64,000 nt of DNA from positions 19,406,001 through 19,470,000 of the forward strand of contig NC_047070.1 in NCBI RefSeq assembly GCF_902459465.1, read 5' to 3'. The notes below the pieces were generated by a model. It was not told the origin of the DNA. It saw nothing but the letters and a program-made list of their open reading frames with translations, and ran no database searches. This DNA is from Asterias rubens (lineage: Eukaryota). The translations under genes were made by a program, and so were the position numbers. This document shows, in pieces, positions 1-64,000 of the stretch; within the stretch, counting starts at the first letter, position 1, and each line of letters opens with the position of its first letter.

Positions 1-270
1 TTATTAGCATAAAACCTTATTTGGTAAAGAATAATGGGGAGCTGTTGATGGTATAAAACATTGTGAGAAACGGCTCCCTCTGAAGTAAATTAGTTTTCGA
101 AAAAAGTCATTTCCCACGAATTTGATTTCGAAATCTCAAAGTTAGAATTTGAGGTCTCGAAATCAAGCATCTCCAAGCACACAACTTCGGGTAACAAGGG
201 TGTTTTTTTCTTTCATTACTATTTCGCAACTTTGACGACCAATCGAGCTCAAAATTTTACAGGTTTGTTT
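1..270 (+). mobile_element. MITE family 1 fragment (cut by window edge, 3' truncated)
   Basis: Matches the internal family-1 sequence (GAGAAACGGCTCCCTCTGAAGT, central TTGATTTCGA...TCGAAATCAA hairpin). Confidence 0.85.
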
Positions 271-1141
271 GTTAAAACGTTAAGGCCGATGTTTTTATAT
301 CTTGAATTTTCGTAAGCTGGGAAAAATTGAAAACAGATGCAAATACTAAAGAAGTTTTCAAAACATGTGGATAGCTGCATGAAGGCGTATGCCTGAAATA
401 TGTGCATTATTTAACTACAACATTCTCACCTACAGACATTTTTTATAATTAGCAATGGTTGAATAAATGCATCAGCAAACCCTAAAAAAAATGTAAACTG
501 TTCATACAGAAAGTAGCACACGTGATCGTCATCTCAGTTAGCATTGCCTAACTTATTCATTATCTAAATTTGTAAAACTGGCTGTTGGAAAAAGCTTTTA
601 AGTTTAATGGGCGCAATGCAAGCCGGTAAGCTTTATTGGGAGATAAAACGCGATTGTGAAAGTGGCAGTAAAAACCTGGAATGTCAGTAAAACAAAAACC
701 ACTGTCGCTAAGGGCTGATCCTGGCAACAGGCAAGTCTAGCGGAAAAACCCGATTGTGAAACATAAAATACGGTACAATTTGTATGAATGTTGTTATTAT
801 TTTCATTATTCGGTGCTGATATTGTTCTCGTGGTGAGAATTTGTGTCTGAAATGCAAAAACTGAAAAGTAAATTCATCAAAAGTCCATTTTAATTTATAA
901 GAATAACAATGCTTTTTGAACACAATTATAAAACGAAATGCATAGCAATAAAGGTCAAGTCAGTTTACACAAGTATATATAGTTAATGGTTGTCGTACAT
1001 TACACAGTTCTCGGTCTAGAAAGTGTTGATGTATACTATTCGAAAAATAATAACAACAGATATTCAAACATGTAAAATATCTTCGAGTTGTAAAACTTGT
1101 TTAGGTCTTGTCTAACAAAATGTTGTTACTTTCGTCTACAG

Positions 1142-1186
1142 AATGAAAGGGAACAGACTCTAAGCAGTTCCATATGGTTGACATTG
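1142..1186 (+). CDS. Gene A exon (loop D), NEREQTLSSSIWLTL
   Basis: Acceptor ctacag, donor gtaagt. 45-nt size and sequence match the conserved nAChR DEKNQxLxTNxWL exon. Confidence 0.92.
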
Positions 1187-1920
1187 GTAAGTAGCGATAC
1201 ACAATTTCTCCTCATACCGAGTCAATATGTTTGATATACGATACAAAATCTTCCCATACAGAAATATTTGAATGATAATACTCGCTGTAGGGATCCGTGC
1301 TACCGTCCTTGAGTAATGTACAGTTGAATTGATACGATTTCCGAAATGCTGGAAATATCTCGCACTGCCAATATTGACGCACTTAGTACTTTGTCAGTAA
1401 AATTGATAATATCATAAGGTCATGGTTGAATATTGGCAGAGAAGTCACAATGTGGCGGGACCAGTTCAGGAGATTGTACTCTCAAAATGTCAAATCTGCT
1501 AAACACATGAGTGTTATTATTATCATACTTAAGAATGTCTGAGGAAGCGAACTTGGTGTTAAAAACATTTTGCTTTTTGATTTTAAAATTTAATATTATT
1601 TTCAGAATGCGTAATGGTTACAGGCATTGGACGCTATTGGTGATTACTCAAAATAATTGTTAGAAGAAAACAAACTTACTTGGTAAATGGATAACTGTTA
1701 ATAGTATACAAAATTGCGAGAAACGGCTCCCTCTAAAGAAACCTAGTTTTTGAGTTAGAGGTATTTTCTCACTCAAATATTAAAAGACTTCGGGCCTTAA
1801 GCTTTTTTGTCGCACCTAAAACTTTGAGTAAAATCACACAAGTTTGATGACCAATTAAGTCCTAATTGTCACCGATTTGTTACAATATGCATAATTTGGG
1901 GGACAACAAGTGAGGATACT

Positions 1921-2170
1921 GCCGTCGATTTCACCAAACTCTTCCTAACTTAGGATTAATCTTAGGACGGGTTCAGTTCCGTATCCAAATACGTAGGACG
2001 CATTGAACCCATCCCAAGTTAAGACGGGTTACTCGTCCTAACTCGAGTTAAGACGGGTTACTCGTCCTAACTCGAGTTAAGACGGGTTACTCGTCCTAAC
2101 TCGAGTTAAGACGGGTTACTCGTCCTAACTCGAGTTAGGATTAATCCCAGCGTTTCGTGAAATCGGCTGC
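1921..2170. mobile_element. Nested small inverted-repeat element (GTCGATTTCAC termini)
   Basis: Imperfect TIRs gccgtcgatttcaccaaac / gtttcgtgaaatcggctgc. A related copy lies at 17415-17533. Confidence 0.7.
2017..2132. repeat. 29-bp tandem repeat, 4 perfect copies (AGTTAAGACGGGTTACTCGTCCTAACTCG)
   Basis: Directly visible 29-bp period. Each unit is nearly self-complementary. Confidence 0.95.
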
Positions 2171-2302
2171 CATGTCTTTTACAGTTACTAAATGTATCCA
2201 GTGCCTTTAATAATGCAGTTGCAACCAAAGTAAACCTTTGTATAGTCTATGATTATTAAAAAGCAGTATACACCCTTAAGAAATGTTCTCTTCTCTGTAC
2301 AG

Positions 2303-2412
2303 ACTTGGACGGATGATTACTTGACATGGGATCCTGACGACTATGGTGGAGTCTATGTGTTCAAAATCCCCTCGCACGAAATATGGCTTCCTGATATCTA
2401 CTTTTATAACAA
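2303..2412 (+). CDS. Gene A exon (loop A), TWTDDYLTWDPDDYGGVYVFKIPSHEIWLPDIYFYN
   Basis: Acceptor tgtacag, donor gtgaga. Classic 110-nt nAChR exon with WxDxxLxWDPxxYGG and WxPDxxxYN motifs. Confidence 0.95.
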
Positions 2413-4434
2413 GTGAGAAAATCATAACCTTGTATTTTTATTAATAATTGGTGGTGTATCACTGTATATTTGGTTGGACGTTACACCATGTGTGTATCTT
2501 AACTTGCCAGATGTTGTTCTTGTCAGAACTAACTCACAAACAATTACTATTTTGTTTGTAAACATTTACAAAAACAGCAGCAAATACCAGCACACTTCAA
2601 GATTGTTGTCATTTGCACCGTCTGGTACTTGCTCGTGCGATTGTCAACCATTAGCTGTTTACTTCATCAACAGTTTATGGTGTGAAATTCATTTTTACCG
2701 TCTTGTCTGTTAGGTTAATCTCTTTCATCTTGAATATTGTTTCCTTCAAGTGCAAAGGAGTGGATTATTTTAAGCCATAAAGTACAACCACAAGGTCTCT
2801 GCTGCAATTGATATGTTTGGTTTCATTCCAACAGGCTCATTATTTTATCAAAGAGTAAAACTTTGGCGTTGACTGATTGTACTTTTAAGAGCCACATTTA
2901 CCTACTCAGATATCTAGTCCAGTAACGACGAAACGAGGGTTGCAATCGCTTTAAATACCTACCGTTAAACTGAATGTTCAAATACAAACAAATATATTAA
3001 AAACACTCTATATATAACATGCCTAAGACAAATCCATCCAACAACTCACTTTCTTGACAGAAGTCTCTTTTCTATCAAGGTTATACGTTTTACACTGACA
3101 ATGAAAAGCTTGCTTCAGTCCGTGATGCCTGAGCAAAGTCGACCATCTTTGCGTCCGTAAGAATCTGTATTTAACTGACGGGAAGAACAGATATTCAATT
3201 GGGTCCTTGTACTTGTAAGAGTATTATCTGCTCGAATTACTGCCTCTTTGCTGTTACCAAGATACTTTAACTCGTTCTTATTTGCATAATGGAGTAAGGG
3301 TTTACAATATAGATGTTTTGCTGAGGAAGGGGAAGGGGGAGGGGGGGGTCAAATATAAAGTCGATACCAGCATACCAGTGTTATCATGTTCAATCATGCT
3401 GATTATAAAAAGAAGATATATTTTGAATGTCGCCTTATTTCAGTTGCTCGGCAAGTCTATATCGACAAGCATTCTAAAAAAATAAAAAATAAAACAGACC
3501 TGCACAAAGAGGTTGCCATGTTTCTTCAAGCTATTGACTACGCTTCATGGAAACTCGAGGGTTTAAACGATTCTGCTCTTCCCTCATCCATAGAAACAAG
3601 GATATATGAAGAAAACCAGTTGTCAATCATTATTTGTTATCAATACTTGTCAGGATTCTGGTCCTTGACATTTATCATAAAAACACAATTTGTGTTTCTC
3701 AAATCAAACCCCAAAAGAACCACTTGATCAATACAAGGTCAATGAACTTGACAAGTGCTGTCAAAACAAGTCGAGCGATCGAATTCTAATGATTTTCCGT
3801 GCATAGACAAAACTGTCCCTCCCAACTTAAAATTCAGGTAAACAGTTTTTTATCAATAACTTGCAAATAATTTCCAACTGAATTTTCAAGGGTTATGCAA
3901 ACAAAATGGTAAGCGTATTCAATAGGTTGTTTCGGGGATTTCGGTCACTACAGCATTCCAAATTGAAATGTTCAAAGAGCATCACAACCTAAAATTATGT
4001 ATTGTCGTCTTTGTGGTAGGTAGATGACTGCAATGTTTCCTTAACTAATTCCCGTAACGCATTCAGACGCACCAGCTGTTTATGACACATGGCCGCACCT
4101 AAGGAGTTGGCTGGGAACCTTTGCATCTCATCAAGGCTCTCAAGTAAATTGTGTGTGATATGTTATTTTGCTCTTGCTTACAAGCGAATGGCAAAAACAT
4201 CTTTACCCGAGAACTCTTAATTTGCTTTCAAAGGAAAATACACAAAGTTTGGCGGCCTTAGGAAGAGGAATTGACTATACCTTCTTAAAAGTATTTAGTG
4301 TAGTTTGGGACCAACTGAACAAACTTTATGGATGTAAAAAGTGATAAAGCCAAAATAAAACGAAAACTATCCCATTGACTTTTCCTGTAAAAAAAACACA
4401 CCCACCAAAGTATGAAAAGCTTTACGTTTGAGAA

Positions 4435-5620
4435 GACCAACTCAAGTATGGTTACGCCGATGACTTGGGTATTCTGGTGGCCCACAAGCACTGTGAAGTC
4501 ATTGGGAGAACCCCCAGCCTGGACATGGATACCTTGTCAGCTTGCTTGACGAACTGGAGCCTAAAGCTGACCGAGGTGCATATAATATCAGCAGCAGTCC
4601 AGCTGACCAACAGAGAGGCCAAACGAGAGCGGGACGTACAGGTCAACGGCAGCGACTGACTTTCTAGTCACCTCCACATCCCTTGGTGTAAATCTTGACA
4701 CATGGTAGGCCTGCGATCACCATTGCGCAGACAAAGGTACGGGACATAGAAGGAGCCAGCGTCTCCTCACATACACACCTCTGCCTTGACCTGGCACCCA
4801 TGGTCAGCCAACACAAGCAACTATGAGAGCCTCAAAATGGAGACGTGTCTGTAACTTAACCATGGGTGATGTTGCAACCAACAACGTGGAGCAGTTTTCA
4901 CCGAGAGCACCTGCTCCCTAGGTCATCGCTTAAGATATTAGACAACCCTGACCCAAATCAAAGCGACAATTCGCAACAACAGAGGCTAAACTAGCACTTC
5001 CAACACTAACACCTCATGCCCAAATTGACTGCCACAAATCGTCACAACAGTGGCACCAGAGGCAGAGGTACCACTCCCACAGGCACACACAAAGACAGTG
5101 CACCAATACCTCATACCCAAATTGACTGTCACACATCGTCACAACAGTGGCACCAGAGGCAGAGGTGCCACTCCCACAGGCACACACAAAGACAGTGCAC
5201 CAATACCCCCATGCCTAACGGACTGCCACATGGTCGCAACAATAGCACCAGTCATCATAGCCCCTGAAAGAGCCTCATGCCCAAGCTGTATACACTCCTG
5301 ACCCAGACCTCATTCGGCATGCATAGGTGAAGCTAAACCGCTTACTGGAAAACAGAGAATCACATCATTAGGAAGTGCCCCCTCCATCAACCACCAGTGG
5401 AACCCCAAGGTTTGACCCATGTTCCCACATCGAGTCAGGATTGGCTGCTCAAAACCAAGCTCAGGATCTAAGTCTACCCCCTCCTCCTGAAGAAGACCAT
5501 TGACCTCTATACTAACCGTTCATGCCTCCCCATCTTGGCGAGCAATGACGCAGATATTGCCGAAGGCAATGCAGAGGAACTCATCTGTAGTATTGCCCAC
5601 TGTGTGTGTCTGAAGCGTCA
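4435..5620 (+). mobile_element. Decayed non-LTR retrotransposon (reverse transcriptase 3' half; I/Jockey group, ingi/Vingi-like)
   Basis: Translates as KYGYADDLGIL...DMDTLSACLTNWSLKL...NREAKRERDVQVNG, then frameshifted LGVNLD and later (W>stop)VKLNRL. YADD catalytic motif present; stops and frameshifts throughout. Confidence 0.8.
5012..5250. repeat. 97-bp tandem duplication (about 2.4 copies) inside the LINE remnant
   Basis: Units start at 5012, 5109 and 5206. Explains the repetitive ORFs 5016-5267 and 5050-5301. Confidence 0.9.
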
Positions 5621-6008
5621 CTATTTTATTATTCCTCATTGGATCATGACAACTTGGGCAAAACGTACAAGTTCACCGATGACGGTAAAATGAGCCCCAA
5701 AATGGTTTGTGTTTCCCTTCAGTGGTGTCTTGATTGAGAACCATCAGACTGGAAACAGTTGAGGTGTAGTTGGATATAATTGACTTGATGCTTGACTCGC
5801 TAAGTATCACTTTCGCTACAGGAGTTATATTGAAAGGACCACCATTGGTGTCTACCTCCAATAATAATTGGAGAGTCATGTTGTTGTAATATCCCTTTCA
5901 AGTCCATATGGTTTTTGTCTGCTTGGTTAAAAGAAACAAATGTGATTTTAGGCATTGCATGGTAATGTATCAATGTATTGCGGTAAACACCATGTTTATG
6001 TCTACTTG

Positions 6009-6208
6009 CCAGGGTCTAATTTCTTAGAGCTGCTAGGCTCAAAAATTTGCTTAGCATGAAATTTCTTCCTTGATAACAACAGGATTACCAACCAATTTTC
6101 CATTTGTTGCTTGCTTGTCCTGAAAATCACGAGGATATTTGGTTGGCATTCCTGTTTTTATCAAGGGAAAAATTGTTGTGCTTAGCAGCTCTATAAAATT
6201 GGGCCAGG
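6009..6208. mobile_element. ~200-bp foldback MITE with CCWGG-type ends
   Basis: ccagggtctaatttcttagagctgctaggc pairs with gcttagcagctctataaaattgggccagg. Inner arms ttccttgataacaacaggattaccaaccaa / ttggttggcattcctgtttttatcaagggaa. Confidence 0.75.
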
Positions 6209-6348
6209 TAGAGTTTCTTCTCTAGAGAACTGTCTTGCGTTATTTTACTGCCAAGGAGAAGCATTTTCCCGATTTTTCGTGAGATTTCTCAGTTTTGAAG
6301 AAAGACGTTTACCTTGGTCCATAGATCACAGAGAAAGAAGAAGATAAG

Positions 6349-6650
6349 AAACAGACCACTTCTGGGGCTCAAACTAAATCGTCTTTGGATAGTATGTTCC
6401 CTTTTTTTCATGGCATGGGTATAAACAAACCGACCATTACTGGTTGCTCAAACCAGGCGTCTTTGACATTATTTTCTTTTCTGCATGGTTATAAACAAAC
6501 CGGCCTTTACTGGTGCGTCTTTGGATATGATTATCTTTTCTACATGGTTTAAACAAACCGACCATTACTGGTTGCTCAAACCAGGCGTCTTAAAATATGA
6601 TGTTCTTTTCTGCAAGGTTATAAACAAACCGACCATTACTGGTGCTCATT
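6349..6650. repeat. Degenerate tandem repeat, ~55-70-bp unit, about 5 copies
   Basis: Recurrent (ta)taaacaaaccgaccattactggttgctcaaaccaggcgtctt motif. Confidence 0.85.
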
Positions 6651-7298
6651 TCCTCATCCTAAGACTCTTTGGATATTATTTCAGCCGCAGATGCAGCTCG
6701 AGCTAAAGCCAAATCTGGTGATTTTGACTTTGGCAAAATAATCCGAAGTCTCTGAGGAGAGTGGAACATCGCGGGCAATTGCGTAAGCTGTACCGACAAA
6801 CACTGTCAGGTTATACTCCAATAGAACTATATTTCGATCAAATCCACTCCCAGTTGAAGTTCTGACGGCATGCCGAATAATCAACCTATTTCTGGTACAA
6901 AGTTTTGTTCAGTTCTTATTCTATTTTTCAGTGGTCCGTGAATTTGACGAAACCTAAGGAAGTGTAAAATGAGGTTGTGCATGCAAGTGGAATATAAAGC
7001 GTCTGTATAAACGCCGATGTACCTTAATGCATCCAAACACTAAAGTTGAGAGATTTATTCAAAAAAGGCCAATTTAATTTAAGTTGTTTTAATATAATAA
7101 TGTTCGACCTATTTCACGGACCTCTAAAAAAGATAATGGGATTTTAAATTCGTTATAACCCACCGTCTTCAAAATCCGGGTAGGGCCTACCTTACTTTAA
7201 AATAAAACTTCACACTAAAGATGCGTAGAATCATTCTCAGATCACCAAAAAAACAGCACCTTTAAAAACTAACTATTAAATTTTTGTTCCAAACTTGT

Positions 7299-7662
7299 TT
7301 GAAAGGGTGTATGTACTTTTTGTAGGACAAAAAACACAATTTCCACAGATTTACACTAAACTTACACAGTTCGAAGATAATGATAGTAAAAAGCTTCCCT
7401 GAAAATATTACGTGCTGAGGTGCTGTAGTTTTTGGGAAATGAGTAAAACAATGTCATGAAAATAGATGTTGTCTCATGAGCGAAAATTATTTTTTTAACA
7501 TTAACAAACGTATTTTCATGACAATGTTTTACTCATTTCTCAAAAACTACAGCGCCTCAGTAACTAATATTTGAAGGGAAGCTTTCCACTATCATTATCT
7601 TCAAACCCTGTAAGTTTAATGTAAATCTATGGACATTTTGAAAAAGTACCCGAATCCTTTAA
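7299..7662. mobile_element. MITE family 2 (TTAA-flanked foldback)
   Basis: Long internal inverted arms (cacagatttac...aagcttccc...gtagtttttgggaaatgagtaaaacaatgtcatgaaaat and their reverse complement). Near-identical copy at 36181-36540. Confidence 0.88.
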
Positions 7663-8070
7663 ATGTCATTTCACGGCAGAGTGCTTTCTACCCACATCCA
7701 TTATTTATCTGTGAAATTATGGAGTAGTCTGGCTAATTTAATGACTACAATTTACAAACTAAGGAAAAATACTTAAAGCCCTAATTAGTTTGTAAATCGT
7801 AGTCATTTTAAAAGTGATAATTATACAGATTATTACCATACATTCACAGGTGAATAATGCAGGTTGGTGAAGACTTTACTGCCGTGAGATGTTTGCCAAC
7901 CTTCCAGTCTAAAAGATAAGAGTATAATCATCAAAGTTTTGTAGGCTGTTTTTTTTCAGGTAAAAAAACATCCACTCAACCCTTAAAACGGTTTAAAAGA
8001 ACATTAGGGTTGGCATTTCAAAAGATTGCCGTGCTCACCTGCCACGTTGGGGTTCTGGCTTTATTACTAA

Positions 8071-8190
8071 GTCAAGCTGACGATCAGAGCATACTAATCG
8101 AAACGTCGAGTTGAGACCAACGGTTCTTTTCAGAACCATCCCAACTCATTTAGAGATAGTCATCACATGGTGTTACCGCTAATCCTTCTA
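8071..8190 (+). repeat. Dispersed ~120-bp repeat beginning with a degenerate minimal hammerhead-like fold (Penelope-like terminal remnant)
   Basis: Second copy at 40578-40700. Contains GATCAG-agcata-CT(A/G)ATC-GAAAC-GTC-GAG. Confidence 0.6.
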
Positions 8191-8610
8191 TATATCGTAA
8201 AGTTGAACATTGTAGAAGCTTGATAGAAGGTTAATATACCAGATACAAACACCGTTTTGTATCAGATGTATAGCTCCTGTATACACGGAGGTATCATAAC
8301 TACTTTACATCAATGACGAAACAGGAAAGATTCTCAACTACACATTCACTTCCGACGTACGGTGTGACACATGGATAGGGAGCAATATAAAGACTCCATT
8401 TGAAATGCACAGGGCATTAATTTTGTATTAAATTACTTGTCTCCCTTCAAGACATTTAATCATATAAAACTGCCATAATCTTTTATCTGCAGATCTATAC
8501 TAATAGCGACTAACCCCACCGGCCGACTTCTTAGGGATCTTTAAAGCAACTATATGACTGATCTTCTATTAACAGGATTAACGTCTCATCCAGTTATAAA
8601 CAGCAGCGGT

Positions 8611-8749
8611 GAAAATGGCACCCAGTTGTTTGTATCGATACTGGCTCCTACACAAACTCGAAAATGGCACCCAGTTGTTGGTATCGATACTGACTCCTAC
8701 ACAAACTCGAAAATAGCACCCAGTTGTGTTTCCCTACACAAACTCGAAA
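8611..8749. repeat. 49-bp tandem repeat, about 2.8 copies
   Basis: gaaaatggcacccagttgtt...ctcctacacaaactc units start at 8611, 8660 and 8709. Confidence 0.9.
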
Positions 8750-9720
8750 CTCTCATGTCAAGTTTAATATTGGTCACTACGATTGGGACTCAAATGAAAC
8801 AGCAATTAAAATGCATCTGACACATTGTATTTAACTTTACTTGCACCAAGCTGTGCAAGACATCTGTCATTCCAATAGTCTATTAATCTTTATTTATATA
8901 CTTTGATGCCTTAACGTAGCAGTCAAGGGCAGAAGCGCCCATTAACCGCTTAAGATATAGTAGTACCTGATCGGCAACATTTAAATACATATTGACAGTG
9001 AATAAGCGCACTGTTTCCGAAGTAATGGCGAGATATTTTAATAAATTGGATTCTTACACAGGCGGTGATTGTCAATATAAATTGCATTAATGTTAACGAT
9101 TTGTTTACTTTGTAATGACACATAATTCAGATTTTTGCTGCCAGTTGGTTGTTTAATAAAAATGAATGAATGAAATGAATGAATAAACATCTGAGGAAAT
9201 CAAAACAACATTGATAGATAGGCACATTGTAATCAATGACCATCACCTACTAGCGAAGACTTACATCAATGTGATTGGTCATGACTTGAGAATATCTCAT
9301 GAATATTCATGAACAAACATGTTCATTAGAATGACTTAATCAATCAACTGTCATTGGTCAAGGGTCCATGACTCTACGTCCCCATGGCTGGTTTTCAGGG
9401 GAGACCCAGCCCAAGAAATCGACGGGTCAATTGTTAATGCCTTGTCCATCCGTAGGGCATTCTAGTGTGGTCCTTGCTGGGAATGGAGACGGGATCTTTG
9501 TCGATTGCTTGTGGCAGATGATCAGGTGGATGTTTACGGTGGGCGACGTGGGGAAGATCGATCGGAAACAAGGGTTGGGAATGTCAACTGATTTACCTAA
9601 GAGGCAGTGACCCTTATATTGCTTCCTGAACACATTTCAAAGGATATATCTTAAAAAAATTAAAACATTTATTAACACTTAAATTAATCACAATGTTTTT
9701 TGGGTTTTTTTTTCAATTAG

Positions 9721-9923
9721 TGCCGAGCTGCAAACGAGAAACTTTCTTGTCGGTCCAGTGGTCAAGATCTTCTCTAATGGGGGAATCATGTGGGCAGCCC
9801 CGGTCAACTTCAAAGGGTACTGCCTGCTCGATGTTCGCTACTTCCCATTCGACCATCAGCACTGCGATATGAAGTTTGGTCCATGGCAACACAATGGCAA
9901 AGAGATAATCATGGAGGGACACG
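9721..9923 (+). CDS. Gene A exon (loop E, Cys-loop, loop B), ...YCLLDVRYFPFDHQHCDMKFGPWQHNG...
   Basis: Polypyrimidine tract plus attag acceptor, donor gtaata. Cys-x13-Cys loop with FPFD. Overlaps ORF 9758-9964. Confidence 0.96.
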
Positions 9924-10440
9924 GTAATAATAACTCAATTTGTGTATACACGTTTCTTTCTTAGTAGTGCTGTCGATAGAGGGCGCACACTCTATAGAGT
10001 GAACCGGACTGTTGCTAAGATGAGCTCCGTTTATTGTGGCGATCAAGCCGTATCCCGTAATACAGACACAGTGTCACAGGGAAATCTGTCCGCCGGAGAC
10101 ACTGTACCCCTTTATTGCAAATTAACATGTGCTAAAGGAGGATGTGTCAAACAGGGGCGCTATCACAAAAAGTTTATACACAGTTCGCCTTATGTGGGAC
10201 AAAAACATTTTAACGAAGGGTTGTTGTTTGTCGATAGTGGCAGTATTGGAACAAACAAGCAGTTTGCAACCTCAATAAGTAGATGGATGGTTTGTGAGCT
10301 TTGCTTATACTTAATATGATAAAAAGACTGCAGACTGAAATTAATGTTTTTTCTTCTTTTGTTCTCCTTTTTTTTTAACAACAAAGTACGATAATGTAAA
10401 ACAGCTCTTGTGCTGATTGTTGTATCCTGTATAAATATTT

Positions 10441-10471
<31 letters not shown>

Positions 10472-10557
10472 TTATATATATATTTTTTTTATATGATTAA
10501 CTTAGCCGTTTTAGCAGTGTATTCATTTCTGTTTTGTTGCCTTGATTCTCTCATCAG

Positions 10558-10884
10558 GTAGCCAGTCAGTGTTCATGAGTAATGGTGAATGGGACATGAC
10601 AGGCATCAGTACCGTAGATAACCTTGTATATTACCCAGACGATCCAGGGGTCCCCTTTACAGATACAACCTTCACCATCAAGTTCTCAAGACGTTCAGAG
10701 TTCTACGTCTTTAATCTTATGATGCCATCGTGTCTGATTTGCCTCATGGCGGCGCTCGCTTTTCTGCTGCCACCTACGTCACAAGGAAAGGTCAATCTTG
10801 GGGTCACGTTTCTATTGTCGATGACAGTGTTTCTGATGATTGTTGCTGAGTCTATTCCACCGACCAATCAGGTCCCAGTTATCG
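10558..10884 (+). CDS. Gene A exon (loop F/C, M1, M2, M2-M3 linker)
   Basis: Acceptor catcag, donor gtaagt. Encodes SNGEWD...YYPDDPGVPFTD...RR..FYVFNLMMPSCLI...LLPPTSQGKVNLGVTFLLSMTVFLMIVAESIPPT..VPVIG. Confidence 0.96.
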
Positions 10885-11283
10885 GTAAGTGAATAATAAC
10901 CATTGACCAATAATCATCGACCTTTGCTGGACTTTTGGGGTCCGCTTTGGTCGATGATCAATGCTATAGCCCACGTGTATAGTGTTTTCGATAGATTGTG
11001 TCTGAATTGATTATTGACGCCAATGAGCACATTGATGTACATTTATTAAAATGAATACCGATTCTGACTGCATTATGAGTACATGTTTTTATTTCCTTTT
11101 CTAATTAATGAGTGTGTTATGGGTGAGTATGCAGAAAACACTTTCGAACACAATATGATAAATATTAGAGGTAAATTGAAAATTAATCGTTTAGTTTCAC
11201 GCAATATTTGCTGTTGACCCAAAACAGAAATTAATAAAATGTGTACTGATATCAAACTATGTTTGGTGCTTTGTTCTTGTCAG

Positions 11284-11876
11284 GTCAATATTTTGCTGCA
11301 ACAATGCTGCTGGTATCCTTGTCGTTGGTTCTTAATGTCATAGTTGTGGCCATCTTTACCCACGCACTTACCGGGCAGCCAGTTCCAAGATACATTCGTA
11401 CTATTGTCCTTGGTGTTTTTGCTCCAATTGTTCGCATCTCTTCGGAAGAAATCCGTGATATTCGTCGAAAAACCTTTAAGCAAAAGAGTCACAATCATAA
11501 AGTTCTGACGAAGTCCGGAGGTGGAACCAAGTTTACTACCGTCCCGAGCAAGGAACATTCAAAAACACATGGAGTCAATTTCTACATGGATTACGTACCC
11601 AACTCGCATCATAGCAACGACAGTGACAACTCCAAGAGACACGGGGAACAGTTCGAAGCTCTCACGCGAGAATTGAAGAAAATGAACGAGACCTTGGCCC
11701 ATATGAAACAGGGTGAGAAACAACTGACACCCGAGCAGAAACGAAACTACAGAGAATGGGTTTTAGTCTCACGTGTTCTTGATAGAACCTTTCTTGTTCT
11801 TTACTTACTTGGCAATATTTTATCTGTTGTTTTGCTAGTGTTACCTGTCATGATACGAATGCAATCAGCCTCGTGA
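11284..11876 (+). CDS. Gene A last exon (M3, intracellular loop, M4, stop)
   Basis: Acceptor ttgtcag. Encodes GQYFAATMLLVSLSLVLNVIVV (M3) and EWVLVSRVLDRTFLVLYLLG (MA/M4), ending in TGA. Matches ORF 11259-11876. Confidence 0.96.
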
Positions 11877-14800
11877 GCTAGGTCAACAAGTTGTTTTTGT
11901 AATTTTTTTGTGTGTTTTTTCAAAATTATTTTGATAATATATTGGCTCTGAAATGAAATAGTAGAAACAAAACTGTAATGAAATATTCACTTGAAGTTTG
12001 TGAATACAAAAGGCTGTCATCCTACAAACATTAAACAAACAAAATTACATTTTATAAAGGAATCTTAATTATTTCGTTTAAATAGTGTTGTTTCTTGCAT
12101 CATGACATAGGTTTCCAGTAGTTGGTTTTAACGAAAACTATATTGGACTAGAGTTGTAGGAATGGAAACTGAAAAACAGTTATTTATTATGATATAACCA
12201 TGAGTTCTTCCGTAAGTGTTGAAGTGGTAAAGTATAATGTCAGTACCAATACGAATAAAGCACTAGATAGATTTCTGTAACACACGGTAGTTTCATTGTC
12301 AAAGGTGTCTTTTTGCAGGTTCTGTATAGCGCCCTCTCATGATCATACTAGTTGTATTTTGAAAATGGTTTCATTTCTAAATAGAGCCGATGAAAAATAT
12401 TTAAAATGTTGATTAAAACAAGAATGTGTGCAAAACGTGTTTGGTGAATCGTTGAATCCAAAAGTCAAACCATGTAATTATTAGTTATGATCTTGTGAAA
12501 AGTTGCATTTCAACAATTTTAAGTTTGCATGATTTAATAAACACGTTTCCGATGACTATATCAATATACCAGATTCGTCTTTTATTCGAATGCCTCTTTT
12601 TAGATTGATATTTTAAGCTGCTTTATTCAATATTGCACCCTTTATCATTATGTAATAAAGTTGAAAGTTTTAAAAGCAATGAGTAAGAGTTGAAAGTATC
12701 ATTAAATCGAACAAACAGTTTGCTGAGCAAACTGGCCAGCCCACTGCCTTGGTGGATAATGACATGACACGGTAGTCTTGAACTGTGAGATTCGTGTTTT
12801 GTATCTAAATATGAAACATAAAACTATGTTTAAATACATAAGTGATTCACCCTAAATTTGGCAAAGCTTCCTCCATTGATGTACTTGTTTAATATCAATA
12901 AAAAATAGTCTTCAAACATTGACAAAGTTGTCGCAAAACTAATATGATTTCGTCGTGGTGTAAAACCGTTGTGCATCAAGTATTACATTATAACATCTAT
13001 AGGTTGGACATAGACCAACATAATGATATCATCAGCTAATTGTGGTAGAAAAATGTCCAACTTGCCCTCTTTCTTGCCCTCAACGTGCATTTATCTTTCC
13101 AGATTATTGTATGGGTAGAATGTCTCCCTCATGTACTCTCACAACACCACTTTGTTATTCATTTATTCATTGTGACGTTTATTCAAATGCTCTTTTTGGA
13201 AAAATAACTCAATATGAGGATTTATCAGTACATAGGACGCGCATAAAGTAAACAAAATTAATAGAGTTGTAATAGGGAATAATAAATAAATAACTGGGAA
13301 TGAACTATGTATAGGAGAGTTGCGAGAGCATGAGGCTGCTTTGACCGATGACACAGAGGTACACTCAGTCAAGTTTGCCAGCAGGTTTCTGGTTAAAGTT
13401 CTTGTGTTTGGCGATCTGTGGCTGGGCAATGGGTTATGATAGTTGAATTGCAAACCCATTTCACAATAGTACCCATCCACAGGCATTCAACATAATTTGG
13501 TCATCTTCGCCAGGTTTCTTCGACAGAATTGAGCTAAACGGGATCAAGACCCCCCCCCCCGATCTAGAACCAGTGTAGCTTAGTTTATTGTAATGGATAA
13601 GCAGTTTACGTAACACACTAAGACACAATGAAACTTTACCCCAAAGTAAAAATAAATCAGGATAGTTTTATTCATTAATGACAGCATTGTATTCGGTAAA
13701 TGTGAACCCTTCTTTTTGATGTTTTGACACACTAGCAAAGTTGTCTGATTGGCTATTGTACAAACAGAAGAACACAAGTCATAGTATTTCTCATTGACAC
13801 TGAAGATACTACTTTAAATATTATTCCTAATGATCCAGTACAATAATTGAACACTTGGCGATTTGTTTGTTGGGTGTACTCTTAGATTAATAGAAAGGGT
13901 TTTAACGCATGAAGTAGTATAGATATACTAGAGCATTACCCAATAGGAATCCCTCAAAATGGAAGTTATGTTGTAAAATTAAAAACGATATAATTTCAGT
14001 ACTCATAAACATTAGTAATAATTAAGACAATAAATAGTATTCACGTAGGCTACTAAATTAATTTTTTTTTGTTTTTAATTGAAGCTCAAATTTATCAAAA
14101 CAATGTTATTTCCAAACAATATCGTTGTCATTTTCTGTGAGAATATCAACATAACAAATAAATCGTGGCAATATTTAGTGTCATAATAAGTATCCTTGTA
14201 AAGACACTTGACCATTCTTTTGACAAAAAAATATAACATTGTTTGAAAATTATATATAAAAGGGGACAATGATAACTTATTGGTATTTTTCTTGATGCCA
14301 GCGCTTTTGTGTTTCGCATACTGAAAATATTCTTTTCGCCTACATTCAAATGAAAACAATACTGGTTAAAACCTAACGAGTATTCCAGGTATAAGCTTAA
14401 AGGTTTTGCTTCAAGTTCTTCATTTCTTACTACTCCAGATTGGCAGATTATATAAAATAAAAACAAATAAAAAACAGAAGGTTATTATTATAAAACAGTT
14501 TATAAAATGGAACAAAGTTAATACCTTTGGAGAGTTTCGACCCCTATACCCTCTTTATAATTGCTATTGGCGCTTGTGAAACTATGACAGTATGCATGAG
14601 ATATATATTTTTTCTTTTAAATAAACTAATTGTATTGGACTTCAGTCTTTATTCGTTAATTAATCTACAAAACAAAACGACAACATTTATATAATGATTG
14701 ATTATACATATCTTTGTTAAGGAAATCCGGGATGTGTTTGGCCAGAACACAACTGAACAAAGTAAGGGCGTTAAGAATTGTGCTTTTGTGACACCATGAC

Positions 14801-15454
14801 ATATTTACTGATTATCCAAGCTTGTTGAATTTAAGCAAATTGTTTATTTGGCAAATAAATTGTGTCGAACCGTTTCAAACAATGATAATAAATCAAATGG
14901 TTTGAGTATGTATTTTTTTCAAAATACTGTAAGGAACATCGACCCATAGATTGATGAATTAAACATGGGGAAATAATTCTGCCCTAGAATTTTAAAGGTC
15001 ATGTTAAAATCTCACCCTAGTAATATGCCTGTGATTTGTTTTACACATATCTGGGGAAAGTACATAGTAAACCAATGCTATCGCTTGAAGGGTAAAGCCT
15101 AATTAATATTCTTTATTCCCGCTGCAAATTCAACAATATTGAAATAATCAAAATAGAATCAACAGAAATTAATAGTCAATGCGCAATACTGTAATTATTA
15201 CAATGTCAATATATCAGTGTCTCATGTCCATCAATCATAACTAGCACAAGTATATAATACTTATCCATATTTAACATTATTAGGGTGATTGAAAAACCTG
15301 TCGCCATAAAGGCCCCCACTAGCTCTATTCAACACTTATCTTCTACCTTATTGGATGAATAGTCACATGAACTGTCATAATCATATCTCACATGTTACCA
15401 CAAGCCTTGTTGAAATCACATGATGATCATAGTCCTCTACACAGAAAGAACTTA

Positions 15455-15950
15455 TCATCATCACCACAAAATCATGATTGCCACCACTACACCGCCACTA
15501 CCACTACCACCAAGTCCAACCAATAGCACCAGCCGACCAGCGACAGCACTAGTACCACTCCCGCCAAAAACAAACACCATCAACCGAACACCACTTCTAC
15601 ACAACCACCACCACCACTAAAATCATCATCACTTCACCCATATCACCACTATCACCACCACCAGCACCAACACCCTCATAACCCCTACCACCCACCATCA
15701 TCACCACTACCATCACCATCGCTACCACCACCACCAATACTACCAACATCACAACCACCGCTGTGTCATCACCATCGTCACCCCCTTCACCACAACCACC
15801 GCCATCACCATCAACAAACTCCCCAGCAGCAACACTACCACACCATTATCACCCAACCCCTATCCCATCACTTACAACAAGTTTCCATCATCTTAATATT
15901 ATCCACACAATCTCAGCAAGTATATCATCACATTATTATTTATTCATCTT
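15455..15950. repeat. (CAC/CAT/CAA)-rich low-complexity trinucleotide region between the two 3' ends
   Basis: Degenerate CACCAC/CATCAC runs; source of the Pro/His/Thr-rich pseudo-ORFs. Confidence 0.85.
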
Positions 15951-16018
15951 ACTATTCTGAAGTTTCATTACCATCATGGTCAGCCTTGCTGGCAATTTTA
16001 CAACATCAATATCCTTTA

Positions 16019-16326
16019 TTAAAGACCCTGGACACTATTGGTAATTGTCCAAGACCAGTCTTCTCACTTGGTGTATCTCAACATTATGCACAAAATAACA
16101 AACCTGCGAAAATTTGAACTCGATTGGTCATCGAAGTTGCGAGATAATAATGGAAGAAAAAAACACCCTTGCCAAACGAGTTGTGTGCGAAAAACTATGT
16201 TACTTCAGAGGGAGCCGTTTCTCAACATGTTTTCTACTATTAACAGCACGCCATTGATCGATAAAAAGTAAGTTGTTATGCTAACAATTATTTTAAGAAA
16301 AATACCAATAGTGTCCAGTGCCTTAA
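16019..16326 (-). mobile_element. MITE family 1 copy lacking the central hairpin
   Basis: TIRs ttaaagaccctggacactattggtaatt / ataccaatagtgtccagtgccttaa. gtgtgc joins directly to gaaaaactatgttac (about 80-85 bp missing). Confidence 0.88.
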
Positions 16327-17414
16327 AGGACCACTTCCTCCAAAAATAACAATTTTATGTTCGACATGGGGTATGGTGTACAACCATCCCCTCTCTTCAT
16401 CTATCAAGTAATATCTGCCCATTTTGCACATTATCAACTCATATTCCATACCAAACTCTTCTGTCTCAATGAGTAAGTTTGATTACATCCCAAGGTCACA
16501 AGTCATGTTCAGAATTTTATTGGAAAAAAAGGGATACACAATTATAGGAGCCCTTTCTAACCATTTCGACTCTTGCAAATGCTGTGTTAGCTTAAATGAC
16601 TGCGTGAAAGTAAGGATTACTCCGCGCTCAACATGGCAGAGGGCGCTCTTTCGTTCCAATTTAGTCAACCTTTCACTCTCTATGGATCTGGAAACGTGCC
16701 GCAAAACAAGTATGAAAGAACATACCATTCGGGATAATTTACGACGTGTTTTTCTGCTGGAACCATTCAAACGAGACAGACTGATCCACTTATTTAAAGT
16801 GTTATTATACATGCAATTAACTTCAACAAAGTCGTTCGTAGTGAAACAATCGTTATATTACTGATCAGGATAAGACAGTCCACCCTTGGTTCAATAAGTA
16901 TTGTACCCTTGGTTAGTTCATATTTTTTTCAAGAGTTACGTTTTGAATTGACCAACTTATTACATGTTCCACGTTTTGAAACTATTCAAACAAGTTTACT
17001 TTATGTATTCTTAGCTGAGATAATATCGAGGTTAAAAACAAACCCTAAACATAAGGATATAAAAGGATAGGTCCTGATGTGAGAGGAAGTAGAATTAGTA
17101 ATTAAAATCGAACACTTGCCAATTATTATTATTCGTAATGTTATAATATTCATACTATAAACAAATTACAATCAGTAAATGAAAGTTTCCTTAACAGACC
17201 TAAAAGTTACACCATCAAATGTTGCGCTCCATGTCAAAGCAAAGGCAGTTCGTGCCAAAACTCATTAATTTTGATTTCTTGCAAAGGCAGTCATCGGTGA
17301 GTGCACAAATATCGTGTGGGGCGCTGTTTTCGAACAAATGGCCATTTTGGTAAGCACTTCTCAACTTTGAATGCAAGAAACATCACATCATATTGAAATC
17401 AAGGCTGTGATGTT

Positions 17415-17533
17415 CCAAGGTCGGACCTCACAAAGAGATAAGATTGCGTCTTAACTCAGACTATTCCTATCTCTTAGCATTACCTATAGGACTAGTCATA
17501 AGTTAGGAAGAGTTTTGTGAAACCGACCCCAGG
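17415..17533. mobile_element. Short relative of the 1921-2170 element
   Basis: taagttaggaagagttttgtgaaaccgac is close to the reverse complement of gtcgatttcaccaaactcttcctaactta. Imperfect terminal inverted repeat. Confidence 0.6.
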
Positions 17534-19382
17534 TGACTGTTTTCGTCTTCATTTCACTTTCCCTTAAATCCATTCTTTAGTTGTGGGGCGTCACATTTGA
17601 TAAAACTAATTGCCAAATTAAATAAATAGACATAGAATCCAATACTTTATTTACAATGAGTTTGTTATTTATCTTTTGGCAAAACTTTCCCATTAATTGA
17701 AAGCCCATTAACAATTTGTTAGAACAGTCCATTCAACCTTTGATATATTTATAAAAACACCAATAAAAATTCACCCTTTAATAAGTAAGAAAGCTTGAAA
17801 TTAATAATACAACACGTCAAAGAGGGCGCCCTCGTTATACCAATGAAACACACCCATCACAACTTTCAAAATGATATAGTAATATTATTGTACGTTATTT
17901 ATTTATTTATACAAGCATAAAAGCACTGGACTCATCAAGGCGTCATAGAGCTGCAGCTTTTTAATTAAAATATGCAAAAGTTAACATAAATGGGCCAGCC
18001 CTGTAAAACACTATGCTCATGCAAAATAAGTAATCAAACGCTTTATTTTATCACAATCTTAAAAAGCAAATGAAACAAAGTAGTGGTAAGTTGAAACAAG
18101 TAAATAATCCCATAAATTCGTTGAGTTAATATTTGTATCCTAAACTAGTATAACGTATACTGGTTATAATACCTTTTATCTACTTTCGCGTTTATGCTTA
18201 TACTTCATGTCGCATAATCATCAAATAATGTGGAAGTTTTAATAACTTGTATACTTGATATCTGTTTGTGTCTGTGTTCGAAGTGAGGGAAGGGTTTTGG
18301 TGGGTTAGATTCAATCTAAATAACCCAAATAGCAGATGTATCATCGCTATGGCCACACCCTGTTTTCTGATTTGAGCGACGAGGTGTCTGTATAATATTG
18401 TTGCGGGAACATCATGTAGCGATAATGTCTAATAGCCGGTCATCATCGTTATGACAACACCCTGTTTGGTGATTTATGAGTCAAAGCATGAAATAAGAGC
18501 GACGATGTATCTGTTGTAGTACAGTTTGCGGTAATATGATGTAATCTGGTTTTGAAAAGAACCGTAGGTTTCAAACATAAGTCTTGTCTGTTCTTATTTC
18601 ACCACGTTTGCAAACCCTCAATAACGAAGTTTCGTATAATACTACCGTTCCGAGGAAAATAAACTGGTCTTTCTACCTACAGTCATGCTACTCATTTTAC
18701 ATAAACTTTAGGCTAAACTGTACTTCTACGCCCTTATAATTACTGGAACTGACGTTTTTTTACAACCGCAAATTTATTAATTTTTTGCTTATTTTTTTTA
18801 TTATACCTTTTTTAGAAAGAGGAAAAAGTCTTTGTACAATATACATGTGTTTTGAGTGTAGTGAACAATACATCATTGGGCATATTGCATGATCATCGCG
18901 TGTGCAGTTGGTTCCAGATGTGTTAATAAATCACTGTACGCTTAGTGCACAGTTTGAATTGAAAAGTCTTTAGACTTTTGTATTCTTTGTTTTAATGAAT
19001 AAATAGATATACAAAAACGCCACAACGAGTCAAAATAGTTGCTTTTATAAAAAGCCGAATAATGACGCGAAACTATTTACCAATATCCTTAAAATCGAAA
19101 TGACAGGATCTTCAATAATCCATCTATCCGTGTCGTATTCGTGACGTATCCATAATTGTCTTTCTGCCGTGCCAGGAAAACTGTAGAAGTGCAGTAGTTT
19201 TTACTCCCCAGAAATCGAAATCTAAACGATAATTCTTCTGTCATAAATAAGAAAGTTGTCTTGAAAAGTTCGAAGTTTGAACTGACTGTATAGCATTTTA
19301 TACGTGTAGCTATCTGTACGTCACCGGAGCCCGTATTGAAAGTATTGGTCACTTTGACGTGAAGTCCATGATAATCAAAATG

Positions 19383-19942
19383 TTAGACCTGCACAAAAAA
19401 CACGAGGAAGGTTGTGGCTGATCCAATCAAGCACATAAGAAAGAAGAACCTGTCCAAGACAATGGCGACCCTCTTCCACTCTGTCTGCACCCGTCTCGAA
19501 TTCACCTCCACCTCGATGCTGAATGTAATCTTTTGCATCTCCCGTAGCAACGCAAGATAGAGGGCGCGATTCCTATGCAGAGAGTCCTTGTTATCACCTG
19601 AATCATTTTGTCTGTTTTGTTCCGATTCGTCGCCTTTGTTTTCCACGTTACATCCATTCGATACCACTCTTGATCTGGAAGAGTTACCGGTCACCTCAGC
19701 CATTAGGCTCTTTGTCTCCCATGATTTGAGCTCCTGTGCGAGCCTGTCTCCGATGGTTGGACGTCGTTTGGAGCGACTGCTCTCTGATGGTAGCAGTACA
19801 CGACCGATACCATTCAGTATGTACTTCTTGATCCATGGTGGAACAGGTTTGCAGTCAGGGCCTCGGTGGTGCATATTGAGGACTGTTACAGACATCCCGA
19901 TTGAGATTGAGATCAGCACCATCGTGCAGGCAAAGTACTGAC
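19383..19942 (-). CDS. Gene B exon 8 (M3, intracellular loop, M4, stop)
   Basis: Acceptor ttttcag. Encodes GQYFACTMVLISISIGMSVTVLNMHHRGP...EWKRVAIVLDRFFF, ending in TAA. Confidence 0.97.
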
Positions 19943-20261
19943 CTGAAAAAAGCAACACCAAGAAAATACTTGACTTGTATGTTCGTCAGTTACGTTTGAA
20001 GCTTTGCATGGTGTGAAGTGTAGGAACAAGTTAAGTATACATATTAGTTAACTTGCGAGTACGACCATGAAATAAATCTCCTTTCAAGGAAGTGTTGACT
20101 TTGAAAAGAGCCGGTTTGGTGTCGTATAGTATACTCCGCTCGTCTTAAGGAGAAAGCTTGTTCGTCATAGAACGACACTTTTCATGCTTCAAGTTTTACC
20201 ATCATTTTCCTTTAATGTGAACGAGAGAGAACAATGATATGATGTTGATACACAATCTCAC

Positions 20262-20469
20262 CTATAACGGGAACTGTACTCGTGGGTGGCATAGTCTCCG
20301 CCACCAGCAGCAGGAAGACGGTGAGTGACAGTAACACCGTTACACCAAGACTAACTTTCTCTCCAGACTCTGGAGGTAGGAAGAACGTCAACAGCGACAC
20401 CAACGACAAGAACATGCAAGGGATCAGCAGATTGAAGAGATAGTAGAGTGGGCGCCTCTGAAATAAAAC
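20262..20469 (-). CDS. Gene B exon 7 (M1, M2, linker)
   Basis: Acceptor cttgtag, donor gtgaga. Encodes [18 protein letters not shown]...[40 protein letters not shown]. Confidence 0.97.
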
Positions 20470-22187
20470 CTACAAGAAATAAACATGGTTAGTAAAAGTC
20501 TAGCGAAGTCTCGTGCGATATACGGGACCTTGGATGACCTGGTATTGACTATTTGTAATGATGTGGAGGAAACAATGTGCTGTGCGAGATTTGTACATCA
20601 TTACTATTATCAGACTTTCCAAGTAGTTCTCTTTTGTGAAATAAAGTAATTTGTCCGAAAAAGTCAATACCTACAAAACATTAATAGTAATACATATCTT
20701 TGTAAATGATCGTGTCGTTTCCATAATTATACAAGCACTGTCATTTCTTCTACATAACGACACAATACTCTGCCCATACATTCATTTTGTTTCCCATTTG
20801 ATGCAGATGCAAACAAGAACCGACATTCTTAACATCATCATGTCCGCTGGCTTAAACTTTAGACTGATTAAACAGTTCATTTCATTGGTGTCACTTATTG
20901 TTTGTCATGGCTTACAAATGTCAAAAGGTATCCGGCAAGCCTGTTGGTCTATACTGCTGGTGTCTTTGGGGAGTTATTGCCCCGGAGAACCCAAAAGAAA
21001 ACGTGATTGTCCGTATCAACTTGGACGCATTGCTTCTTCAACATAAAAACGATCAGTGAATTATCTTTCTATTTCAATCCTTTGGGAGTGGTTATCATTA
21101 CATCCAAAGCAAGGACGTATACCATAAGACATACCCCAGGCTATGGAAACAAACAGCAGCGTTTAAAAGTTAAATTTAACTTGAGGACAGAAACTGAGTA
21201 TCAGGTAGTCCGCTGTGTATGAGCGATTTTATTTGAAAGACTTGATTTCATTTGGAAGACTTGAAGCAGGAGGTCTGAACCCATTGTGCCTTTAGTGGTA
21301 AACGTGACTTGTATCCGATCATACAAAACCTACTATGGAAGTCTGCATCACGTAGGGCATATACAGTGTAATTATTAGTCATCTCTCTTGTATTTTTAAT
21401 GGCCATTTCTTCTTCCTTCACCTGAAGTCAACTGACAAATTCATAATTGGCTTTTGACTTAATACCAAATAGAAATTAAGTAGCGGTGCACAGAATTAAA
21501 GAATGGCGATAAGCGTGAGTTTGTTTTCTCTATACAGATCTCCGGGTAGTTAGTATTCACTGTGACCCAGCTGTTCGTGTTTTGCTATTCCCTAAACACA
21601 TCTAATATATCGTCATAATGCAAATCTACCTGTCGTTGGGTCCTTAAATGTATTGGAGGCATTTTTAAATAGAGGTAACTGTTGGCCCGTTTAGCCTAAA
21701 TAATTCAGAGCGTCTCGGAACGACTTATTTACACTTAGTTTGACTTAGTTAAACGAGCTGCATTACCTTACGCTTGAATTCAACTACACATGCATAGACC
21801 ATTTAGACTAATAAAGAACAAACTAGGTCCCACCTTCGGCGGTTTTTGCTGAGCGAATGTTGAGGGAGCTACAATTGTGATCCTGGAAGGTTGTAATTTC
21901 ACACTTGATATACTCTCGCTATAAACCTATCAACTTGGTTTTTGAGCTGGGTTGCCGATGGCGTTCGAATAGTAAACAAACAACTCTGATTGGCATATAT
22001 TTTTAATTTTCACACACACCAACACACACCATAATCAATATAAGGCAAAAATTGCTAAAATCATGGTCAATCTGCTTTTAGGACACTAACCCGATTCGAC
22101 AAACTTAAAATAGAACCAGAATGTTGAAGATTCATCGTGACTTTAACTCGTAACAAGTTGATACCCAACCTTAGTCAGTGTACCCAC

Positions 22188-22309
22188 CTCGTACACAACG
22201 TCAGTGTATTGTTTACCAGGGTCGTCTGGGTACTCCATTTTGTTACTGTGCACTGTGACCTCGATCATATCCCACTGGCCATCGCTATTGAAAACAGTTT
22301 CATCGCCTC
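22188..22309 (-). CDS. Gene B exon 6 (loop F/C), GDETVFNSDGQWDMIEVTVHSNKMEYPDDPGKQYTDVVYE
   Basis: Acceptor ttatcag, donor gtgggt. Phases 1 and 0 fit the flanking exons; homologous to gene A SNGEWD...YPDDPG. Absent from the ORF track. Confidence 0.94.
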
Positions 22310-25300
22310 CTGATAAACAATGGTAAAAATAGTAGACATTTTAAAGTTAGCATCTGTACACGTGACTTTCATGATAACTTCAACAATCTTGTCTTTTATG
22401 TTAGAGTTTTAATGTTTTAGTTTTTAAATGGGTTATATTATAAAAGGTTGTTAGCTTCCGAAGCCGTCTTTCCATTCAAATTCTATCATCCGTAAGTCAT
22501 GCCCCCATCGTTTTCTCTGTAATACAAAACGTGTTCAATGCATCAACTGATGGTTATCTGTAAAATGGCAATACAAAAACTGTTGATCATGTTGAAACCG
22601 AATAAATTTTCGAAATGAAAGTTTTTTTGTTTTTTTTAACGTTTAATTTATATTAAAACAATTGTGGTTTAACTGAGATTAAAGGTAAGGGTGCCATGCC
22701 ATGCCTGGGTTAGGGTTTATTTTGATTTACTATTGGAAAGGGGTTATGCTGAAAAGCGACACATTGTGAAGAAATAAAGCCACTCTTTTGGGGGAAGGGT
22801 ACATTCTCAAAGCTATGAGGTTTACATGCATTTATCCTAAGTATTAGGCAGACTTCATTGCAGTACCTACGACTAGTGTAACAATAACCAAATCGTTCTA
22901 AATACAATGTAGCATCTACGAGTACAATTCTACTGATCAAATATTGAAGGTTTTTGTTTCGTCAAGGAATTTGTCGAGCTGCGTGATAGAGTTTGGCTGC
23001 CAACGAAAATAAAAGAAATAAATTACAATATGCTTTTTAATTTCTTTCTTAAGAATATATTATAATCACTAATGTCTCACATGGGAGCAAATAGTGTGAA
23101 TCAAGGAGAGACAGTCACCTATGGGAAACGTGTACTTCATTTTGAACACGAGCTGTTCAGAGATGAATCTACAAGAATGTCTAAGATTCCACTAATAAAT
23201 ACCACAATGATCAGTTTGTACTTGTTTATGCCTCTGAAGAAGGTCCGGTTTAGAATATAAACAAATACATAATTGAAAATATTGGCACAAATACGGAGAA
23301 TTGGATCACACACATTGTAAATAAGAGATTAATCCGATGGTGTGACGTCACACACCGATTTTCATTATACATAGTTTACTAATTGAAAGTCTTAAATTGA
23401 ATCAAGAAACATGAAAAGGTGAACCTCATCTTAAATATATAAGAGTATACATGGAATTGTTATAAATGAAAGCTGCAGCTGATAATATGAAATCATGACT
23501 TGATCATCAGATTGATAGCTGAACGCAATGTGGATTCTAAGAGTGATGGGTAATCAAACATTTTACACTTCAAACAACTGCAAATACTACGCACTGTATG
23601 AGGGTGCATTCAGACACGGTACTAAAGTTGGTTTAACTCATGGTTCAACTCGATTGAGTTCATAAAACGAGAACAAATGTTACACCCCGCATCCAACAAT
23701 AAATACAGCAATTTTTTTACTATATATTTAACAAAACTAGCGTTGTGTGAAACTGATTGTTTTTATATTTAAAGGAAAAAATGTCATATAAGATTTGTGC
23801 TTGTATCTTAAAAATCCAATAAATTGGCATTTTGGAATTAATATGAATTTTGTTTCAATCTATGTCAGCAAGCATTGTATACTTCAACAACATGAAAACC
23901 AAAAAACCCAAAACGTTTCTCTCTTAATTCAATTGTATTCATGAATGTGACAAATGTTAAGCAAAATCAGCCAAACACTTGTCACTGAATGCTAAGTTAT
24001 TGTGTTATTAACATAAATTTCAATTGACAGAATATCCAGAGGAATGCCTTGCGGGGTATCCGTGTAAATGCGTGCTGACAACGTAAATTGAAACACTTTG
24101 CCCCTCAGAAAACAATTTTGTTTTCAAACGAGGGCGAAGCATAATGAAATTGTGTGTAACATGTAACTGAAATGATAACTAAAAACGCAACCCCCTCCCG
24201 AGCAAACACCTGTGGGCTTTTAATGAAGATTTCATATCTAACGATCGGGGGCTCCGGATTAACTAGTGTATCGAGTGAGACATAATAGAAAGCCAGACGT
24301 AATTCCAGGTTTATTTTGTGCACCATTTTGATAATCGCAGATTGCCTGAAGCTAATCTTTTGTGCTACAAGAACGATATGCTTAGGTAAATTGACATTCA
24401 ATTTTAACAACTGAGTTTCATTAGTATGGCATTGCCTAAAGGCATTGCGTTGAACTGGTACATCAATGAGTGTTTGCACAAAATAGTCACATGCCTTGTC
24501 ACTATTTCACTTCGGCTGAATTCACTCCCGATCTCGTTGGCTATTAAAATAGGTGTCTTTTCTTAAGAATTGTGAATTTAAACTTTCAATGCTGCAATAA
24601 CGCAGACTGAATTACAATAAAATTAAAACAAATTTATTTTGGATGACGGGTTGCTTGTTTTAAAATTTTATTCTTTGCTTACCGTTAGAGGTACCAAGTT
24701 AACATCACTGAATCCGGCTTATAAACGCATGTGTGTTTTTACCTTTTTGTTCAGATTTCATGGAAATACAATTCCCAACAATTATTTGATAGTAAGCTGT
24801 GCTTAATTGGAATATAGTGAGAGTATGAAACCTAGTCATTGAAACTATTTGATAACCAGCTGAGTCGAATCTGATACATATGGATGGTTTCAGGCAAAGA
24901 TTGGAATGGATGTTGATGAAGTAGGTCTAGGCATTCTTAGAATTGAGTAGGCTGATTCTAAGCTGTCAAGCTTCATTTCTACAAGCTGTGTGTTGTATCC
25001 TCTTTCATGGTCAGATGGATTAATACAACCCAGGCTTAGTTAACATTCCAAAACTCTAATTTTTTGCTTCATTGGGTTAAGAAAATAAAACAAATAATTA
25101 TTATCCCATATGCCTAAAAAATACCAGAACCAAAAGAAAAACAAAGTAAAAGAAATGAATGAATGCAAAACCATTACCAAGCAACTATTGAATTTAGTTG
25201 TTAGTTTTTATCAATCTGCATCAAACATTCGACTTAAGGAAACAACATGCTTCATTGTTAATACCATGGACACATTGCTTTAACATTGTTGAAATTTAAC

Positions 25301-25478
25301 CAACATGTAAAAGTCAAACCATTTATTTAATTAATGCAATAATCGCTAGTGAAGTTATTTGTCTCTATCAAATAACTGTTATATTATTTTGATTTGTTGA
25401 ATATATATATATTTTATTATTATGGTTAATATTATTATTTGTTTTCCCTTAGGGGACACGGTGTTTTCTATTCGTGGT

Positions 25479-25849
25479 TTAAAGGCAGTGGACAATATTG
25501 GTAATTACTCAAAATAATTATTAGCTTAAAACCTTACTTGGTAACGAGTAATGGGTAGAAGTTGATAGTAAAAAACATTGTGAGAACGGCTCCCTCTGAA
25601 GTAACGTAGTTTTCGAGAAAGAAGTCTTTTTCCGAGACTTTGATTTCGCGAGCTCAGAATTAGAAGTTGAGGTCTCGAAATCAAGCATCTGAAAGCACAC
25701 AACTCCGTGTCACAAGGGTGTGTTTTCTTTCAGTATTATCACGCAACTTCCGACGACCGAATGAGCTCAAATTTTCACAGGTTTGTTATTTTACACCAAG
25801 TGATAAGACTGGTCTTTGACGATTACAAAAAGCGTCCAAGTGTCTTTAA
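25479..25849 (+). mobile_element. MITE family 1 copy
   Basis: TTAA-AGGCAGTGGAC left TIR; degraded right TIR ending gtctttaa. Confidence 0.9.
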
Positions 25850-28098
25850 ATCAGAGTCTCTCATTTTATGATAATCAGAATCTGGCGTCAACGTTCTCCC
25901 TTACTATACTTAGCATGCAGCGGAGGAGCACATATTTAATGCTTTTAAAGTTCTACAACCACACAACAAAGTGCTTGCAGCTCAGCATTTGAATCGAAGC
26001 TTATTTTGGGTATTATAATTTCAATTATTTATGAAAAAACACAAATAAAAGGGTAAAATAAATAATTCTCAAGCCGGCAGTTTATTAACTAGTTTATCGT
26101 TAATGCGCAGCAAGGATGGGAAAGGGTATGTTTTATAGATGTTCGATGGACTAATAAATTGTACCTTTACTAAGTTCAACTTGCTAATGAATGAGTTATG
26201 GATGTCTAATGGATGGATAACATATGTTTTAGGTTGTATCATAAATCTTGTACAAGTAATATGCAGCTACAAGAAAGATGTTGCAGTATGTTGCTGCTTT
26301 AATGTCTCGTAAATTTAGGCTATGTTTCAGCTACAATGTATGGTGGCAAATATGAAAATAAATAGTGTTGGGGATAAATTTATAAAAATAATGTAATAGA
26401 AAAACAATCTATAATGGTTTAACAATGAAACACCAGCATTCGTGACTAAAAATCTGAAAAAGAGAAGGGCTGAGTTCAAAATTGAAATATAACAAATATA
26501 AACTGGATTATGATAAGTATTCAGTTGAAATGTTAGTAATAACTCTAAAACCAAGACAAGAACCGATATAGATAATCAATGTACTTTTAATGACTGAATG
26601 CAATTTGGTTGTTTGAAAGCAAACAAAAACCCCAAATCTACCGATTAATAACTTTACTTAGAATGGAAAAACCATTAAAATCAATGAATTTTAAAGTCGT
26701 GAAAGCCAGTGATTACAAAACGAAAATGCTATAACGATGGACAAAGAACCAAAGCATGTAGGAAAATGAAGAATAAGTTGGCAAAGATGTATTTTGGATT
26801 CGGGGAGAATGGGAATAGGGAATGGCAAGCAGCGGTGGGTTATATGAGCAGGATTGGAGTAATGCTTAAAGGCGTTCTGGACAACAGAACAAGAAAGTGG
26901 GAGATAAAGCGACTGGCAATTGGAATGGTAAAATCTGTGTTATGATATAGGGCCTTACCGCCTTCAGATGTAGTGGTGTGGTCATCTTTATCTGAATGGG
27001 CGAACCGACATAATATTACACATTACTTCAATAGTGTTGCCTTTAAAGTAAACATACTCAAGTAAGCAATCAGTTGATCAGGAAATTGTGGTTCTCAAAA
27101 AAAAATAATGATCCGCGTGTATTGCCATGTTTCATTTCATGTTTGAATTGTAAGAAGAAAAGAACATCCGAAGCACTTTTCTTTTGAAATGTTTTTGATA
27201 ACTGTTAAAACACAAAATAAGAGGGACAAAACATCAAACAGATCAGAAAGACCACCAGGTCACGTGTGAGGTGACGTCATCGAATAAGGATCTCGCAAGA
27301 CACAAACATGTACTGACTATACACTTGGGATCTTCTTAGTTGAAACGTGCAGCGTAACACTACGGGGTAATAAAGTAAGTAAACTCAACAGCTATTTCAT
27401 TTTCCCTTAACAAAAATAGCAACTATTTATAGTGCAATGTTTGCAGGCACGTGCATTGAGTGCAGACAAACTAAGGGTATTTTAAGCGCCACGGTGGATC
27501 CATTAGGAACAAAATACAGTTTGGCCATTATTGTCACTTACTTTGCATATTCAGAAGCATGATTAATATGTACATAAATTATGCAAATAAAGGCAGTTCC
27601 TGCGAAACACCGTATTCGATCCCGCTCCTCATTGTTTGAAGATAAGTCTTTTGAATGTCAACCTCTGACCTTCGTTTGTTATCAAGGTCCAATTTGATAA
27701 TAACTTTGAATTCAAAACAGTTCGCTCCCGATATTCAATCTCTGCAGTGACGTCATTGCAAAAGATTGATTGAAAACCTAAAGTTGAAGTACCATGTATG
27801 GTACTACCCTACATCAAGTATTCATAGTAACGTAATAAATGATTAATGATTATTGCAAATAATTGTTTGTAATAGCATGGTGGGAGTACGAGGCCTTGCG
27901 GTTATAGATGAAAGGCAGACACCTCATAGAACTTGTAATGTTAAAAGAAATTGGGGTAATGTGTCTACATATGGATGACCATGCATTACCTAAACATTGC
28001 TACTATCCATGTTCATGCGATATTCGAATTATTCCCTTAATTAATGTCTCTTATAAATGAACGTCTTAGTGGGGATAATACGAAAGTGTTCCTCTTAC

Positions 28099-28298
28099 CA
28101 GCCCCAACGACGACAACTTCTGTTGCATCATGCTGCCACAAACCAAACTTGAGTGTACACGTTTGCTTATCAAAGGGAAATGTGGTGATGTCAATTTTAC
28201 AGTAGGTAGTGAAGATTTGGGGGCAACCCCAATTGATAGACCCGTCGTAACTGATGACTGCTGTCTGACCCTTCAGAAAATTGGCGTATTTGTCGGCA
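28099..28298 (-). CDS. Gene B exon 5 (Cys-loop), ...YCKIDITTFPFDKQTCTLKFGLWQHD...
   Basis: Acceptor cttcgcag, donor gtaaga. Cys-x13-Cys with FPFD; 200 nt, phases 2 and 1. Absent from the ORF track. Confidence 0.96.
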
Positions 28299-28685
28299 CT
28301 GCGAAGAAAAACAAGAAGAGGATTATTAATATTTCAAAATTATTAGATACTCTGTCTTGATTTTAGTAAACCAATATGTATAACTATTTTCTTAAGCTGC
28401 GCCACGCATCTGAGATCTTGTCTTTGTACCACACACATTCAAGTATCTTCTCAAAACTTATCTTATGTCGCAGAGTTTCAAGGACTAATTGTGTTGTGTC
28501 TGTTTTCTTTCGTTTCATTTTTCGGCTTTACTACGCCTTGAACACCCAGTCTTTATTATTATTATTATTATTTCATTTTATCACAGCATGCAAAAGAAAG
28601 ATCTCATTTTCCTTTGTGCCGGTAACTCCTCGAGTCGGGCTACGTCCCGTAACCTTAGATCTCAAGGGTCTTTCTCAGGATCCTC

Positions 28686-28740
28686 GCTATTATTATTATT
28701 ATTATTATTATTATCATTATTATTATTATTATTATTTATT
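28686..28740. repeat. (TAT)n microsatellite
   Basis: About 17 ATT/TAT units with one interruption. Confidence 0.95.
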
Positions 28741-30473
28741 AGTTATAATCAATTTTAAGACATTGCTCATGATTGTCGAGTGGTTGCCTATAGATTCCTA
28801 ACTGAAGTGAGACTCCCTGATTGACTACAGCCAAGCGAAATACAAGAATTTCATGTTCTGTGTCTCTGAGGATAGCAGCGGGCCACCCATTGCCGCCCTT
28901 AACAAGCCCTCAGCTGCCTCTCGAGTCTTGAGAAACCTACGCCAGTCGATGATTTCATCGACAGCATCTCATATCAGTTTAAATATTAACTTGGCGTTTG
29001 AGCGTACTTGTCCACGTAGTAGGATCAATTATCATAATCTGAGTGGCAATCAAATCCTCTGGATTCACCTGCAGACATTGCTTGATATAGTTCAACTACA
29101 GGTGCTAGATGAACAAAGATATCCCTATAATAACACGCTTCATATCAGAGCTAGATATATTCGGCTAGACGCAGAACCGTTTGAATGAGCCGCACTGATT
29201 ATTTATAACTACATAGTTCCTCACACTCTTCTACCTTTCTGTATTCCAATTTGACGCTGTTCTTGTTAGGGTCAAAGAATTACTAAACCCATATACAAAC
29301 AAGTCATTAATAAAGTAATTCAAGCAGTACTTAGGTACCACTAGAGTCGAGTAATGCGGTAATTCATAACAATTCCTCGGCGTCTATTTAGAATCCACAG
29401 AGCCAACGAATCGGAATTCAAGCTTCCAATAATCGCATGACAGACATCCAGACACTAATGGTAAAAAACACTCCCTACCGGAACCCAACATCCCTAATAA
29501 CAATCATCGTGACGTGGGACTCTGCGTCACAGGAACCAGCCTATATGGGTCAACAATGCCTCGCTTTGAATTATACACCGCTCTTTTACAAGTGTGTTCA
29601 TGCAAGTTCAATGAGAGACTTCCTGACTGCTGTAAGAGTAAGTCATTGCAAAAGAACAAATACTTCCAAACTGTTAAAAAAAAATGGAGTATTGATTAAA
29701 CATCAGATGTTGATATCTGCCCAGGTGTATGTCCTTAATGAAATTCTTATCTCTGATTCAACTTGCCGTAGTGTCATTGATTAAAGTAACTGTGTACATC
29801 ACCAAGGTGGTGCCTGTCGCAGAAATGGCACCAATAGTATAAAGGATTTCACATAAATGCAAAATGTACAAGTATAAACCTTAACATTAGTCATAAGTAA
29901 TTGAACATACACAGAGTAAATTGTTGATCAATATTTGCTGATATGGATGATGTTCTATACATTAGCAATCATTTTGATCAAACAATGTTCATTCATTCAT
30001 TGGAATAATCACACACACTATCGGCATTCTGGTTCCTGCCGTATATTATTTGACATTAATCTATGAATAATGCATTCTTGAAACGCAGTAATTGCATTCT
30101 GGCTACTATTGACAATTGCTGCAATGTAATTGTACCTGAGTGGCAATCACAGACGAGACAGGTACCCAATTAAGCAGAAATCCTCAAGAAATCTGACGTC
30201 AACGTCATTATGAAGATTCCGGTATGGAGGTGTTTTGCTCATAACAGAAGCAAATGGATCAAATAACATACCTAATTAGCGTCTGAATTCATTAGCACGT
30301 TGTTTTGCTCATAACCAATCTTATAATTTCTTAAAGAATGTTTTAATTACTCTTTTATCACAGTCATTTAATTTGTTTTATTGCTCATTTCAAGTATAAC
30401 CTTGTTCTCATGTGTTGATACAAATGAGAAGAAGGTTGAAATGAGAACAACTAATTAAAACGAATTGACGTTA

Positions 30474-30826
30474 TTAAAGACACTGGACACTATTGGTAAC
30501 TGTCAAAGACCAGCCTTCTCACTTGTTGTATCTCAACAAAATACTTATCCTGTGAAAATTGAGAGTTGCGACATAACTATTAAAGAAAAACACCCTTGTC
30601 ACACGAAGTTGTGTGCTTTCAGATGCTTGATTTCGAGATCTCATATTCAAAATCTGAAGTCTCGAAATAAAATTCGTCGAATATTACTTCTTTCTCGAAA
30701 ACTAAGTCACTTCGTTTCTCACAATGTTTTATACCATCAACCTCTCCCCATTACTCGTTACCAAGTGAGGTTTTATGCTAATAATTATTTTGAGTAATTA
30801 CCAATATAGTGTCCACTGCCTTTCAA
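30474..30826 (-). mobile_element. MITE family 1 copy
   Basis: ttaaagacactggacactattggtaac ... accaatatagtgtccactgccttt. Confidence 0.9.
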
Positions 30827-33264
30827 ATGTTGTCTTTCTCATTTTGGTATTAGTTTATTAGTAGCATCTGTTCCTGGACTGTAAGAGGAGAACATATGCG
30901 TGCCTACATTTGTACCTTTTAACGGTTAGCATAGAAACTTTAGACTAGTCTAGAAATGCATTTGACCGTTACATGACTGTAATATTCCATTCTTCCTAAA
31001 ACTGATACCCCGTCAATAGCACGCAACTTGTTCATACTATAGCAGTTTGTCCCAATCACAACTGATAGATCCAAAAATGTTTTATAGACATATTTCAGCA
31101 GATCACTTCCTGATCTGAAATTGTCCCCGTGGGCCAAATAATAATTCCCATCCCTGAATTATGTTTTAATCTTAGCTACTTGTACCTGAGAACAAAACAT
31201 TGATTCCGGTTTACAGATATATTATTTTCTCCACAGGCGGTAGATAACTGTAATACACTTCCTGTATAATACGTGTAGGTTAATTATAAAACGAATTAAT
31301 CAAAAAGCGATTGGTTTGTCTGATAACCATTTCATACAGGAACGATAGTTTCAAAAAAGTGTTCGAAAGATCAGAACACAAAGCAACCTGATATTCTAAA
31401 AGAACAGTTAGTCGAACGAGGCAGTGAGGCATACAATTTATACCTTTCGGTATCATGTCTGGAATGGTTTTGGGGAATCAAAATACGAAGTATTAAGATG
31501 AATCCTAAAATCAACAATGAATTATTAATGTAAGTACAACAAAAAATTGTTAGGATTGCTAGACCGACAAATTTCAGAAATGAGTTAAGGTAATTGGCAC
31601 CGTAAAAGCAAGTCCATTTATATTGGAGATCGGCAATCGGCGTATCTCTGGGGAGAGTGTGCATGCACTTTATTATCATTTTCTGGCGGCAGATACTACC
31701 CTTGCAATAAAAACATAAATCGCTTCAAAATCATCACGATTATTGAAAATTTCATCGGCGGCGTTATCTCTAACTCCCGGTTTTCACCTACAGCAAAAAC
31801 AACAGTGAACTGATAATAACATATGAGGACAATGACTCGTACATGAATAAAATTAGTACACTTTACACCAACATCAAGTTGTCACTCCAGAGTGTCTTAT
31901 AATGGTTGACGCAACTGTCAAGATACCCTGTATATTAGTAAAGATCAAACGCATGCTAATATTTCACTTTTATCGACTTTCACATCTTTGTTAAGGGTGG
32001 AACTCTTACAAAAGGTTAATGGTACAAGAGTTACCTGTAGTTGATTTTACTCGTGTGAACATATTTTAATGGAAATACGACAAGCTCAAAGCAATTAAAA
32101 TTCAGCTTGCACTTAGTGCCTACCTCATTGCCTACCGAGACTGCATTTCGGTTAAGACAGTACAGTCATATAGATTGTATAAATCTGTTTGGAGCGTTTT
32201 ATGACTGTTGAATTTGGCTCAATGTTTATACGTCAATAACTAATTCTTAAAATGTTTGTTTGTGTGTTACCAAGCTAACGTTTGATAAAAATACTGTTAG
32301 CTTAAATGGTCCAAGACACTTTAAAATGAGACTTTATAAATAAAACCATAATATCAGCATTCTAATGACGCATAAGTTGCCGTATCTGAAAAGAGGAGCC
32401 CACGTACTTGTTTTACTGAAACACAACGCCGGTATATAGAGCTGAACTCTCCAGTGGTATATTGTTTACTATAATGATATTTCCATTTGCATTGGAGTAT
32501 GAATGCCTATAGACTCACATAAAACTAGTATCCTTCTATTCTGTCTCTATATTCTAAACGTGACCAACATCTGATGATCAGATATTGACAAGCACGAAGC
32601 AAGTTACAGCCTTCGGACTCTAAAGTATGTCCCACCGAAGTGTTAACTTCAAGGAGCTCTGAGCTCTGCTCATTTAAGTGTCACTACCTCGACAACAACC
32701 TCATGGGGAAACAACAACTTTATGAAGAACATAAAGGAACTAGAGAAATGTAACACCTCGACTAATACAGTCATACTTTTAAAACTAAGTCCAATGCGAT
32801 CAAACTGACTATAGATCACGTTCAGAGATACGGTATAAAAGGTTTTCTCGGTCAATTTCGGCAAATGAACAGCCAATTTAACCATAAAGCTATTATATTT
32901 TGCGCGAAATCGAATGCTACTACAAATGGTAATTCGATTTCGTTCTATGATTAGCCAAATGAAATGTTGGGCCATCCGATTTAACAAACAATAATTCAAT
33001 TTAGCAATTCATCAAATCAGCATTCAAATTCGCAGATGCTTCTTAAGGCGTGTGTGTCACGAAAAAGAATGGAGATACGCTAAATTGAACAGAGTGCTAA
33101 AGGAATTTGACTCGACTCAAAACGAAATTGAATGGCCGAATTTTGAATTTGAAACGCTGTAACAACTGGAGAGGTAAAACAGCGTTAAATCGAACGCACG
33201 AACATTTTTATTGCCCCTTTGCCGAGTTTGACCGAGAAAACCTGTATAATAAAAGCGTTTATAC

Positions 33265-33374
33265 TTATTATAAAGCGTGACGTCGGGCATCCATATCGTC
33301 TCAGAAGGAACTTTGATGTTCTTAAGGTTGTTATAATCCTTAGGGTCCCAGGTAAGATACTCATCTTGCCACTT
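33265..33374 (-). CDS. Gene B exon 4 (loop A), KWQDEYLTWDPKDYNNLKNIKVPSETIWMPDVTLYN
   Basis: Acceptor ctgcag, donor gtataa. 110-nt conserved nAChR exon. Confidence 0.95.
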
Positions 33375-33750
33375 CTGCAGAAACAAAAGAGCAATTCAAA
33401 TGACAGACTTGTTGAATTAGTGTGTTGAAATACCGATTATGGAATGCACAACATAATGTGTTAAACAATTAATAATTCAATTTAAAATAGAAATGACAGA
33501 TATACTAGAATCTGTGTTGTCATTATTTCGTTCTGGTTAAGGATGTAGTCGTTCTTTTTGCCATTTGTTTTCACAATGTTGTTGACAATATCACAGTAAC
33601 AACATAAGTGTACGACATTGTTGAGTGTAGGTAGAAATCATTTGAATCCTGACTTCATCTATTGTTAAAATAAAATGAGTATAATTTTTTTTTTCATTTC
33701 TTTTTTAAAGCCACAGTAAATATTTGACATGTGGGTTTGTGATTCACTTA

Positions 33751-33894
33751 TAGAATACTAGCATATAGGCCTACTAGAATACTAGCATATAGGCCTACTA
33801 GAATACTAGCATATAGGCCTACTAGAATACTAGCATATAGGCCTACTAGAATACTAGCATATAGGCCTACTAGAATACTAGCATATAGGCCTAC
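33751..33894. repeat. 24-bp tandem repeat, 6 perfect copies (TAGAATACTAGCATATAGGCCTAC)
   Basis: Exact 24-bp period. Each unit contains the palindrome TAGGCCTA. Confidence 0.97.
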
Positions 33895-35745
33895 TTTAAA
33901 GTACTGCGACATTTTCTACGGTTCCGAGAAAAGTGCAAAAGTTCATCGAGCCAATGTCGTTTTGACTTGGCGCATTGGATGACAATAATGGTTTAGCCAA
34001 CTGTGGGCTTCGTGTTATTAACAGGCTTTGAATACCAGACTGTAAGATGAAAATGTGACTCCTTCATGCCTCATTGACGGGCACCTTTCATGAAACTTCA
34101 GGAGAACATTTGTAATACTGTTACTTTATTTGAGTATCAAACGATAACAAACACCATGACGATTCATAAGCTGTATCAAATTTGTCATCGCTATTGGTCC
34201 CTGTTAGGCTAATGATTACCGCAAAGAGAGTTAAACGTGTTAACATTATGCATTTTCGTTATTAATTTTGAAAGAAAAGTATTTCCCAAGGTGACTTGCA
34301 TTTGTACATTTAAAAAAAAAAAGAAGATTTTTATTAACATCTATAAATTATGTTGAAGTTCAATTATTACCCATTAACCGTAATTTTGTTTATTTAACCG
34401 CTTTTAGATAGCAATCCCTTAAATATACACGTGAGAGAAAACAATGTTCCCTTGTGTTTGAAACGCGGGTATCTTAAATTTGATAAATTAACACTTAATG
34501 TTATTTCCAACAGTTTAATTATAGTATGTTTTTGAAAAGCAGTTGAGTAGGCTACGCCTATGTTAGTCTCTTGCTCCACTTATGACGCGTGCGTTCATCG
34601 AGACTTTGAAAGGAGCGCCAAAGGCTTAACGACCGATGTATAATGCTTTGAAACTTGGTAATCAGTGCCATCGGTAGTCCGCAGACAATGTTGAAACAGC
34701 TGCATGGTTATAAAGACGGCAGGTCACTAGACGGCTGTTACCTGGTTGATTTGTTGTTAGCTTGTATCTCTCTCATGCTAACTGGAATCTCTTTTTGAGC
34801 ATCTCCAGACGGCTGTTATATGTACGATTTGATGCTAGTGCCTCTGTCTGCCCGAGAACTGTAGTCTCAACTTGTTACTTTATATCCCAACAGGTGAAAT
34901 CAATATGTTTTCTTCTTAAGAGAGAGATTGCTTTTGACTGTTTAAAGTAACAGAGAAAAATTACTCAGGTGGGAGCCAATCGAAGAAGGGGGGCAACGAT
35001 GTCAAATAACCGACTGAAAACCGTATATTTTTGGAAGCAATTACACCTGAAAGCGAGCTCGGGTTTCAAGATAATTTTCCAAATGTTTTGCAATCGTATT
35101 CGATGAAGCATCTTTGAGAAATGACGAGAAAAACTTAATAAATATTGAGCGAAGACCATCATCTGTCGTCGGGTTCTTAAACCCCTTTGAGCAAAATACT
35201 CCTGCACAACAATTATCTGTATATAACTTAAAGATTAACGAACTCCTTCAACCTGGTTGAATCTAGCCCCTTTTCATCATGAATCGAAGACTGAGGGGGC
35301 AGGTGTTGCCCACTAGGCCCACTCTGTTCCCCACCAAGCCCTAAATGGGTAAGGTAGAGAACCTTTCAGCATAGGGGATAATGGTGCTGAATCTTGGCTC
35401 GCATAATGCTGACATGATTATTATCGCATGGAAATAAACCTGAACCAAATCTGATGGTTTATTGACGTTTGCCCTTATACTGCCCATCTGGTCATATTTC
35501 AGGCAAGTGTTGAAGTTTCTAAACAAGTTTAACATGTCACATTATAATAAATCTTTAAAATAATAAAGAGTAACATTTCCTGGAAGGAGTATTTTAACCC
35601 ACCGCTTTCAGCTAATATTTGTTCCTCATGTCTAGATTAAACACGGCTATGTAATTGATGTTGGTGTCAGAATGATGGAACAAATCAACAGTATGTTTGT
35701 TCTCTTGATTTGTATATACTTAACAGAACATCACATGAAGCTTAC

Positions 35746-35790
35746 CAAAGTCAGCCATACATTTGTCTTCAATGTCTGTTTCCGCTCATC
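35746..35790 (-). CDS. Gene B exon 3 (loop D), DERKQTLKTNVWLTL
   Basis: Acceptor ttttcag, donor gtaagc. 45 nt; 9 of 15 residues identical to the gene A equivalent. Confidence 0.94.
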
Positions 35791-36180
35791 CTGAAAAACA
35801 AAATCACAAATGATTAATTATAGAAACAGGTGAGACAATTCCCTCGATGTATCAGATGTCATCTCTAACAGAGATATGCGTCAGTTCGACATATAATAAA
35901 TATATTTATTCTGTTTCAATTCTGTTCCCAAGTTACTCTCGTTAATTATGAATGAGGTTACTAAACCCACGTATGTATCTTAATGAATTCGCCATTTGGG
36001 ACAATCCTATAGGGACTACACGGGTTCACCTTTAATACGTGATATAAATAAACAGTGTTGAACATGAAAGTCTAACATTCAACTGGAATACAACGTGGGT
36101 ATGGAAAGGTTATGGTTGGGGGTGATGTTCACTTGTCAAACCGACACCAGACCTGGAAATACTTATAATTGATAATCACT

Positions 36181-36540
36181 TTAAAGGGTCTATGTAACTT
36201 TTGTAGGACAAAAAACACAATGTCTACAGATTTACACTAAACTTACACAGTTTGAAGATAATGATAGTAGAAAGCTTCCATGAAAATATTACGTGCTTAG
36301 GTGCTGTAGTTTTGGGGAAATGAGTAAAACAATGTCATGAAAATAATTTTCGTCTTATGAGACGAAAATTATTTTAATCATCTACAAACATATTTTCATG
36401 ACATTGTTTTACTCATTTCTCAAAAATTACAGCACCTCAGTAAGTAATATTTGAAGGGAAGCTTTCTACTATCATTATCTTCAAACCCTGTAAGTTTAAT
36501 GTTCATGGACATTTTGAAAAAGTACCCACAAATCCTTTAA
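36181..36540. mobile_element. MITE family 2 copy
   Basis: TTAA at both ends (ttaaagggtctatgtaac...aatcctttaa); colinear with 7299-7662. Confidence 0.9.
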
Positions 36541-37565
36541 ATTTGAAAAGCATTCAAGGCACTAATCAGGTATCTCGTCGTCACATTAGTCCTTCAATCA
36601 GTCCTTCTAGAGAAACATTATTCAGGTTGTACCCAAATTAACGAACCGTTTACGACTGGATATTGTCGGATATAATGATTTGACACTTATTAATAATATT
36701 TAATTTCGTATTCCTATGCACAGCATATCAAGGTTGATGTGCAGAAGTCTACAATCTGATGTGTTATTATTGAATATGAAATATTTTGGATCATCACAAA
36801 AATATAGCTAGCTATTAAATTCTGGACACAACTGGGCATGTAATTTTCATACACAACAAAAACAAAATTGGACCCGAAAACTTTGTTAAAGCAAACCAGA
36901 ACTGCACCAATTAATAACATGTAAAGTGAGAATGGGTGTAAAATGCAATTTGTTTTTTGTCACTCCGCCCACATATTGTTAACGTTATACTAGATGTTTG
37001 ACATTTCGCCCCCTTTTGCATAAACATATGTAATTAACGTAGCTCCCAATCCCAGGAGGGTGTCACATTACGTGTAAGGAATTTGATTGTTCATATATGA
37101 ATATATGGATTATCAACAAAATCCAGATCAAATATTTTGAAATTTTCTCTGAAATAAGACAAACCTATGGAATATTTTGCGAGAGAGGAAGTTATTTTAT
37201 TTTATTCTTTTCTTCTATTTAAAGAAGACTTACATCAATTCGGAGATGCTGGATTTATGTCCTTGTTACCCACTGTAATACGCAAATATTATACTACGTG
37301 ATATATTCGTTTTGCATGAATTAATGCCGTAAATTGCTTCATGACACCTGACTTAAATGTATTCGTATTCAGAACTGTATATCCTCCCCATGAGTTACTG
37401 AGTCTTTAACGGCATAAAGTCTGCCATTAAACACACTATTCAGACAGATTGCTCATCTTGGAATGTTAGAAATTCAAACCGAGCCATTGTTTGTGTCTCC
37501 TTGTTTTATATTCTGACAACAAATTGTATGGTGATGAGATATATACGTACAAACAAAATGAAAGG

Positions 37566-37933
37566 TTAAAGACAATGGACACTATTGGTAATTGTCAAAG
37601 ACCAGTCTTCTCGCTTGGTGTATCTCAACATATGCATCAAATAACAAACATGTGAAGATATGACCTCAATCGGTTGTCGAAGTTGCGAGATAATAATGAA
37701 AGAAGAAAAACCCCACTGTCACACGACGTTGTGTGCTTTCCGTATGCTTGATTTCGAGACCTCAAACTCTAAATCTGAGGTCTCTAAATCAAATTGAAAA
37801 CTACGTCACTTCAGAGGGAGCCATTTCTCACAATGTTTTATAATATTCACCTCTCCACATTACTCGTGACCAAGTATGCTTTTTAGGCTAGTAATTGTTT
37901 TTAGTAGTTACCAATAGTGTCCACTGCCTTTAA
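37566..37933 (-). mobile_element. MITE family 1 copy
   Basis: ttaaagacaatggacactattggtaatt ... ttaccaatagtgtccactgcctttaa. Confidence 0.92.
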
Positions 37934-51612: not shown

Positions 51613-52080
51613 TTCTGTATGCAGGAACACAGCGGTTTAATACAAAATTCACTAATTACTCACCTATAGGTCCGTACAGCTATAAATCTCTGTCATGCTG
51701 TAAAGGCATTGTACGCAATAAGTCTAATGAAATATAATGTATTCATTACATGGAAACAGAGACCAGACCTTTTGTTTCACATTGACATTTTATTGCCGTA
51801 GTTATGTTTTTATAGCGGCAATAAATAACTGGAATCCACATTTTCCTTTTCTATTTTTAGTGATGTGATTTTGCCTGCTGGACAATTATGTTTGTGGTAA
51901 AATTATCTTCGTTAACAACATATGTTTCCTCTATGGACTACAATTTCAAGAATACAAATCAAAAGTCAATGCCTCTGAAACAAAAAGTATTTTTGGACCG
52001 CTTTATTGTTTCAGTTGTTGTCCACTCACCAAGCCGCAATTAATTTACCTGATATAAATAGAATGCAATCAGGACATGTA

Positions 52081-52466
52081 TTAAAGGCAGTGGACACTAT
52101 TGGTAATTACTCAAAAAAATTATTAGCGTAAAACCTTTCTTGGTGACGAGTAATAGGGAGAGGTTGATGGTATAAAACATTGTGAAAAATGGCTCCCTCG
52201 GAAGTGCCATAGTTTTCGAGAAAGAAGTAATTTTCTACGAATTTGATTTCGAGACCTCAAGTTTAGAACTTGAGGTCTCGAAATCAACCATCTAAACGCA
52301 CACAACTTCGTGTGACGAGGGTATTTTTTCTTTCATTATCAATCCGCAAGTTCGATGACCGATTGAGCTCAAAATTTCACAGGTTTGTTATTTTAGGCAT
52401 ATGTTGAGATACACCAACTGTGAAGGCCAGTCTTTGACAATTACCAATAGTGTCCACTGTCTTTAA
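52081..52466 (+). mobile_element. MITE family 1 copy (intact, reference-like)
   Basis: TTAA at both ends; TIR AGGCAGTGGACACTATTGGTAATT. Perfect 21-bp-arm hairpin at 52243-52287. Confidence 0.95.
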
Positions 52467-52705
52467 ACCCTTGTTTATGGATTATGTGCAGTATATTATT
52501 ATTCGATGCAGTTGCTGGTTGTTGACTGTCTGTATAAGGTCTAGCAATCATGGATTAACACAGATTGTAACAGACTAGAGTGAACCCCCGTTGGCAACTA
52601 TAGTGTTTCAATTTCTTGTCTCAGTCAGCACTAACGCGACAAGTAAAAAATGAATCTCGTGCAGCAAATAATGGTCATAACTAGTACAGTTCATTTACAG
52701 CGATG

Positions 52706-53090
52706 CTAAAGACATTGGACACTATTGGTTATTGTCAAAGACCAGTCTCCCCACTTGGTGTATCTCAATATGTGCATAAAATAACAAACCTGTGAAAATT
52801 TGAGCTCATTATGTCGTCGAGGTTGCGAGATAATAATGAAAGAAAAAACACTCTGGTCACACGAAGTTGTGTGCTTTCAGATGCTTGATTTCGAGACCTC
52901 AAATTCCAAGTTTAAGGTCTCGAAATCAAACTCGTGGAAAATTACTTCTTTCTCCAAAACTACGTTACTTCAGAGGGAGCCGTTTCTCGCAATGTTTTAT
53001 ACTATCAACAGCTCCCATTACTCGCTACCAATAAAGGTGTTATGCTAATAATTATTTTGAGTAATTACCAATAATGTCCACTGCCTTTAA
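52706..53090 (-). mobile_element. MITE family 1 copy
   Basis: ctaaagacattggacactattgg ... atgtccactgcctttaa; inverted relative to the 52081 copy, 240 bp away. Confidence 0.93.
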
Positions 53091-55088
53091 GTCTCCCTTT
53101 AATAAAGAGCAGTTTCCATGTTTGCAACATATCAAAGTTTCAACATCAAGACTTTTAGTGGCAACCAATTTGTACCACCATTTTGTGTATTTTGTTGTGA
53201 ATTATGTATGTTATACACTGGACCTCGAATCCTGTCGGCAAAACATGTGCTCGTGTGTGTTTTGTGTAAATATCCCAGTATGGATTTTGGGTGAATGCCT
53301 CGCCAAACCAAATATTGACAGTCTTATCATTTTTCTGATTCTCGACCTTAACCCAACATTGTTACCCGTCGATCAAAGGATGTTCTTTGAATTCAGAAAC
53401 TGACATTTGAACCATGCGGCGCCTACAAACATTGTGACGCATTGGAATTGCTGATACTATAAGTGAACCTGTTTAGTTAAACTTGTGATAATTCGCACTC
53501 TATTGTAAATTTATCAACTCAAAACGACAACTCAGGGAAGCGTACGTCTGGTATTATGGAGTTAAATTTAATTATTTGTAATTTGAATCCATCACTGCAT
53601 ACCATATTTAATCCTATCATGTGTTTTAAAGTGCACTGTGCTTAAAGAAGTAGTTTCTATTTAAAGTGGCAGGTGGCTATACCAATCGCTTTAAAATTTA
53701 TTCTTGAAAGAAAAACGAAAAAAACAAACTATAAAATATTTGGGAACACAAAATATTTGGGAACAGACATTCTATATTTCATCTGTTGGTAAGATACTGT
53801 AACCAGTATAATTGAAGAAATGTAGAGATCTCACTATACTTGTAGTGTAGGGAAGAAACCCAAATGAACCCGTAGGGACTGAAAACCCAGTCTACATGCA
53901 ATAGTTTAGTATTCCAACTGGGCTCCCAGAGGTGAAAGGAAGGCAATAAACTCCAATGAATCTCTTCCAATTTAAATGCAAAGTGCAATTTTGGTTTAAA
54001 TCTTGAATTTAATTAATCATAATTTAATTCCCCTTGTTCCTCCTAGTCGCATGTGCAAGTCTACCCGTAGGGGATATGTGACGGTTTTTCCAATGAAATA
54101 TTAACATATCTACTTGTGTGTAGGCTCATCTTGTTCAATAGAAAAGTTTAATTTTAATGATATCAAATATTTATCGATCTAATTTTGTAATGTCTTTAGA
54201 AAGTTGTAATGTTGTGTGGAATACAAGACCGGATTACTACCAACATGTCTGCAGAAGTAATATTCATGTCCCACTAGAGAAAGAGAGCTATAAACTCATT
54301 CATGTATGTCTTAATTAACTCCGTCGAGTTTCTGCAAACGGTCTCTAACCTCGGCTAGAATCTCACACAAGCAGTAATGAGCTCCCTTGAGCAGTATTTA
54401 AACACGGAACAAGATTTGGTGTTAAAGGGTCTAGGCGCACTGAGTCAGGTGCTGTAAGAATACACCAAGACGATTCTGTCTTTGTGATGGGGTAAAGGCG
54501 TCCAGGAGACGGCGTCGATATTGGGATAAGAAAGGCCTAATAAGACAGCTGTTTCTAGTGACATCATCCTCTGGCCCAATCCGATATTCTTATGTAGGAA
54601 TGATGTCCTCATACCAATGCACAGACTTCATGAATATGCAGGAGCTTATTATGTTTGGAAGACAAGATAATTAGCATAAGTTTCCAGCATCTCTTCTCAA
54701 AATGTATTTTTTTTAAATCCAGCCATCACTTTAGAGCATCTGCGACCACAGCTGCCAGAAGTGACTAGAAAACACAAACAATTAATTTCTAGTTTAACTT
54801 TAACAAAAAAACTAGAAAATCCATAGCTCCATGCTAGGAAAAGGTCAAACAGTAGTGAACTTATTTGCAATCCGTATACTGAGTAAACATACCTATAGTT
54901 TAGCCGTGTTGTCACACCGTATCTCGAAATCAATGTCAATATGGAACTTTTTATGGTTCGATTTTTAAGAATGTTTAGTGTTTTTTGTAATAATTTAGAT
55001 TGGACAATAGACATTAATGGTGCACAAAGACATCACACTTTTAGATGCGTGGACAGTCGCTTGATTTTAACAAACTTTAACTTTGATT

Positions 55089-55458
55089 TTAAAGCCATTG
55101 GACCCTTTCGGTTCAGAAAAAAAAAAGTTCACAGATTTACAAATAACTTACAGGGTTTACAGAAGGCAATGGTGAAAGACTTCTCTTGAAATATTATTCC
55201 ATGAAATGCTTTACTTTTTGAGAAAACAGCAAAACAATATAAATTCTCGTTAACGAAAATTACGGATTTATTTTAAACACATGTCATGACACGGCGAAAC
55301 GCGCGGAAACAAGGGTGGGTTTTTCCGTTGTTTTCTCCCGACTCCGATGACCGATTGAGCCTAAATTTTCACAGGTTTGTTATTTGATATAGAAGTTGTG
55401 GTACACAAAGTGTGGGCCTTGGACAACACTGTTTACCGAAAGGGTCCAATGGCTTTAA
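55089..55458 (+). mobile_element. MITE family 4 (chimeric: family-2-like left arm, family-1-like right arm)
   Basis: Perfect 24-bp inverted ends including TTAA: ttaaagccattggaccctttcggt / accgaaagggtccaatggctttaa. Confidence 0.9.
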
Positions 55459-55636
55459 GCAAGATATTGAGGCACTACATACTAGAAACAATACCTTAAT
55501 TCCTACACTTATATCTTTTTGTTTACAAATAATCTAATGTTCCCTAGCTCTTTAAAGTCCTTGCGATTGTGAAATTTCCAGTTAACTTTGCGTATAAGAT
55601 GTTTCTTTTATTTGTCAATGAAGCATATCGTTACAT

Positions 55637-55800
55637 TGGCATCATGGTTGGCTCATCAGGTTTTTTTTCCCTGCCGTAACTTCCTTGAACCCCGGTTCGA
55701 ATCCCTGTTCAGACCTGTGGAGCCTTATATGGATTGGTTTTCAGTCCCTGCTTGCTTGTGTTTACCACATTTGGGATTTTCACAATCCATCGTCAACTTG
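55637..55800 (+). mobile_element. tRNA-derived SINE remnant
   Basis: A-box-like tggcatcatgg (55637) and B-box ggttcgaatcc (55694-55704), followed by a non-tRNA body (ggattggttttcagtccctgc). No cloverleaf. Confidence 0.5.
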
Positions 55801-56330
55801 CCTCCGCTCTTGTAGGTAGTAATTAACATTGATATAAAGACACCATAGGATAGATCCTTTGTAAGTTTTTGACATCAAAATTATCAAAAATATTCACGTA
55901 GGCTACCTGATTGTTTATTAATTACTTGTAGAAATTATTCAAGTACTCCTGGGACTTAAAATGAACCCTGTGTGTGTTGTTAATGATGGAGTTCGGCAAA
56001 CTAACGACCCCTCATCTGAATAAAGGCTACGGATCAAATCAAGCATTAGTATTTTTACGACTCAAGAAAAAAAGAAACAATTGTATGGGATGGGGGATCG
56101 ATTAGTACTGGCCAGCGTTTTGCTATGACCACATGATAAATGAAGAATACGTGCGGACATGGGTCAATGGGCTGTGTATAATTGCATATGGGAGGTTATG
56201 AAGCCAATGCATATCAATTGTCTTTGATTATTGATAAAGCCATCCTTACGTTTAGTCTGGGTTTTTGTTCTCGTACTATGATGTTTGTATTTCTTGAAGC
56301 AGAATAAGTCTGCCCATAATTCCCCAGTTA

Positions 56331-56714
56331 TTAAAGGCAGTGGACACTCTTGGTATTTACTCAAAATAATTATTATCATAAAACCTTTCTTGGTTACGAG
56401 TAATGAGGGAGGTTGATAGTGTAAAACATTGTGAGAAACGGCTCCCTCTGAAGTGACGTAGTTTTCGAGAAAGAAATAATTTTTCTCAAATTTGATTTCG
56501 AGACCTCGGGTTTAGAATTTAAGGTCTCGAAATCAAGCATCACAAAGCACACAACCTTGTGTGACAAGGTGTTTTTTCTTTCAATATTATCTTGCAACTT
56601 CGACGACCAATTGAGCTCAAATTTTCACAGGTTTGTTATTTTATGTATTTGTTGAGATACACCAAGTGAGAAGACTGGTCTTTGACAATTACCAATAGTG
56701 TCCATTGCCTTTAA
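56331..56714 (+). mobile_element. MITE family 1 copy
   Basis: ttaaaggcagtggacactcttggtattt ... aattaccaatagtgtccattgcctttaa. Confidence 0.94.
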
Positions 56715-57372
56715 CAGTAGCTTTGTTTTGGTTTGCATGGGCATGTCCACCACACAGCTATGGCTTTTCTGGCTATGCTCCAATTTCCAATGTTCTCACT
56801 ACTGTTATTTGTTATTGTTTTCTTTTGTTTGTATCTTTTGGAATGGAAATGCATGTCTTGAAATGCATCGAAATGAAATGAAAAGTAATGAAATGAAATG
56901 AACTGTGAATCCATTTGGACAATATAATAACTAATACGATATGAAACGACACTGTGTACTCAGCAGCAGACATTTCGTGCGGCAATGTCCTTAGTTTACG
57001 ACAGCAATTTGGTCAATATTTTGGGTTCATTAATATCTATCACTTAGTACCGGTATTTCTGAATAATTGATTCGATTCAAGAACTCTCAAAGGATACGAT
57101 GTAGATTAAGAATAAATCAAAACGACCTTCGGCTCTCATGGGAAAGACCTCTGTAATTATTCAACACTACAATAATATCCGTGCAGATTGTCCATGATTG
57201 TTTTGGTGCTTGTAGAAAAAGTTCATTTATATGGTGCATGATTCATAAAATACATTTTTGTTTAAATAATATGGTCAAAAAGTTTGAATAAAATAGGAAA
57301 ACTAAATTTAGCTGTTGCAAACAACTTACCAAACAAATTGGCCGATGGTATAAATGTAAAAATTAGTTAGTG

Positions 57373-57411
57373 GCCTGACGTTTCGACCCTAGCAGAGTCT
57401 TTCTCGAAGGC
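57373..57411 (-). ncRNA. Minimal type-I hammerhead ribozyme-like motif
   Basis: The - strand reads GCCU-UCGAGAA-A-GACUC-UGCUA-GGGUC-GAAAC-GUC-AGGC: stem I GCCU/AGGC, stem II GACUC/GGGUC, GAAA core, GUC cleavage triplet. Confidence 0.5.
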
Positions 57412-59105
57412 TAAATGAGAACACAACAAACATTAACAGGTAACTAAGTGGAATGGGCACAAACAACCCTACACTGTAAAAAGTATCCGTATTTTAACGG
57501 TACAAAATTGTACACTCTAATACACTCTTGATATTAAGCTAGCAAACAATATTGTTGAGAATTCATATTTCGTTTTATTCAAACCTTATAAAGTTATACG
57601 TATTCAACGTTTCACATCGCTACACTTGAATGGTGAAAGAGATGCAATGGTATTGCGCCTATCGTGTCCCTTCCTCACTCAAACCTATAACGACTAAACA
57701 GTATGTCCGTCCCAGCAAACACTCTTTTAAATACTCGGAGTATAAGGATAATATTTAAAGGGTATTTATTCATAAATATAAGAAGCAGTTCAACTCCGAG
57801 AACCTCCTCTTGCTTGGTAATTGGGTACCGGTCAGACCTATCTACCCGCGTAGGTTATCAATGGTTTTTATCGTCGATAATTACCTCCTTCGCTTCAGCA
57901 CGGTCCGTTCATAAGATATTTAAATGGTGCGGTGTTAAGTCGGTGCGATACAGGTTGCAAACTGATATAGACGCAGGTGGCTCTCAACTGTGTACGGGTG
58001 ACGAATTTCATGCTCTCTCTCTTTGAATATTGAAAAAGGGGGCAGCTCTTTCTCAAACACAAACATAGATAGCCCTGGACTCCACACTCGTAGATCGAAA
58101 GAACATCACTCTCATAAAAGTAGTTGAGAGTGAATACTGACTGGCATTCTTGTCAAGAAAAGACAGGTGCACAGGATTTGAAATTCATTTCTGGAATCTC
58201 AATGATCTTGATTTTAACGCCTGGTTTTAATCAGCAGTTTCACACATGGAAATAAATAATTCATCACTTTCCAATCGTTTCAAGATCAAAGTTCTCAAAT
58301 TGAAACAATTGTGGAATACAAAATGTTTCGAACAGCAGAGTAAGACCGAGATAAATTATTGATTGAGGTACATTAATGTCCGATGGCTGAACCCAATGTA
58401 TTTCTTTGACGACAGTTATTTTTCATTTTGATGTTGTCACTTCAATATTTGTCATAATAATAAAAGCAACAAAAATATGTACAATGTTTAAAATATTGAA
58501 CGATTGATGGCAATAAACAGAGTTTAACTCCACTTCTATTTTCTTTTCTTTTTTCAATTTCTTTTACAATTTTTTTACAATTTTTTTTTTTACAATTACG
58601 AATATACACCGATGTGTGTATAAGGGTAAAAACCAAAAATTAATATAATTACGAAAAAAAAATTAAAAAAGTATGTTTTATTGCTGTGTGTATGTGGCCT
58701 GCAGAGGTTTATATCCCATAATTACTGATATGCACTTTTTGTATGTTCATAGCTCTGGAACCATGATTCAAAGTACAATGCTCTATGGCTAACCATGGAC
58801 TGTTGTTGGAAACAGCTTGCCCAGGCTGTTCAAACCAATTTAATAATTGCTTTGTTAGTTGGGTATTTTTACCAATTAAACAATTATCGCCTTTGTACTA
58901 GTCTAATCCACATTTGATATAGGACGTGGAAATTAATTCATTATGGATTAATGTCGGCTTTGTACTTTGATAATTGATATTATATTTAGCAATTGGAACA
59001 CACTGTTGTGTCCTTATTCGTGAGGGTGTGTGATTTTAGTAAACTTGATTTTCAAGCAGTCAAATATTGTTTGGAAGACAAACCATTTTATAAACAGTAT
59101 GCCTT

Positions 59106-59449
59106 TTAAAGACACTGGACACTATTGGTAACTGTCAGAGACCAGTCTTCCCACTTGGTGTATCTCAATTGGTCGTCGAAGTTGCAAGATATGAATGAAA
59201 TAAAAAAAACACCACTGTCACACGAAGTTGTGTGCTTTCAGTTGATTTCGAGACCTTAAATTATAAACTCTAGGTCTCGAAATCAAATTCTTTGAAAATT
59301 ACTTCTTTCTTAAAAACTACGTCACTTCAGAGGGAGCCGTTTCTCACAATGTTTTTAAACTATCAACCTCTCCCTATTACTCATAATCAAAAAAGGTTTT
59401 ATGATAATAATTATTTTTGAGTAACTACCAATAGTGTCCACTGCCTTAA
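59106..59449 (-). mobile_element. MITE family 1 copy (internal deletion)
   Basis: ttaaagacactggacactattggtaac ... atagtgtccactgccttaa. Confidence 0.92.
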
Positions 59450-60245
59450 AGTAAAGCTATCTTTGTAATAGCATTTTAAACGATGTGATGTTTTGCTAAA
59501 GGTTATGTTTGCGTACAGTTTATGACGTCAAGACTTTACTTGGAAGTACTTTCACCTTATGCAATAATAGATATCCCCCAATCACGACCTGAGCACTGGG
59601 AAGCTCCAACTCAATAACACCGTCATCAAAACCCACGAACGGTCTTTATCTTCAGGTGGAAAGAACCATCGCTATGGATGCCTCAAAAGGAGATATAAAC
59701 GACTTGGTCCCTAACCACAGTCGACCAATACGGCTTCATCCCAATGGACCACCAAACGTCAAAATGTAATCTCTACACATGACTACCCTACCTGATATAA
59801 GTTATGTCAGTTGTTGAAGAAGGCAATCAAATATAAGCTTGAACGAATCAAGTTCTCACTCAAACTGGCACGAGTTGAAGCGTTTTCTTAATAGAATCTA
59901 ACCCACTCTTTCCATTGTGGAGCTTTAGTGTATTAAAATGAGGTTATTAAATTATATTGATACCAGCTAAAACTCTGTCTCGATCTTCAAGGTTGTCTGA
60001 GTGTGTGACAAGAATTACATAAGATTAAGAAAACCAAAGTGATGACGTTTTTTATGATAATTTGACGATTTTCGTAATACCACTCAAGGATCTCAAGAGT
60101 GGCCATTTCTTAAAAAGAAAAAATGTACATCAAATTGATCACAGGCCAAAGTCTCGTATTAATATGAACTTGGTATACTCTATCGCATTAGTCTAGAACA
60201 ACAAGCAATTTATGTGCTTTGCACTGCAATGTATCAATGTATATT

Positions 60246-60589
60246 CATTGGACACTATTGGTAATTGTCTAAGACCACTCTTCTCACTTGGCGTATCTCA
60301 ACATATGCATAAAATAACAAACCTGTGGAGATTTGAGCTCAATCGGTTGTCGAAATAGCGAGATAATAATTTAAAAAACCACCCTTGCCACACGAAGTTG
60401 TGTGCTTTCAGATGCTTGATTTTCGAGACCACAAATTCTAAATCTGAGGTCTCGAAATCAAATTCATGGAATTTACTTCTTTCTCGAAAACTACGTTATG
60501 CCTATTTCAGAGGGAGCCGTTTCTTACCAATTAAGGTTTTATGCTAATAATTGTTTTGAGAAATTACCGATAGTGTCCACTGCCTTTAA
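60246..60589 (-). mobile_element. MITE family 1 copy (one TIR clipped)
   Basis: cattggacactattggtaatt ... gatagtgtccactgcctttaa. Confidence 0.9.
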
Positions 60590-61263
60590 CACCAGTAACA
60601 CCTTTAATCAATTATAGTGACATAAGGCACGTGCCCGTTAGAATTGAAAAGATGAAAACTATTGCTTCATATTGCTTAACATTTCATTGTACAGATATTT
60701 TTTCTACACAACATACCAATAGTTATGTGATCATAATAAACAAAGCCATTAATAAGAAATGTCACACGAAAGGTTAAATTTCTTGCATAAAATGAATATG
60801 TTATAGGTTTTGCATGCAATCAGACAAGACTGGGTCATTGATGCATACACAATTGAAATGTACACACATGGTCGTAATGAGCTTACAGTAAAAACAATCC
60901 CATGAAGAGAAGCATGAAGTGATTAAGAAAACAGGAATCGATGTGTTTAGAAAAACATGACTTTAAAGTCTTCATGTGTGTACCATTCGCTCCCCCATTT
61001 ATCGCCGCGTCATTCTCATAATGAAATCCGAAGCAATCCACCTAGAGAAAGAACTTACAAATTTCCGATTGACTTCACAAAAGCTAAATTTGGCTTGAAT
61101 AATCTGTGTCCTAATAAACGGATTCTTTAATTGGAAGTCTGCAAACGGCTGAGACTCTGCTTAGTTGCGCACTGTTGCTTTGGAAATCCGTTAAGGAAGT
61201 CGCTTCCCAACAAATCTGAGCAAAAGTATAATTATTTGACGTTATATATAGATTTGTTTTGGC

Positions 61264-61624
61264 GTAAAGGCAGTAGACACTTTTGGTAATTACTCAAAAT
61301 AATTATTAGCATAAACCTTACTTGGAAACGAGTAATGGGGAGAGGTTGAGGGTATACAATATTGAGAGAAACGGTTCCCTCTGAAGTGGAGTACTTTTCG
61401 AGAAAGAAGTAATTTTACACGAATTTGATTTCGAGACCTCGGAATTAGATTTTGAGGTATCGAAATCAAGCATCTGAAAGCACACAACTTCGTGTGACAA
61501 GGGTGTTTTTTTCTTTCATTATTATCTCGCAACTTCGACGACCGATTGAGCTCAAATTATGATGAGATACACCAATTGTGAGAAGATCAGTCTTTGACAG
61601 TTACCAATAGTGTCCATTGCTTTG
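61264..61624 (+). mobile_element. MITE family 1 copy
   Basis: gtaaaggcagtagacacttttggtaatt ... ttaccaatagtgtccattgcttt. Confidence 0.9.
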
Positions 61625-61878
61625 AGCATGAAAATATCTTCGATTAAAAAAAAGTAATGCGTCCTATGTTTTGCTTGCATTCAATCAACCTGCATGATAA
61701 GACCTTACCAATGTAAGCCAATGTACTCAGACATGACAGTAAAAATCTGATTACTCCCCGTAGATATCAGACAATATGTTTCTTAATAATGAGTGATTGA
61801 AAAAGGTTTGTTTTAAGCATGGTCTGACAGTGCGGCTCTATTCCCAAGCTTGATCACAAGGGAACATTTTGATATCAG

Positions 61879-62262
61879 TTAAAGGCACCGGAGACTATTG
61901 GTAATTACTCAAAATAATTGTTAGCATAAGACCTTACTTGGTGACGAGTAAGTGGGAGAGGTTGATGGTATAACACGTTGTGAGAAACGGCACCCTAAGT
62001 GCCATAGTTTTCGAGAAAGAAGTAATTTTCCACGAATTTGATTTCAAGACCTCAGATTTAGAACTTGAGGTCTCGAAATCAACCATCTGAACGCACACAA
62101 GTTCGTGTGACATAGGTGTTTTTTTCTTACATTAATATCTCGCAAGTTCGATGACCGATTGAGCTCAAATTTTCACAGGTTTGTTATTTTATGCATATGT
62201 TGAGATACACCAACTGTGAAGGCTAGTCTTTGACAATTACCAATAGTGTCCACTGCCTTTAA
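61879..62262 (+). mobile_element. MITE family 1 copy
   Basis: ttaaaggcaccggagactattggtaatt ... aattaccaatagtgtccactgcctttaa; about 375 bp into gene B intron 1. Confidence 0.93.
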
Positions 62263-62637
62263 ATTAGCGTGTGAACGTGGTGATCCGTGGATGGGAAAAT
62301 TCCAACGGAAGCCCCCTTCAGAAATTATTCATATTGAATTACCGCTTCCATTTATTACTCATGATTTGCCGCATATTATTGCTGGCTGTATTACTAGTAT
62401 TACGAGGAAGTTAAGTACGAGTGTTATTGTTAACATCCATAACTTTATTGTAGTTATAAGCAATCCCGGTGTGTTTATTCAAAACAAGCAAATTTGACGA
62501 CCACCAAACTATTATTAAGGACCCAAAGAAGCATATACATCAATTGTAACCAAAGTTTATCGTACATTAAGTGAACAATGAAACGTCTCTTAATTTAATA
62601 CAACGTCTGTACTTTTTAAAAATTAAACTGTTCCTAC

Positions 62638-62707
62638 CTGTGCATATGATGACTAGACACACTGATAAAATTCCCCACCAAACTCTGTTCCTCCATGACC
62701 AATTCAT
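62638..62707 (-). CDS. Gene B candidate exon 1 (signal peptide), MNWSWRNRVWWGILSVCLVIICT(G)
   Basis: ATG with A at -3; basic n-region and hydrophobic h-region. Phase-1 donor CAG|GTAGGA joins exon 2 in frame to give ...CTGRQILA-TEEH. Implies a ~17-kb first intron. Confidence 0.72.
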
Positions 62708-62874
62708 CCTGTACTTTCTCTTGCCTCCAAACCACAAGACAGAAAGATCTATGAGCTCTCTAACAACACGCACACTGCTCTCCTACTACATAAATCTTGC
62801 CTCGTAGAGTCTGAAAGTACGACTCAAATCGTTCCTTTTCCTCGCTCCGAGTTGACGTAGAAATTCCTGTCGCG

Positions 62875-62880
62875 TTTATA
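62875..62880 (-). promoter_or_regulatory. Candidate TATA box for gene B
   Basis: TATAAA on the - strand about 170 nt upstream of the candidate ATG, with a pyrimidine-CA dinucleotide about 27 nt downstream (near 62853). Confidence 0.35.
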
Positions 62881-63225
62881 CCGACCGAACTGATGAGACC
62901 GAATTTCCAAGCTTGGTTCTATTGTCGTTAGAGCTCCATACAGATATGATCCAATACTACTGCTATACGTAAAGCGAAGACCCAACACGCGAGAAACGTC
63001 AAATGGTCCACTTTTAATGTCTGCCTAAAAAATTGTCAGAAATAAGTGAAGAATCCATAGCAAATTACGCACAAATTTCCCAATGGTAAAGCTTGCAATC
63101 TTTTGACGGTATGATAGTTTGATCATACTAGTTTAACTCTTGTATTTAGTATTCTGTATGCGTGATGAATTAAGTAGGAAAGATAAGCACACTTTATTGC
63201 TATAGGGGTGGAGCTTCAATAAGTT

Positions 63226-63237
63226 CGTCACGTGACG
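63226..63237. promoter_or_regulatory. Palindromic extended E-box CGTCACGTGACG
   Basis: Perfect 12-bp palindrome containing GTCACGTGAC (USF/MiT-TFE-type site), about 520 bp upstream of the candidate ATG. Confidence 0.3.
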
Positions 63238-64000
63238 CTTGGGGCTGTCATTTATATTAAGCTCTGTTTAGTCACAATATAGAATATTGACGATATACTG
63301 CCCTGATTACCCTATGGACGATGACACTGTGCTTTGCTCCATCAAAGGACACAGGGTGAAAATTAAGAAATAACTAACGAATCTTTTCGTACACATGTAG
63401 AATGTTAATATGCATGGAATACTGAACTCATAGACTGCTATACTGTGATTTGAAACTAGAAAATTTGCTGAAATTGGTAGTATAATTTTACAGTTTGTGA
63501 TTTCATAGGACTTTGCCTGGGTATCCCTTGAACCTAAGCCTTATTTATAAGATTCAAAATAGTCTATTTTGATTTTCTTATTAGATTTATATGCAGACTG
63601 GAACGGTTCATAGCGCGAAATTAATGATATATCTTTCAGCAACAGATGTTACCAGCAGGGTCAACAATGTCACCTACAGCTTGTTTATTGATTCTTCTTT
63701 ATGTGAAGAAAGGATGAGATCGATGCAATTAACAAGTACAGAGAGTGAAGTCAACCAACGTAATGGGGGTAGCGCCCCCTACGATCACACAAGGGTGTGA
63801 ATATCACGGTTTCATCATACCATTGGTGTTTGGGGGCCGGGGGGGGGGGGGCTATTCAAGTTAACCATTGACTCTCTGATGACAACAGAAATTAATTATG
63901 AATTCATTTATCCGTTTAATATTATAAAAAGGTGAATCCATTCCACATTCTAAGTTTAGAAAGTCGATACACACAGTTTAAGAGGAATGCATGCAGTTCC

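Follow-up and report, generated by a model that had tools for sequence, protein, structure and literature searches.

Gene A of Asterias rubens encodes a nicotinic-type receptor subunit whose loop C, YPDDPGVPFTD, carries Asp-Asp in place of the vicinal Cys-Cys, and its homologues with a Y-P-D-x-P loop C form a clade of echinoderm and hemichordate proteins. The gene was found in a stretch of 64,000 nucleotides, referred to here as the window. We lean slightly toward a combined reading in which gene A is an expressed subunit of a nicotinic-type cation channel from this ambulacrarian clade, with Asp-x standing in for the disulfide, which would work in heteromers and be opened by acetylcholine or a choline-like agonist.

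The features of gene A and of a second receptor gene (gene B) are listed in Table 1. The loop C motif was the direct translation of the forward strand, with the codons GAC GAT for Asp-Asp at 10638-10643, and no meaningful reading was obtained from the reverse strand of 10632-10664. Exact-substring mapping showed that residues 70-494 of P0155, named 'neuronal acetylcholine receptor subunit alpha-10-like [Asterias rubens]' by NCBI (494 aa), are encoded in the window with 0 differences. The exons for residues 1-69, which make up the 5' part of the gene, lie upstream and outside the window. The succession of a 45 nt and a 110 nt exon is also that of vertebrate nicotinic genes of the alpha7 and alpha9/alpha10 type. 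The window contained 0 N, its G+C content was 34-46%, and long introns separated short exons.

Table 1. Positions of gene A and gene B features in the window.
Feature	Position	Strand	Evidence and remarks
Gene A exon, 45 nt, NEREQTLSSSIWLTL, loop D Trp (SSIWLTL)	1142..1186	+	P0155 residues 70-84 exact; AG / GTAAGT flanks; first gene A exon within the window
Gene A exon, 110 nt, TWTDDYLTWDPDDYGG...IYFYN, loop A Tyr (IYFYNN)	2303..2412	+	P0155 residues 85-120 exact; Pfam Neur_chan_LBD E 5e-11
Gene A exon, loop E, Cys-loop (C155...C169) and loop B (KFGPWQH)	9721..9925	+	P0155 residues 122-189 exact; Pfam Neur_chan_LBD E 5e-17; junction to 10557/8 in 4 RNA runs
Gene A exon, loop C, M1 and M2, pore lining LPPTSQGKVNLG, -1' Gly not Glu	10558..10884	+	AG/GT boundaries; both junctions in RNA contigs
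Gene A loop C motif YPDDPGVPFTD	10632..10664	+	Translation; multiple alignments; AlphaFold turn 214-220
Gene A last exon, M3, cytoplasmic loop, M4 and stop codon	11284..11876	+	P0155 residues 298-494 exact; Pfam Neur_chan_memb
Gene B, P0189, NCBI 'beta-2-like isoform X1 [Asterias rubens]', 499 aa	19383..62707	-	499/499 residues exact in the window; Pfam matches
Gene B exons (codon resolution)	62707-62633, 45698-45546, 35790-35746, 33374-33267, 28297-28100	-	Exact mapping
Gene B exons, continued	26992-26957, 22310-22185, 20469-20260, 19943-19386	-	Exact mapping
Gene B loop C YPDDPGKQYTD (EYPDDPGKQYTD), Y-P-D-D-P-G signature as in gene A	22200..22232	-	Direct reading; alignment

The transcription of gene A was followed between 9000 and 12800 in RNA contigs from four runs; the species of the window supplied two of these and a close relative the other two. 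Single contigs of 2.3-2.9 kb contained the three exons 9721-9925, 10558-10884 and 11284-11876 together with the 3' UTR, and skipped precisely 9923-10557 and 10884-11283 with GT..AG boundaries. The 3' UTR reached at least ~12800, as contigs covered 11283-12800. Moreover, the 3' end of the exon at 2303-2412 was joined to 9721 by the loose ends of RNA contigs. The transcripts of the relative differed from the window mainly at silent and 3'-UTR sites, and within the loop C motif they showed a single substitution, at 10652, which leaves the Val codon synonymous. Whether the loop C exon is used at all had been left to RNA data in the initial annotation, and the spliced contigs of the four runs and two species show that it is. 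A pseudogene or an unused exon was ruled out by the intact frame, the exact match to the annotated protein and the spliced RNA contigs.

The exons of gene A matched the Pfam families PF02931 (Neur_chan_LBD) and PF02932 (Neur_chan_memb), and the Cys-loop showed the Cys-x13-Cys signature with YFPFD, which was kept in 65/65 family members. A structure predicted with AlphaFold from an alignment of 78 sequences had a pLDDT of 87 and consisted of a beta-sandwich, M1-M4 and an MA helix. When this model was searched with Foldseek, the top matches were human alpha7 and Torpedo/human alpha1, with TM-scores by target of 0.84-0.89. The best solved-structure match of the loop C exon was human alpha7 (E 7e-22), and muscle alpha1 came next. 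In the predicted structure, loop C was formed by strands 200-213 and 221-233, with residues 214-220 as the turn between them (pLDDT ~96), so that YPDDPGV is the tip of the modelled loop C hairpin.

The spacing of the gene A loop C presumably matches that of muscle alpha1, and on this spacing the initial annotation had placed Asp-Asp at the vicinal-cysteine positions. Two MAFFT alignments, one with 153 and the other with 235 full-length homologues, agreed with it, since D216-D217 shared columns with the Cys-Cys of the alpha-type sequences in 149/149. A pairwise HMMER alignment with alpha7 put Asp-Pro under Cys-Cys instead, and this was set aside as a one-residue gap shift, which arose because the alpha7 loop is one residue shorter. 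The multiple alignments were preferred because they contain Cys-Cys loops that are as long as the loop of gene A, among them that of the octocoral protein P0092 (Dendronephthya), YPCCPNTPYAD versus YPDDPGVPYTD. The simplest reading of these alignments is a direct replacement of Cys-Cys by Asp-Asp, with the loop otherwise unchanged. The aromatic residues named in the same annotation were also present, namely the loop A Tyr (IYFYNN), the loop B Trp (FGPWQH), the loop D Trp (SSIWLTL) and Y214 at the Y190 position, with Phe (F222) at the Y198 position. The aromatic box of gene A is composed of Y119, W176, Y214 and F222, the equivalents of Y93, W149, Y190 and Y198.

By definition, gene A is not an alpha subunit, since the vicinal Cys-Cys is absent. 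Its best sequence and structure matches were vertebrate alpha7 and alpha9/alpha10, with which it has the Cys-loop, the aromatic box, 9' Leu, 13' Val and 20' Glu in common. It differs from them in P-D-D-P-G rather than vicinal Cys-Cys, in P-W-Q-H rather than S-W-T-Y in loop B, in the -2' Gln and -1' Gly that the gene A group has for Gly-Glu, and in its place in a separate, ambulacrarian-only clade. Human beta2 and beta4 also lack Cys-Cys and have acidic residues and Pro at the tip of loop C, which reads RRNENPDDSTYVD (N-P-D-D) in beta2 and RRTVNPQDPSYVD (N-P-Q-D) in beta4 in the chains of the solved structures; human beta2 is a precedent for a Pro-Asp-Asp loop C tip in a non-alpha subunit. Gene A might accordingly be an accessory non-alpha subunit whose own principal face is unused and which lends its complementary face and pore to Cys-Cys alpha receptors, like beta2 in alpha4beta2. 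The conserved loop D Trp, the NCBI name 'beta-2-like' of gene B and the Cys-Cys-type subunits also present in ambulacrarian genomes would fit such a role, as would the absence of the -1' Glu from the gene A group, which some accessory subunits also lack.

However, the stretch from GEW to M1 has 37 residues in beta2/beta4 compared to 40 in alpha4/alpha7, and there is no Tyr at the Y190 position of beta2/beta4, while the starfish family has a full-length loop C and the Y190 equivalent in 65/65. Unlike in beta2/beta4, the Y190/Y198 equivalents, the full-length loop C and the K145/D200 pair were kept at 85-100% in the family, and this retention of principal-face and gating features would be difficult to reconcile with an unused principal face. 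In the tree, the family was also placed apart from the representatives of the heteromeric alpha/beta group (unc-63, Strigamia alpha1, beta-like). An accessory role of this kind is improbable in our estimation. The earlier description of gene A as neither a normal alpha nor a normal beta subunit holds, as it has no vicinal Cys and yet combines a full-length loop C with four principal-face aromatics.

When the loop C exon was compared with 1.84 billion representative proteins, 932 matches were obtained at E<=1e-10, and the best of them were 70-71% identical. Named homologues were collected by word-based searches starting from the exon matches, a sampling seeded by family members, and 65 of the fetched proteins had a Y-P-D-x-P loop C. 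All of these (65/65) came from echinoderms, comprising crinoids, brittle stars, sea stars, sea urchins and sea cucumbers, or from the hemichordates Saccoglossus, Ptychodera and Glandiceps. A chance motif was ruled out by the repetition of Y-P-D-x-P in 65 homologues.

A first tree, built by maximum likelihood from 86 proteins, had the Y-P-D-x-P proteins on one side of a branch with an SH-aLRT of 99, and in a second tree of 119 proteins, from which the loop C columns had been removed, the 65 proteins and two derived variants, FTLMPPIPY (brittle star) and IYDGDDPIAF (sea urchin), formed a clade, again with an SH-aLRT of 99; both were 'quick' searches with weakly supported deep nodes and without vertebrate alpha1-6/beta and DopC sequences. 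The nearest relatives of the clade were ambulacrarian as well, an odd Ptychodera protein and a Cys-Cys-type Glandiceps subunit (support 98). Vertebrate alpha7, alpha9 and alpha10, the Cys-Cys types of cnidarians, molluscs and arthropods, and the unc-63/beta-like heteromeric types fell outside. The motif search and tree that the initial annotation had proposed thus recovered a Y-P-D-x-P family of echinoderms and hemichordates as one clade. Since this ambulacrarian clade is single and its nearest outgroups are of the ambulacrarian Cys-Cys type, the replacement of the disulfide appears to go back to a single event in an ambulacrarian ancestor with Cys-Cys. Protein P0132, which has FYDSLPGVPY without Cys-Cys, was not a member of the clade; its nearest relatives were coral Cys-Cys subunits, which makes it an independent loss.

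At least four old subgroups were distinguished in the clade, with the loop C patterns YPD[D/T/S]PG[V/I]PY/F-TD (A), E-YPD[D/A]PGK (B), Y-Q-I-YPDDP-E (C) and YPD[A/S/T]PG..YYD (D). Gene A had one orthologue per echinoderm class in all five classes, with YPDDP in all 12 and an identity of 45-77%, and five hemichordate co-orthologues had Thr or Ser at the second Asp position. Literature searches found no paper on the Y-P-D-x-P-G loop or on tests of proteins bearing it. Judging from these trees and alignments, the clade is an old, uncharacterised receptor family, known only from echinoderms and acorn worms.

The initial annotation had also drawn an analogy with the chemotactile receptors of cephalopods, which are nicotinic-derived, lack the acetylcholine-type Cys-Cys, and show lineage-specific expansions and a remodelled hydrophobic pocket. 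A chemosensory receptor of this type in tube feet or other sensory tissue would agree with a nicotinic-derived subunit without Cys-Cys and with the many hemichordate paralogues in the clade. In contrast to the cephalopod receptors, gene A is an old and slowly evolving gene, kept as a single-copy, one-to-one orthologue in the five echinoderm classes, and its aromatic box and gating residues are intact. The analogy is disfavoured by these features, and we regard a chemosensory function as very improbable.

Conservation was counted in the 65 family members and compared with the 149 Cys-Cys types. The first Asp, which is equivalent to C192, was present in 65/65, while the second position, equivalent to C193, was Asp in 31, Ala in 19, Ser in 5, Thr in 5 and His in 3 of the 65, and the gene B orthologues of sea urchins and sea cucumbers were among those with Ala. 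The aromatic box had been described as capped by two acidic residues, and this holds for the first Asp but was overstated for the second, which is found in just 31/65. The turn itself was well kept, with Pro before the first Asp in 61/65, Pro after the second position in 60/65 and Gly after the second loop C Pro in 50/65. The equivalents of Y93, W149 and Y190 were each found in 65/65, that of Y198 was Tyr in 54 and Phe in 11, and the loop D Trp (W55 equivalent) was found in 62/62. In addition, the Cys-loop cysteines, the FPFD Asp, the first pre-M1 Arg, both M2-M3 prolines, 9' Leu and 13' Val were each conserved in 65/65, and 20' Glu in 59/65, the K145 equivalent in 56/65 and the D200 equivalent in 55/65. 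The cation-pi box, the scaffold of loop C and the gating residues are conserved in echinoderms and hemichordates alike, which speaks for a principal face that functions as the agonist site for a small cation, and for gating in the usual manner.

The clade also had characteristic residues of its own. Loop B read P-W-Q-H, compared to S-W-T-Y in the Cys-Cys types, and near the pocket Thr occupied the alpha7 Q57 position and Ala or Gly the alpha7 L119 position. The signature columns included K105 for the common Arg and T83 for Arg or Gln, and a search of these columns for a basic residue of the complementary face that is peculiar to the clade and could pair with the Asp gave no clear candidate.

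We propose that, in the common ancestor of the clade, the vicinal disulfide was changed once into Asp-x within a rigid Pro-Asp-x-Pro-Gly turn, and that the remaining agonist site and the gating machinery were held under strong constraint. Loop C would still close over a small cationic agonist with cation-pi contacts, in a site formed by the Y93, W149, Y190 and Y198 equivalents and W55 of the adjacent subunit. In alpha subunits and acetylcholine-binding proteins, the vicinal disulfide contacts agonists, and the invariant first Asp, lying at this contact spot, may both stabilize the turn and place a negative charge at the mouth of the pocket. By parsimony, the agonist would be acetylcholine itself or a closely related compound, for example choline, which is the least certain step of the proposal. 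No nicotinic-family subunit is known to bind acetylcholine on a principal face without Cys-Cys, and receptors with carboxylates in the pocket more typically recognise primary amines than quaternary ammonium ligands.

Alternatively, the Asp-bearing loop C may have re-tuned the aromatic box to a cation different from acetylcholine, for instance betaine, a monoamine or some other primary or secondary amine, or to a metal-modulated site, and the clade would then be a new ambulacrarian family of ionotropic receptors. The first Asp being kept in 65/65 while the disulfide is gone is consistent with this, as are the clade-specific pocket changes (P-W-Q-H, Thr at Q57, Ala/Gly at L119), and in other Cys-loop receptors a carboxylate is often the partner of a primary amine. 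On the other side, the second Asp was freely swapped for Ala, Ser, Thr and His, and the aromatic box is exactly of the acetylcholine type. We consider such re-tuning unlikely but a serious possibility. A narrower form, in which the clade consists of ionotropic receptors for a non-acetylcholine transmitter, with the invariant Asp pairing with a primary or secondary amine, e.g., a monoamine, and with an origin independent of the DopC channels, is put forward tentatively and seems rather unlikely.

A precedent for re-tuning is given by the dopamine-gated DopC channels, which are nicotinic-like protostome channels of alpha9/alpha10-like type and are not gated by acetylcholine; their reported range comprises molluscs, annelids, nematodes and arthropods, with none named from an ambulacrarian (10.1101/2025.04.02.646353). 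They have the nicotinic scaffold and the conserved aromatic box in common with gene A, and they demonstrate that this scaffold can switch its ligand. However, DopC channels retain YxCC (10.1101/2025.10.31.685654), which gene A lacks, so that the two families differ at this very motif. The loss of Cys-Cys is thus neither needed for a new ligand nor diagnostic of one, and since DopC channels keep YxCC and yet respond to dopamine, the ligand cannot be read from the loop C motif in either direction.

A further point against a non-acetylcholine ligand comes from Chen et al. (2023), who described an 'Ambulacraria-specific' group as a highly expanded, ambulacrarian-only nicotinic-like branch beside the typical receptors (PMC10120082). 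When members were expressed in HEK293 cells, 10 uM acetylcholine was reported to evoke Ca2+ signals with one of them, Hl-07243, but not with three others (PMC10120082). The description of this group fits our clade, although it may be a different group, and the paper makes no mention of loop C (PMC10120082). The members of our clade found in Holothuria leucospilota (P0160, P0275 and P0356, of the A, B and D types) occurred as an A/B pair or a lone gene, unlike the tandem array described there. The sea urchin neuronal markers 'Chrna9_4' and 'Nacha6' (PMC8683087) bear nicotinic subunit names and may belong to the clade or lie outside it.

The rule that separates alpha from non-alpha subunits, in which Cys-Cys stands for agonist binding, underlies the naming and interpretation of nicotinic genes. 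A whole clade of echinoderm and hemichordate subunits breaks this rule in one consistent way, with no disulfide, an invariant Asp and a conserved aromatic box. In the databases, the genes of the clade are labelled alpha-9, alpha-10, alpha-7, beta-2 or beta-3 'like', and the 'alpha-10-like' of gene A is automatic. Such labels mislead studies that infer cholinergic circuitry from annotation, and a survey of the sea urchin embryo relies on nicotinic subunit names (PMC12467107). If the clade binds acetylcholine without the disulfide, the requirements for a nicotinic site would have to be revised; if it binds another ligand, it would represent a new family of transmitter-gated channels in the sister group of chordates. 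With a monoamine as the ligand, echinoderms and hemichordates would possess a kind of fast excitatory transmission that chordates are not known to have.

The pore of gene A bears on its possible partners. Its M2 had 9' Leu, 13' Val and 20' Glu, with Gly at -1' and Gln at -2', and the cytoplasmic mouth read SQGK in 15/15 inspected members of the gene A group (10 echinoderm and 5 hemichordate). In the whole family, the -1' column was Gly in 17/65; members outside the gene A group had SGEK, and gene B had this standard form. The M2 of gene A would be compatible with a cation channel in heteromers only. Muscle gamma/epsilon and 5-HT3B are likewise without the -1' Glu. From the missing -1' Glu of the gene A group and the conserved linkage of the A, B and C genes, we infer that gene A most likely assembles with family members bearing the -1' Glu, for which the linked paralogues B and C would be the obvious candidates.

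In the window, genes A and B are convergent (tail-to-tail), with their stop codons 7.5 kb apart. The last exon of gene B was present in the RNA runs X2, X3 and X4, and these three runs contained both genes; in X1, the gene A transcript was found without the sampled words of the gene B last exon, which would mean that the two genes need not be expressed together, although contigs indicate presence and not absence. The arrangement of the window recurred in Holothuria leucospilota, where the B orthologue lies 8.4 kb downstream of the A orthologue on the opposite strand. In Acanthaster, a C-type gene was located 5.3 kb upstream of a gene for a 511-aa receptor on the same strand, and the length and contig of the latter agree with the B orthologue P0188. 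Furthermore, A, B and C proteins were encoded on one contig or chromosome in several further species.

The M2 mouth of gene A, the plus-strand nicotinic-type receptor subunit, carried the motif SQGK, which was common to all 15 gene A-group members printed, from both echinoderms and hemichordates. SGEK was found in all family members outside this group, and Gly occupied the -1' column in 17 of the 65 members of the family. The gene A type of pore (PPQSQGKVNLG) was also present in P0003, a 106-aa fragment from an ENA contig whose nearest relatives were the brittle-star orthologues of gene A. The loop C of this fragment read HTGPYDNETGPPNDATF, and YPDDPG was absent. P0003 could represent either an alternative exon or a gene A paralogue from which the motif has been lost. 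Several isoforms were present for the Amphiura gene.

Sequence features of the window and of the Acanthaster locus
Feature	Location	Strand	Description
M2 mouth of gene A	window 10770-10850	+	LPPTSQGKVNLG; -2' Gln and -1' Gly replacing Gly-Glu
C-type gene, Acanthaster L002	DF978546.1, 10001-34447		third family member
Gene B micro-exon	window 26957-26992	-	~36 nt; encodes the insert DKDDHTTTSEGG, acidic and rich in Thr, between loops B and F
Minisatellite	window 47610-48518		23-bp unit, about 39 copies, 79% match; intron 1 of gene B
C/A-rich tract	window 15440-15900		low complexity; CAC/CAT/CCA runs; GC skew -0.31
Interspersed repeat	window 1-270, 1686-1753, 16097-16287		both orientations, 80-88% identity
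Inverted-repeat pair	window 7335-7640		130 nt with 46-nt spacer; gene A intron
RNA-matching stretches	window 10069-10100, 10155-10189		two of ~32 nt; gene A intron

The C-type gene of Acanthaster had the loop C YQIYPDDPEV, which carries a 3-residue insert. A receptor gene encoding 511 aa follows it 5.3 kb downstream in the same orientation, and the length and contig of this second gene agree with the gene B orthologue. The C-type counterpart in Asterias would be expected immediately past window position 64000. As for gene B itself, the minus-strand paralogue of gene A, its protein is named "isoform X1", so alternative splicing of the micro-exon is possible.

The minisatellite in gene B also showed higher-order periodicity at 140 and 280 bp. 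It gave rise to long but spurious minus-strand ORFs, which reached 341 aa, and to the local GC skew. The C/A-rich tract was located inside the 7.5-kb spacer separating the convergent genes A and B, and copies of an interspersed repeat were found at three places in the window. Within gene A, the intronic inverted-repeat pair looks like a MITE. The two short intronic stretches matched very abundant RNA contigs, which had an assembler depth of up to 3392 and ran on into unrelated sequence; these stretches are most likely pieces of a dispersed repeat transcribed elsewhere.

What the first reader, a model, noticed from the sequence alone, without database searches (positions are those of the whole stretch)
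10770..10850. Gene A pore lacks the -1' glutamate (PPTSQGKVNLG versus [11 protein letters not shown] in gene B)
Seen: in the M1-M2 linker gene A has T at the cytoplasmic-ring position (E in gene B), Q at -2', G at -1', N at 2' and F at 7'. It keeps 9' L, 13' V and 20' E. Established: the -1' Glu ring is the main cation/Ca2+ selectivity determinant of nAChRs; anion-selective Cys-loop receptors and anionic molluscan nAChRs lack it; full charge reversal in alpha7 used a -2' Pro insertion, E-1'A and V13'T. Inference: gene A may give reduced Ca2+ permeability, a non-selective or anion-permeable pore, or tune selectivity in a heteromer. It lacks the PAR motif, so anion selectivity is not assured.
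Basis: partly seen in the sequence, partly recalled or inferred. Interest (0 to 1): 0.7.

Follow-up and report, generated by a model that had tools for sequence, protein, structure and literature searches.

The report
Starfish channel subunit lacking pore glutamate
A starfish gene for a nicotinic-receptor-type ion channel subunit really does lack the pore glutamate that normally makes these channels pass cations and calcium. The change is not an error: it is an ancient signature (Ser-Gln-Gly-Lys) kept in every echinoderm class and in acorn worms, but nobody has tested its effect on ion flow.

Summary
Window 10770-10790 (+) encodes PPTSQGK. An ungapped alignment to human alpha7 (PADSGEK) gives T at -4', Q at -2', G at -1' and K at 0'.

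- **The gene is real.** Gene A matches an annotated Asterias rubens protein (P0161, "alpha-10-like") at 100%. Spliced RNA contigs in four public runs carry it.
- **The motif is ancient.** SQGK is neither an error nor a private variant. All 16 full-length orthologs examined have it. They cover starfish, brittle star, sea urchins, sea cucumbers, feather stars and three acorn worms.
- **Paralogs differ.** All 18 aligned paralogs, including gene B, have G-E-K at these positions.
- **One origin.** The SQGK clade is monophyletic (SH-aLRT 99), also with the pore columns removed, and it mirrors the species tree.
- **Purifying selection.** Linker codons differ only synonymously between species.
- **Not a known anion channel.** The subunit lacks the Pro-Ala motif of anionic nicotinic channels and keeps 9'L, 13'V and 20'E.
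- **Conserved gene pair.** Genes A and B form a tail-to-tail pair that is conserved in Acanthaster and in a crinoid.

Best reading (inferred): an accessory-type subunit that removes charge from the intermediate ring of heteromers. This would lower conductance and Ca2+ permeability, as 5-HT3B and muscle gamma/epsilon do. No function was tested. The earlier scan notes on this window concern loop C, not the pore.

The parts
10770..10790 (+). Gene A M1-M2 linker PPTSQGK (-6' to 0'): Thr at -4', Gln at -2', Gly at -1', Lys at 0'
   Evidence: Translation, coordinates, ungapped alignment to human alpha7 PADSGEK. In the AlphaFold model, M1 is 236-256, the loop is 257-264, and the M2 helix starts at Gly265, which is -1'.
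10791..10850 (+). Gene A M2 pore helix, 1' to 20' (N2', T6', F7', L9', V13', M16', I17', E20')
   Evidence: per-position table, SQGK clade against paralogs.
10558..10884 (+). Gene A exon carrying loop C (YYPDDPG), M1 and M2
   Evidence: Exact match to P0161 residues 190-298. Both flanking introns are GT..AG and are skipped in RNA contigs of runs X1, X2 and X3, and the downstream one also in X5. Splice sites read.
1142..1186 (+). Gene A exon (P0161 residues 70-84). The first 69 residues lie upstream of the window.
2303..2412 (+). Gene A exon with the WxPD / loop A region
9721..9923 (+). Gene A exon with the Cys-loop (C-x13-C) and loop B
11284..11876 (+). Gene A last exon: M3, intracellular loop, MA helix, M4 and the TGA stop
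19386..62707 (-). Gene B (P0186, 499 aa, nine exons). This canonical SGEK paralog is convergent with gene A; the 3' ends are 7.5 kb apart.
   Evidence: Exact exon mapping, Pfam domains. The same tail-to-tail pair is found in Acanthaster and Anneissia.
20356..20376 (-). Gene B M1-M2 linker PPESGEK, with Glu at both -4' and -1'

Best explanation
Gene A encodes an intact, transcribed, strongly constrained subunit of a nicotinic-receptor-type pentameric channel (P0161). It belongs to an orthogroup confined, as far as these searches see, to echinoderms and hemichordates. In the ancestor of that group the pore-mouth motif S-G-E-K became S-Q-G-K. Each copy therefore puts a Gly where other subunits put the intermediate-ring Glu, leaving the 0' Lys unopposed. 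In starfish, sea urchins and sea cucumbers the -4' Glu was later lost as well. Inferred mechanism: the subunit is a non-alpha, accessory-type member of heteromers with SGEK-bearing paralogs, and its conserved neighbour gene B is the first candidate partner. Each copy removes one negative charge from the selectivity filter. That should lower the local negative potential, the unitary cation conductance and above all the Ca2+ permeability. The channel should stay cation-selective, because the partners still supply Glu and gene A keeps 9'L, 13'V and 20'E and has no Pro-Ala. What is shown: the sequence, its position in the pore, expression, splicing, conservation, monophyly, purifying selection and microsynteny. 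What is inferred: assembly partners, stoichiometry and every permeation property.
For: - Sequence and pore numbering.
- Gene model: 100% match to annotated P0161, with both Pfam domains.
- Expression: spliced RNA contigs in four runs, three of them long contigs (2.2-2.9 kb), from two sister species plus a marine metatranscriptome.
- Conservation: SQGK in 16/16 orthologs from all five echinoderm classes and three hemichordates; G-E-K in 18/18 aligned paralogs.
- One origin: single clade with SH-aLRT 99 and a species-tree topology, unchanged when the linker and M2 columns are dropped.
- Purifying selection: dN in M1-M2 is 0.008 between Asterias and Patiria while dS is saturated. Omega is 0.036 in M1-M2 between Asterias and Lytechinus. 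Linker codons differ only synonymously. Of 14 exonic differences to the sister species, 12 are synonymous.
- Word search: a search limited to the M1-M2 segment in 5.8 billion proteins returns only echinoderm orthologs, and the 63 residues are identical in three starfish genera.
- Microsynteny: the tail-to-tail A/B pair is conserved in Acanthaster (7.6 kb) and in the crinoid Anneissia (9.8 kb).
- Precedents: conductance falls about linearly with ring charge, and the muscle receptor has Glu in only four of five subunits (PMC2217203). Alpha7 E237A abolishes Ca2+ permeability (PMC5447003). 5-HT3B has Ala at -1', needs 5-HT3A to reach the cell surface, and lowers PCa/PCs from about 1.1-1.4 to 0.5-0.6 (PMC2443672).
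Against: - There is no functional or assembly data for any member of this clade.
- Gene A keeps the aromatic-box positions aligned with alpha7 (Y in loop A, W in loop B, Y and F in loop C, W in loop D). A principal binding face, and hence a homomer, is therefore not excluded.
- The RNA runs X1 and X2 that hold the spliced gene A transcript were not listed as holding the gene B exon. This is weak evidence, since not being listed does not show absence.
- No neighbour was seen within 10 kb in Patiria, Lytechinus or Ptychodera.
- No gene B ortholog from hemichordates appeared in my sample, yet hemichordates already have SQGK.
Confidence: 0.5

Rival explanations
1. SQGK subunits form homomers or SQGK-rich pentamers. 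With no acidic residue at -1' (and none at -4' in starfish) and a ring of 0' Lys, their pore would be poorly charge-selective or anion-preferring. That would be a deuterostome route to an inhibitory nicotinic-type channel that differs from the Pro-Ala route.
For: - Per subunit, the net charge at the inner mouth is +1 in gene A and -1 in gene B.
- A single -1' change flips glycine receptor selectivity (A-1'E gives PCl/PNa 0.34; PMC2233820).
- Neutralising the ring is necessary for charge reversal in alpha7 (PMC2217203).
- The aromatic box is retained, so a homomeric binding site is conceivable.
- A brittle-star isoform (P0164) and the fragment P0003 also have Lys at 20', leaving no acidic ring at all.
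Against: - There is no Pro at -2', no Ala at -1', the linker has the same length as in cationic subunits, and 13' is Val, not Thr. The known anionic nicotinic-type channels all carry Pro-Ala (PMC4055736).
- Ring neutralisation alone was not sufficient in alpha7 (PMC2217203).
- 20' Glu or Asp is kept in 15 of 16 orthologs.
- The subunit lacks the loop C Cys-Cys of homomer-forming alpha subunits.
Confidence: 0.2
2. The substitution is functionally near-neutral for selectivity. Cation and Ca2+ permeation would be maintained by other features (20' Glu, the polar Gln at -2', backbone carbonyls, intracellular portals). SQGK would then be conserved for another reason, such as gating, desensitisation, rectification, or assembly and trafficking through the M1-M2 loop.
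For: - Echinoderm members changed several other M2 positions together (N2', F7', M11', M16', I17'). This suggests a co-adapted pore or gate rather than a single charge effect.
- Gln at -2' is as invariant as Gly at -1' (16/16), which points to a specific structural role.
Against: In every cation-selective family member tested, removing -1' Glu lowered conductance or Ca2+ permeability (PMC2217203, PMC5447003, PMC2443672).
Confidence: 0.2
3. The subunit does not conduct usefully. It would act as a dominant-negative or regulatory partner, or as a ligand-binding decoy, lowering the current of the receptors it joins.
For: A ring charge of -2 already cuts muscle receptor conductance to about 20% (PMC2217203). 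Gene A has neutral -4' and -1' positions.
Against: M2 is conserved as strongly as in conducting channels, with 6'T, 9'L, 13'V and 20'E kept in nearly all orthologs. A mere decoy would not need that.
Confidence: 0.07
4. Sequencing or assembly error, private variant, or decaying pseudogene.
For: None was found. Gene A is the only SQGK exon among at least 35 paralogous exons in this genome.
Against: - The exon sequence is identical in independent RNA contigs, and the transcript is correctly spliced.
- The motif is present in 16 orthologs of 14 species.
- Omega is far below 1.
- The reading frame is complete and the fold is confidently predicted.
Confidence: 0.01

Closest known systems
Human 5-HT3B subunit (accessory subunit of 5-HT3A/B receptors)
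   Same: It is a natural subunit of a cation-selective Cys-loop channel with a small neutral residue (Ala) at -1' in place of Glu. It cannot reach the cell surface without a Glu-bearing partner, and it lowers relative Ca2+ permeability (PMC2443672).
   Different: It sits on another branch of the superfamily and is not an ortholog. 5-HT3B also has Asn at 20', whereas gene A keeps Glu at 20' and has Gln at -2'. Whether gene A needs a partner is unknown.
Vertebrate muscle nicotinic receptor gamma/epsilon subunit
   Same: It is the one subunit in five that contributes no Glu to the intermediate ring of a heteromer that stays cation-selective. Conductance scales with ring charge (PMC2217203). It is also a non-alpha subunit. 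That the residue is Gln, and that the subunit is gamma/epsilon, is from my own knowledge.
   Different: It is not orthologous: gene A nests inside an ambulacrarian-only clade nearest to alpha7/alpha9/alpha10-like sequences. The motif also differs, Q-G against G-Q.
Anion-selective nicotinic-type channels of Lymnaea and Schistosoma (SmACC)
   Same: They are members of the nicotinic branch that lack the -1' Glu (PMC4055736).
   Different: They carry Pro-Ala at that site, which is the motif tied to anion selectivity. Gene A has Gln-Gly, no Pro, and Val at 13'. They are lophotrochozoan and flatworm genes, and some are alpha-type with Cys-Cys.
Engineered alpha7 mutants (E237A, and the charge-reversal triple mutant)
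   Same: They show what neutralising -1' does in a close structural relative of gene A (E = 3.5e-77). Ca2+ permeability is lost with E237A. Neutralisation is necessary but not sufficient for anion selectivity (PMC5447003, PMC2217203).
   Different: They are laboratory homomers in which all five sites are changed. Gene A is a natural subunit with co-evolved M2 changes.
Gene B and the other SGEK paralogs of the ambulacrarian YPDxPG family
   Same: They share the family, the loop C without Cys-Cys, the domain layout and, for gene B, the locus.
   Different: They keep G-E-K (18/18) and the canonical M2 sequence [18 protein letters not shown].

Membership tests
Cys-loop pentameric ligand-gated channel, nicotinic branch | Neur_chan_LBD plus Neur_chan_memb domains, C-x13-C Cys-loop, four membrane helices | tested here: met
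   Pfam PF02931 at 1.4e-51 and PF02932 at 2.4e-30. Cys-loop seen. The best solved relative is human alpha7, E = 3.5e-77. The model shows M1-M4 and the MA helix, mean pLDDT 79.8.
Alpha-type nicotinic subunit (the name given in the public annotation, 'alpha-10-like') | Vicinal Cys-Cys in loop C | tested here: not met
   Loop C reads YYPDDPGVPF, with Asp-Asp where alpha7 has Cys-Cys. The annotated name is therefore misleading.
Canonical cation-selective nicotinic subunit | Glu at -1' (intermediate ring) | tested here: not met
   Gly at -1' and Gln at -2', the same in 16/16 orthologs.
Canonical cation-selective nicotinic subunit | Other pore hallmarks: 0' Lys/Arg, 9' Leu, 13' Val, 20' acidic residue | tested here: met
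   K0', L9', V13' and E20'.
Anion-selective nicotinic-type channels (Lymnaea, SmACC) and anionic Cys-loop receptors | Pro-Ala at -2'/-1' (PAR-type motif) | tested here: not met
   Gln-Gly-Lys, with a linker of the same length as alpha7. The motif definition is from PMC4055736.
Anion-selective nicotinic-type channels (Lymnaea, SmACC) and anionic Cys-loop receptors | Measured anion permeability | not testable with these tools
   Needs electrophysiology.
Ambulacrarian SQGK orthogroup (defined here) | Monophyly, SQGK linker, YYPD[DST]PG loop C | tested here: met
   Clade support SH-aLRT 99 with and without the pore columns. Motifs listed.
Accessory (obligate heteromeric) subunit of the 5-HT3B or gamma/epsilon kind | Cannot form functional receptors alone and co-assembles with Glu-bearing partners | not testable with these tools
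   Only indirect support: no Cys-Cys, and a conserved pairing with gene B.

The most novel reading that the evidence does not exclude
The SQGK subunits build, alone or as the majority subunit, a weakly selective or anion-permeable channel through a Gln-Gly-Lys filter that has no Pro-Ala. This would be an independent, deuterostome origin of inhibitory or shunting nicotinic-type signalling, dating from before the echinoderm-hemichordate split. In brittle stars it could be tuned by isoforms that also turn 20' Glu into Lys.
Probability: 0.15. Interest if true: 0.8.

Novelty: new variant of a known kind. Interest (0 to 1): 0.5.

Why it matters
The -1' Glu ring is the textbook determinant of conductance, Ca2+ entry and charge selectivity in nicotinic-type channels. 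Natural subunits that lack it are few and have been informative: muscle gamma/epsilon, 5-HT3B, and the molluscan and flatworm chloride channels.

This case is a single-copy orthogroup that replaced G-E with Q-G once. It has kept the change through all echinoderm classes and the acorn worms, which on established dating is more than half a billion years. In echinoderms it sits beside a canonical partner gene. That gives three things:

- a clean natural experiment on pore electrostatics, using a swap of QG and GE between the two neighbouring genes;
- a concrete first pair to express in a phylum where, to my knowledge, no nicotinic-type receptor has been reconstituted;
- a correction to public annotation, which calls a subunit with no Cys-Cys and no ring Glu "alpha-10-like".

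If the channel turned out to be anion-permeable, it would be a new route to that property.

Tried and rejected
**Readings rejected**
- Sequencing error or private variant: rejected by RNA contigs and by 16 orthologs.
- Pseudogene: rejected by the intact frame, splicing, low omega and a confident fold.
- Membership in the Pro-Ala anion-channel group: rejected (PMC4055736).
- The clade as an artefact of the motif columns: rejected, since the tree without the linker and M2 gives the same clade.

**Steps that gave nothing**
- Nei-Gojobori dS between Asterias and Patiria is saturated, so no omega could be given for that pair. I used Lytechinus and the sister-species differences instead.
- No neighbouring channel gene lies within the 10 kb flanks in Patiria, Lytechinus or Ptychodera. 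Microsynteny is therefore shown only for Asterias, Acanthaster and Anneissia.
- Literature searches for the motif and for ambulacrarian nicotinic receptors found no paper on this clade. The Jiao et al. lophotrochozoan survey does not mention echinoderms or hemichordates.

**Steps not run**

Full report
**1. Observation**

The window is animal DNA with introns. Translating 10560-10886 on the plus strand gives one clean exon. It runs from loop C (YYPDDPGVPF) through M1 and M2 and reads LAFLLPPTSQGKVNLGVTFLLSMTVFLMIVAESIPP.

PPTSQGK occupies 10770-10790, and the 20' Glu codon is 10848-10850. HMMER aligns this stretch to human alpha7 without any gap, PPTSQGK against PADSGEK. The prime numbering therefore rests on a computed alignment: T at -4', S at -3', Q at -2', G at -1', K at 0', N at 2', F at 7', L at 9', V at 13', E at 20'.

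Gene B, on the minus strand, reads [11 protein letters not shown] at 20356-20376.

**2. The gene**

A library search returned a protein annotated [quoted passage not shown] (P0161, 494 aa).

- Its residues 70-494 match the window exactly in five exons: 1142-1186, 2303-2412, 9721-9923, 10558-10884 and 11284-11876. The first 69 residues lie upstream of the window.
- It has both Pfam channel domains. Its closest solved relative is alpha7, E = 3.5e-77.
- AlphaFold gives a confident four-helix membrane domain, with the M2 helix starting at Gly265, which is -1'.
- Gene B is P0186 ("beta-2-like", 499 aa, nine exons, 62707 down to 19386).
- Neither protein has the loop C Cys-Cys, so the "alpha" in gene A's name is misleading.

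**3. Expression and accuracy**

I laid contigs of four public runs on 9650-11950. Runs X1 and X2 are from the same organism, X3 is from a sister species, and X5 is a marine metatranscriptome.

- Long contigs (2.2-2.9 kb) in X1, X2 and X3 skip both introns at GT..AG. A short contig (239 nt) in X5 skips the second one.
- X1 and X2 show no difference in the M2 exon.
- The sister species differs from the window at 14 exonic sites. Twelve are synonymous, including Leu 8' at 10814. The two replacements lie before loop C.
- The motif is therefore transcribed, spliced and not an assembly slip.

**4. Is it private?**

No. A phmmer scan of 1.84 billion representative proteins with the exon gave four hits below 1e-30, and all four carry SQGK. 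A profile search then recovered the family.

| Group | Species | Linker and start of M2 |
|---|---|---|
| Starfish | Asterias, Patiria, Acanthaster | PPTSQGK VNLG |
| Brittle star | Amphiura | PPQSQGK |
| Sea urchins | Lytechinus, Diadema | PPTSQGK VTLG |
| Sea cucumbers | Apostichopus, Holothuria | PPTSQGK INLG |
| Feather stars | Antedon, Anneissia | PPESQGK VNMG |
| Acorn worms | Glandiceps; Ptychodera and Saccoglossus (two paralogs each) | P[AC]ESQGK ISL[GS] |

(Sequences and motifs.)

- In an alignment of 34 sequences, -2' is Gln and -1' is Gly in 16 of 16 clade members. In 18 of 18 others they are Gly and Glu.
- Among all 261 homologs fetched, SQGK occurs only in this clade.
- A word search limited to the M1-M2 segment returned only echinoderm orthologs. 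The 63 residues are identical in three starfish genera.
- In the starfish genome itself, 27 of the 30 best paralogous exons have [SA][GQ]EK, two have VGVVK, and gene A alone has SQGK.

**5. One ancient origin, then purifying selection**

- A maximum-likelihood tree puts the 16 SQGK sequences on one side of a branch with SH-aLRT 99.
- Inside the clade the order is hemichordates, then crinoids, then sea cucumbers with sea urchins and brittle star with starfish. That is the accepted species tree.
- Dropping the linker and M2 columns leaves the clade and its support unchanged.
- The G-E to Q-G change therefore happened once, before echinoderms and hemichordates split. That this is more than 500 million years ago is established knowledge, not tested here.
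- The -4' Glu is still present in hemichordates and crinoids. It became Thr (starfish, urchins, cucumbers) or Gln (brittle star) later. F7', N2' and M16' are echinoderm additions.
- Between Asterias and Patiria, synonymous sites are saturated. dN is 0.137 overall but 0.008 in M1-M2.
- Against Lytechinus, omega is 0.157 overall and 0.036 in M1-M2.
- The Pro, Pro, Thr, Ser and Gln codons of the linker differ synonymously among the three species.

**6. What it is not**

- The known anion-selective nicotinic-type channels of Lymnaea and Schistosoma replace the Glu by Pro-Ala (PMC4055736).
- Gene A has Gln-Gly, a linker of the same length as alpha7, and Val at 13'. It fails that membership test.
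- It also fails the canonical cation-subunit test at -1', while meeting it at 0', 9', 13' and 20'.

**7. How it most likely works (inference)**

- In the muscle receptor the intermediate ring sets nearly all of the negative potential at the selectivity filter. Conductance falls about linearly as ring charge is removed. A ring charge of -2 leaves about 20% of wild-type conductance, and the native receptor has Glu in only four of five subunits (PMC2217203).
- Alpha7 E237A loses Ca2+ permeability (PMC5447003).
- Ring neutralisation is necessary but not sufficient for anion selectivity (PMC2217203).
- Human 5-HT3B has Ala at -1', depends on 5-HT3A for surface expression, and lowers PCa/PCs from about 1.1-1.4 to 0.5-0.6 (PMC2443672).
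- Gene A looks like that kind of subunit: non-alpha, neutral at -1', and otherwise a well-kept pore.

I therefore favour a heteromer-tuning role (confidence 0.5). Each copy would remove one ring charge. In starfish it would also remove one -4' charge. The result would be lower conductance and lower Ca2+ entry, without loss of cation selectivity.

**8. A candidate partner**

- Genes A and B lie tail to tail, with 7.5 kb between their 3' ends.
- The same arrangement holds in Acanthaster. The B ortholog ends at 51296 in L033, and the A ortholog's last exon is at 59615-58917 on the other strand, a 7.6 kb gap.
- It also holds in the crinoid Anneissia. B-like P0180 ends at 38923 in L034, and A ortholog residues 436-494 lie at 48923-48747 on the other strand at 100% identity, a 9.8 kb gap.
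- A third channel gene lies upstream of B in both starfish.
- A pair kept since the base of living echinoderms suggests shared regulation. Clustered, co-assembling subunit genes are known in vertebrates (CHRNA5-A3-B4, from my own knowledge). This is a lead, not proof.
- No neighbour lies within 10 kb in the larger Patiria, Lytechinus and Ptychodera loci.
- Run lists do not show co-expression.

**9. Rivals**

- **Homomeric or SQGK-rich channels with weak or inverted charge selectivity (0.2).** The inner mouth carries +1 per subunit. Gene A keeps the aromatic-box residues aligned with alpha7. A brittle-star isoform also has Lys at 20'. Against this: no Pro-Ala, Val at 13', and 20' acidic in 15 of 16 orthologs.
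- **A change that matters for gating or assembly rather than selectivity (0.2).**
- **A current-damping, non-conducting partner (0.07).**
- **An artefact or pseudogene (0.01).** Refuted.

**10. Novelty**

The gene is annotated and the family is known. I found no paper on this clade or this motif. The principle, a natural subunit without the ring Glu, has precedents. I rate it a new variant of a known kind, of moderate interest. It would rate much higher if the anion-permeable reading proved true.

**11. Earlier scan notes**

Notes on this window (s1-150161, s1-150437) describe the Asp-Asp loop C and the ambulacrarian distribution. My searches agree with both. They do not treat the pore.

Noticed in passing
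L014 (G000:C19:10395550-10395870) and L022 (G000:C12:15121462-15121779); proteins P0203, P0220, P0224, P0228: A second echinoderm subfamily also lacks the -1' Glu. Its linker reads MPY[ND]VGVVK[VA][NS]L and is one residue longer. These are alpha-type subunits with Cys-Cys in loop C and a Cys-rich N-terminal extension. They appear to be the Fn14-like-domain receptors of scan note s1-180032. Nobody has looked at their pore.
   Followed up: partly
window 11873-19386; L033 51296-58914; L034 38923-48744: The tail-to-tail pair of the SQGK gene and the SGEK gene B is conserved in Asterias, Acanthaster and the crinoid Anneissia, with 7.5-9.8 kb between the 3' ends. A third channel gene lies upstream of B in both starfish: L003, about 4.5 kb beyond the right end of the window, and L033 1-4657.
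   Followed up: partly
P0162/P0163 versus P0164 (Amphiura filiformis); fragment P0003: Brittle-star isoforms of the SQGK gene differ in pore residues: 2' is Gln or Asn, and 20' is Glu or Lys. Fragment P0003 has Lys at both 16' and 20'. These may be alternative exons or merged tandem copies. The Lys variants have no acidic ring at all.
   Followed up: no
L013 and L015 (G000:C5:3.72-3.82 Mb): These paralogs have AQEK (Gln at -2' with the Glu kept) and Pro-Ser at 19'/20', so they lack the extracellular acidic ring.
   Followed up: no
window 4432-4656 (+), inside gene A's 7.3 kb intron: An open frame carries a reverse-transcriptase-like YADD motif in a GC-richer block (46% GC at 4001-6000). It is probably a retrotransposon fragment.
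   Followed up: no
window about 15400-16100 (+), between genes A and B: Long His/Pro/Thr/Ser-rich open frames occur in all three plus-strand frames, with strong GC skew (-0.31 at 14001-16000). This is low-complexity sequence, probably not a gene.
   Followed up: no
window about 47727-48169 (+), inside a gene B intron: There are three tandem copies of a unit whose translation repeats the same 36 residues, in a block with GC skew of +0.21.
   Followed up: no
L034 27353-27460 and 32616-32723; L032 19522-19629 and 19839-19946: The WxPD exon is present twice. The Anneissia B-like gene has two copies, both 100% identical to the protein. The Lytechinus SQGK gene has a second copy at 61% identity. These may be mutually exclusive exons or assembly duplication.
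   Followed up: no

What the first reader, a model, noticed from the sequence alone, without database searches (positions are those of the whole stretch)
22200..22232. The divergent paralog carries the same YPDDPG loop C: a conserved subfamily signature, not decay
Seen: gene B loop C is Y-P-D-D-P-G-K-Q-Y-T-D (codons GAC GAC; gene A has GAC GAT), while the neighbouring residues differ widely between the paralogs. Each Cys(TGY)>Asp(GAY) change needs two substitutions. Gene B retains all the classic aromatics (loop A LYN, loop B GLWQH, loop C Y and Y, loop D VWL). Inference: YPDDPG predates the duplication and has been held by selection, so it defines a receptor subfamily. The shared non-canonical loop B motif W-Q-H (canonical W-T-Y) supports this.
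Basis: partly seen in the sequence, partly recalled or inferred. Interest (0 to 1): 0.75.

Follow-up and report, generated by a model that had tools for sequence, protein, structure and literature searches.

The report
Starfish receptor loop: Asp replaces Cys-Cys
A starfish gene for a nicotinic-type ion channel subunit carries Tyr-Pro-Asp-Asp-Pro-Gly where acetylcholine-binding subunits have two bonded cysteines. This is the conserved mark of an old receptor family found only in echinoderms and acorn worms, but only the first Asp is fixed, and the family's ligand is unknown.

Summary
Window 22232-22200 (minus strand) encodes YPDDPGKQYTD in the loop C exon of a 9-exon gene. That gene is identical to Asterias rubens XP_033633525.1, annotated 'beta-2-like'. 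The convergent neighbour, gene A (XP_033633008.1), has YPDDPGVPFTD.

- **Not decay:** the reading frame is intact, spliced transcripts exist, and 8 of 11 differences from a sister species are synonymous.
- **Not gene conversion:** the paralogs are 39% identical, and 3 of the 6 motif codons differ at the third base.
- **A clade signature:** 69 proteins, all from echinoderms or hemichordates, form one clade with four orthogroups that predate the split of the two phyla.

The signature is Y-P-D-x-P-G plus loop B G-P-W-Q-[HY], not 'DD'. The first Asp is present in 67 of 69 proteins. The second position is D29, A20, S5, T5, H5, Y4, M1. Sea urchin and sea cucumber orthologs of gene B have Asp-Ala.

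Whether DD predates the A/B duplication is unresolved. Human beta2 also has Pro-Asp-Asp at this place.

The scan had already reported this signature on gene A in this window (s1-150161). The ligand is unknown, and acetylcholine is plausible. The finding is of moderate interest.

The parts
22200..22232 (-). The finding itself: gene B loop C tip, Y230-P-D-D-P-G-K-Q-Y238-T-D240. The YPDDPG core is at 22215-22232.
   Evidence: Translation. In the AF2 model it is the turn between strands 216-229 and 237-249, with pLDDT about 95.
22188..22309 (-). Gene B exon 7 (122 nt), the loop C exon.
   Evidence: AG/GT borders. 100% match to P0156. Spliced contigs join 22186 to 20467 in runs X1 and X4.
62638..62707 (-). 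Gene B exon 1 (start codon at 62707, signal peptide).
45546..45697 (-). Gene B exon 2 (N-terminal helix and beta1).
35746..35790 (-). Gene B exon 3 (45 nt), loop D Trp86 in NVWL.
33265..33374 (-). Gene B exon 4, loop A (WMPDVTLYN).
28099..28298 (-). Gene B exon 5, the Cys-loop (C159-x13-C173) and loop B GLWQH.
26959..26991 (-). Gene B exon 6, a 33-nt alternative micro-exon (DKDDHTTTSEG) in the loop F region.
   Evidence: Including it gives isoform X1 (P0156) and skipping it gives isoform X2 (P0367), both exactly. pLDDT is below 70.
20262..20469 (-). Gene B exon 8, M1 and M2 with the canonical cation-type pore (PPESGEK ... LLVAE).
   Evidence: A spliced contig joins 20260 to 19940.
19383..19942 (-). 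Gene B exon 9, M3, the cytoplasmic loop, M4 and the stop codon.
10632..10664 (+). Gene A loop C tip, YPDDPGVPFTD (the paralog used for comparison).
1142..11876 (+). Gene A (XP_033633008.1, P0269). Exons seen in the window: 1142-1186, 2303-2412, 9721-9923, 10558-10884 (loop C, M1 and M2 in one exon) and 11284-11876. The 5' exons lie off the window.
   Evidence: The 410-aa model is 100% contained in P0269.

Best explanation
Gene B is a working, expressed gene for a nicotinic-type (Cys-loop, cation-pore) receptor subunit. It belongs to a clade found only in echinoderms and hemichordates. In the ancestor of that clade the agonist-binding face was remodelled once. In loop C the vicinal Cys pair was lost and replaced by Tyr-Pro-Asp-x-Pro-Gly. 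In loop B Ser-Trp-Thr became Pro-Trp-Gln. These changes have been held by purifying selection ever since, through the duplications that produced gene A, gene B and the neighbouring third gene. Only the first Asp (D232, aligned to Cys192) is fixed. The second (D233) is a tolerated, lineage-dependent position.

Inferred mechanism: the Pro-Asp-x-Pro-Gly turn makes the rigid tip of the beta9-beta10 hairpin that the disulfide makes in alpha subunits. It places a carboxylate over an otherwise intact aromatic box (W86, Y124, W180, Y230, Y238). The subunit therefore most likely still closes loop C over a small cationic agonist, with acetylcholine or choline the first guess, and gates a cation channel, alone or together with its clustered paralogs.

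What is shown: gene structure, expression, clade, and site conservation. What is inferred: the structural role of the turn, the ligand, and the assembly.
For: - **Gene and expression:** nine exons with AG/GT borders translate exactly to XP_033633525.1. Spliced contigs in two runs join exons 7-8 and 8-9 at the predicted sites. Of 11 differences from the probable A. amurensis transcript, 8 are synonymous, which gives a rough dN/dS of about 0.1.
- **No gene conversion:** A and B are 39% identical, and the motif codons differ at 3 of 6 third positions.
- **Clade:** the closest 50%-identity representatives and all named relatives are echinoderm or hemichordate proteins. With the loop C columns removed, 69 of them form one clade against 25 alpha7/9/10-type rows (SH-aLRT 99). 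The clade has four orthogroups, each holding both phyla.
- **Site counts in the 69 proteins:** Y190 68, P191 63, D192 67, P194 63, G195 47. Loop B: P148 61, W149 69, Q150 63, H/Y151 69. W55 is present in 66, Y93 in 69 and Y/F198 in 69. D232, P231, P179 and Q181 are among only ten columns that are at least 88% conserved in the family and at most 10% in outgroups.
- **Fold and pore:** the AF2 model has mean pLDDT 85, and the loop C hairpin has pLDDT about 95. The best structural matches are muscle alpha1, alpha4 and alpha7 chains (TM by target about 0.9). The pore has -1' Glu, 9' Leu and 20' Glu.
- **Synteny:** the convergent B/A pair is also present in the sea cucumber H. leucospilota.
Against: - No functional data exist for any confirmed member.
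- The vicinal disulfide is needed for high-affinity acetylcholine binding in alpha subunits (established knowledge). Its loss is what normally defines non-binding 'non-alpha' subunits.
- Human beta2, a complementary subunit, also keeps Y93, W149 and Y198 and has P-D-D here. Retained aromatics therefore do not prove a principal-face role.
- K145 and D200, the residues that couple loop C to gating, are kept in only 54 and 52 of 69 proteins.
- The side-chain orientation of the Asp residues could not be read from the model output.
Confidence: 0.55

Rival explanations
1. Gene B is an accessory 'non-alpha' subunit. It offers only its complementary face (or a purely structural position) in heteromeric acetylcholine receptors, whose agonist sites are made by the Cys-Cys alpha subunits that echinoderms also have. 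On this view the YPDxPG loop is conserved for assembly or interface reasons, not for ligand binding.
For: There is no vicinal Cys pair. NCBI names it beta-2-like. The best solved-structure match of gene B is human beta2 at 3e-90, whose loop C has P-D-D in the aligned place. Cys-Cys-bearing relatives exist in the same phyla (P0310, P0357, P0220).
Against: The family-specific, highly conserved substitutions sit exactly on the principal face (loops B and C). A non-binding face would be expected to drift there. Y190, which beta2 has lost (Asn), is kept in 68 of 69 proteins. Gene A's best structural relative is homomeric alpha7, not beta2, so the beta2 likeness is not a family trait.
Confidence: 0.28
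2. The remodelled pocket binds a transmitter other than acetylcholine, for example another amine or a quaternary ammonium compound. The clade would then be a separate ligand class of Cys-loop receptor.
For: Coordinated changes in loops B and C have been held for more than 500 My. A new carboxylate sits at the loop C tip. No Cys pair is present. The clade is restricted to two phyla.
Against: All five aromatic-box residues typical of acetylcholine sites are kept. A paper reports that one 'Ambulacraria-specific' nAChR-like channel of a sea cucumber responds to 10 uM acetylcholine (PMC10120082), though I could not show that it belongs to this clade.
Confidence: 0.15
3. The motif is decay: gene B is a degenerating copy that lost its Cys pair.
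For: Only the absence of the Cys pair itself.
Against: The 499-codon frame is intact with canonical splice sites. Spliced transcripts exist. Synonymous changes exceed non-synonymous ones 8 to 3. Orthologs exist in all five echinoderm classes.
Confidence: 0.01
4. Gene conversion between the neighbouring paralogs copied the YPDDPG stretch recently.
For: The two genes lie 7.5 kb apart tail to tail, and six residues are identical in a divergent context.
Against: The 18 nt differ at 3 of 6 third positions. The flanks show no local rise in nucleotide identity (0.51-0.56, against 0.4-0.7 elsewhere). The same motif is present in each gene's orthologs in other classes.
Confidence: 0.01

Closest known systems
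Vertebrate neuronal nAChR beta2 subunit (PDB 8ssz_B, 5kxi_B)
   Same: It is the best solved-structure match of gene B (3e-90). It lacks the vicinal Cys pair, and Pro-Asp-Asp aligns with gene B's Pro-Asp-Asp (eNPDDs--tYvD against eYPDDPGkqYtD). It has a cation-type pore.
   Different: Beta2 has Asn in place of Tyr190, a loop two residues shorter, and canonical loop B W-T-Y. Gene A and the invertebrate alpha7/ACR-16-like proteins score differently: gene A's best match is alpha7, and insect alpha7 scores 360 bits against gene B, compared with about 307 for beta2. Orthology to beta2 is therefore unlikely, and the shared P-D-D looks convergent. This was not tested with a tree that includes beta2.
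Alpha7 / ACR-16-like and alpha9/alpha10 homomer-forming nAChR subunits
   Same: These are the nearest non-ambulacrarian relatives by score and in the tree. They share the fold, the Cys-loop, the aromatic box and the pore rings.
   Different: They have Y-x-C-C-P/K-E and G-S-W-T-Y. The clade has Y-P-D-x-P-G, one residue longer, and G-P-W-Q-H/Y.
'Ambulacraria-specific' nAChR-like LGIC group of Chen et al., PNAS 2023 (PMC10120082)
   Same: It has the same phyletic restriction and is described as lying beside the typical nAChRs. One member (Hl-07243) gave Ca2+ responses to 10 uM acetylcholine in HEK293 cells.
   Different: That group is called 'highly expanded', whereas I find only about 4 members per echinoderm genome. 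No sequences or supplements were readable, so whether it is the same as this clade is unknown. The paper does not mention loop C.
Cys-Cys-less nAChR-like subunits of lophotrochozoans (Jiao et al. 2019, PMC6896357; annelid proteins such as Capitella ELT90136.1)
   Same: Some have a similar tip, x-S-D-P-G-[IV]-P-F-P (P0046, P0078, P0084, P0100, P0139).
   Different: Loop B there is D-W-A-Y, not P-W-Q-H. They lack the Tyr-Pro-Asp start of the motif. The similarity is probably independent.

Membership tests
Cys-loop (pentameric ligand-gated) receptor superfamily | Extracellular Cys-x13-Cys loop | tested here: met
   C159 and C173 in CKIDITTFPFDKQTC. Both are invariant in 69 of 69 family rows and 23 of 23 outgroup rows.
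Cys-loop (pentameric ligand-gated) receptor superfamily | Ligand-binding beta-sandwich domain plus four transmembrane helices | tested here: met
   Precomputed Pfam PF02931 and PF02932. The AF2 model has helices 252-274, 281-303, 312-339 and 433-498. Foldseek TM by target is about 0.9 to nAChR chains.
nAChR alpha subunit | Vicinal Cys192-Cys193 in loop C | tested here: not met
   Asp232-Asp233 occupy the place. By the standard definition gene B is therefore a non-alpha subunit, despite the 'alpha-10-like' names given to its relatives.
Cation-selective nAChR-type pore | -1' Glu (GEK), 9' Leu, 20' Glu in M2 | tested here: met
   E281, L293 and E302 in gene B. Gene A instead has QGK, with no -1' Glu.
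Acetylcholine-type agonist site | Aromatic box: W55, Y93, W149, Y190, Y198 | tested here: met
   W86, Y124, W180, Y230 and Y238 in gene B. In the family they are kept in 66, 69, 69, 68 and 69 (Y/F) of 69 rows. Actual binding is not testable with these tools.
Vertebrate beta2 orthogroup | Groups with beta2 in a phylogeny; reciprocal best match | tested here: inconclusive
   Beta2 is gene B's best PDB match but not gene A's. Invertebrate alpha7-like proteins score higher in the large database. No beta2 sequence could be brought into the tree.
Ambulacrarian YPDxPG clade (unnamed) | Falls inside the clade in a tree built without the loop C columns | tested here: met
   Gene B (P0156) sits in orthogroup IV with starfish, brittle star, crinoid, urchin and sea cucumber orthologs (SH-aLRT 99). 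The whole clade has SH-aLRT 99.
Ambulacrarian YPDxPG clade (unnamed) | Signature residues: P191, D192, P194, G195, and loop B P/x-W-Q-H/Y | tested here: met
   All are present in gene B, except that loop B has Leu for Pro (GLWQH). It shares this with Acanthaster and one Saccoglossus protein.

The most novel reading that the evidence does not exclude
The YPDxPG / PWQ[HY] clade is a distinct, ancient receptor class of echinoderms and hemichordates. Its pocket was rebuilt either to bind acetylcholine without the disulfide or to bind a different cationic transmitter. The three clustered genes (third gene, B, A) would encode co-assembling subunits of one channel, with gene A contributing a pore ring that lacks the -1' glutamate.
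Probability: 0.25. Interest if true: 0.7.

Novelty: new variant of a known kind. Interest (0 to 1): 0.45.

Why it matters
Cholinergic signalling controls muscle, tube feet and mutable connective tissue in echinoderms, but the receptors are almost uncharacterised. This clade offers a natural experiment. For more than half a billion years a nicotinic-type pocket has kept its full aromatic box while an Asp in a Pro/Gly turn replaced the vicinal disulfide that textbooks treat as the hallmark of agonist-binding subunits.

If these subunits bind agonist, they show a second way to build loop C. If they do not, they show that an interface loop can be as conserved as a binding loop. The practical consequence is for annotation. 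The database names of these genes ('alpha-10-like', 'alpha-9-like', 'beta-2-like') are misleading, and the residues that define the group are D232, P231, P234/G235 and loop B P-W-Q, not 'DD'.

Tried and rejected
1. **Gene conversion and pseudogene readings.** Both were tested and rejected.
2. **Ancestral state of the second Asp.** The backbone branches are weak (SH-aLRT 80-92), so I give it little weight and call the question open.
3. **Beta2 orthology.** No vertebrate beta2 sequence could be obtained as a protein id, because the word-indexed search returned alpha7, alpha9 and alpha10 instead. The comparison therefore rests on PDB scores only. The profile search is uninformative because alignment A1 contains alpha7-type rows.
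4. **Link to the PNAS 2023 'Ambulacraria-specific' group.** No supplements are held. The neighbourhoods of the H. leucospilota members show no tandem array of the kind the paper describes. This remains unresolved.
5. **Literature searches.** Searches for a description of the loop C signature in echinoderms or hemichordates found nothing specific.
6. **Per-site dN/dS.** It was not possible because ortholog coding sequences were not assembled. Protein-level site counts and one pairwise synonymous/non-synonymous count were used instead.

Full report
**What is at the coordinates.** The window is animal DNA with about 36% G+C. Read on the minus strand, 22232-22200 is TAC CCA GAC GAC CCT GGT AAA CAA TAC ACT GAC, which is YPDDPGKQYTD. 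It lies inside an exon that begins after an AG and ends before a GT. A motif scan finds a second YPDDPG on the plus strand at 10632-10649, with typical nicotinic-receptor loop A and loop B motifs on the matching strands.

**Gene models and identity.** I assembled both genes from stop-free stretches and splice sites. Gene B is encoded by nine minus-strand exons: 62707-62638, 45697-45546, 35790-35746, 33374-33265, 28298-28099, 26991-26959, 22309-22188, 20469-20262 and 19942-19383. All internal borders are AG/GT. The translation is identical to Asterias rubens XP_033633525.1, 'neuronal acetylcholine receptor subunit beta-2-like isoform X1' (P0156). Skipping the 33-nt sixth exon gives isoform X2 exactly. 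Gene A's 410 residues visible in the window are identical to XP_033633008.1, 'alpha-10-like' (P0269); its 5' exons lie off the window. The window corresponds to LR699100.1:19,406,001-19,470,000.

The two genes are convergent, with 3' ends 7.5 kb apart. A third relative (XP_033633591.1, loop C IYPDDPLVNF) ends 3.2 kb beyond the window's end, on gene B's strand. A fourth (XP_033637061.1, NYPDAPQY) is on another chromosome.

**Is it decay or conversion?** Neither.
- A and B are 39% identical over 392 aligned residues, with no local rise of nucleotide identity around loop C. The six motif codons differ at three third positions.
- Assembled contigs from public runs join 19940|20260 and 20467|22186 exactly at my exon borders. 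One run matches at 99% or more and one at 95-99%. The gene is therefore transcribed and spliced, including the intron between loop C and M1 that gene A lacks.
- The 95-99% contig carries K227T and A382S, the same changes as the A. amurensis protein. Of its 11 listed exonic differences, 8 are synonymous.
- Two of the eight amino-acid differences between the two Asterias proteins flank the motif (K227T, Q237H), while YPDDPG is untouched.

**The family.** An exhaustive HMMER search with gene A's loop C-M1-M2 exon found 5337 relatives. Among the best 150 representatives, only a handful lack the Cys pair in a YPD-type loop. Word-indexed searches with full-length hits then gave names. Every close relative is from an echinoderm (starfish, brittle star, urchin, sea cucumber, crinoid) or a hemichordate (Saccoglossus, Ptychodera, Glandiceps). 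After these, scores drop to alpha7/ACR-16-like and alpha9/10 proteins of other phyla.

A maximum-likelihood tree of 94 proteins, built with the loop C columns removed, puts the 69 ambulacrarian proteins on one side of a branch with SH-aLRT 99. It resolves four orthogroups, each holding both phyla (a first tree agrees).
- Gene A's group is independently marked by a pore motif S-Q-G-K in all 15 members.
- Gene B's group has one ortholog per echinoderm class.

So the A/B duplication is older than the echinoderm-hemichordate split. The convergent B/A arrangement is also found in Holothuria leucospilota, 8.4 kb apart. That is an inference.

**What exactly is conserved.** In the 69 proteins the counts are as follows.

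| Position | Count (of 69) |
|---|---|
| Tyr190 | 68 |
| Pro191 | 63 |
| Asp192 | 67 |
| Position 193 | D29, A20, S5, T5, H5, Y4, M1 |
| Pro194 | 63 |
| Gly195 | 47 |

On the tree, position 192 needs 2 changes. Position 193 needs at least 14, or 7 if scored as D against non-D.

Gene A's orthologs are DD in all ten echinoderm proteins but DS or DT in hemichordates. Gene B's orthologs are DD in starfish, brittle star and crinoids, and DA in sea urchins and sea cucumbers. Most hemichordate paralogs are DA.

Loop B is Pro148 (61), Trp149 (69), Gln150 (63), His/Tyr151 (54/15). All 23 outgroup rows have Ser148, and 18 have Thr150. P179, Q181, P231 and D232 (P0156 numbering) are four of only ten columns that are at least 88% conserved in the clade and at most 10% in outgroups.

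Whether the ancestor at the A/B duplication had DD cannot be settled here (see tried and rejected).

**How it probably works.** Gene B keeps the following features.
- The Cys-loop.
- All five aromatic-box residues.
- Lys145 and Asp200 (the gating couple of muscle receptors, from established knowledge).
- A canonical cation-type M2.

AlphaFold2 with the family alignment gives a confident nAChR fold (mean pLDDT 85). In the model, 230-236 is the tip of the beta9-beta10 hairpin, with pLDDT about 95. The nearest solved folds are muscle alpha1, alpha4, alpha7 and beta2 chains.

The family-specific substitutions are concentrated on the principal agonist face and are held as tightly as the aromatic box. 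From this I infer that the loop still works as the lid of a cation-binding pocket. The Pro-Asp-x-Pro-Gly turn would supply the rigidity that the disulfide supplies elsewhere, and would add a carboxylate.

The main rival is that these are accessory non-alpha subunits. Its best support is that human beta2 is gene B's top solved-structure match and has P-D-D in the aligned place. Against it, beta2 has lost Tyr190, and gene A's top match is alpha7. The beta2 likeness is therefore not a family property and is probably convergent.

**What is known.** I found no paper that describes this loop C signature. The H. leucospilota genome paper reports an 'Ambulacraria-specific' group of nAChR-like channels, one of which responds to 10 uM acetylcholine (PMC10120082). 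I could not establish whether that group is this clade. An earlier follow-up in this scan (s1-150161) reached the same family-level conclusion from gene A in this same window. My results agree and add four points:
- The second Asp is variable.
- The clade has four orthogroups.
- The gene cluster is conserved.
- There is transcript evidence.

**Verdict.** This is a new variant of a known kind: a clade of non-alpha nicotinic-type subunits with a conserved, rebuilt binding face. It is of moderate interest, and it is limited by the absence of any functional data.

Noticed in passing
window 26959-26991 (-): A 33-nt alternative micro-exon of gene B inserts the acidic stretch DKDDHTTTSEG between loop B and loop C (the loop F region). 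Its presence or absence gives NCBI isoforms X1 and X2 exactly. It is predicted to be disordered (pLDDT below 70).
   Followed up: partly
window 10770-10850 (+), gene A M2: Gene A's pore start reads PPTSQGK, with no -1' Glu. The same S-Q-G-K is present in all 15 members of its orthogroup, including hemichordates. It is therefore an ancient, conserved pore variant and not a recent loss.
   Followed up: partly
window 20470-22187 (-): Gene B has a phase-0 intron between loop C and M1. Gene A lacks it, because its loop C, M1 and M2 lie in one exon (10558-10884). The intron is confirmed by spliced contigs. All other shared intron positions and phases agree between A and B.
   Followed up: partly
beyond window end; L001:10001-30255: A third family member (XP_033633591.1, loop C IYPDDPLVNF) ends 3.2 kb past window position 64000, on gene B's strand. 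This gives a three-gene cluster: third gene, then B, then A convergent. H. leucospilota keeps the convergent B/A pair, with a BIR/RING gene nested in B's 128-kb span.
   Followed up: partly
P0327 (Glandiceps talaboti XP_077987841.1): This hemichordate subunit has Y-S-C-C-P-G-R-E-Y-P-D, with the Cys pair kept and the same loop length and Pro-Gly as the clade. Its loop B is G-S-W-Q-H. It may be a Cys-Cys-bearing relative close to the clade's origin. It sits on a long branch and its placement is unresolved.
   Followed up: partly
P0046, P0078, P0084, P0100, P0139 (annelid and unnamed): These Cys-Cys-less nicotinic-type proteins have the loop C tip x-S-D-P-G-[IV]-P-F-P, resembling D-P-G-[VI]-P-F of gene A, but with a different loop B (D-W-A-Y). 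The similarity is probably convergent.
   Followed up: no
window 47610-48518: A minisatellite of about 39 copies of a 23-bp unit (with 140- and 280-bp higher-order periods) lies in gene B's first intron. It accounts for the +0.2 GC skew at 46-50 kb and for the long spurious ORFs there.
   Followed up: no
window 15400-16100 (+): A CA-rich low-complexity stretch between the 3' ends of the two genes has GC skew -0.31 and gives His/Pro/Thr-rich open frames. There is no sign of a gene.
   Followed up: no
window 33751-33895, 2017-2137 and 5004-5251: Perfect or near-perfect short tandem arrays lie in introns: 24 bp x 6, 29 bp x 4.2 and 97 bp x 2.6. The last sits in a 46% G+C island inside gene A's long intron.
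   Followed up: no
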